A stretch of DNA of 49,705 nucleotides, the filler included, from Streblomastix strix (lineage: Eukaryota), in NCBI GenBank assembly GCA_008636045.1. It is 3 parts of 3 records of this genome, joined end to end, with 100 filler letters (N's around TTAATTAATTAA, not from the genome) between each part and the next. Parts side by side here need not be neighbours in the genome. Positions count along the whole stretch, not along the records: positions 16,610 to 33,113 come from SNRW01000800.1; 2 more parts are not named here. One strand, written 5' to 3'. This document shows positions 1 through 49,705 of this stretch, one piece after another; within the stretch, counting starts at the first letter, position 1, and each line of letters begins with the position of its first letter. The notes below the pieces were generated by a model. That model saw only the letters and a list, made by a program, of their open reading frames with translations. It searched no databases and was not told the DNA's origin. The translations under genes and the position numbers were made by a program.

Positions 1-3000
1 GTTTGTTTTTCAGTTCCTGTTTTACCTCCAGTTTTGGAGTGAATATCATTTTTCCCTGCTGAAACTCCAGTACTGCTTTAATTAGTAGCTTGATTCTTAG
101 ATTATTACTCGTTTGCACTTCCATTAACTTCAGTAACAACTGCATTGCCACTTCCACTGCTAGTACCGCTATTACCACCAATACCTACATTCTACTAAGT
201 TAAATCCTAACTCTAATCAGTAGATGTGCCCGTAACATACTGAATTCTGTTATAATTCGGCGAAGCCGGCGAATTATCCCCAGAATCTATCTACTACTGC
301 TGCTCCTTGTCGGGCGATTCGGATTCCGCTTGTGCAGCAACAAGTCCAGTTCCAGTATCAGATAACCTCGAATCAGCACCTTCTATTGGAGGAGAACCAA
401 CATATGATTCCTACTCGGGGTGTTGCTCGAAAATTTGAGATTCGGTTCTTTTCTCGGAGAAAAACTCGCCTCCGCTGTCATTGGTTGACACGATGGTGGT
501 GTTTAGTTTATCTGTTGATTGTGTATTTGTGGATTATGATTATGCACTTGCGGATTAGGATTATGCATTAGTTGATTAGGATTATGCATTGTTATTGCTA
601 GAAGGTGTTTAAAGTGCTGTTGATTATTTTAGAGAAGTTGATTGTTTTGGAGGTGATTGTTAGTACTGTAATAATTGTGCTATTTGGAGTTGCTGCAATA
701 TTTATTGCTATTATTATAATTGGGTTTGGTTTATTTAATTCATATTTGTATTCACAGAAGCATTTTGTCCAACAATAACTCCAGGATTTGAAGCAAAATT
801 CATTCCAGGGTTTACAGACTATTATTATTATTATTATTTATTTTCATCAGTTTATTATTATTATAATTACTATTTAGTTATATTCAAACCAACAAGTGAA
901 CTTCCTGTTGAATTATAGATTGTTCCAGTAACATTTGAGAATTGATTTTATTTCACAGTGTTTTAATTTGCATTCAGATTTTGATTAGAGTTCGAGTTTA
1001 GACTTGAAATTATATTGAAGTTTGCAAGTTGGTTGCTTTATGGCGCTGAATTAGCAATAATCTGCTATTAAGTCACTTATTGGTTAGGTTATTAACTTGA
1101 CAATTATGAAATTTAAAGTTATTATATTTAATTGATTAGCGGATTTGATCCACGCAACGAATTTCCATTTGATACATTTCCCGGGCTGTTTTATATACTT
1201 TAATTGGATAATAATTACTATTATTGTTGTTATTATAATTACTATAACTGCATCTATTGCAGCAACAGCGCAGCAGTAAGCGAATTCTGCGAATTATTCT
1301 ACGCGAGCGAATCAAAAGTTCCAGTTAGACCAAAAGATGCATTATTTAATGCAGCATTATTATTATTACTATTCATTTGAGATAATTTCGTTTTTGGTGA
1401 AACTTGAGATGATGATGGTTTATTAAGAGGAGATGTTTAATTTTAAGATGCTTTTATCAATGGTGAGTTTTAACCTGAATTTTATTCTGATAATTATTAT
1501 TATAGAGATAATTGCATTTACAATAATGAGTTTGAATGTAGAGTTGATGATTATTGTAACTATGATTACTATTGTAAGAATAACTATTATTATAGTTATA
1601 TTTGCAATCTTGGAGAGTTTAAAGAGTGAAAAGCTGAATTATTGGAGAAAATCGACACTGAATCCGATTTTTTGACGTTTGAAATATTAATATTTATATT
1701 ACTATTATTATCTTATTATGATCCATTTACATCAGTTGTATTCTATTTCCTAGAAGATTGCAATTATTATTATGCATTCCCAAGTCCGGCAGCAGCTGCG
1801 AAAGTCAAGTTCGATCCTCTTGCTGATGATTTCGCTTCTGATCCAGATTAATTGTTTGGAGTAATTTAATTGGAATTGTTATTGGGAGTTTGAAGTTATT
1901 ATAATGGGATTATAATCCTTCTTCTTTGATCAAATGGAGGTATCCAATTGTCTTCGTATGGCTTTCCTAGGATAAATGGATGTTGTAAGGCCTGAAATTA
2001 AAAGATAAAAATTAATAATAATAGAAAAAATGGTTTTATAATTAATTATGATATCAAATAACATTAATAATTTAATAATAAAATCAAATAAATTAAATAA
2101 TAAAATCAAACAAATTAAACAATTAACATAAATATATATTTATTTGATATGTTTGTATTATTCATACTTATCGAGGAGTTAATCTTCTTCTAGGATTGTA
2201 CTATAAGCACATTCTAATGAATTGAAGGAAGTTGAGGAATTCTGAGATAACAAAATAAATAAATAATATAGAATAGAATTTAAATAAATATATAGAATAT
2301 AAAAAAATAAAAATAAAGAATATAATTATTATTCATTCTACTTATTTATCTCATAAACTAATTCAATTTAAATTCAATATAATAATAATAATCAATACCT
2401 GGCTCATTAATCTTTGAAATGTTGTCTTTGCTCAACTTCAGGTAATGTTTGTCTATAGTTTCTTCGAGCGAATTAAAAAGATATGAGTATTATCTGGCAG
2501 GTTTGTTGATGCCAGTGCGCTGTTTGTATAATGGATATATATGGATATATAATAATATATAAATTATAATTGAATAATAAATTAGTACTATGAATATATA
2601 ATGTAAATAAATTCTTTATTTATTTATTATTATTATTATTAATCCATATTTTTAATTATATCAATCTACATTTACATATAATTATTATCACACCTAAACA
2701 TATTCATCTACTCCAATGAATCTGAATCCTGTTAATGCTGTTGGGTCAATGGAGAAGAATTTTCGGTATGTTTTCCCCGAATTGAGGATTTCACCTGGAA
2801 ATGGACTGGAAATATAAATAAGAAACGAAAAAATAATTGAATGTGTAATTTAAATAAGAAATAAAATTTTGATTGTATAAAAAATAAAATAATATTTAAA
2901 TATAAATATAACATTATAATAAATAAATATAAATAATATTTAAATATAAATATAACATTATAATAAATAAATAAAATTATATATATATATATATATATCA

Positions 3001-4459
3001 CACCCCATAAACTTCTGTATCCTCGCAACTTGGTCATATTCGCTTATTCCTGGGAAAAGTGGGTGTGCAATAAATAGTTCAGCAGTAATACATCCAGCTG
3101 ACCACATATCGATGTGGCAGTCGTATCTGGTTGATTGAATATAAACCAAGATTATATGTATAAATATATATATAGATAATATATGAATGATATTATATAT
3201 GGGATTGTAAATAAATAAATAAATAATTCACAAAAATAAAATAATATTTAACAAAATAAATAAATAAATTACTATGATTAAATAAATCAATACAAATACA
3301 TATATATTCATACGGTGCGCCAATAAGCACTTCAGGTGATCTGTAATATCTGCTCTATATGTATGTATACAGAGTTTTACCTTCATAAGCTGCAGATCCA
3401 AAATCGATGACCCTAACAAATGGGAGGCAGCTGATTGATGGGATAAGAAGTATGAAATATATATTTAATTATATAGTATTAGATTATATATTGTTAGGGA
3501 GGATAAATATTAAAACATTAAGTTATACAATAAATAATATATAATACTGGTCAAGAAGGATGTTTTCAGGCTTTAAATCGCTGTGAATGAGTGAAATGTC
3601 GTTTAGAAGAGCTAGTGTGTCAAGTATTTGTGCCATTATCTACAATATATCATGGAAAAGAAATAAATTGAATAATTTAATATATTAATAAAAATAAATC
3701 GCACTTTTGCTATAAGGTTGAGCGAGAAACCGCGGAACTTATTTTGCTTCATCACAGAATATAAATCAATTCCAAGCATCTCCGTGACGAAACAGAAATG
3801 TCCATAGAATGTGAAAGAATCTACTAATCGTAACATATGGTGCTGGTCAACTTTATCGGCAAGTGAAATCTAACAAAAGGATAAGGCAAATTAAAATAAA
3901 AAATTAAAAATAAATTAAATTCAAGCAAAAATCGCTAAGCAAACGTCTGTTAGTATTTATCGTTCGAGGCCGGCTTGCTTCGTATAAGCAGGTAGGTTTT
4001 TTATTACTTTTATAGCATATGTTGCATGCGTTTCTTTTTCAAGGCATCTGAAAACTTGGCCGAAGCTTCCCTGCCCAAGAAGTGCTTCGACTGCATATTA
4101 CTACTTTTTTCCTGATATTGAATTACCATGCGGTTCAATAATATCGCCAACATGGAAAATATAATCTCCAGCTTCGTCTGTAAAAAAAGATATAAAATTA
4201 AAAAAAAATAAAACTGGTATAGCTTAACAAACTGTCACGTCCATTATTTTTTACTGCTTCGGATGGAACTGTAAGTATCTTACCAAATTTTGATTTATCA
4301 TCAGTGTATTTAAAATTTGATGAACAGGCACGAAAAGTCGAACAGAGCGAAAGTGTGAGTTTTTCCACCGTCTGGTTCAGCAAAAATCATTAATAATTTC
4401 AAAATAATATTATTTCTTAAATAACATTTGGATATTCATACGCTTGTACTTTTACTCAT
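1..4459 (-). CDS. YAK1: Yak1/DYRK-family dual-specificity protein kinase; multi-exon, long Q/N/S-rich C-terminal tail running off the window start (3' partial)
   Basis: Minus-strand exons give MSKSTS|TVEKLTLSLCSTF, LGQGSFGQVFRC, AIKVIKNLPAYTKQAGLE, HSDLKPENILL, IDFGSA, the activation-loop YxY in TYIQSRYYRSPEVLIG, and DMWSAGCI. Introns are GT-AG. The tail (1-1990) is open only if TAA/TAG = Gln. Confidence 0.88.
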
Positions 4460-5144
4460 AGCAGGTGGTTAGAAATAAAGCAGGAGTTTCCATAGGCTCG
4501 TTACAAAAATTTTATATTTTTGAAAACCACATTTCTTGCGAGATGTTCTACAAATTAAATTCTATTATTTTATTTTAAATCAATTTGTCAAAAATTTTTG
4601 AAATAATTATTATTAAATAAATATTTTAATTTTAGATTTTTAATAATATTATAAAGACGGGCATTGTGTCAACATTTAATTTTTCATCAACTTAAGTAAG
4701 TCAACGAGTGATTTGCATGTTAGACATCAAAAATGATGTCATCAAGTTGGTAGACATAGTTTTCAACATCAACTTTAGTGAATCAAAAAGAGATAAATTT
4801 CAAGAGTACATAAAACTAAGCACGTTTCATATTTGATAAGCAAAAATTAAGTGTGTTTCGTTCTTTGTCGAGCAAAAATTAACCAAATTTCGCATCGTAT
4901 GAGCTCTGTTTTGATGTCTTCTCATGCTCATCGCCCATTAATTTACTAAAAATATTATGATTAATGTGCCTGTAAAAATATTAAAAATAATGGAAACTAG
5001 AATTTCTATTATAATTCTTGAAATTTAACTAAAATTAATAGAAAAAATAAAAAAATGTCGGAATTGGCGAATGATCTATTTGTTGTTTGACAATTTTTAT
5101 AATTATGCGATTGATTAATAGAATTTAAGCAAAAGTGAATGATT

Positions 5145-5906
5145 TCACTCATTAAATGATACTTAACCTTGTTTCACCGAATTTATGAACTCATTTATTT
5201 ACTAAGCCCGTACCACATTTTCTGAATATCTGCTTGATGTCAGGACTTGATATTTTGTACCAGGATATATTACTCCTACTCCTATTCGAATTTCAAGCGA
5301 TATTACTGTAATTGCCACAGGTAGGAATTTCGCATTCACTTTGAAGGTTGCAGTTTTATTTTTAGATTGCGTAAGAATTTGTAACGACAATATATCACCG
5401 ATTTTGATTAATTCATAACTTAAGTGATCTGCGTTGTCTTTATCAGCAATTAATGTACTCTATGTTGGAAAGATATATGGTATTCCACCTCCGCGTTCGA
5501 TTCTAATCATAGAATCTTGCTGAACTAAAGCAATTGTACTTTGATTTTAACCGAGCAAGTATGTTTTTCCGTAACCGCTTCTTTTTAATTTTCCAATTCT
5601 TTCTCTAATCGATTTTAAGCTATGAAATTGTACGGATTCTGTTATTAGCAGATCGATTATAGTTAAGTTCGAATTATTGTTGATGATTAATATTGAAGAT
5701 TTCTGTTTTGAAGTACCATTTAGAAGTCTGCTGTCCTTATTGAGTTTCTTCGAATTTTGATTAGTAAGATGAAATATTAGAACTTGAGATTCAGTAACTT
5801 CTTACTATTATTCTTTATTTTTCAACAATTAAAGCTTAGAATTTGCCTTTTAAGAGATGATATTATAAAATCCACATTTTTTTTATAGCTCAATTTCAGA
5901 CTCCAT
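5145..5906 (-). CDS. Hypothetical protein (~253 aa, single exon as read; upstream exons possible)
   Basis: ATG at 5906 (MESEIELQKKCGFY...) to TGA at 5145 is open when TAA/TAG = Gln and includes the track ORF 5202..5390. No recognisable motif. Confidence 0.55.
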
Positions 5907-8900
5907 TTGTTTAGAACTATCAATCAACTGTTTGGCTCATTATCACCCATTCTATATTTCATATTGAACATATTTTATAAGATTGCTGAATGTATCTGGA
6001 AAGAAGCCGGATTTTTTTATAGATTCTATTGCGCTAAAATTCAACTTTTTTTTCCACATATATTTTATTCTATAAGAATGTCAACTATTTTTTACGCAGC
6101 TTAGCTTCCTTATAATGCAGGATTTTGGATTCTATTTCTATATTTCAAAGATATTATATTGATTTGTTCAAAAAAACTTTTTGAAGCAAAAATTAATAAA
6201 ATCAGTAGTTAAATCTGATTTTGACATTAATTGAACGATTATTTGAGATTGAAGATATTATTGTGGCTTTTGATATATTCACGCCAGAATAAATTTTTAA
6301 GAATGATGACATGAGGAAGGAATGTGGAAATGAATAAAATTAACTAATATTTAAATAATTCTTACAAATAAATAATTAATAATCAAAAGCTTTTCTTGAT
6401 TAATGATAAATTCTAAAAACCACATTAAAACATTTTAAGCAATAAATTTAGTGCTTCATATACATATCGGATTATATTAGATTAACATAAATTTAATAAA
6501 TATAATTATGTAAGAAATATCGTTAAAATTCGTTTAAAAATTCATTTTTAAACAGTTGAGGTTGAAAGACTATTTATTACAATAAATTTAGTGATCCAGA
6601 ATATTTAGCGTATTTTCGATTTATATTTTAAAAATTAAATTTTTTAAATTAAATTATATTTAAAGAATACATTCTTAAGACAAAGCCAAATATATACTGG
6701 ACTTTTATTTATGAAATTGACTTGATTAAGAAGTGTTTCGCAGACTTTAATCGAAGATTGCTGGCATTTCCTGAAACAGAAGCAGATTGCGAACGGATAT
6801 CATCTTTTGACATATCTCTTTATTAGTCCTAAGGTTAATTCTATTTTTTATCTAATCTAGTTCATTTCATAAAATTTAAATTGCATTTTTTAAAAAATCA
6901 TAAATCTATTATATCTACGCTTGTCATGTGTTATCTATAAAATAAAAAAATTTAAAATTAAAATTGTAAAAGATGTAAAAAAAAATTTATGTATGTTTCC
7001 AATATTTTTCATATTTTCGAATTATATAATATGAATTATTTTAAATCATTAATATATCAACATTTTTGCAACTAAAATTATTATTTGGCGAATGAAACAA
7101 TACTTTGAGATGAAATCCTTATTATTAAAGAAATTTATATCAATTTTCTATTATAGATATGCAATGTAAGAATTAAAATCTATATTATTACTGAAATTCT
7201 TTGTAAAAAAAAAGAAGATTTATTTAAAAATTATTTATATTTCTTTATTTTTTCTTACAAAATCGTTTATTTCGCAATTTTTCCTTCTTCTATCTTATTT
7301 AAAATGATATATAAATGTTATTGGAATTAATTTTATATGTAATGTAAGATTAATTTTATTAAACATTTAAAGAAATTTATTGTTATAGCTTTTGTGTATT
7401 AATTAAATGAAGATTTAATCTATCTATATTTAATTTTTTTATGCAATTCTTCTAGAATTAATATTATTAGCTGAAATTAAATATTCGTTTAAAAAATTTA
7501 ACTATAAATTGCTAATAATAATCAATTTAATTAAGTTTTAGTTAATAGTTAAAAAAATTAAAAATTTTATAAAACAAACGTTAAATTTAAATTTTACTTA
7601 TCAATTTAATTAAAAATTTTAAAATATTTAAATTTTTATTAATTACAAATTAAATTTAAGCCGGATATGTTTAAAATTTCGAAATTTAATTAGAAATCTA
7701 AATTAACTAAAAATTTCACTATTTTTAATTAATATTTTTTTAAATTATGATCAAAATAATTTTTTAAATATTTATTTCTAAAATTTATACAACCTTTGAT
7801 GAATAAGAACCAAAATGAATCAATTTATATATTTTATAGAAATTTATCTTCGTGAGTGTTGAATATTTTAATGAATTAGAAATAATAATTAGATTACAAT
7901 ATATAATGTAAATAAATAAAATATTCAGAATTCAAAGTTGGCCTAATTTAACTTTTTTTTGAAAAAAAAAACAAAAGTTAACATCATATTTATATTACTA
8001 TATTTATATAATTCAAATGCACTCATCTTTTTTCTGTCTTTCGCAATTTAGTTATTTATAATTTTATTTTTTATTATAATATTTTATATTCAGAAATATC
8101 CAATTGGTAAATTTAAATTAATTTAGTACTGAAGGGGGTCCTGTTGGATTAGGTGAATTTATTCTACTTGAAATTGCTACTGAATTGATTGATTTTGAAG
8201 ATCTTTAATTACTTGCCTGTGTTAATAAAAAACGTTTCAACCTAAAAAAAACGCATCAGATTTCATAAATCAATCGATAATAAAATAAGTATGAAGATAA
8301 TTTCAATTCAAAATTCAATAAATTTTAAAGATATTTTTAAGTAAAACTTCTTAATTATATTATTATTATGTAATATTTGTTTTTTATACTTAGTCAAGAA
8401 TACATACTAGTTCTATCAGGTTTTATGACTATTTCGTTTTATTCTATCTTTTAAATGATCTCCATTCTCATGTTATAAATTGATTATATCAGTACAATCT
8501 TCTATATTATTATTTGTATCATCTACAATATGTCATATTGCATAATTTCAACTCAATGCTGTAATCAAAAAATGATAAAAATTTTCAATTAAGGTGATAA
8601 AACTGGAAACTCTGCAAATCCAAAATGTAGTATTTTTGATAAATCTAACGAACAGAAGAAAAATAAAATAAATAAAATAAAAATGGATAAAATATAATGT
8701 TTTAATGAACAAGAAATTCGTTTCAAAAAAAAATTTTAAGGAAATTGAATTATTAGTAACATTTATGAAATAATTTTGTTTGCAAGGCAAGTGCTATAAG
8801 GAAATTTTTAGTTTTATTTTGTATAAAATGGTATATAATAAAAAATACGCACTTTAAATATTTTGTTAATCATTCAATATACAGAATTATCGGCATTTCG

Positions 8901-9318
8901 TTTATTAGTTATTTCAGATGAATTTGTAATTATATATCAATATTTAAACAAACAATATTCATAAATTGCTGTTCAAATGTATACGTGATGAAAAACCTAA
9001 AAACAAATTTTATTGGTCGATGAGGGCGTGTCCCTTATGTATGAAGTAATTAAAGTTGTTTCGCATAATGTGAACATGCAAAAAATGTTAAGTGCCCCCG
9101 ATGTCATCGGTGAGTGGCGCCCTGACAGTCACGCTCAGTCAAGCATGACATCCTTACTATTATTTATATTTAAAATTCAATAAAATTATTTAAATTATAA
9201 TTAATTAATATATTAATTTTATTATAAAATACTAACATTATTTTTATTATAGTTAAAAGCAAAATTGTTATTGAATAGTGTTTCAAAAATATTTTTTTAT
9301 AATTGATTTTTTGAAGCG

Positions 9319-11209
9319 ATGGCTACGAGTTTCTCTGATTCGCTTCGCTCACCTGAATCAATGACAATTTAAAGTGGAAATATCAAAGTTTTTTTAATAT
9401 TTACTTTTTTTTCTAACAGAAATAATTCTCAATTTCATTAATTTAATTATTTTGCACTCTTAGAAAGAGATTGCTTTTCTTGTTGGTGGTCTTCAGACGG
9501 AAGATAAAGAACAATAATCATAAATCACATCAAGACTTCTTGCAATTGCTCAGAACGGTTTTATAATAAATTTTAATTAATTAATTTATTTTTTTTTAAT
9601 TTTTTTCAATATTAAATTTTTTAAAATTTTCAATTATCAGAATGTCCTTAAGCTTCTTATTCCCTATTATTATATCCACTTTTTACACTTCTTCTGGTTT
9701 GCATTCAATTTCCTTTTTATTAATTTAATTTATTTTTTTATTTTTAAGAATGGAAATATTGATGCTTCGTCTGCTGCTTAATTAGCTATCATTACTCTTG
9801 TGAATAGTTCCGATGATGTCAGAAGTGCTTTGATAAAGATTGGATTCATTGAAACTGCTCGACAAGTTCTGGTTTACAATTTTTATTTATTTATTTTTCT
9901 ATTTAGTTTTTCTATTAATTAATTAATTAGATTGATTAAAATACACCGAATCATACTGAATCAAATGTACTTGATGTTATTTAGAATGTTTTATTCCAAG
10001 GAGTGAATGCCAATGAGATGATTGGACTTGTTTCTATTCTTTCTTAATTATCAGAAGAAAAATCGGAAGAAAAGAAGAAAATTGCATAAAAAGCGAAAAT
10101 GATTCTAAATCTATTATCTGGATTTGGAATAACTGGATCATCTTCATCAAACAATGTTCAATTAGAGTAAGTAAATGAAGAACTGAAAATTCAAATTGAA
10201 GAATAATAACGAAATAATAACGAACTTTAAAGAAAAGATTAAGAAAAGTAAAGAATTATTGATGAAAAGAATATTTTGATTTCTGAACTTTAGAGAAAAG
10301 ATGAAGAAAATAAGTAAGTAGATGAAGAAAACAAAAGGAAGATTGCTGATCTTGAGAGATAACTTGCAGATTCAAAATCAAAACCCATCATTAATAACAA
10401 AACTATTTCTTAACCAAAATCAGATGAAATTCCAATATCAATCACTGTTCCATCTGGGTCATATTCAAAGAAAGAAGGAGAATTCACTTATACCTCAACG
10501 AAAGACAGTGAAAAAATATTTCCAATTGACAAATAAATTACAGAAGGAATTTTCAAATTGGAGTTCAAGATCAACAAATTAGAAAGATTGTTATGTTTGC
10601 CTGTAATTCTCATTAATATTATTTATCTATTTTTATTTTACAGATATTGGAGTAATGAAATCAGGCCCATCGGTCCCCTTTGATAAATGTCCTAATGATT
10701 ATCCTTGTGTGTAAATTTAACTTTATTTTATAAAATTAAATCTATTTATTTATCTCTTTTTTATATATTTTTTAGATAGAAAAAATTGCATGTACTTCAA
10801 CTTTAAGTATGAAAAGAACAAATCCAATAACAATAATATTTACTTATATGATTATATTATTTATTAAATTCAGAGGGTGTATATATTCGAATGGAAAAGA
10901 AACACATGGAAATCAAAGAATGAAAGAAGGAGATATAATTGAATTAGAAGTCAATATGGATATTGTGCAAAGGACCGTCAGACTGTTCATCAATGGAGTA
11001 TTATAACCAGTTTATATGAGTGGAATTCCAGATTCGATCCAATTCTTCGTATGATAATTTATTTAAATATTTGAAAAAGAATATATTATATATTTTTTTA
11101 GTTTAATTTATACTATAAAGAAAATTCTGTTACCGTTTTATCACTGAAGCGCTTATATTCTCCAACAAATGCAACTGTTACTGGAGCAATAGAAATGAAA
11201 TGGGAATGA
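9319..11209 (+). CDS. Hypothetical multi-exon protein: helical N-terminus, central coiled coil, SPRY/B30.2-like beta C-terminus
   Basis: Starts MATSFSDSLRSPES at 9319 and has several short AT-rich GT-AG introns. A K/E/Q coiled coil spans ~10160-10380. The C-terminus reads GNQRMKEGDIIELEVNMDIVQRTVRLFINGVLQPVYMSGIPDSIQFF...EMKWE-TGA (11207-11209). The SPRY-like assignment is by resemblance only. Confidence 0.7.
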
Positions 11210-11469
11210 AGAAGAATGAATATGTCAAGATTGTAGTTGCCTGGTCATATCAGATGAGTCTAACGCAAAATAAAAAGCGATAAATATTCTAATTTTATTG
11301 TTTTATATTTTAGTTTTTATTGATAAAATAAGACTTTCGTTATATTAAAATAAAGATCGAACTGAAGTGTAATGAATTGTAATGAAATGAAATGAAATGT
11401 ATGATTTGATCAATGAAATAGAAAATTGGTTTCCCATTCAATGATCAAAATATTGAAATGATAAAAGTT

Positions 11470-14400
11470 TCAAAATTTCTTTTTCTTTTTCTTAGGATCG
11501 ATTGCAACATATTCAGGAACAAGTTTTGGTAGTCCAGGTTTAAATACTTCATAGATCTTTCTTTCACTCAATTCGCATGTTTAGAATTTCTTAAGAACAT
11601 TAATAAATTCGGACGTTTTCAGAGCTCCTTCATTCGCATTTTCATTCATAAACTTGATTCTTGAAGATTAAAGAACTTCATAGCAAACTTATCTGATTGT
11701 GAGACCAGTATACCATTCTGACAAATGCGCTAATAATCCAATATCTAATCTCTTCGTGATTATTCCTCCATATTCGGTGATAAACTTTGTCCAAAGATTA
11801 AATAATGCAGAATGATGTGGTCTAGGAACATGGAATTGCAGTTTGAATAAGTCAGAAAGGTCTTTTGGAACTGCATCTAAATTGAATGATATAGAAATAC
11901 AAAAATTATAAATGACAATATAATATATAATAATATTTAAATTTGAGTAATATATCAATCATACCAAACGGTTCAGAAGATTCACCAATAACAATTACTT
12001 TATCTTTTGGTGCAAGCCCACGAACTTCAAATTCAATCAACTCAATCATTTCTTGTGCCAATAATCCTAATCTTTCTTATTCAATCTTCTCAGCAGTTGG
12101 TGGAATTTCAATTATTCCTTTTTTCTTTTTCTTCTTCTTCTTCTTTTTCTTCTTCTTTTTACCCTTCTTTCCACCTTATGATTATAAATAGAATAATTCA
12201 ACTTTGTCAATGTATATGATTGTTGGTTATAATTCGCGAGCAAGCTAATAAATATTGATAAAATTAAATTAAATATAATCATAATGAAAAAATCATAATT
12301 TAAATATTCTAAGTTATTATTAATGTAAATAATTCAAACCTGAAATATCTCTTTCATGAATCCGCCATTAACCTTCATTCTTTCCCAAACAATATGAGGA
12401 GAAAGAACTAAAAAAGTTGCTTTTGATTCAGTTACTAAAGATCTAATTAACATTGTTTTCCCAACACCTTTCGAACCATAGAATAAAAGTGTTTTCGGAG
12501 GATTTATGTTTTCAAGCTATATGTTTATAATAGAAATATAGTAATAACATATTTGAATTTTATATAAAATCAACCATAATTTGTATATAATTTAAATAAA
12601 TATTAAAAATACAATCATATATTTATTCAAATATTATATGCTCATACATTTTCTTGTGACATAGAAAGTGGGAAAAGTGCAAATTCAATTCCAAGTAGCT
12701 TCATTTCTGCCATTGTTAAGTTGCGAGATGTCTTATTCAGTTGTTTTAGAGATGCAAGAAGGTCCCAATCTCCAATAATTGATTCGAGTTCGACATGTGG
12801 ACACTGATTTATGAATATAAATATTAGTATGAATTATGAATTAAATGCATTACATAATATTATTGAATTTAATATTTTATTCTATATAAGTATATAAATA
12901 TTAATGAAAATTTTAAAGATATTTAAATTCATATTAATATTTATATTCAAAATTATCAAACCTCTTATACCACTCCAATCATAGTATATTTAGCAAACAG
13001 AATTTCAACTTCCATCGAAGTGAGTGGAATTGGCGGGGGTATTTCTTTTGCTTGCTTCTTCTTCTTCTTCTTTTTAGCTTTCTTCTTCTTTTTCTTCTTC
13101 TTCTTTCCAAACATTTACGCTCGAGTATCAAAATCATCCCTCAATCTGAGATTATAAAGTTCTTCCTTCAATTGAATATCAAGCTCTTTCCTTATCGTAT
13201 CTTCTGCTTCTATCAACTTAGGCGTAATTGTCAGATCTGGAACGCATTCCTAGTCAAAATTATTGCTCTCGTCCATTTACTACCAAACCGATGTATAATT
13301 GTCCAAACACTCCTTTATAGGATGTATCGCATACGAAACAGGCATCTTAATGGGGTCTTCAGGTGCATCAGGATCAGGCGGAGGTTCTTTCTTCTTCTTC
13401 TTCTTCTTTCCCCGATCGATTATTTTCTTAACTTCAGCTTTTTTCTTCTTTTTCTTTTTGAGGTCTTTTGGGTCTGGTTCAGGTGGGGGTTTTGGGAATC
13501 TTTCTGGGTGGAAGAATTTCTCGGATGAAAAAGCTGGTTCTTCGAAGTACTGCTCTGGATATTCGCCTGTTTGCTGATATTATTAATAATATTAGAATAG
13601 TTATAAATTAGTGATGATTTATTTATATTTAATAATAAATAAATAATAAAAATATGATTAAAATTATTATCAATTAAATTATTATTATTACCACTTTAGT
13701 TTATTCCCAGAATGTTCGAATCTTACTTTTCATATTTTCAGCCATCCGAATTCCATCTTTTTCAATAATCTCATTAAATTGATTCTTCTTCGCAATTTCA
13801 AACAAATTCAAATTCTTCTACTAATCGCATTTAGACTTAATTTGCGCTTTCATTAACAATTCCAATCTTTTGTATGGTGGTGTAGAAGGCTGCAATCCCA
13901 AAAGTATTTCTTCTCTCCTTCTCATCTAATCCACTTTCTTCCGAGTAATCCATCCTCGATACACCCTTTGAATTATCTCACATGCTTCTTTGCGGGTTTT
14001 TTACTGTGTTTTAGTAAAGATGCTCATATACTCAAGTTTCAGGAAGCTTGATCGATCTTTCCCTTGTTTTAACCGAGCGGCTTATTGGACGATGATAACT
14101 GCTTTTTCAAATGATATATCAGCTACTTGAACAGTATCAATGTCTTCTGGTCTTGGCGCATCGTAGTTCTGCAGTAGAACATTCTGCAAGAATAAATAAA
14201 TAAAATAAAAAAAAAATTTCAATTTATACATATAATTTTTATAAAATATTAAAATAATATTTATTTTTTGTATTAAATTAATATAATACAAGTAGTTCAG
14301 ATTAATACTCAATCTTTCTCGTTCTATTCTCCAGTAATGTGCGTGGAGGTCGAATCTCCAAATCAGCAAAAGTTAGTTTGAGGCTGACCAAAATATCATC

Positions 14401-14922
14401 AAGATCAATTACTGGCGAGTGGCGTATTTTAACTAAGAACTATTATTTTAATTATATATTAACATATATTCATTTCATTTATTAATTTTATTTATGTACT
14501 AAATCTTAATTGATTCTCATACATGCTTTAACTCGTAAATTCTGCCTATTACAGCATTAAGCTCTTGTGACATCACTTCGCGCTTCTGTGGGTGAACTGT
14601 ATACTCTACAACTTCTTCCAGTTTGTTGTATATCTATATATATTGCACATATAGAGTCGCATAGAAGCGAAATTTGTCTTGATTACCTTTAGGGAGGAGG
14701 GATTTTTCTTGAGGAACTTCTAATTCTGGATGAAAAATAAAAAAATGTAATAATTTAATGAAACATATTATATTTATTTTAAATATTTAATACAAACCTA
14801 ATTAATTGAAGAGCTAAAAAAACCAATTTAAAGCAAAATTATAATGCAATCAAACAAAAAATAAAATTTCAAACTTTATCTATTTAATCCCGCCACTGCC
14901 GATCGTAATAGGCATTAGACAT
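11470..14922 (-). CDS. IQCA1: IQ and AAA domain-containing protein (dynein regulatory complex subunit 11), multi-exon
   Basis: N-terminus MSNAYYDRQW and VHPQKRE motif; IQ-like IIQRVYRGWITRK; lysine-rich linkers; Walker A LFYGSKGVGKTML (~12450-12490); ends DPKKKKKKF-TGA at 11470. Confidence 0.88.
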
Positions 14923-15838
14923 AGAAAATATAGTAATATGTTATGTATCTATTGCCAATCTAATAAAAAAATATTGGAATTAATCAAATTTTATATTTAA
15001 AAGTAGAGTATTTAACGAGGAAAATAAATAATTATTTTGTTGTTGTTTTCCAGCTAATTTAATTAATTAATTTAAATGTTTGTAAAGTTGTGGAAATTAT
15101 AAATTATTTTAAATAATAATTTATCGGTAAAAATAAATTTAATTTATTAAATATGAAGTTATATGATGAAGAGCATCTCAAATAAAAAAAAATTACGTAC
15201 AACTATTGAAATTCAAATTAATTATTTAGTATTAGCGAATATGTAATTTGTATATGTAAATTTATTGAAAATTTATTAATTTATTATAAGATCAAAGATT
15301 AATTCAAATTATTATTATAATTTTCAGAAATTGTTAAAATTATTATCAATTTTATCCAATTAAGTTTATTAGTATCATTTTCAATTTGAATTTTATTAAA
15401 TTTTACTATTTTAATATTTAATTAGAAATTAATATAAAAAAATTAAAAAGAAATAATTTATAAAGAAAATTTTGCCTTATTGATGTTATTCAATATCTGA
15501 CCTAAGATTTGTTCAGCTTTTTATTCATTCGTTTTGATTATTTGGAATCAATCTGCGATTTTGGATTAATTATTGATTATTCATAAATTTACGGTTTCAA
15601 TTTGAATTAAAATTATTGTTAAGGAGGAAAAATTTATGATTATTAATTATTTATTGATTTAGTAAACTTTATTTATGAAATAATTATTAAAGATTAAATT
15701 TAACAAATAGAAGATTTTATACCAACAAGAGGATTTTGTATTGTATTACGTTGTTATGATATGGTTTGTTTAAAATGAAAATAAGTTTATGATTTTTGTT
15801 GCAATGTTGATGATTAATTTGGTTATATATTAGTAGTA

Positions 15839-15971
15839 TAGTATGACGAAGTTGGAGGGAAGTTCAAAATCATTCATTTTCAAATCAATCTACCTTCGCT
15901 AAATGCAAAGTTGTAGCCCTTAATTTTGAAAATACGTGATTCTGAACTATCCCCCCAGATTCGTCATACTA
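15839..15971. repeat. ~133-bp imperfect palindrome (MITE-like or hairpin)
   Basis: Left arm TAGTATGACGAAGTTGGAGGGAAGTTCAAAATCA (15839-15872) matches the reverse complement of 15937-15971 (TAGTATGACGAATCTGGGGGGATAGTTCAGAATCA). Pairing continues inward (ATTTTCAAA/TTTGAAAAT, CTAC/GTAG). Confidence 0.8.
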
Positions 15972-16509
15972 AATATCGATTAGACCAATCATAAAGCATT
16001 ATTCCTTCACGCCGACAAAAGTTATTAATAAATATCATTAATATGAACTATTTAAAACAATTTGCATACATTAATCCACATGATTATCGAATATTCATTC
16101 GTTTATTCATTAATCCACAACAATAATGCGTATCATTGGTAAATATCACTAATCCACAGCGCTAATCCACATAATTAAGCTTAGTGTGCGGCTGTGGGGG
16201 AATATTCATATTCGTTTACAGATAAAACAAATGGTTATGATAAATGGTGTAAAGTAATTATACCGTTAATCCTTATGATTTTTTGGTGTTACTAATATAT
16301 TATTAAAAATAAATTAATGAGGGGTATCTCACTAATTAACGTTTAGTTAATTTGTAATTTTTAAATATGTTTCAATTATACATATTATGCTACGTACATT
16401 ATCTAACATAGAATATATATTTTATTACTATTTTTTCTTGTCATCCATATATTTGATCTCATTATTAAGTTGTTAATATTATTATTGTAATTTTGGCTCT
16501 AGTTGTTTA

Positions 16510-16609
16510 NNNNNNNNNNNNNNNNNNNNNNNNNNNNNNNNNNNNNNNNNNNNTTAATTAATTAANNNNNNNNNNNNNNNNNNNNNNNNNNNNNNNNNNN
16601 NNNNNNNNN
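16510..16609. other. Assembly gap (N run with a TTAATTAATTAA spacer)
   Basis: 100-nt block of Ns with a central TTAATTAATTAA, identical in design to 33114-33213. Confidence 0.97.
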
Positions 16610-16610
16610 T

Positions 16611-19600
16611 TGGACTGATTACTAAAGATAATAAGCCGAAGAAGCAAAACGAATAATGAATGAAGAACATGATTTGATGCTATTATAAGAGTCAAAGAAA
16701 TTTACAAAACCAGAGAATTTTAAAGAAATATAAGAGTATTTTATTCTTCCATTATATTTTACAAGCTAATAATAGAACAAAGAAATATATTAAAAAATTA
16801 GAAAAAATGCAGATGAAAACATAATATAAATTGAAAATGAGACAGAAACATTGTTATTATTTCCACCAATTGACAACGAAAAATTTGCATCAGAGGTTAG
16901 ATGTGCAAGGTTAGGGTTTTAACGTGAAAGAGAAACCACATCAGACGATGGCATAAGTCCAATATATTATGAAAATTACATAGATTCTTGGGAAAAAATA
17001 GATGAATTTGTTGATTCAATTTATAACAAATAATATCATAGAGCATTTAATATACTATTCAATTTTGGTATTTTAGTGGAAGAATTAGATCATGATAAAA
17101 ATGGTAATGAAATCGTAAGTTATAAACATTTATTGCCACGAGAAGCAAGAACCTAAACACATGCACCAAAGAATATATATTAACACATGACGACATAGAT
17201 GAATACAAACAATATATAAAGGCTGAGATTATTGACATATAAAATTACTATCTGGATAGTAGAAAAGAACGTCATATATCAATTTATTAGATGATGATTA
17301 AAATATATAAATTGTAAAAGGTAGTGTTTGGGTCAAGTATCAAAGAATTGATTTAAAAACACTGGGATGGACACAAGAAAGTTTTATAAAAAAATGATGG
17401 AGAAAATAATATGTGTAATATGGAAGCACTAGCCAGAGCATTAAATCATGATAGCATTAATAAGCGGATTAAATCAAATTCGATTATAATCATTAGCCGT
17501 TAGTATCTTGTTAAGGTTTTAGATCTACCATTCGATGCAAAAAGTAGATAAATGACTGAATTTTTAAAAACATTTGAAGGTTAAGACTTTATGAAATACT
17601 CCTAAATTATAACGCAAAAGTTTATGATTAATTAGAATATATACTTTTATGACGATGAGCACAAAGTTTATTATTTGGTTGATATAATTAAATATGTTGA
17701 TGAGGAACAGGACGAACAAGACGAGACGAATGGTTAAGACGACGAAGGAGTCGCCATCATTAATGTTTATGATTACTCAAGGCGGTTTGCTACGCAACCC
17801 ATATCCGTTGATATGCTAATCGTTCAGGAAGAAATTGACGGAAAATTAGCGCAACACGCATTTGCTATAGCTAATAAGGAAACGCTGACCGGATTAAAAT
17901 TTCTTCCATTTTGCAAGTCAAAAGGGTTTGATACTAAAAGCCCACACTTCCTAAGAGACTATGAAAAACATACTAAATAGTGCGAATAAAATGGTGGTAA
18001 AATAGTTAAAACTGTTTAATTGGATTAGATATAAAAACCGTTTTGCCCACATATCACATAAAACAAAACTTATTAATATCTTTAGGCACATAGAAGATAA
18101 AGAGAATTCAAGCCTAAATAATACTATATAACAAATGACTTGGAAACAGTGGAAAAAATTGTTAATATATAATTTGGAAAGTCAGGCAAATAGATATCCG
18201 AACTAGTGCCTTTATGTGTTGCTTCTACTATTAAAAATAAATAAGGTATTCACACTATATATTCTGATTTGCGAAATGGAGATGATTTTATAACATAATG
18301 GTTAAAGGAGGTGTTCAATGAGGCAGTAATCATATAGTAAGATAATCAATATTTCACAAAGGCTATGCCTAAAATGATGGAAAAAAACATACAATATAAC
18401 GTAGAGGTACCAGTAATTGGATTCAATAGTTCAAAGTTTAATTTTTCGCTAATATTCAGGAATTTATAATGTGCTGAATGGGAAATAAAAAGTTATATTG
18501 GTAGTTCAGGAGTAGCCAAGCAAATAGTTGTTTTACATAAGCACTTGGATGTCATACTTAAATTTATTGATGTGCTGACTTATTACGTACCAATTACTTT
18601 AAAAGAATTTGCACAAACTTTTAATTCTGAAATGAATGGTTAAAAAGGCGTATTTCCTTATGAATTTATAAACACTGATAACTATAAAAGAAATTTTAAA
18701 CTAATCAGAACCATTTCCAATTGAATCATTCAATTCAATACTGAAAAATACATCAATGAAATAAGAAGAATATGACTAATATGTTTAAGATGCAAAGTTA
18801 TTCAAAAACAGATGGGATTACCCTTAATATTATAACGAACAAGATACTAAAATAATGATAGAACCGATTGATGCTTTGATTCAAATGTATATGAAGTTTG
18901 ACATCGATATGTTTAGTTTTATGTCAATGGCAGCGTGATCAAATGCAACTAAATATGCACTAGCTTATAAAGAGTTTAATGTAAATGGTTTTTACCCTAA
19001 ACAAATTGATAAATCACCTAAATTTGTTTTATAATAAAAATATTGGAATAGAAAAGCATATTATTATAAAATGTAGGATTTGCAACAAAAAAAGTAATAC
19101 AACCAATAACGTTTATGAGTCAGATTTCGAATATTTCAAACATCTATTTCAAGACAATAAATGTGCGATTTGTGGCGATGAATTCACACTAAATAATATG
19201 CCAACATTGGATAGAATTGATAATAAAAAGGGTCATTCAAAGGATAATGTTTAACCGTGTTGTTTGTCTTGTAATACCTTTTGCTCTAATAAAGACAAAA
19301 ACATTCAAAAACTATTCATATAACTAAAGAGATTTTGCAGCTTCAACCACTTACCAACTAATTTAACAGACATAGAAATTTATAAACTAATCAGGTAAGG
19401 CATAACTGGTGGCTTGTCTAACGTGAAGCATCGGGTGAATATTGCAGGGAAAGATTTTATAAAGAAATTTTGGTATAATAAAGAGATAAAAACAGTAACC
19501 GTTTTAACATCTAACTATAGAATAACACATATAATAGGTATAGATTTCAACTTTTTATATCCAAGTGTCATGTCATCGGAACCTCACAAATTTAAAAAAT

Positions 19601-20904
19601 ATACCGGTGGCAAAATGTATATGCCTGGGTCTGTTATTGGTAAAATATTGAATAATTCCGAAGAAAATAAGCAAAAAATAATTAAAATAATTAATAACTA
19701 AAATAGATTTAATAGATGGGGGCAATTATTTATAGCAGAAATAAAGGGACATATTGATGAGAATTATTTGAATGATTTTATTAATTTCCCACCAATTTTA
19801 AGGAATTATGAGTTTATTACTAATGAAGAAACAATGGGCAAATACATGTAGGAGCATATGAAAAATAGTGGAATAAAAACTGATTAAAAATAGCGGAAAC
19901 TAACAAATTTGTTATCAACGACGGATGGCTACATGTCATTTTCAAGTTATTATTTATGGTTTTTGATTGATGACTGCCATTTTATAATTGATGATGTTAA
20001 GTAGTTGGTTTCGTTTGATAAGCATGATAAGTTCAATGGGTTTGTGAAAGAATTTACAAACCAAAGAATTTAGGCAAAAATTGAAAGACAAAAAGGACTA
20101 GAACAATTTTGTAAAATCAATATGAATAGCTCGTATGGAAGTGTTGGCATGAATACTGAGAAATGTACAAAGATAAAAATAATGGGTTAAATGCAAGCAT
20201 TACAAGCCCATTTATCTAACACTTTTATGGATGATTAGAAACTAGCCGATGATGTTAATGCTGTACAAATGAATCCAGAAACTTGCGCATGTAAAACTTC
20301 TTTACAAGTTGCTTATTTTGTACTAGACAATGCCAAGTATTGGTACCTAAATTTCATTTACAATTTCATGTATAAGTGTTTGGATATGGACAAGTTGCAT
20401 TTTGTAGAAGGAGATACTGATTCAGCATATTGGGCGGTCAGCGGTGATGAAGATGCCGGAATTAAACAATAATTTAAACATGTTATAAAAAATTAATAGT
20501 TTTATGACGAAAATGCCAAGTATTTTTTCCCGACGGTTGAAGGTGATTTGTTGGATGAGAAGAAAATTTTAGGGCTATCTGTAGAACGATAAGGTCCAGA
20601 AATCATAGCATTACCACCTAAAAACTATTATATGAAGGTAGATGATAAGGAAAAAATAAAATTAAAAGGTGTTAATCAAAATAATAATAAAATTGCTAAA
20701 GACTAAATAATGGATAATATAACCAATGGAACAATTACAAAATGCACAAATATGAGGCTTGGTTAAAAGAATTACCAAATGAGCAATTTAGCTACAGTAA
20801 AAAATGGTATTACGGGAATACACACAAAAATGGTGGTACTAAGTGATTAATCATGTTGTCCTTACGTATTTGGTTTGAAAGCAAGTGATTATATGGTCTA
20901 ATGA
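16611..20904 (+). pseudogene. Protein-primed family B DNA polymerase (pPolB), >1400 codons, 5' end in the gap; disrupted
   Basis: ExoI YITNDLET, ExoII IGFNSSKFN, KGVFPYEF and ExoIII YNEQD. Inserted Zn/endonuclease VII-like motif CAICG..TLDRIDNKKGHSKDNVQPCCLSCN. Pol A GIDFNFLYPS, pol B KINMNSSYG, pol C EGDTDS. Stop TGA at 20902-20904. Frameshifts at ~17180, ~18688 and ~19090; in-frame TGA at 18936-18938. Confidence 0.92.
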
Positions 20905-21069
20905 GCCAAAAATAAAAATCAAACCTTTTATTTATATGGCTAATTTAATAGTTTAAGGTATAAAATAAATCTCCAGTGAGTTGCCAGTTCCAAGTCTTTA
21001 CTAATAATTGCATCATTCAAAAATTATTCTATTTATTATACGGTTAACTATGACCAATGAATTTACAGT

Positions 21070-21288
21070 TCATTCTTTCTCATTTTTCTTTTACAAAAAA
21101 AATTATATAACATAAACCGTAATATTTAGTGGTACCAATACTATATCAAAATAGCCCCATAATTTTTTAATTAAATTAACGGCATCGGTTAATTGTTCAG
21201 GAATAGATACAGACAAAACAGATATAATAAAATTAACGCCATAAAATATGTAATTCATTAGACTCATAAACAAATTCAATAAGTTCAT
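21070..21288 (-). CDS. Small hydrophobic (possibly membrane) viral protein, ~72 aa
   Basis: Track ORF MNLLNLFMSLMNYIFYGVNFIISVLSV... extends through TAA=Gln to TGA at 21070. It is preceded by the element's TTTTTAAAAATAATAAAATG motif. Confidence 0.5.
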
Positions 21289-21306
21289 TTTATTATTTTT
21301 AAAAAC

Positions 21307-22323
21307 ATGACACTACATGAGATACAAAACATAACATTTTCAAACTAGGATTTACTAAACGAATATAAAACACGACCACTAACCAAAAACTCCTTATTCC
21401 TCGTTAATGGAAACCATTATATTGTTGGGGCTGTTGGTAGTGGTAAAACAACATTAATGTCCAAGCTAATTGTAATATACTAAAAAGTAATCAATCCTTA
21501 CATATTATACTTTTCAAATTTTGGTGCTGATGAGACAATGGCATTAAATCTTAACAGTAAAAACATATCATTAACCAATATTACATATGCGGAAGCAATG
21601 TTGTTTTTACCAGAATTTGATGAAATAAAATATTCAACAAAAGAAGTATATACTTGGTATAAATTGCATGAGTAAGGTTTCAAATATACTAGTGATTTTA
21701 TAAAAAGAGTCGAAGAAAAAATAATATAATAAAATGAAGCTAAAGACAACGAAAAACCAGATATATATTTAAAACGAATAGCTGATTTATTCAAGTAGTA
21801 TTTTATAGAAACCATTAATAAATATAGCTAGCCATTTAAAATATTACGTTTTGATATTCCAGCACTTATATAAAATATTAGCTATGAAAAGAAAATGAAA
21901 GTAATAGATGATAAACAAACAGCTGATATAAAAATATTGAAAATACCAGTACTTTTTAAGGCATAACTGTTAAATACACTAATGCTTTTTGATGAAATTG
22001 GAAGTAATACCGATATCCAACGTTTTAATTCTTCACTTGCTAAATCAATTGCCCATTTGGTTAGTGATTCAAGACATTCAAAAAATACGATATTTTTTAT
22101 AGCTTAACGTCCAATTTATTTGTTTAAGACTGCAAGGATATTATCCCATGTAATAGCTATAGTAGTTAATCTTGGAGAAAGTGATTTAAAACAAGTATAT
22201 AAAGAAAATACGATATAAAACCTTGACTTTGAAGAGGTTTTACTGTTGTATTCCACGTTATAAAAATATGAATTTATTATTTTAAACATGCTTTTCAGTA
22301 AGTATGAAATATTAAGAAATTGA
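21307..22323 (+). CDS. A32/FtsK-HerA-family genome-packaging ATPase (338 aa, intact)
   Basis: Walker A YIVGAVGSGKTT (~21418-21453), Walker B TLMLFDE (~21977-21997), and the A32-type motif DSRHSKNTIFFIAQRP. Open to TGA 22321-22323 with TAA/TAG = Gln. Absent from the supplied track. Confidence 0.9.
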
Positions 22324-22342
22324 TTATTTTGTAGGTAAATAA

Positions 22343-22690
22343 ATGTCTCCGAAATCACCATGTGATCCTTCGTCAATTCCTGAAGGAATGGTTTAATTGT
22401 GTGAATTAGCCACAAACATTGGCCTATAATATAATGCTATGGACTATGAAATTTTCAAAATATTTGAAGCGCTAATAGAAAATAATGATATGAACGTGCA
22501 AGAAAAATAAATGTATCAATAATATAAAAGCCAGTCTGCGATGCAGGCTTTCCGTAGGAAGTCCGTATGCGGATATTCCCAAGGGAATTATTCATTTCTC
22601 GATTCTTTGCAGGATAAAACAGTATAAATAATAGAATATATTTAATACCTCAATTTATTGATGCGGTTAAATTCATCTGATAATAATTGA
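22343..22690 (+). CDS. Hypothetical viral protein (115 aa)
   Basis: MSPKSPCDPSSIPEGMVQLCELATNIG... starts 19 nt after the ATPase stop and is open to TGA at 22688. Confidence 0.55.
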
Positions 22691-23105
22691 CCAAACCACT
22701 ATTTTATGTATCATTAACAAAGTCATTATATATTTATTTTTCCTGCTCATTAGCTTCAGATATAATGTACTTTTTTATTTATTATGGTTTGTTATTTTAA
22801 TCTAGTTGTTTTTTAATAAAATTATATTTATTTTTATAATATTTTTCTTACTCGTTGAACAGTTTATTTTTATAATCTTCCGCATCAACATACTGCTTTA
22901 TTTGTTGCAATTTGTTTTACTAATTCATGAACTACTTATTTATTCTTGTTAATTCTTAGAGTAATGGGTGCAGTATTATTTCTTTATCTTTTATTAACAA
23001 TTTTTGCAGTGCGTCAATTGTTGCCTTTATTGAATCATCACTTTCAAAATTTTATTTAATTACTTCATTAAACAATTATTTTATAGGGTCTTTGCATGAT
23101 GTCAT
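22650..23105 (-). CDS. Hypothetical viral coiled-coil protein (151 aa)
   Basis: MTSCKDPIKQLFNEVIKQNFESDDSIKATIDALQK... open to TGA at 22650. Upstream motif TTTATTTTTAAATAAATG. Confidence 0.65.
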
Positions 23106-23180
23106 TTATTTAAAAATAAATAACAATTTTTAGTAAAGTAGTCCAATAATTAATGAGTGCATTAGCATGAATGAAATGAA

Positions 23181-25190
23181 TCATGGAGGCACCGACCCCA
23201 AAGTAATAGGTTTAGCACGCCAATATACTTTTGCCCCATCGCTATAAATCCCCCTTCTGTGCCTACACTATTTACACCCCATAAAATCGGATTCCCTGCT
23301 GAATAATTAACTGACCCATTTGTTGCTCCATTAGTTGCCCCATTAGTTGCTCCTGTGCCAGCTATAACTGACCCATTAAATGTTAAAGTATTTCCATCGG
23401 CACTTATACGTAATCCTCTATTTACGTTATTATAATCAGATGATAACGATATCGCAAGACCAAATGGGAAAATATTAGATGATGCAGGTGAATAAATTTA
23501 CGATTAATGATCTACCATTCCTGTTGTCTATGTCTTATCACATCCAAATATGACAGAACAACCCACATTACTATCCTCACATCTTGCTATTCTTAATCCA
23601 TCCGCAAATGATACAGAATTAGGATTAATTTGTACAATACCATTTTATGTGAATGGGGCATTATTTATTGTTTCAGTATTATATTATAAATTTGGCATTA
23701 AATCTTCTTTTGTTGTAAAATCACTTGGTAAAGTATCCTCAAGTTAATTAGTAAGCATGTTAGATACTACAGGAGACCCATTTTTTGTATAGCTTAATAA
23801 ATCAATTCTTCCCTCACTACCTTAATAATTTCCAACAGTCATCCATAAATCTCCATATTTACTTAAACCTGTCCCATAATATAACATAGTTGGTAGTCTA
23901 AATGATGTATTAGCTGTTTATTATAAATAGTGATAAATTATTGCTTTTAGTCCTGTAGTATCATAAGTAACATGCAACTTTAGATCATTAAAATTACTTC
24001 TAGAATAAAATTTAAATTCTACATTAGAATCTCCAAAACTAGTATATGCTTCAAATCTATATAATTTTATATATTTTGCTGTTGCCCCAACATCTTATGA
24101 AAAACTTTAAGATTTAATAATGTTTTTGTTTGTTGTATCACCATTAGCGCAAAGTATTTCCGTAGCCAATCCTCCAGTCTTAATAAATTTTGAATCTCTA
24201 ATGTTTCCATCATTTGTTAATTACTATGGATGGACATGGTCATTTCTACTATAAAAATCACTTTTACCATTAGTCGCAGCAGTAGCATTTACTAACGGAA
24301 CATTTGCAGTTGTTGGATCAACATTTAGTGGGTGCTAATGTGTGGCACTAGCATATATATTAGCCGTGCCTGCTGTTCCTGTTCCTGTATCTTTTAGTGG
24401 CACATCATTACTTAGATTTACATGATACGTATGGTCAGACCTGGCATAAGTAGTAGCAACTCCTGCCTCACCATTTGCAGTATCTTTTGTAGGTAAAATA
24501 GTTGATACTTATAAAGGATGTTAATGGTCTCCTCTTGCATATTCATTACTTGTTCCAGCACTTCCATTTACGATAGAGTTTGATGGAATCGAATCACTGG
24601 CAGGGGTTACCTAATCAGGGACCACATCGCCACTATTATACCAATCAGCCGCAGGCGGGTTCCTTGTCATCTCATACATCCATACTGTTCCACTTTCTGC
24701 ACTAAATGCAAAATCACCACTAGCCGAATTAGGCAAATTTTATATGGTACTATTTAATATATAATATCCACGGAAATGTATTTATCTCGCAAGTTCTTAC
24801 TAAATAGTTAACATATCATTTTTTTAATCCATCAATATCTTACTCTACCCCTCCAATTGATGACTACAACTAGTTTACTTCATTAATTAACTGGTTAATT
24901 TATGCAACAAAATCAAAGTTTATTACTTTTAAATTCTTTATTGTCAGCAGTCCATTTGGTGCAATTTTGAGTGCATAATCAGCAGCATAACCATCAACTA
25001 TTTAATTATTAGCTGCATATACTAGTGCATTGTCACTATCTATAAATAGTTAATATTCATCATTTTGCAAAATTCCACAGCTAGAGCTACCCCTTTTCTA
25101 ATACTATATATAATATGCTATATCATTAGTGATAAGCTGGCGAACTGTTCGGATTTGTTGCTGTGTTAATGGATTATTTAAGGTAATCAT
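23181..25190 (-). pseudogene. Fibre/spike-like structural protein (~670 aa) with four His-containing repeats; two single-base frameshifts
   Basis: MITLNNPLTQQQIRTVRQ, coiled coil, then repeats YARGDHQHP / YARSDHTYH / YASATHQHP / YSRNDHVHP, KFIKTGGLATEILCANGDT, and a G/N/T-rich C-terminus RGLRISADGNTLTFNG...YWRAKPITLGSVPP-TGA. Frameshifts in the T7 run 24819-24825 and at ~23247. Confidence 0.7.
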
Positions 25191-25240
25191 TTTAATTTTA
25201 TAAAAATAAAAAGTTTAAATGTTATTAATGGATATGGTTA

Positions 25241-25447
25241 TCAACGTTTATTTACGAGTCGATCCTCAGCTCCTGTAAGATTAGCCCCAGCACCTAATGC
25301 CCCATCAATTCCTGGGTGTATCATTCCTACAGGGCCTGATATTGTTGATAGTACTTTATGAAGAGTTGGTGCTACCCATTAAGTAGCATGTTTAATACCT
25401 CCCAAAATTTTACTTCCAATGTTTGCTATACCACTGAAAAATCCCAT
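25241..25447 (-). CDS. 68-aa Gly-rich amphipathic peptide with Met-Gly start (candidate membrane-penetration virion protein)
   Basis: MGFFSGIANIGSKILGGIKHATQWVAPTLHKVLSTISGPVGMIHPGIDGALGAGANLTGAEDRLVNKR-TGA; intact and head-to-head with the capsid-sized ORF. Confidence 0.7.
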
Positions 25448-25471
25448 TTATTTATTTTTAAAAATATTAAA

Positions 25472-27452
25472 ATGTCGTTCTCAGCATCTGACTACCTTTA
25501 AAGACTATCAAAAATGCAACACTCCGATAATATTAGTAGATACGTGCAACTTGGTGAGGTGTTAAAAACAGTATCAATTCATGCCTAATCCTTCGCAACT
25601 TCTAAGCAATAATTTTTTTAACTAGACAGTAAATTAGCTTACTTCATCAGGTGTTAGATATACACGTGCGCCGTTGGCTGCAAGAGGAACAGCAACTTGT
25701 TCAATGGTATAAACCTGCTAAGTAAATTGGACTATAACAATCCCTGCAAATATATTAGCCGTTTAATTAAATAGGTGCGAAGTTTTAGGAGCTGATGCTG
25801 ACAACTTAAATGCAAGAGTTAATTATAAAGCAAAAGCTAACCTTATTACACCAAAAGACAAAAATATGAAATAAGGGAATTAATTTTATTATGGTAAAGC
25901 TGCTGATGGTCCAGAAAATAGCGAAGATTTGAAGTTTTGGCTTGGTTTCTCCACAGTTCGCGGACCATTTAATTAGTTTGCAATATTACGAGATGCTTAG
26001 AACTTATGGAATACAGCAATATATGCGAGAGAGTAAGCAGTTATTTGTTCAAATTCATTAACAGATTTATGCACTAATAATTCCGTCAGTGTCTCACCAC
26101 TCGAAAGTATCATTGCATGCAAACGTCATTGTGGTGTATTTATTGATATACCACTTAGTGAAATAGATTAAGCAGCAGGAGGAGCTACCCCATATTTTTA
26201 TCTGATACCACATGATATAACTTTTAGCGGTGTATTAGATTTGAAACAATTAAACCCAATTTTTAACTCATTCCCAGTACTAACAAGAAACTATGCGTCA
26301 TTATACTTATAGCTATGGGTGTAAGATTTCCTTTAAGATTTAAAAATTGTATGGCTAAATAAATCAGATATTATGGGAAATAATCATCTAGCATATGCAA
26401 TGAATCCACCAGAGAAATCAGACGTTGTTTATCTTTTAAGTAGATTAGATGATGCAGACCCACTAATTTATTCAGCGTTTAATGTTAGGCTCGTTAATAT
26501 GTAAAATGTTGCAAATGATGCAAAACTACCATAAAATTCCATTAGTTAAATATCAGATGCTAAATTTGAAGAGTTAGAAATATAAAATGTATGTTTTAAT
26601 ATAGAAAATGAAGAGGCAATTATTCAGATTATAATTGCATAAAGAATAATAAATTTCCCTACACAAATCATAAGGTCCTAATCTTCAAATTTTCCCTTCA
26701 GTGGTTTTTAGGCTGTTTCTGGTAGTATGTAAAGTATAATGTTATTTGCTAATGTAAAGCACTATTCATGACATTTGCCATGCCACAATATCCTACTTGG
26801 TTTTTCCCTATACTATTTTATAACTTTAATTTGGTTGTTGATTAAAAGAATTTAATACCATAACTGTATAAAGCACTGACCCAAGCAACTAATAGCTAAA
26901 TGTTTGATTGTTTCGTTGATTAAGATGTTGTAAGTGCCCCATCAGACCTATACCATTCGCTTACTTTTGAAAATATAAACACTAAATGATAAAGATGATT
27001 TTTATGGACATGTTGATGCTGGAAGTGATTTAAAAAGCAATGCAAATATATTTTATTATACTACATTATTCAATGGAAGCAAAGCTACAAAAACATTATA
27101 CCCAAATAAATATATGCTGGCATGTAATATGGCAACTGATGACTCATTTATGTGAGGTTATAACTCTTCAAAAATTGGTGCTAGATCTAATATATAAGTG
27201 ATTTTTAACGGAAATTTGACCAAAGGTATTGTAGATACAATGCAACTAAATCCATCATAGAATTAGAATGATTTTAAGCAATTTATTGGTATGCATAGCT
27301 ATCCGGATCCACACCAGGTCGCACTAACACCTATCATGCACTATTTATGTGTAGCATTTATTCGTATAACTTTTGATGACAACCCAGATCCATAAGTATT
27401 AAGCATGGATGTTATAGGAGAGATAGGCGGGTCATCAATTAGAAGCGGTTGA
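25472..27452 (+). pseudogene. Probable major capsid protein (~660 codons), disrupted
   Basis: MSFSASDYLQRLSK...FWLGFST..GPFNQFAI..LWNTAIYAREQAVI...DLKQLNPIFNSFPVLTRNYASLYLQLW...IGEIGGSSIRSG-TGA (27450-27452). Frameshifts at ~25616, ~26757 and ~26985; in-frame TGA at 27153-27155. Capsid identity is inferred from size, beta-rich composition and context, not from a recognised motif. Confidence 0.55.
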
Positions 27453-27453
27453 G

Positions 27454-27477
27454 TAAGGACACCGTAAGGGGTCCCTA
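27454..27477. terminator. GC-rich hairpin between convergent viral genes
   Basis: TAAGGACACC-GTAA-GGGGTCCCTA directly after the capsid-ORF stop. The terminator role is inferred. Confidence 0.4.
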
Positions 27478-27515
27478 ATGATTAATGGGTAAAAATAATT
27501 GCAATAATTGGTTTA

Positions 27516-27891
27516 TCATTATTTTTGTTTATTAATCATGGCGGTCTGCTTTGCAGCCCTGGTTCATCCATATATTGAATTCCTAACCTCTTCACTAATA
27601 TCTTCGCTATCCATTTTTATCTATGCAATTATTAATATAGAACTAAGCAAATTATTACAAGCTATAACCATTAATGATATACTAGTAATTATTTCCAAAA
27701 CCATTTATATAAAATTAAAACTAAATTTTTCACCGGCAAATTTTCGATTCGCAAACATACTTTATTGCTGCATCCCAAATAATTTTAAAGATTGCATGCC
27801 AATTTATATTTTATTACTCAAACGAATAATTGATGTACTACGTGCTAATGCTTTCATTAAATCCTTTGCTTGCTAGACCTAAGGGCTCCAT
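27516..27891 (-). pseudogene. Hypothetical viral protein (~125 codons) with a hydrophobic segment; degraded
   Basis: ATG at 27891 preceded by TTTTAAAAATAAATAA. The best frame (QVQQAKDLMKALARSTSIIRL...VLEIITSISLMVIACNNLLSSILII) needs a frameshift near the start and has an in-frame TGA at 27564-27566. Confidence 0.4.
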
Positions 27892-27909
27892 TTATTTATT
27901 TTTAAAATG

Positions 27910-28672
27910 TTAAGCTGATTAATTATGAATAGCATAAGAATCGCAAAACTACACGCAAAAGTCATCAGGTAAATGAAGCTAGCACATCATATTAATTACT
28001 ACGTTACCATTTGGATTAATAAAACAATCTATAGGAATGGATCCGGTCCAATCTATTGGATAATCTAATACCTTTTACGCAAACATAACAGCATTAATGG
28101 GAATGTTATGCGGGGTACCTGAAAATTTTGACTTTATGGCGTTATTTATAATTGAAAACATAGTAAATCCAGATTCCGTTAATGCGTTAGGATCTGAATG
28201 AGTTATTTACAACGATATATATACTCGACTATTTTACGTTGTTAATGTTCCCCAAATTAAATGTTCATACATTCCATAAGCAATTGATTAGTACGTAGCA
28301 TTTTAAATAGGTTCATAGTCTAATTTGTCTTTATCTATCGTATCACCATTAGCTAGTAAAATTTGATTACTTGCACCATTATTTTTAACGAATTTTTCAG
28401 CAACAATATGCTGTAAAAAAGTCTTTACTCCATTAATCACCTGATTAGTACGTAAATTTACATAATCAATTGAATTTCTGAAAAATTAACTTAAATAATT
28501 GAAGTATTTTATAATATCGTTATCCACTATTTATAAAAGAGTATTTTTTTATCTAGTTTAATTTTGCAATTTTTCCTGTATTTTTTTTTTATAGTCTTTT
28601 TTGCTATTATTACTGGGTTATCAAATCATCCTCATCTAACAATGTTAAATCGCTAATTGGTTAATCGTTCAT
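27910..28672 (-). pseudogene. Second, shorter fibre-like or minor structural protein (~250 aa)
   Basis: MNDQPISDLTLLDEDDL..(frameshift in T10 run 28581-28590)..YVNLRTNQVINGVKTF..KFVKNNGASNQILLANGDT..DCFINPNGNV..DSYAIHN. Shares the KFxKxxG...IL.ANGDT motif with the large fibre. The 3' end is uncertain (next in-frame TGA at 27730). Confidence 0.6.
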
Positions 28673-28696
28673 TTTATAATTCAAAAATAAATCTTA

Positions 28697-29266
28697 TCAT
28701 TCGTAATTTCCATTTCGTAGTTTATCAAGATATATTTTAATACGTTTATTTTTAATGTCATACACCCATATGTATTAGTATTATTATTATTTTTAGGTAA
28801 TAACATGTAATTTTCGAAACTTAAGACCATTATGATAATACACATTAAAATCTTAGTCAAAACTATATCCTTCTAAATCGTGCGCATTATATAAATCTAG
28901 TCATTAACTACCTACTGGTAATTCATCAAAATATTCAAATGGCCCTCCGTCATAACCAGATAAATTTTTCATATTATCTGCCGTAGAAACCCAACGCAAA
29001 TTTTCAAGTCGATTATCAGTTTTAATATGATTTTTATGATCAATGTCAGGTAAGTTATCGGGATTTGGTAAGAATTAATTAGCTAAAACACGATGATATT
29101 AATAATCTATAGAGTTTAATTTAATACGATTATATCCGCTTTTTTTAATAAACAATATTTTTGGTATAAATCCATTTGAAATTCTTCGAATAATATATGG
29201 TTCTACATTCAAAATTTAATAATCTTCATCAACAACTAACCGAATAAAGACATTAATTTCTTCCAT
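28697..29266 (-). pseudogene. HNH homing endonuclease (HNH_3-type); C-terminal part frameshifted
   Basis: YHRVLANQFLPNPDNLPDIDHKNHIKTDNRLENLRWVSTADN. First in-frame TGA at 28901-28903; coding-like sequence continues in shifted frames to a TGA at 28697. Confidence 0.85.
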
Positions 29267-29320
29267 TTTTATAATAGATTAAAAAAAATAATAAAAAAAT
29301 AAATAAGGATAAAATAATTT

Positions 29321-29980
29321 TCAAAAATCATTTTCTGTTATTTCCATCTCTGGTGCTTCGTTTATACGGATGAAGTCGCAATTTACTCGATAAAGTTTTT
29401 CAATAGAATTATATAGCACATTATCCAATACTTTTACAGATAAATTTTTTATTAAAATATCTTATACTCTAATAAGGTCCTTTTTCTTGAGTTTCTTTAA
29501 TATGCAAGTATGCGGTTATATAATTGCTTCCTCAAGCATTATTTCAACATCATTTTCATCATTCTGCGTGATGAGTGCCCAGAATTTTATTAAATTATTA
29601 GATGAAAAAACAAAATCATCTCCTCGTTATCTGTGGGTAATGGTGCGCCAAATAACATCGATCACAAACTTTTATACCATGAGATTAGGATGTGATAGGT
29701 ATATACTTTTTGGTTATTCTTCTGCTAGCTATTAAATTGCCTCTTCTGGTAATACTTATGCGGTTGTTCTATCAACCTCCTAATGCTTATTTATGTTATA
29801 TTTTTTATGCGGTATGTTTTCATTCTAATTTTCAAAAGGTTTTTATTGTGCTGTTTCTTAGTCTGTTGGCATTATTTTTATACGATTAATTTCCTTATCA
29901 ATTAGTTAGAGTCTAATTTTATCCTCATCAATAAGATCTATTTTCTTGATATCCGACATTTATTTTTTACTTTTCGACAT
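29321..29980 (-). CDS. Hypothetical viral protein (219 aa)
   Basis: MSKSKKQMSDIKKIDLIDEDKIRLQLIDKEINRI... open to TGA at 29321 with TAA/TAG = Gln. Confidence 0.7.
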
Positions 29981-30037
29981 TCTTACTTAGTTTCTTTCAA
30001 CACCCTTTATCATTTTATTAATTTTTAAAATATTAAA

Positions 30038-30733
30038 ATGGAATTATCGCATGCTCTTAAGAATTTGATAGAAAACGGAACAAATATTGAATACTTTGAT
30101 AAGGGTTATGTCGCATAGATTAACAAATAAATAAAAATATATGAGGATTGCAAAAAGCAACTGCGAAAATTGACATAAACATAATAAAATATGCTATTGC
30201 TATAAGCTCGTGGAGGTGAAGAAATAAAGAAAAAACCATCAAAATAAATAGTTTAAAAATAGATTGTGGATGATGAAGAAGATTTTATAAATTATGAAAA
30301 ATAGGAGAAAAGACACAGAGATATACAGGAAGATATGAATGAAAGCGATGATGAAACGATTAGCTAAAGCGAAAGACCCGAAAATAGGACATAGTCCTTT
30401 GAGAGAATCGAAAGACCAATAAAACATTTCCGTGAGGCTAAACAACCACATAAAAAAGTTATAAAAGCATTAAAATAGCCATAAATCAACTATACTAATC
30501 CATAAATAGATTTGGAAGAATTAATACGTTTAAGAACTGAAAATAATTTCAAAAAGTAATAGCATTAAGACGCTATAAAATAAATAGAGAAATACAAGCA
30601 AAAAATAAAACGTTATAAGTAACCAAAATAAGACATTGAAAAATAAGAAGCCCCGGAAATTTAACAGAAATAACCACAACAGATTTATAAACATGAACAA
30701 CCACAATTTAGCGAATATGATTTATATAATTGA
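30038..30733 (+). CDS. Hypothetical viral charged/coiled-coil protein (231 aa)
   Basis: MELSHALKNLIENGTNIEYFDKGYVAQINKQIK... open to TGA 30731-30733. Upstream motif TTTTTAAAATATTAAAATG. Confidence 0.7.
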
Positions 30734-30784
30734 AAGAATTATTCTAATTTAAACAATTATTTAATTATTTTAATTATATTAAAA

Positions 30785-31350
30785 ATGGACTACCTGGACG
30801 ACATGGAGTATCATTAATAGTATTGGTAAAACGAAGAGAAAAAACTAATAAAAGAATAAAAATACTGGGACAGAATAATTTTAAAAAATTGTAACCAAGA
30901 ATAAAACGACTGAGAGATTTAACGTATAATTTGTGAGTTAAAATATGCGCGTAAAATATTAAGTGAATTAGATAAAGCCATGGCAATGAAAACAAATATT
31001 ATCAATATAGACGAATAGGGTAAAATAGGCTCTATTGGTAATATTCCATGGAATAATTTACATAAATTTTAGCTATCAGATAATTAACTACTTTTAACAA
31101 TGAAACAACAGAAGGATTACGAAGAAAAAATAAAAACTCTTAACGGTGATGAACTTTTTAATTATATTAATGAAATGCGAACGCTTACCTAGAAGTACAA
31201 CAAAATACGTAATGAGCATGTAGAACAAGAAAAATAACGCAAACGTTAATGGCTAGAAGAAATTGATGAAGAAATAAAACAATCAAAATAACGCTTACGT
31301 TAATAGCTAGAAGAAGCCAATGATTGTTTTTTTTGGAGTTGTTTGATGAA
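30785..31350 (+). pseudogene. Hypothetical viral coiled-coil protein with an internal TGA; 3' end approximate
   Basis: MDYLDDMEYHQQYWQNEEKK...; in-frame TGA at 30911-30913, after which the same frame continues as EIQRIICELKYARKIL...EQEKQRKRQWLEEID. Confidence 0.5.
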
Positions 31351-31480
31351 AACTTATTATTTTTATTATAACATTTATTATATATAAAATTATTTTATCC
31401 CAATTATATAAGCCATTCATCAAGAAAAAAATTTTGTCGTATTGGCGGCTCGACTAGCCTTTTTTTTGACAATTTTTTAC

Positions 31481-31507
31481 CCGGAACACCTGGAACACCT
31501 GGAACGG
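31481..31507. repeat. Three tandem 9-bp GGAAC-containing repeats
   Basis: CCGGAACAC CTGGAACAC CTGGAACGG; a GC-rich island just past the last viral ORF. Confidence 0.8.
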
Positions 31508-31732
31508 TCCGTGGCTATGGCATTTTTTGTTAAAACTCCATGCTAAAATTATTATATAAATTATATGTATCCATTATTTGTTGTTATATATTATTATAAA
31601 TTTATGTGGGGACTTTTTGGAGATATTTTTTTAAAAACCATTTTTTAACTGTTATTTATTTATTTTAATTATTTTATATAAGGGGTTCATATTCATTATT
31701 TATTATAAGTCTCCGACATTTTTTAACAAAAA

Positions 31733-31982
31733 AGTAGTGTATAATGGTTATTTATGCAATAACTTCAAAAGGTATTAGTATTTATAAAAAACCACGCAAG
31801 TTATTTTTTTTTGATTGATGGTTTAACAAATACAATAATATTTTCGAACAAAGGCGTTAGCAAGCTGTGAGAAAATTTTATAAATTTGAAGGCCAAAAAT
31901 CTTAAAAAATGAAGGAGTGGAGATTTTTTATAAAACTGAACACTTTTTGAAGTTGGGGCATAAATCACCGTTATATACTACT
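31733..31982. repeat. 250-bp unit bounded by ~60-bp imperfect inverted repeats with AGTAGT...ACTACT ends
   Basis: 31733-31791 AGTAGTGTATAATGGTTATTTATGCAATAACTTCAAAAGGTATTAGTATTTATAAAAAA versus the reverse complement of 31924-31982 AGTAGTATATAACGGTGATTTATGCCCCAACTTCAAAAAGTGTTCAGTTTTATAAAAAA. Confidence 0.8.
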
Positions 31983-32659
31983 AGTATCAATGAACTCTTT
32001 CAAATTTTTATTTGTATAATTATTTAAAAATAACATTAATTATGACTACTATTATTTAAAAGCATTCCTACGTGATATATACTTAATTTATTTTTTCTTG
32101 CAAAAAAATCATTTATTTTGTTTTATATATATGTATGTAAAGTATTTTTTTGTATTATCATACCATTTCGTCAGAATGAGAAAATGATCAAATGCTGACG
32201 AAGAAATTCACTGATTATTTAAAAAACGCATTTAATACGTTTTTCTCACCGTATAATGTATATTTTGCGTCAGTCTTAACAATATTCTTTATCATAGTTC
32301 ATTATTATTCTTAATTATCTAATTTATTAATAATAATTATTGTTGAACTGATTAAAAAAGCAAATATTACTTCAATTTCAATAATTAAATGATTTACCTT
32401 TTTGAAAAGCATAATCATCATATTAATGAAAATAACAATAGATGCAATTTTGATAAAATACAAGAACATATATTATAAATCGTTTATATTCTAATTCTAT
32501 CAATTACATAATAATTATCATAATCATTATAATTCAAACAACTTTTTTTTCTTCATAGAATACATTAATTCCTTCACTTGCAATAATAAAAAAAGTTAAT
32601 GATTGTAAAGTAGAAAGAAAAAATAACAAAGATTTAATCAAGAAACAGAGAAAACCATC

Positions 32660-32880
32660 TCACTATTGTTATATTGGATTGTTATTTGATTAAATTTCTT
32701 TTTCTTCTTTATAAATTTTATATTTATTTATTATTTTGATTATTAATAATCTTCAACCTTATAAACAGAAGAAAGAATCTAAAATATTTTATCATTTGCA
32801 AATCCATTAACTATTTCATCTGCAAACCACATTTCTAATCTACTGGTTAATACAGAATTTGTTCAAATTCATTATTTGCC
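32660..32880 (-). CDS. Probable 3'-terminal exon of an unidentified host gene (remainder upstream or in the gap)
   Basis: VLTSRLEMWFADEIVNGFANDKIFQILSSVYKVEDYQQ...QQQ-TGA at 32660, preceded by an intron-like AT-rich tract ending in AG. No ABC motifs. Confidence 0.35.
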
Positions 32881-33113
32881 TTTTTAATTTTTAAAATTTT
32901 TAATATAAAATAACTAATAATATCATAAAACTCGAAATAAGTTAGATAGATAATTAACAAGCAGCAATCAACCAATTATCCAAAAATTGGATTCAAACTT
33001 TCAAAATATTTTTATTTATACTAATCAGCAAAGTATTATTTATCAATTTTTCAGATTAATTTATATAAAAATAATTATTACTTGCCAAATTTAATAAATA
33101 TTTAAATAATTTA

Positions 33114-33213
33114 NNNNNNNNNNNNNNNNNNNNNNNNNNNNNNNNNNNNNNNNNNNNTTAATTAATTAANNNNNNNNNNNNNNNNNNNNNNNNNNNNNNN
33201 NNNNNNNNNNNNN
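33114..33213. other. Assembly gap (N run with a TTAATTAATTAA spacer)
   Basis: 100-nt N block, same design as 16510-16609. Confidence 0.97.
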
Positions 33214-33249
33214 AATAAAATAATAATTAAAAATAAACTTACAAAATAC

Positions 33250-36200
33250 CTCAAATAAAGTTGGATCTTGTGGAGTTGTAGCAATATTCGATCTTAATGT
33301 AGTGACTCCCATATCTCTTTATATGTCTCTGCCATCAATAAGAATGTATGATGGTTTGTATTATTATGATGAAGATGAAGATTATTAATTATTATCTTAT
33401 ATTTATTCATTTTCTTCATCTTTTGGGTTTCTTTCAGCTTCAACTAATCTAAGCAATGTTAATAATATCGTAGATTTACCTGATCCTGTTCTTCCAACTA
33501 TACCAACCTATAATAAACAATATCATATAATAGTAAATAAACAATATATTAATATCTTCAATATATTATTATTAGTTATAATAACCTTACTCCCTCCTTT
33601 AATGTGAATATCAACATGGTCAAGCACACGTTATAGACCTTCTCTGTATCTGACACAAACATTACTAAATTATATGTCACCTTTAGAAGGCCAATTCTTG
33701 TACACTGTAAAAGAAGGAGTAATTTTCTTATTTTTCTATTTCTTTGATTTGGGTTTATTTTATTTCTTTGGTTTTGAAGCAGATTTTCTTTTTGTGTTTT
33801 GACTGAGCAATTATCTGTCATTTTCATTTCCTTATTCTTCTCTTTCTTTCTCTTCTCTTTCTTCTTTCTCTTTCTCTCTTTATTTATATTCATAATCTTT
33901 CTCTTCCTATTCAATATCATATATTTCTCTTAATTTCTCAACTGATGCCATTTCATTCTCAAGAAATGATGTCATTCTTATTAAATGTCCAATATTACTA
34001 ATGGTTCCTTATGAAAGAGATAAAGCTAATCCAAAATTGGACATTTTAGCAACTGATGAGTAATAATTGAGTATAAATATTATTAAAATATATTAAATTA
34101 ATAAATGATTTCATATTTTTATATTTAAATTAATAAATACCTCCACCAATCCCTTTAATCATGGTTCCAACAATTCCAATCACAAACATCATTCCAGCTG
34201 CTATTATTTCTAAAAATAATGACTAAAATCTACTTAATGATAATTATATAAATGAAGCTGATAAAGATATATTTAAATAATCATCGTGTGATCTAATGAA
34301 ATATGACTTAATAATGGAAAATAATATACAATGATAAAAAAATGATGTGAATATATATGATTATTAAAAATTACCATTTCTGACATAATTTATTATTTTA
34401 TTCACATTTTTATATTATTGTATTTACTAAACCTATTTATCAAATGCTCTTATTGTTTAAGCGCCAGACAAACATTACTACAAATTATGGATAATCAGAG
34501 TTCTTGTTAATGAAAAGAATCTAATTAAAATAGAAAGAAGGAAATAAGAAATTAAAAACGAAAGAAAATGATAATAAAATAAAATAAATAATTATATTTA
34601 CCTTCTAACATTAAGCATGGCTTTAGACAACTTATTTTATATAACAATGAATAATAACATCATTGGAAGCAGTGGAAGTGCTAACCACGGCATTGATATT
34701 ACTGTTCCTACAATAATGAATAAGTGAAAATTAAAAGAATAAAAGATTATTAAAGGAATAAAATATACCTGCAAATGATACAATAACAATAAAGAAGTTG
34801 GTAACAAAGTTTATAAGATGAACTGGAATTGCTTCATCAGCTGCCTACAATTAAATAAATAGGAAAAATAAATTAAAATAATATTTCAATAAATTTTCCT
34901 TCAATTTATCAATAATTAATCGTTAATATGTAATACTTATTAATCTTTGGATATTCTATTTAATAATCTTCCAGTTGGTGTAATATCAAAGAATTATATT
35001 GGAGCATTTAAAATCTTCTTAATTACTTTAGATCCAATGTTCTTTGCAGCTTATTAGCTTGCCTTCAATTATATGGAAGAAAATAAATTTAAATATAAAA
35101 TAAAATAAAATATTGCATTTTATTATTATTAAATATATTATTAATTTTTATACTTTTAATAATAATAAATTTCTTGGAAATATTAGTACTAATGAGACAA
35201 TACTCAGTACGAAGAAGAATAAGAAATATTAATATTATGAGATAGAAGTCTATAATATTGGAGAAGGCAGAGAATTAGAAGAATAAAATAATGTTCGAAT
35301 TGTTGATGATATGAAGATGAAACTTGGAATCAAAATCTTTCTCATTAATTTCTCATATGGTCTTTAATTCCTATATTCATATTCTAATTAGCATCAACAT
35401 ATATTAGTTCTTTCTTTATCAATATCTTCTTTATCTTCTTCTCCATTATCATTAGCCCACCATCCTAATACATACTGACTTCCAACTTTAGTTCCTTCAC
35501 TCAATAAGAAAATCAATATAACAGTTATTATTAAGAAATACTTTGCATTCTTAATATAGAATAAATATATTGATAATGAAACATGACCTTATGTTGTATC
35601 TTCAGCCGATGTGAGTTTTCCTTTTTGTTATTGTTGTTATTATGATGTTAATTAATAATCATTATTATTTTCTTATTACTCTTTGATCTATTTCTTTTAT
35701 TTAATTTCATATGATTTAATATTATTATCTTCTAGATTCTATTTCAATTTATCATTATATGTCTTATCTCCTTTCATTTTACCTTCTTAATCAATTTCAT
35801 TTCCAATATATTCACCAACTCTATCAACAAATAGAGAAGGTGGACCTGAGAAATATAAATAATATGAATTGGAGAGTAAATATATGAATGAATGAAATAT
35901 AATTAAATAATAATAATTTTTTACTTAATTTAGTTTTAATTATATAGTCTGTACCTTCCATCTCAATGTTTCCTTTTGAGTCTAATGAAATAACATAATC
36001 AAAGAAGTGCATATATTTTGTATGGTGAGTTGCCATTATTATTAATTTCTATTTGTTTATCTGATTATCAGAAGAAGGAAATTGTGTTGGTGAAGGAGAA
36101 GTGGATGGAGTTGAATAATTAGATGAATCATATGATGGAGACGAATGAGATTAAATATTAGACTGAATTGTATTGTTTATTTTCTCTATTTTCTCATTTT

Positions 36201-39200
36201 CACTTTCACTCTCACTTTATTCTTTTTATTTCTCTTTCTCTCTTTTCAATTATTTTTCAATCTTCTTTCTTTATTTCTATTCAATCAATTCTCTTTCTTT
36301 CTTTCTCCTCTCTTCCCACCATCTACTTTATCCTGTTAAATATCCACATATACAATCTTTTACTATTGATTAACTGTATTTGGATTAAATAAATGAATAA
36401 TATCTAATAACTATTTCATTAATTTAATCATACCCAACATTATTATCAACAGCAGAGATAGGATCATCCAAAAGAATAATATCTGAATCAGAGTAACATA
36501 CTCTAGCAAGTCCTAATATATTGAGTGAAGAAATGAGTATTAAATATAGAAAATATATTATTTGTATACCCAATCTAACTCTTTATCCACCAGACAATGT
36601 TATTCCTCTTTCTCCGACCTTAAATTAATATAAATGTAAAATCAATAAATATTTTATAAGTTAACATTATTTCTTCATACTTCAGTTTCATCTCCAGCAA
36701 TAAGAACATTGAGATCTGGCTCAAGACAACAGCATCTAATTAAATATAGTAATTAATAAAATAATATGAAATAATAAAAAATAATAAAGAATGATTATTA
36801 TACTTAATAATCTCAATATATTTCTCTCTCTCAAATTTCTCCTATTCAATCAAACAATCTTTATCTTGTTCATATCTTTACATTTATATTTATCTGTCTC
36901 ATTCTTACTCATTATAATTGTATTCATCATTAAATTCTTCATATACTCTTTCATTTTGATTCTTTTTCATCTTTTTTCTAATCATTTTTAATCTCTTCAT
37001 TATTTTCTAACTAATTTTTTCTTTTCTTTCTTTCTCTTCTTTTTTCTTTTTCAATTCTAATTTGTATTTCCTTTTCTTCTTCTTCAATTCTCTTTCAATT
37101 TCTTGTTATTCAATATTCTTATTCCCAAATATTATATTATCTTTAACTGTTGCATTTAATACCCAGGGTTATTGAGGAAGATATGCGATTTGTCCTTTCA
37201 CATATCCTTTACCTGAAAGACAATACATTTCACCTATTGAAAAATTAAAGGAAAGATATAATAATAATAAGAATTTAAAATTATTATTCATTCAATTATT
37301 CATTACAATTTAATATACCCAATAATGCCTGTAACAAAGAAGATTTCCCACATCCAACTGGACCAATGATCATAATTTTATTTCCTCTTTTCATTCTCAG
37401 AGAAATATTGGATAGTATAATTCTAGGTTATTCTATTTATATTGTAGATATAGGAAGTTATATTGATGATGATGATGAAGATTTAAGTGTCTTTTTATTA
37501 TCTATTTTATTCTCTTTATTTTTCATTCTGTCATTCTTCTATTTATTATCATCTTATTTCTTCTTTATATTCAGATTCTCTCTCTTCTCAGATTCATCTA
37601 TTTAAAGTTCAGAATATTTAGACCATGAGAAATATGCATGTTATAATGATATGAGCTAAAATAGATATGAATAAATAAATAAAAGATTTATGAGGAAATT
37701 AAATTAAATCAAGAATGTATAAGTATAGAAATATTTCACACAGTTTCTTCTTTTTCTTTTTCATTCAACATTTCCTTTTCTTTTCCTTTTTCATTTCTTC
37801 TTTATACATTCATATAATTACCAACAAGCATCGGTTATTCATCATCTTCTTCTTCATTACTAATATCATCATCTTATTATAATTAGTCTTTATTATCTTT
37901 CTTTCTCTTCTTATTAATAGTTGAAGTAAATGCAGATTTACTTTTAGAGTATGTGAGTTATTCAGCTACATTAATGATATTATTCTCTTTAACTTACTTC
38001 TTTTCATTTTAACTAAATTTCTTTTCTTTATTTTAAATCATTTTCATTTACAGAATTTTCTTTTCTCCTTCTTCTCCTTCTACTTCATCTTCTTTCTCAA
38101 TTAAACTGATTTATGTCTCTTTTTCATTCCTATTGAATTTCTTATATTTATAATCACTCTTCCAAACTTTCCACCATTTCTTCTATTTATGTTAAAGTTC
38201 TTCATTCAACATTAATTCTTCATCTTCTTCTTCATTCTAATCTTCTTCTTCTATTTCCTATTCATATTCTTCATCATCACTTTCATCATAATTAATATTT
38301 TCTTCTTCTTCTTCTTCTTCTTCATATTCACATTATTCAATCTCTTCTTCTGTTCTTAATCCCCATTTACCAATTTTGAAGCATTAATTTATTTATTATA
38401 ACAATGATTTCTTTTTCTTATACTTCTTTTTATTCGTATTAATTGATTTATATTTCTTCTTTCTAACCCATATTATATCATTACTGTTGTTATTCTAATC
38501 TTATTTATCATCTTTTTCTATCTTTTCTTTCTCTTCATTATTCTTATCATCTTAATTCGCTTTCTTCATGTAATATATTCCTTCAATCTTTCTTCTTGAT
38601 CTTTTCCCTCCTCCTTTTATTAGTGTTTCTGATTTTAGGAAAGTCTGATAGAATAAAAAAAAGAAGAATTATAATAAATAGATTTAAAATTCAACTATGA
38701 TTTATTTCCATTTTTAATTTTGACTTGCAAACTTCAAATCTTTCAATTACAGATTTAGATTCAATTAAAGAAGATATTACATTAGGAATATTCAATAGAG
38801 GTTATCTTAATTAATTTAATACTGAAAGAGATGGAAATATTTAATCTGCTGAAAATGGTTTATGTTGTAAGAATCGAAGTAATATGATTGAAACATATGA
38901 AAATATATGAGAAAATTATGATATGAATTGAATTAATGATCTGAAAATGGTCTAAAATGAAAAATAGAAAATTATAACACAAAAAATATAAGAGATGAAA
39001 TAAAAATGAATAAATGACTAATTTCTTATTAACTTCTTGTTTCATAAATTATAACCATCTACTTCATTTTCTTCAATTCTTATTCTCTTATATTATTTAT
39101 TTATTTCTTTATTGGTTTCTCCCAAGCATTCATTTTAATAATCTTCAAAATAAAATAATATAATATTTTATAATATAAACTAAAATAAATAAATATATAT

Positions 39201-40682
39201 ATATATATAATATCAATACTTTAATGCTGTGAATGGCTTCAGACGTTCTTTTTACTCTTCTATCAGTTATCTTTATATAATAAATAGATAATAAATGAGT
39301 AATAATATTTATAGTATATATTAATTCATTTACTTATACCTACATTAAATCTCTTTATATTTTCATTGTTGATTTTGAGAATAAGAAAGAAAGCGGAGAT
39401 AATATTAGAAGTACTACAATGCCAATCTGTTAATATGAATGATGAAGAATATTGAAAAGAAAAAATATTAAAAGGATAATAATTAATTAAATTATACTAA
39501 AGCGGATGAATCCAAATAAATTATAAGTGATAAAGAAGTTACAAGTATATTCATAGGCAAATCTATTAATGTGTACAATTAATTTTATGTATTTTCTAAT
39601 CTTAAATTATGAATTATTAAGAAAAATTAAAAAAAAATATTTGTCTAATTATATTATTCTCATTTTAATCTTCATTCAATAATTATAATAATAATAATTA
39701 ATTTTTAACCTCTATGCATCAGTTGAAACCATATTAATAATTTTTCCTTATCCAATTTATTAATTTGAATCTGGACTGAGTCTAAATGCTCTTCTAAAAA
39801 TAGATCATATTACTACTGATCTAAAAATAAAAAAGATTGAAAAAACAATGAAAGTATTATAACTTGCAAACCATAAAACATGCCCATTAATAATAAGTTC
39901 AAATACTTTTCTCTAAGTTGCAAGTGCCTGTTAATAATAAATATATGAGATTCCACTTAATAAAATAGTTTAAAATATAAATTTCGAGTGAATTAACAAT
40001 AAAGAAAAGAGTTGAGAGTATTATTCCTTCCCAAATTGATCCTAAATGAAAAGAAAAAGATTTTATTAATTGATTTATTATTCGAAAAATAAATAAAAGA
40101 AAAAATATAAACCATCTTCATCTGTTGCCCATTTAAGCATGACTTTCATAACATATGTTGTAAAGAATCCAATAACTAATCAATAAATAGATAAATAAAT
40201 GTGCTTAATTAAAGTGAATTAATAAATGGCAACAAACTTATAGCAATCAATTAAAAAATATAACAACGAAAGAATCTTTTCCAGAATAACTTAATTAAAG
40301 CAAAAAGCAATGAAGGCCTAAAAATGAAAGTATAAAAATGCCAATCATTTTAAATTAAATAAAATATAAATAAACTTCTTCTTTTAAGTTTCTTCATCCC
40401 AAATATCGTCAAATTCTCGAACATTACATTAACTAACATTAAGATTCGATCTATATCTGAATGTATCTTTTTCAAAAGTCTAAAATATGTAAAATAAAAA
40501 CAAAAATAAAGAGAAATAAGATCATACATGCTCACTTGATTAAGCTATGATTGGACGTACAAATAAGAAGAAAAGTTTACTGAAGAATGAAGCATGGTCA
40601 TATCTGAAATACAAAAAAATATAAGTAGAAAAAAGAAAGTATTAAAAAATGAAGTTTGCTCTTACGGATAAGAGTATTTCAT
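33250..40682 (-). CDS. ABC transporter subfamily C (MRP-like), many exons; 3' end lost in the gap
   Basis: MKYSYP|..ASFFSKLFF, then TMD1. NBD1 has [39 protein letters not shown] and [35 protein letters not shown]2 has [17 protein letters not shown] and EMASVE. NBD2 has [12 protein letters not shown] and [11 protein letters not shown]. Confidence 0.92.
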
Positions 40683-41135
40683 TATGAATTTTAAATCTAG
40701 CAAGAAATTCTGTTCTGAATAATAAAAAAGAACGGTGAATAAAATAAATAATGTAAAAAAAATTAAATTCATTAAAGAATAATTTGTTGGTTGTTATATT
40801 GGATAAGAAAATCGGAGAACATTACGAATAAGCAAGTATTCAGTAAATTATGAAAGAAAAATCGGAATGATGCTATAAAATCTCTGTGACAGTTCAAAAT
40901 TCTGCTAATTCTTAATTATTAATAGTAGAAATTATTTTTAATTGTATTATAATCAACAAAAATGCATTTTAAATTTTTGGTTGAGCAAAAAATTTGTTTT
41001 ATTGAAATATTCCTATCTCCATCACACTTTAATATTATTATATATAAATAAACCGTATGAAACAAATATTCTATTTATTGATCACTCAAACGATATTTCC
41101 TAGAGGAAATAAACGTAAAAATGAAATGAAGCTGA

Positions 41136-45189
<4,054 letters not shown>

Positions 45190-45535
45190 TGGTAATCTAA
45201 TAAAATTAAAATTATGCAAAAAGGAAAGAATAAAATAGAATCGAATAGACAATATGGTATAAATCAAGTTATTTAAATATTTAAATAAATTGACTATTCT
45301 GGTTGATTAATGAGGATATTTGGTAATTTTTAATTTTATTTATATTTGTATTTAACGTTGAATGATTAAGTTAAATCGGAACATTGCAAACAAAGGAGAG
45401 CACAAACGATTAAGAATCAAAACCAAGCAATAGGCTCATGAAGGATTGTTTTCTTTTGGATCGGATGTACATCGATTATTTTCGTATTAAAGCTAACAAT
45501 CAAATACTTTTTTATTTAAATATGTAAATTTTTAT

Positions 45536-48500
45536 TCACTCTTAACTTAAAAAGATCGAAAAAAGTATCTTTTTCATCTTTTCCCCCCTTTCCTTTTGGT
45601 ATTTAAAGGATCTGATGATTTTTTTCTTCCTTAGCTTCGTCCTCTGTTTAATAACTTTTCTTTTGATTTTCCAACTAATCCTCCAAAGTACTATCTTTCC
45701 TTTTAATTTCCATCTCTTTTTCTTTTAATTGGGTGCATACTATTGCTCTAGCTTCTTCCCCCTCTGGAATCTCTTCCTGTTCCCCTTGAACCTCCAGATG
45801 AGCTTCTTCCTCTGATTTGACCTCTTTATCCTTCATTTCCATGTCTATATCCAGCACCAGCACTTTTCCTTTTATTTAATTAAGCTTTCCTTTAATTATC
45901 TGGATCGACAGATGGAATTCCTATAGCATTTGTAGTTTCAAGTAGATATGAAGGAAGTTCAGCTAATTCTCCGACTTTAACTATATGTAAATAAATAATA
46001 ATTTTAAAAGAATCAATAAATTAATAGTTTAGTTCATTCACACTCAATAATTAAATAATATCTAAAGCAATACAAACCTGACATTTTTCTTCTCAAATTA
46101 TTATTATTTTCTCCCTCAATAAAACTTTTTCCTCCATGTCTCATTATTTCATCACGAAGACGTTCACTTGCCTGAATAAATAGTTAATAAAGATAAAATA
46201 ATTATTATTTATCATCAATAAACCATCTCAGCCTTCTATTTGGGAGTTAATTCATTCTAATTCTGTTTATTTATAGACTGAATAGATACTTTGGATGAAT
46301 TAGAAGAAATTATCTATGCTTCATTAGATTTGGCCTAAATACATAAAAAAATATAAAATTATAAATAAGATAATAAATTAATAAATAAATACATATTCAG
46401 AATTTGCAACAATGTTCGCTTTTCTTACTCTTGTAATCTCCTTTGCAATTTCTTTTTCTATTTCTCTCTTCACTATTCCTTTTGTTACAGCTATATTATG
46501 AGTATTATTATAAATATGAATATTATAATATAATATAAGGTAATTAATATATAATAAGAATGAAAAATTCTTACTAAACACTTCTTATAACCTAAAATCT
46601 ATTATTAATATATATTCATTACCTGAAAGTGCTATATCGCATCGATATCTAAGTCCAGATAGTGTTTCTGCATCTGCTTTCATTTCTGATGCTGATAAAG
46701 CTGATTAAATAGAAATATTAATGTTAAAAGATGTAATAATAAATAATTATTTTATGATGAGAAAATATATATATATATTCATTATTAATCTTTTATTCAT
46801 TCAAAATATATAGTATAATACATTCTCCAATTTATCCTGCGTTAAATATAGTAAGAATATGCGGATCTTATGGAGTAATAAGTGTAATTGCTACTCCTGT
46901 ATATAATGAATAGTTATAAAATAATATGTAATAATGATTAATAAATAAAGAAAATAAAATTATTATTTATTCTCTTTTCTTATTTTATATTTTTATTACC
47001 ATTTTTCTCTCCTCTTGCTGTTCTTCCAACTCTATGAACATATTATGATCTAATATTTGGACAATCAAAATTAATTACAGTTTCAATTCTAATTATTAAC
47101 AATATGAATATCAATTAAAGAAGAAAAAGAAAATATGTATAAATAATATTCAATATTTTTGATTTAATGTTAAACCTAGAAAAATCTAATCCCCTGGCAA
47201 CACCAAACTCTTCATCATTTTATATTATTTTTGATTCTTTCTTTTTCTTTTATTATTATTATTATATAGTTTGATTTTCAGTTAAATTTCTCTTTGAACT
47301 GAACGCTTCATCTGTTGCAATCAAATAATTAATTAGACCTCTAGAGAATTATGAGAGAATGTGCCATCTATTAAAAGGATATATTATAGATAATATAAAT
47401 TTATATTTAAATAAACAATGTTAAATTTATAAATTATATTATAGTAAATGCCTTGATTATATGGGAAGAAGTGAATTAAGAACAACTGCATCAATTCCAA
47501 AACGAAGCAGAAATAATCTTAATTTAAATCCTAAATAATAATATATGGTACAAATAAATAAATAAATAATCATTCCTTCAAAATAAGTAAATTAAACCTC
47601 TTGTCAGTTCATTAACAAAAATAAGAGCAGGAGGTCTGAATGAATGTGTTATTAGTAGTGAATACAACATATGATATTTATCTGGTAGTAGATCTGTAGA
47701 ATAAGAAGGAAAAGGAGACGTTAAAGATGAAGATTATGAAGTGTATGTATGAGATGATTAAGATGAAGTGGATGATTTAATATTAATTACTTCTGATTGT
47801 TATTCATTTGGTTTAAATGATTATTAATCTTATTTTATCTATTCTTAATTAGTATTTGTGTTTTCATTTTCATTTTCTTCTCTTCCTTCACTTTCATCGA
47901 GTCTTCTTCTTTTGATTCCATCAACAACATTTGATTCATCATCTATAATTTCATTATTATCATCTTCAACATTCAGTTCTTAATCCTACTTCTCTATATC
48001 TATAATATCTATATTCATACTTTTATCTGTAACTTCATCATATTTTCTCTTTTCTTCTTTCTCTCTTTCTCTTTTCAATATTTTCTTCTCTTTCTTCCTC
48101 TTCTTCTTCTCTTCTGCTTTAATTTCTTTATCTTTTATTTCTTCTTCATGTTTCTAAAGTCGTTCTTTTCTTTCTTTTCTTTCCTGATTCAGTTTTTATT
48201 CCCTTTCTTCTTCTCTTAATGTCCATTCTATTCCTCCTTCTTCATCTTCTTCTTATTTCTTTCCTTTCTCTTGTATCTTATTTTCTACATTCTTTCCTAC
48301 CTATATATATTATATAGTACAAAATCATGTACAATGACAATAATATATTATATATAAAAGGATAATTTCTCATAATACAAATTTAATGTAATGAATATTA
48401 TTTCTTATAAGTCAAACTCCTTCTCTTGCACTGCATAATACATAATATTCTTTGAGCTGATTCTAAAACTATGAATCTTCAACATTTATCTCAACCTTCA

Positions 48501-49359
48501 ATAATTAGTAATATTTTAAATAAATCAGTATAAAACATTACTCTTCATTTTTAATCCCTAATTAATCATACTGGATTACGCATTATAATTCCCTTCATAT
48601 TTTCTATTTCTTCTTCCAGAGTTGCACTCATTAGTATTTTTTAGCTATCAGCACCTATCCACTATACTAATTTCTCCATATAAGCTGTAATCGAATATAA
48701 AAATATTAAATATGAAATATAGAAGAAAAAAATATTATTTTCCATTATATAATAAACATCGGTTATCCATTGCTACAAGTTTATCAGCTTCATCAAAAAC
48801 AATCGTATTAACCTTTGCAAAAGCTTCATGATTATTAGTAACCAAATTTATTGCTTGTCTGGGTGTTGTTATTAATACTGCACATTATGGAACGCTTCTT
48901 ACAATTTGTGTTAATGTAAAGATCTAAATTACAACAAATAATAATAATTGACCATAATAATAATAATAAAATAACTCTAATTTTGTTTGCACTAGCAGTA
49001 TTGAACACATTAGCTACTTATAAACATAGTTCTTTTGTAGGAAGAAGCACGCATACACATATTTCATCAATCTATGCCTTATGTAACATCTATTAATTAA
49101 GGATAGTATCAATAATTGGAAGAGCATATGCCAATGTTTTCCCAGATCCAGTTCATGCTCTTACAAGCACATCTTTTCCCTGAATAAATAATAATAATAA
49201 TAAATCTAAATTAAAACTCATAATACATCATACTTCAAATATTCGTGGAATTGACTCTACTTGTACAGGAGTTGGTTTAGTTATCTTCATATGTTTCAGT
49301 TGATTTTGTAGAAATGTACTTAAATGATTATGAAAAACATCTCCCTTGTTTTGACTCAT
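45536..49359 (-). CDS. DDX56: DEAD-box RNA helicase DDX56/Dbp9, multi-exon; contains an in-frame TGA at 49153-49155
   Basis: Q motif KPTPVQ, VLVRA*TGSGKT, LLPTKELC, VFDEADKL, MSATL, Dbp9-type EEFGVARGLDF, YVHRVGRTARG and FRYRC...AVTK. Terminal TGA at 45536. Confidence 0.85.
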
Positions 49360-49705
49360 TTATTGCCTTGGCTGAAATAATTGAATAAAGAAAAAAATGT
49401 TATTAAAATAAAATATTTCGGTTTAAATTAATGATAAATTAGGAGATGAATGGATTTTTATATCAATTGAATATTAAATATTATTATTTAAAATGAAGAA
49501 TCATTTCTTTGCTATTTCTTTCTTTAAAATGATGAAAAATCTTTAGAAATGTTAAATTCATTTATCTCTAAGATATAATCATCAATAAAAATAATAATTT
49601 CTACTCCAACTTTAGCATTAATTAATTATTTCATCAATTCCTTGTTTTGTTTACTGACAAATAATATTCGAGACTAAGTTTGTCTAATAACCTCCAGCAA
49701 AGCTT

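What the first reader, a model, noticed from the sequence alone, without database searches (positions are those of the whole stretch)
16610..31510. Endogenous Polinton-like virus hidden by a reassigned genetic code
Seen: about 13 intronless, tightly packed ORFs that open only when TAA/TAG = Gln. They include pPolB with all exonuclease and polymerase motifs, an intact A32-type ATPase, a ~660-codon capsid-sized ORF, two fibre-like proteins and an HNH nuclease. Established: pPolB plus A32 ATPase plus jelly-roll capsid is the core of Polintons/Mavericks and Polinton-like viruses. Inference: this is a divergent virus lineage of a gut protist (probably an oxymonad) that standard-code annotation would miss; most of its genes are orphans to my eye.
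Basis: partly seen in the sequence, partly recalled or inferred. Interest (0 to 1): 0.9.

Follow-up and report, generated by a model that had tools for sequence, protein, structure and literature searches.

The report
Broken recoded Polinton-like virus, termite protist
This is a broken copy of a Polinton-like DNA virus, written in the unusual genetic code of a termite-gut protist and likely inserted in its genome; such recoded viruses are already published for this protist, but this one carries a capsid family that the published survey likely missed.

Summary
Real, but known in kind. Window 16610-33113 is one 16,504-bp contig between artificial linkers; NCBI lists its capsid fragment as Streblomastix strix EZS28_005267. 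Read with TAA/TAG=Gln it holds a protein-primed polymerase B with an endonuclease VII/HNH insert, an intact A32-type ATPase, a capsid gene whose family folds as a double jelly roll (Z 15.9 to PBCV-1), a free HNH gene and orphans. Corrections: polymerase and capsid are each broken (three frameshifts, one stop), 'fibre' is unverified, and neither a host junction nor an integrase is seen. Bellas 2023 already reported S. strix endogenous viruses in this code (820 capsid hits, one cluster), and this scan noted a recoded viral insert on other DNA (e1-7142348). What looks new: this ~650-aa capsid family (266 database hits) is only 17% like the Trichomonas-type capsid that resembles the published example, and its Gln codons are fully shifted (TAR:CAR 82:32, equal to the Leu control 89:35), while 31 related polymerase loci use the standard code. 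That points to long life in a recoded host. Verdict: new member of a known kind, interest 0.33.

The parts
16510..16609 (.). Artificial contig linker (N44-TTAATTAATTAA-N44); left boundary, cuts the polymerase gene
16611..20904 (+). [quoted passage not shown]
   Evidence: Collinear match to intact 1477-aa P0121 at 24-49% identity; 62 long homologues; phrog_1907 DNA polymerase 2.4e-7; motifs
19162..19275 (+). Endonuclease VII/HNH Zn-finger domain inside the polymerase, between exonuclease and polymerase motifs
   Evidence: phrog_1035 endonuclease VII 6.1e-14; Cys, Asp-Arg, His, Asn positions kept in 60 of 60 homologues
20936..21310 (+). Orphan ORF of about 120 aa, probably broken near 21095; small minor-capsid candidate, untested
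   Evidence: no family
21307..22323 (+). Intact A32/FtsK-HerA-type packaging ATPase, 338 aa
   Evidence: 37 homologues, all S. strix; Pox_A32 in 5 of 21 aligned members, best 6.2e-6, not in the window protein itself; motifs
22343..22690 (+). Orphan ORF, about 115 aa
   Evidence: no family
22650..23105 (-). Orphan helical ORF, 151 aa
23102..25190 (-). Large Thr/Gly/Ser-rich ORF with repeated A-R-x-D-H-x-H motifs, broken near 24819 and 23245; fibre role not verified
   Evidence: no match; sibling pieces in S. strix proteins
25241..25447 (-).
   Evidence: Hydrophobic moment 0.41-0.48, shuffle p 0.001-0.007 for the first three windows; sibling pieces 69-90% identical
25472..27452 (+). [quoted passage not shown]
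   Evidence: 83-87% identity piecewise to intact sibling P0002; family fold
27730..28620 (-). Second fibre-like ORF; shares a 28-aa motif with the first (46% identity, E 9e-5); role not verified
28901..29266 (-). Stand-alone HNH endonuclease
   Evidence: Pfam HNH_3 5.4e-10; phrog_59 1.4e-19
29321..29980 (-). Orphan ORF, start uncertain
30038..30733 (+). Orphan charged ORF, 231 aa
30914..31354 (+). Orphan coiled-coil-like ORF, ends uncertain
31733..31982 (.). 250-bp imperfect inverted repeat, 59-nt arms 80% complementary, starting AGTAGT and ending ACTACT; possible terminal or sub-terminal structure
31983..33113 (.). Non-coding, 19% GC, still covered by many variant contigs to about 33050, so not shown to be unique host DNA
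33114..33213 (.). Artificial contig linker; right boundary

Best explanation
The contig is a broken copy of a multi-copy Polinton-like (Maverick-type) DNA virus of the oxymonad Streblomastix strix, written with TAA/TAG as glutamine and likely integrated in the host genome. Inferred working cycle of intact relatives: the linear 18-25 kb DNA is copied by its own protein-primed polymerase, host RNA polymerase and ribosomes make the proteins (so the genes must follow the host code), double jelly-roll capsomers assemble, the A32-type ATPase pumps the DNA in, and fibre-like and amphipathic proteins would serve attachment and entry. The lineage likely spent a long time under selection in a recoded host before this copy broke, because Gln codons are at compositional equilibrium while the proteins are only lightly decayed. 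How it integrates is not shown: an integrase may lie beyond the left contig end.
For: Shown: capsid family fold (P0245, 28% identical to sibling P0002 over 646 aa; model pLDDT 73.6; the top 15 of 48,161 chains are all double jelly-roll capsids, best Z 15.9, rmsd 3.4, 332 aligned; Foldseek 3.9e-10; the sibling's own weaker model, pLDDT 50.1, gives the same class in its top 12 rows at Z 4.4-6.7). Polymerase and ATPase homology. Copy number: 266 capsid hits, the 120 listed all S. strix, 23 of 120 at least 620 aa; variant contigs 90-99% alike cover 30 of 30 bins in two studies besides the possible source. Code: host RPB2 exon on the next contig reads through 24 TAA/TAG with Rpb2 domains intact; two near-invariant Gln of the polymerase are TAG 19074 (Gln in 54 of 55) and TAA 19321 (46 of 58); Gln ranks first of 20 at 55 TAA/TAG sites by profile log-odds; Gln TAR:CAR 82:32 against Leu TTR:CTR 89:35. 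The 31 related polymerase loci hold 0-5 TAA/TAG per matched segment, against 12-35 in the window's segments. Established: PMC10120064 reports S. strix endogenous viruses in this code.
Against: No virus-host junction, target-site duplication or pair of terminal repeats is on the contig. An integrase profile built from 2 related loci finds 8 of 31 loci but not the contig (E 3.7). The code test on distant homologues is modest: by BLOSUM score Lys (0.28) beats Gln (0.19), and Gln log-odds at TAA/TAG (-0.24) is far below that at CAA/CAG (+1.04, 30 sites). Decay is mild: 3 of 96 conserved polymerase columns are violated, inside the range of 59 intact homologues (0-16; 16 of 59 have 3 or more), and PMC10120064 warns that stops in such elements are often assembly artefacts. 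The folds were made on relatives, not on the window's own broken gene.
Confidence: 0.8

Rival explanations
1. A free (not integrated) virus replicating in the sampled protist cells, with the breaks made by assembling many similar genomes from amplified DNA.
For: No host junction or integrase on the contig; sibling contigs lack the indels at 17180, 18686, 19087, 24819-24820 and 26984; mild substitution load; artefact warning in PMC10120064.
Against: Hundreds of diverged copies at 48-88% capsid identity, 97 of 120 shorter than 620 aa, fit a genomic graveyard better than one infection; three catalytic-motif substitutions are not typical assembly errors; some sibling capsid genes lie on contigs of 26-33 kb, longer than the 13-25 kb given for Polintons in 10.1101/2023.08.22.554363.
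Confidence: 0.12
2. Simply one of the 820 published S. strix capsid hits (Metamonada cluster 40), so nothing is new.
For: Same host and code; the survey used PSI-BLAST from Trichomonas capsids, which might reach this family; the two capsid types do align weakly over 353 columns. The supplement is cut, so the S. strix contig list could not be read.
Against: All 820 hits sit in one 25%-identity cluster, but this family is 17% identical to the Trichomonas-type capsid, hhalign probability 11.5%; a profile of that type finds none of 271 family proteins below E 0.026; 0 of 5 locus tags, 3 tag prefixes and 3 motifs were found in the stored supplement. That the Trichomonas-type loci equal cluster 40 rests on my by-eye match of alignment A5 to the one example shown.
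Confidence: 0.25
3. A chimeric misassembly or a capsid-less self-synthesising plasmid or transposon next to unrelated host repeats.
For: No single laid contig spans the stretch; the assembly is fragmented.
Against: Sibling records link the same genes: ATPase EZS28_014148 and capsid EZS28_014150 both lie on an 8,922-bp contig; mis-spliced sibling models fuse ATPase with polymerase or fibre pieces and capsid with the small ORF; the capsid fold is clear.
Confidence: 0.03

Closest known systems
Endogenous Metamonada-group Maverick-Polintons/PLVs of S. strix and Trichomonas vaginalis (PMC10120064, capsid cluster 40)
   Same: Host, TAA/TAG=Gln code, very high copy number, divergent capsid confirmed only by structure; related polymerase clade
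   Different: Capsid about 650 aa against about 550 aa and only 17% alike; ATPase profile barely matches one Trichomonas-type ATPase (hhalign probability 3.6%); no rve integrase after the polymerase, where several related loci have one
Polintons with pPolB2 carrying an HNH insert (oomycete and nematode; 10.1101/2023.08.22.554363)
   Same: HNH-type nuclease domain inside the polymerase; that paper finds pPolB2 most abundant in Metamonada
   Different: The paper calls the HNH unique to oomycete and nematode pPolB2, yet here it is kept in 60 of 60 homologues; whether it is the same insert, or this polymerase is a pPolB2, was not tested
Classical Polintoviricetes (Polinton/Maverick, adintoviruses)
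   Same: pPolB, packaging ATPase, double jelly-roll capsid; a small amphipathic gene recalls the cupiennin-like membrane-active genes of adintoviruses (PMC8502044; likeness by type, not by alignment)
   Different: rve integrase, Ulp1-type protease, penton, terminal repeats and target-site duplication not found on this contig; capsid has no Pfam match
MELD viruses / PLVs of protists (PMC8502044; 10.64898/2026.06.19.733378)
   Same: About 15-20 kb, pPolB with fibre-like and HNH genes
   Different: The 2026 preprint leaves Metamonada elements ungrouped because of their divergent capsids; no relative found in IMG/VR in 5 scans

Membership tests
Preplasmiviricota / Polinton-like virus (broad) | [quoted passage not shown] | tested here: met
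   Family models match only DJR capsids at the top; Atlas features and structure agree; tested on relatives P0002 and P0245
Preplasmiviricota / Polinton-like virus (broad) | A32/FtsK-HerA packaging ATPase | tested here: met
   Pox_A32 in 5 of 21 members, best 6.2e-6; motifs; the window protein alone gives only generic P-loop hits; no ATPase tree built
Preplasmiviricota / Polinton-like virus (broad) | Single jelly-roll minor capsid (penton) | tested here: inconclusive
   No family hit in any ORF; candidate 20936-21310 not folded
Polinton/Maverick (Polintoviricetes) | Protein-primed family B polymerase | tested here: met
   PF03175 on homologue P0132 at 1.6e-10; this copy is broken
Polinton/Maverick (Polintoviricetes) | Retroviral-like (rve) integrase | tested here: inconclusive
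   Absent from the contig, but the contig starts inside the polymerase
Polinton/Maverick (Polintoviricetes) | Ulp1/adenain-type maturation protease | tested here: inconclusive
   No Pfam or PHROG hit; contig incomplete; orphans not folded
Polinton/Maverick (Polintoviricetes) | Terminal inverted repeats and 5-8 bp target-site duplication | not testable with these tools
   Left end missing; only a local 250-bp inverted repeat; right flank stays multi-copy; no genome held
Metamonada capsid cluster 40 (PMC10120064) | Capsid at 25% identity or more to the Trichomonas-type capsid | tested here: not met
   17% identity, probability 11.5%; no profile hit in 271 proteins; proxy sequences from loci L006-L025, matched to the cluster by eye
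Endogenous viral element | Physical link to host DNA | tested here: inconclusive
   Linkers on both sides; no junction in laid contigs
Host-code (table 6) element | TAA/TAG read as Gln, TGA the only stop | tested here: met
   read-through is firm, the residue Gln is best but not sharply resolved from viral genes alone

The most novel reading that the evidence does not exclude
S. strix hosts a second, undescribed and still active virus lineage with its own capsid and ATPase families, fully recoded to TAA/TAG=Gln and so locked out of the standard-code parabasalids that share the termite gut, possibly integrating without an rve integrase; its capsid family extends to unnamed relatives at 21-28% identity on contigs up to 22 kb and would define a new group of Polinton-like viruses.
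Probability: 0.25. Interest if true: 0.6.

Novelty: new member of a known kind. Interest (0 to 1): 0.33.

Why it matters
The headline (a Polinton-like virus in a protist's reassigned code) is published for this very host. The value left is narrower. A second capsid family gives more sequences for a group that a 2026 preprint still could not place. The codon result makes a testable case that a eukaryotic DNA virus lineage adopted its host's code while functional, which would act as a host-range barrier in a gut where related standard-code elements occur. It also shows how public gene models hide such elements by splicing over frameshifts and calling them host hypothetical proteins.

Tried and rejected
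No whole genome was held, so other copies could not be read as DNA. IMG/VR scans with the capsid alignment, single capsids and the polymerase found no relative (0 confirmed); a metagenome scan with the capsid alignment found none among 590 pattern matches; these scans back-translate with patterns that may miss recoded DNA. No RNA holder listed. Pfam gave no match for the polymerase pieces or capsid; the ATPase profile had no PDB hit below E 0.08. Fibre claim: no match; its likeness to phage fibre motifs is recalled, not tested. I first read 31982 as the element's end with host DNA beyond; rejected as unproven because variant contigs continue to about 33050. No ORF of 80 aa or more from the 31 related loci (338 ORFs) matched the contig outside the polymerase, and none of the 31 carries this capsid or ATPase family; 7 of 31 carry the other capsid type. 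No tRNA genes. The S. strix genome paper was not held. Earlier-finding searches by place and by two proteins returned nothing.
Full report
Setting. The window is three contigs joined by N44-TTAATTAATTAA-N44 linkers at 16510-16609 and 33114-33213. The finding lies on the middle one, 16610-33113, 16,504 bp. A search with the main capsid frame returned a 99% identical 364-aa protein on a 16,504-bp contig, named by NCBI as Streblomastix strix EZS28_005267. The outer contigs carry ordinary intron-broken eukaryotic genes: RPB2, a kinase, an ABC transporter piece and a helicase piece. An RPB2 exon of 587 codons reads through 24 TAA/TAG. These genes fix the host code but are not linked to the element.

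Observation. Under the standard code the polymerase, ATPase and capsid frames are shredded (19, 12, 22 stops); under table 6 they open and end in TGA. About 13-14 ORFs fill 96% of 16611-31354 (intervals chosen by hand). The ATPase is intact. The polymerase and capsid are not: each lies in four frame pieces with one in-frame TGA. The public gene model bridges the capsid breaks as if they were introns. Contigs from the laid runs lack several of these indels, so they are private to this copy or to its assembly.

Polymerase. A search for longer proteins gave 62 hits of 1,173-2,823 aa at 34-50% identity; P0121 aligns collinearly across all four pieces. All six motifs are recognisable, but Exo II has Asn where 53 of 55 homologues have Asp, Pol A has Phe where 59 of 60 have Ser, and Pol B has Val where 60 of 60 have Asp. 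Overall decay is mild: 3 of 96 conserved columns differ, within the range of intact homologues. An endonuclease VII/HNH domain sits inside the gene (phrog_1035, 6.1e-14) and is kept in 60 of 60 homologues. HNH inserts in Polinton polymerases are known (10.1101/2023.08.22.554363, passages; 10.1101/2024.03.18.585575, passages).

Capsid and ATPase. The capsid search gave 266 hits; the 120 listed are all S. strix, 23 of them at least 620 aa. A profile search of 1.84 billion representatives gave 213 hits, among them unnamed full-length relatives at 21-28% identity to P0002, some on 20-22 kb contigs. The intact sibling P0002 folded poorly (pLDDT 50.1), yet its best matches were all double jelly-roll capsids. 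With a more diverse alignment the relative P0245 folded at pLDDT 73.6 and matched PBCV-1 at Z 15.9 (rmsd 3.4, 332 aligned), with the top 15 rows all of this fold (Foldseek 3.9e-10; viral library led by virophage, adintovirus and giant-virus capsids). The Atlas agrees. The ATPase has 37 homologues, all S. strix, and 5 of 21 aligned members hit Pox_A32.

Other genes. A free HNH gene is firm. The two fibre-like ORFs share one 28-aa motif and nothing else was found. A 68-aa amphipathic ORF faces the capsid gene; adintoviruses carry small membrane-active genes of this general type (PMC8502044, passages), a likeness I did not test by alignment. No integrase, protease or penton was identified.

Genetic code. 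Against 60 non-Streblomastix polymerases, Gln ranks first at 55 TAA/TAG sites by log-odds, but Lys leads by BLOSUM score and the signal is far weaker than at CAA/CAG; two near-invariant Gln are encoded by TAG and TAA. In four core frames Gln is TAR:CAR 82:32, the same first-position ratio as Leu TTR:CTR 89:35; over twelve frames it is 178:61. Since the copy is only lightly decayed, so complete a shift cannot be post-insertion rot; I infer long replication in a recoded host. The 31 related polymerase loci from metagenomes and bins hold 0-5 TAA/TAG per matched segment, so they use the standard code.

Is it integrated? Not shown. The contig starts inside the polymerase. At the right end a 250-bp inverted repeat begins AGTAGT and ends ACTACT; from memory this resembles Polinton ends, but variant contigs continue to about 33050. 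Integration is inferred from hundreds of diverged, mostly truncated copies, and pieces 90-99% alike occur across the whole stretch in two studies besides the possible source.

What is known. PMC10120064 (passages, section 13 and searches of the supplements, whose main spreadsheet was cut when stored) says S. strix endogenous viruses use the host's table and lists 820 capsid hits in one cluster seeded from Trichomonas. The Trichomonas-type capsids found beside related polymerases (alignment A5) resemble that paper's one shown example by eye, and match this family at only 17%, probability 11.5%, with no profile hit in 271 proteins. I put it at about 75% that this family was missed; the unseen part of Table S5 could overturn that. 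A 2026 preprint (10.64898/2026.06.19.733378, passages) still leaves Metamonada elements ungrouped; another (10.64898/2026.10.13.758929, passages) does not mention Streblomastix. Literature searches; one search found one paper holding both 'Streblomastix' and 'Polinton'. Other papers in those calls were seen only as listings. This scan earlier noted a recoded viral insert in another genome (e1-7142348), unchecked here.

Verdict. A real Polinton-like element in a reassigned code, broken, probably endogenous, and of a kind already published for this host. The residual novelty is a second capsid family and the codon equilibrium. New member of a known kind; interest 0.33.

Noticed in passing
window 16510-16609 and 33114-33213: Artificial linkers with stops in all six standard frames join unrelated contigs; under table 6 they do not stop frames, so ORFs appear to run across them.
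   Followed up: yes
window 41800-45400 (-), 3080-3920 (-), 33200-36700 (-), 46800-47600 (-): Host genes in table 6 with introns: RPB2, a protein kinase, an ABC-transporter piece and a helicase piece.
   Followed up: partly
L016-L031: Sixteen contigs inside prokaryotic genome bins (Alphaproteobacteria, Bacilli, Elusimicrobiota, Brachyspira, Mycoplasmatales) carry this polymerase family, several with integrase or capsid genes; probably mis-binned protist virus DNA. P0167 is likewise labelled Methanobrevibacter.
   Followed up: partly
L008:54-7347: Intronless eukaryotic genes (Rho/Rac-like, Rab-like and ubiquitin-domain ORFs by eye) lie directly upstream of a broken polymerase: a likely integration site of a related standard-code element.
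   Followed up: no
L025:7149-7664: A small amphipathic ORF lies just before the other capsid type, as the 68-aa ORF does here, suggesting a shared layout.
   Followed up: partly
window 16611-20904, TAA/TAG sites: Gln is less conserved in homologues at TAA/TAG sites than at CAA/CAG sites, with Lys and Glu common; many TAR codons may have arisen by single changes from Lys or Glu codons. Unexplained.
   Followed up: no
window 31483-31506: Short tandem GGAACACCT-type repeat just inside the non-coding right end.
   Followed up: no
L015:1975-2595: An ORF that looks by eye like an ephrin-receptor exon lies upstream of a related polymerase piece; chimera or different host, not examined.
   Followed up: no
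window 19162-19275: The HNH insert is kept in 60 of 60 homologues, although a published study calls such an insert unique to oomycete and nematode pPolB2.
   Followed up: partly

What the first reader, a model, noticed from the sequence alone, without database searches (positions are those of the whole stretch)
25241..25447. Small Met-Gly amphipathic peptide next to the capsid gene: candidate membrane-lytic entry protein
Seen: an intact 68-aa ORF MGFFSGIANIGSKILGGIKHATQWV... with i/i+3/i+4 hydrophobic spacing, Gly and Lys, lying between the fibre and capsid genes. Established: adenovirus protein VI has an N-terminal amphipathic lytic helix of similar character, and Gly2 is required for N-myristoylation. 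Inference: an internal virion protein for endosome penetration, which would indicate an infectious particle rather than a pure transposon.
Basis: partly seen in the sequence, partly recalled or inferred. Interest (0 to 1): 0.7.

Follow-up and report, generated by a model that had tools for sequence, protein, structure and literature searches.

The report
Protist virus's conserved amphipathic capsid-side peptide
A tiny gene sits head-to-head with the capsid gene of a DNA virus integrated many times in a gut protist's genome; it is kept by selection and encodes a predicted detergent-like helix that likely rides inside the particle and would help it break a membrane on entry, although the fatty-acid tag proposed for it is unlikely.

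Summary
The ORF is real, but only in the TAA/TAG=Gln code (codon 23 is TAA). It belongs to a large family in multi-copy Polinton-type endogenous viruses; nearly all named relatives are labelled Streblomastix strix. It is under purifying selection: 25 of 37 listed DNA variants are synonymous against 25% expected. It is as conserved as the capsid protein and stays beside it. A relative of that neighbour folds like a double jelly-roll capsid. Residues 2-37 form a predicted cationic, nearly acid-free amphipathic helix across the family. Myristoylation is unlikely: Phe3 in 97 of 101 and Ser/Thr/Cys6 in 1 of 101 Gly2 members. No homology to adenovirus protein VI was found; it has no propeptide, and no protease was seen in the element. 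Best reading (about 50%): an internal virion membrane-active peptide, working like pVI or the adintovirus 'Cupiennin/Macc' proteins by analogy. Virion location and lysis are untested. As assembled, this copy's capsid, fibre-like and polymerase genes are frame-broken, and the capsid and ATPase genes, not the peptide, carry the 'virus rather than transposon' argument, which is already in print.

The parts
25241..25447 (-). 68-aa small protein gene (table 6): predicted amphipathic helix 3-35, Pro/Gly hinge, Gly/Ala-rich helix 44-66, basic C-terminus
25445..25474 (.). 30-bp head-to-head start cassette: ATG of the small gene and ATG of the capsid gene, 24 A/T-only bases apart
   Evidence: (family D20)
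25472..27452 (+). Major capsid protein gene, predicted double jelly-roll; three frame switches in this copy near 25615, 26760 and 26985
23102..25190 (-). Fibre-like gene: N-terminal segment, predicted coiled coil, four ~31-aa repeats; split into 124-aa and 593-aa frames near 24820 in this copy, read through in relatives
   Evidence: 'fibre' inferred from anatomy, no significant database hit
21307..22323 (+). P-loop ATPase, likely the A32/FtsK-type packaging ATPase (family inferred from context)
   Evidence: Walker A motif at 21427; weak AAA/P-loop Pfam rows below cut-off
16611..20904 (+). Family B DNA polymerase gene in several frames, with an internal endonuclease VII/HNH-like domain; runs into an assembly gap on the left
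   Evidence: PHROG DNA polymerase E 6.4e-08 and endonuclease VII E 4.9e-14; DTDS motif at 20413; gap
30011..30040 (.). Second head-to-head start cassette, 26 of 30 bases identical to the first, between two unknown genes of the element
28901..29266 (-). HNH endonuclease gene of the element
   Evidence: Pfam HNH_3 E 3.9e-10

Best explanation
This is a real, selected gene of the capsid module of a multi-copy Polinton-type endogenous virus of a protist, and its product is likely an internal virion peptide whose predicted N-terminal amphipathic helix would be released during entry to rupture the host's endosomal or phagosomal membrane. Shown: the gene, its conservation, purifying selection, its fixed place head-to-head with the capsid gene. 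Predicted: helix-hinge-helix shape with a 36-residue cationic amphipathic first helix, and the neighbour's double jelly-roll fold. Inferred: shared expression with the capsid gene through the 24-bp spacer; packaging under the capsid with the hydrophobic face shielded; release and surface (carpet or toroidal) membrane disruption. Because the helix starts at residue 2, it would need no protease maturation, and Phe3/Phe4 rather than a myristate would anchor it.
For: Family: 67 of 67 candidates matched at 51-93% identity, 66 labelled Streblomastix strix; 230 hits of 4,673 candidates with a wider profile, 120 listed. Selection: 25 of 37 listed single-base variants synonymous against 0.25 expected, P 8e-08, or 0.28 with transitions weighted, P 9e-07. 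Linkage: 21 of 120 capsid locus tags lie next to one of 154 small-gene tags, random mean 0.67, maximum 5 in 5,000 draws; 49 of 87 gene models join the small gene to the fibre-side or capsid-side DNA. As conserved as the capsid: mean identity 0.65 against 0.62 over 19 pairs. Helix: moment at least 0.45 in 61 of 67 members; period peak 99.5 degrees, mean 4.3 Lys/Arg, no acidic residue in 2-37 in 83 of 112; AlphaFold helices 3-35 and 44-66 for a relative; best 19-residue hydropathy only about 1.0, so not a plain transmembrane anchor. Neighbour: the top 15 structural rows are all double jelly-roll capsid or scaffold proteins, as are all 25 Foldseek rows listed. A distant relative in a standard-code contig keeps the helix and also faces a divergent gene (L001). 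Precedent in print for membrane-active genes in virion modules of related viruses.
Against: No test of membrane activity or virion location was possible. No sequence link to protein VI, Cupiennin or any lytic family: Pfam blank, best PDB row E 0.38, and the wider profile prefers designed coiled coils and phage tape-measure proteins (E 0.0006-0.003), which shows that such helices are generic and can be structural. An amphipathic helix can as well pack on a protein surface or an inner membrane. The moment (0.57) and charge (+2 for residues 2-19 in this copy) are moderate. The peptide model is low-confidence as a fold (mean pLDDT 68.8, pTM 0.27). The capsid model is weak (pLDDT 55.5; best Z 7.7, rmsd 5.5 over 274 residues; no Foldseek E under 0.001). 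Variants come from related copies and are not independent, and 45 weaker rows were not shown. No particle of these elements has been reported in the passages read.
Confidence: 0.5

Rival explanations
1. It is a structural minor virion protein (inner cement, scaffold, size ruler or anchor to an internal lipid layer); its hydrophobic face packs on the capsid protein or on an inner membrane and it does not lyse host membranes.
For: Conserved as tightly as the capsid protein over its whole length, hinge and second helix included. Eleven-residue spacing of hydrophobic positions (3, 4, 7, 10, then 14, 15, 18, 21, then 25, 29, 32) and weak matches of distant relatives to tape-measure proteins. Head-to-head linkage fits any stoichiometric capsid partner.
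Against: The polar face is Gly/Ser/Asn/Lys with almost no acidic residues, which suits lipid better than a specific protein interface (inference). The two roles are not exclusive: protein VI does both (PMC8310329 passages).
Confidence: 0.25
2. It is a non-structural late lysis or egress peptide (viroporin or holin-like) that permeabilises the nuclear or plasma membrane to let progeny out, or kills the cell on induction.
For: Same helix anatomy. A preprint reports many predicted pore-forming genes in these viruses and suggests egress or abortive infection (10.64898/2026.10.13.758929, passages).
Against: No hydrophobic segment strong enough for a holin-type membrane span. The 24-bp spacer ties it to the capsid gene, and unshielded expression at capsid level would be expected to harm the producer early (inference).
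Confidence: 0.15
3. It is an antimicrobial-peptide-like product aimed at bacteria around the host or at a co-infecting virus, kept because it benefits the host.
For: Composition resembles antimicrobial peptides; single members give sub-threshold Pfam rows for PSM-beta, uperin and a frog peptide family (1 of 68 each, E 0.09-0.34).
Against: No signal peptide or prodomain is apparent in the sequence; it co-diverges with the capsid gene (rho 0.67) and decays with the rest of each copy instead of being kept on its own.
Confidence: 0.05
4. It is not a functional gene: an open frame that hitch-hikes in a spacer or promoter region of the element.
For: It is short, and no RNA run could be examined.
Against: 25 of 37 variants at third codon positions in this frame; GC of 0.55/0.49/0.17 at codon positions 1/2/3; length 68-69 aa in 53 of 68 members; conservative exchanges between subfamilies down to about 50% identity.
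Confidence: 0.02

Closest known systems
Metamonada-group Maverick-Polinton/PLV endogenous viruses (Bellas et al. 2023, PMC10120064; passages)
   Same: Same kind of element: S. strix endogenous viruses in the TAA/TAG=Gln code with a double jelly-roll capsid gene. The window's element has capsid, PolB and ATPase genes.
   Different: The main text has no occurrence of 'amphipathic' or 'membrane', so this gene is not discussed there; its supplements were not opened. No integrase, protease or terminal repeat pair was found in the part of the element held here.
Adintovirus 'Cupiennin' and the 'Macc' class of hypothetical membrane-active capsid core proteins (Starrett 2021 PMC8502044; Buck 2024 10.1101/2024.03.25.586562; Welch 2020 10.1101/341131; passages)
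   Same: A predicted membrane-active gene in the virion module of a Polinton-type virus; adomavirus LO6, clustered with Cupiennin, was found in virions and antagonised capsid particle formation when over-expressed.
   Different: Those are animal viruses with an adenain protease; the class is called polyphyletic by its authors. No sequence of Cupiennin was available to compare (the supplement search gave only map labels), so homology is untested.
Adenovirus protein VI (review PMC8310329, passages)
   Same: N-terminal amphipathic helix; proposed binding to a double jelly-roll capsid protein and release on entry.
   Different: Protein VI is a precursor cut at two sites by the viral protease, with nuclear transport signals, a protease-activating tail and a PPxY motif. 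The 68-aa protein starts with its helix, has no PPxY, and matches no protein VI model or chain.
Mavirus major capsid C-terminal fragment (PMC6048507, passages)
   Same: A predicted amphipathic helix proposed for endosome rupture in a protist-infecting double jelly-roll virus.
   Different: There it is a protease-released part of the capsid protein; here it is a separate gene on the opposite strand.
Nodavirus gamma peptide (44-aa chain 1nov_D)
   Same: Top PDB row for the family profile; a short capsid-borne peptide whose lytic role is recalled, not from a call.
   Different: E 0.38, not significant; RNA virus, autocatalytically cleaved from the coat protein (recalled). Analogy only.

Membership tests
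Adenovirus protein VI | Sequence homology to protein VI (Pfam model or PDB chains) | tested here: not met
   No protein VI row for any of 68 members in Pfam at E up to 1 or for two family profiles against PDB sequences at E up to 10. A short local resemblance I recall could not be tested with a tool-given sequence.
Adenovirus protein VI | N-terminal amphipathic helix | tested here: met
   (prediction only).
Adenovirus protein VI | Precursor cut by a viral cysteine protease to free the helix | tested here: not met
   The helix begins at residue 2-3, leaving no propeptide. An adenain-like site at residue 14 occurs in 63 of 112 members but lies inside the helix and is missing from three divergent relatives. 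No protease found in 14500-33120, though the element's left end is lost in a gap.
Adenovirus protein VI | Binds the capsid protein trimer inside the virion | not testable with these tools
Adenovirus protein VI | Lyses membranes | not testable with these tools
   Needs a bench assay.
N-myristoylated proteins | Gly at position 2 | tested here: met
   101 of 112 full-length members; not in the group starting Met-Leu-Gly.
N-myristoylated proteins | Compatible residues 3-7 (no large aromatic at 3; small, preferably Ser, at 6; Lys favoured at 7) | tested here: not met
   Phe3 in 97 of 101, Ser/Thr/Cys6 in 1 of 101, Lys7 in 1 of 101; 4 of 112 pass a PROSITE-type pattern. The pattern is recalled; reliance on Ser6-Lys7 is stated for human NMT and Gly-Lys peptides in 10.1101/2021.06.22.449375 (passages). 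The host enzyme's preference is unknown.
Macc class (hypothetical membrane-active capsid core proteins) | Encoded in the virion module of a midsize linear DNA virus | tested here: met
Macc class (hypothetical membrane-active capsid core proteins) | Predicted membrane-active structure | tested here: met
   Cationic amphipathic helix; prediction only.
Adintovirus Cupiennin proteins | Sequence or profile similarity to the Cupiennin genes | tested here: inconclusive
   No sequences were obtainable; no such family among the Pfam rows or the 90 hits of the all-protein search, which carry no names.
Polinton/PLV-type element | Double jelly-roll major capsid protein | tested here: met
   On a full-length relative (P0227). 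Scores are individually modest but unanimous in fold class.
Polinton/PLV-type element | Family B polymerase and packaging ATPase | tested here: met
   the ATPase family is inferred from context.
Polinton/PLV-type element | Integrase and terminal inverted repeats | tested here: inconclusive
   None found; the left end runs into an assembly gap.

The most novel reading that the evidence does not exclude
Gut-protist Polinton-type viruses have boiled the entry machine down to a free-standing, ready-made 68-residue lytic peptide with no propeptide, no protease and no lipid tag, made in step with the capsid protein from a 24-bp bidirectional start cassette; the family spans at least two host genetic codes and would be the first entry factor identified for the Metamonada group, implying these elements spread between cells as particles.
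Probability: 0.25. Interest if true: 0.7.

Novelty: new member of a known kind. Interest (0 to 1): 0.42.

Why it matters
How Polinton-type viruses of protists enter cells is open, and for the metamonad group even the capsid gene was recognised only in 2023. A 68-residue candidate that can be synthesised makes the entry question testable in a liposome assay without culturing the host. Its selection signal also shows that the capsid module stayed functional while the subfamilies diverged to about 50-60% identity. The idea of such a protein is not new: analogous genes are already proposed for adintoviruses, adomaviruses and mavirus.

Tried and rejected
No whole genome is held for this window, so copies were studied through database proteins and public contigs; a codon-alignment dN/dS was not possible. 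No RNA holder was listed, so expression was not examined. The protein atlas gave no result for the small protein; for the neighbour gene in L001 it returned no usable hit. Scans for related loci found nothing in viral contigs or, with the close-family profile, in metagenome contigs; only L001 was recovered; a scan of prokaryote genomes could not be set up. The gene facing the relative in L001 could not be identified as a capsid gene; that it looks like one is my recollection only. The peptide model matched nothing in the viral structure library. The capsid family matched no Pfam capsid model, DUF4106 included, in 52 members. The Nodamura gamma-peptide row (E 0.38) and the antimicrobial-peptide Pfam rows were rejected as evidence of homology. 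Co-divergence with the capsid gene was not taken as evidence of binding, since adjacent genes are inherited together. Six of the 87 new hits did not map to the window: two short ones (P0146, P0150) were kept as possible relatives, four long repetitive proteins were dropped as generic helix matches. Five look-ups of earlier scan findings returned nothing. Two paper searches returned no paper and one paper was not held.

Full report
Observation. The window is read in the TAA/TAG=Gln code: only 4 ORFs of 100 aa or more exist under the standard code, against long, recognisable frames under table 6. The ORF at 25241-25447 (minus) gives the quoted 68 residues with one TAA at codon 23. Residues 2-19 have a hydrophobic moment of 0.57, reached by 42 of 20,000 shuffles; allowing for the choice of window, 32 of 3,000 whole-protein shuffles reach it. 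Among 341 ATG ORFs of 50 aa or more in the window, 4 reach this moment and only this one also starts Met-Gly.

Setting. The gene lies in a stretch of about 15 kb that holds a family B polymerase with an internal endonuclease domain, a P-loop ATPase, a repeat-bearing fibre-like gene, the capsid gene and an HNH endonuclease. The stretch starts at an assembly gap at 16510-16609 and ends before a second gap near 33114. No terminal repeat pair, integrase or protease was found. The capsid call was tested: the largest frame found 288 relatives among 4,027 candidates, 120 listed, all labelled Streblomastix strix. A full-length one was folded (mean pLDDT 55.5). All 25 Foldseek rows listed are double jelly-roll capsids, best E 0.003, and the first 15 rows of the wide structural search are double jelly-roll capsid or scaffold proteins, best Z 7.7, rmsd 5.5 over 274 residues. 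No single score is strong; the unanimity carries the call. Bellas et al. 2023 (PMC10120064; passages only) already list S. strix elements in this code in their Metamonada capsid group.

Family and linkage. The peptide found 67 clusters of 67 candidates at 51-93% identity, 66 labelled S. strix and one from an unnamed metagenome. A wider profile found 230 of 4,673 candidates; of the 120 listed, 114 are S. strix and 6 unnamed; 110 were not shown. Using locus-tag numbers, 21 of 120 capsid genes are next to one of 154 small genes, against 0.67 at random. Of 87 new proteins from the all-protein search (90 hits), 49 are gene models that join the small gene to the DNA on its fibre side, capsid side or both, 32 match the small gene only and 6 do not map. 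I read these joins as gene-prediction artefacts that reveal gene order, not as true fusions (inference).

Selection. Contigs of four public runs (at most three samples) were laid on the gene. Of 37 distinct single-base differences listed inside the ORF, 25 are synonymous, against an expected share of 0.25 (P 8e-08) or 0.28 with transitions weighted threefold (P 9e-07); 25 fall on third codon positions. Of the 12 others, 5 come from one contig around an indel and 4 are places where the window alone differs from nearly all contigs. Limits: withheld 45 weaker rows over its 501 bases, and related copies are not independent. At protein level, 19 of the 21 adjacent pairs were compared (two with aberrant small-gene models left out): mean identity 0.65 for the peptide and 0.62 for the capsid protein over 171 comparisons, rank correlation 0.67, 0 of 5,000 permutations as high (an earlier set of 15 pairs gave 0.68 and 0.65 over 92 of 105 comparisons). 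The gene is therefore as constrained as the capsid gene.

Anatomy. AlphaFold on a relative gives helix 3-35, a Pro/Gly hinge and helix 44-66 (mean pLDDT 68.8, pTM 0.27). Over 112 full-length members the hydrophobicity of residues 2-37 peaks at 99.5 degrees, with a mean of 4.3 Lys/Arg and no acidic residue in 83 of 112. Lys13, Lys31 and Lys19 flank the hydrophobic face. The best 19-residue hydropathy is 0.8-1.5 in 8 proteins tested, below a usual membrane span (threshold recalled). This is the build of surface-acting membrane peptides (established knowledge), but not unique to them: the wider profile also picks up designed coiled coils and tape-measure proteins.

Myristoylation. Gly2 is present in 101 of 112, but Phe3 in 97 of those 101, Gly or Lys at 6 in 95, Ser/Thr/Cys at 6 in 1 and Lys at 7 in 1; 4 of 112 pass a PROSITE-type pattern, which I recalled. 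A preprint on human NMT states reliance on Gly2 and Ser6-Lys7 for Gly-Lys peptides (passages); passages of PMC7048800 did not settle residue preferences. One distant group starts Met-Leu-Gly. Myristoylation is unlikely but not excluded, since the host enzyme is uncharacterised.

Beyond Streblomastix. Four unnamed metagenome proteins scored E 1.7e-05 to 5e-04. Two of them share a further C-terminal motif (32% identity). The contig of one (L001, 1,066 bases, standard code) shows the gene at 494-826, an ORF diverging from position 405, 88 bases away, and another starting 28 bases downstream. The layout mirrors the window, but seven tests failed to identify the divergent ORF. At these E-values and with a generic helix, homology of the distant proteins is probable, not certain.

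State of this copy. As assembled, the capsid gene switches frame three times, the fibre-like gene is split where relatives read through and the polymerase lies in several frames. Bellas et al. warn that such breaks are often short-read assembly errors, so decay is likely but not proven. Many database members of the small gene also carry scattered radical changes.

Mechanism. Most likely (0.5) the peptide is made with the capsid protein, held inside the particle with its hydrophobic face shielded, and released on uptake to break the vacuole membrane. Gene, selection and linkage are shown; helix and capsid fold are predicted; packaging, release and lysis are inferred from precedent. Rivals: a purely structural inner protein (0.25), an egress or lysis peptide (0.15), a host-serving antimicrobial (0.05), no function (0.02).

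Comparison with what is known. It may work like adenovirus protein VI (review passages) but is not a member: no sequence match, no propeptide, no PPxY, no protease seen. Mavirus has a proposed capsid-derived helix for the same job. Searches for a description of this gene found none: Streblomastix with Polinton gave one paper, Polinton with protein VI and amphipathic gave one, and searches listed nothing on it; the library lacks most subscription journals.

Verdict. A real and previously unnamed gene family, a good and easily testable candidate for a membrane-active virion peptide, within a known kind of element and with conceptual precedent. Interest 0.42.

Noticed in passing
window 25445-25474 and 30011-30040: Two divergent gene pairs share a 30-bp CAT-24 bases-ATG cassette (26 of 30 identical; next best 20 of 30 among the other 21 such sites). 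With 24 bases between start codons, promoters must be minimal or lie inside the opposite gene.
   Followed up: partly
window 19080-19280 within 18943-20904: An endonuclease VII/HNH-like domain sits inside the family B polymerase frame, ahead of the polymerase motifs (PHROG E 4.9e-14). I recall such fusions in some Polinton polymerases.
   Followed up: no
window 31733-31982: A 59-nt imperfect inverted repeat, 80% complementary with 132 nt between arms, near the probable right end of the element; possibly an element terminus.
   Followed up: no
window 27730-28620 (minus): A second gene with weak similarity to part of the fibre-like gene's relatives (tblastn E 1.5e-04 to 4e-04 near 28280-28420); a possible second fibre or minor capsid gene.
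   Followed up: no
window 16510-16609 and about 33114-33213: Both flanks carry the same N-run, short palindrome, N-run pattern, an assembly gap marker, so the joins to the flanking DNA are scaffold joins.
   Followed up: yes
window 33500-37000 (minus): Intron-containing host gene that by eye looks like an ABC-C type transporter (recalled motifs, Pfam on one exon gave nothing above cut-off).
   Followed up: no
L001 1-405 (minus) and 494-826 (plus): A distant relative of the peptide in a standard-code contig faces an unidentified divergent ORF; it and a second distant group share a C-terminal motif absent from the Streblomastix proteins.
   Followed up: partly
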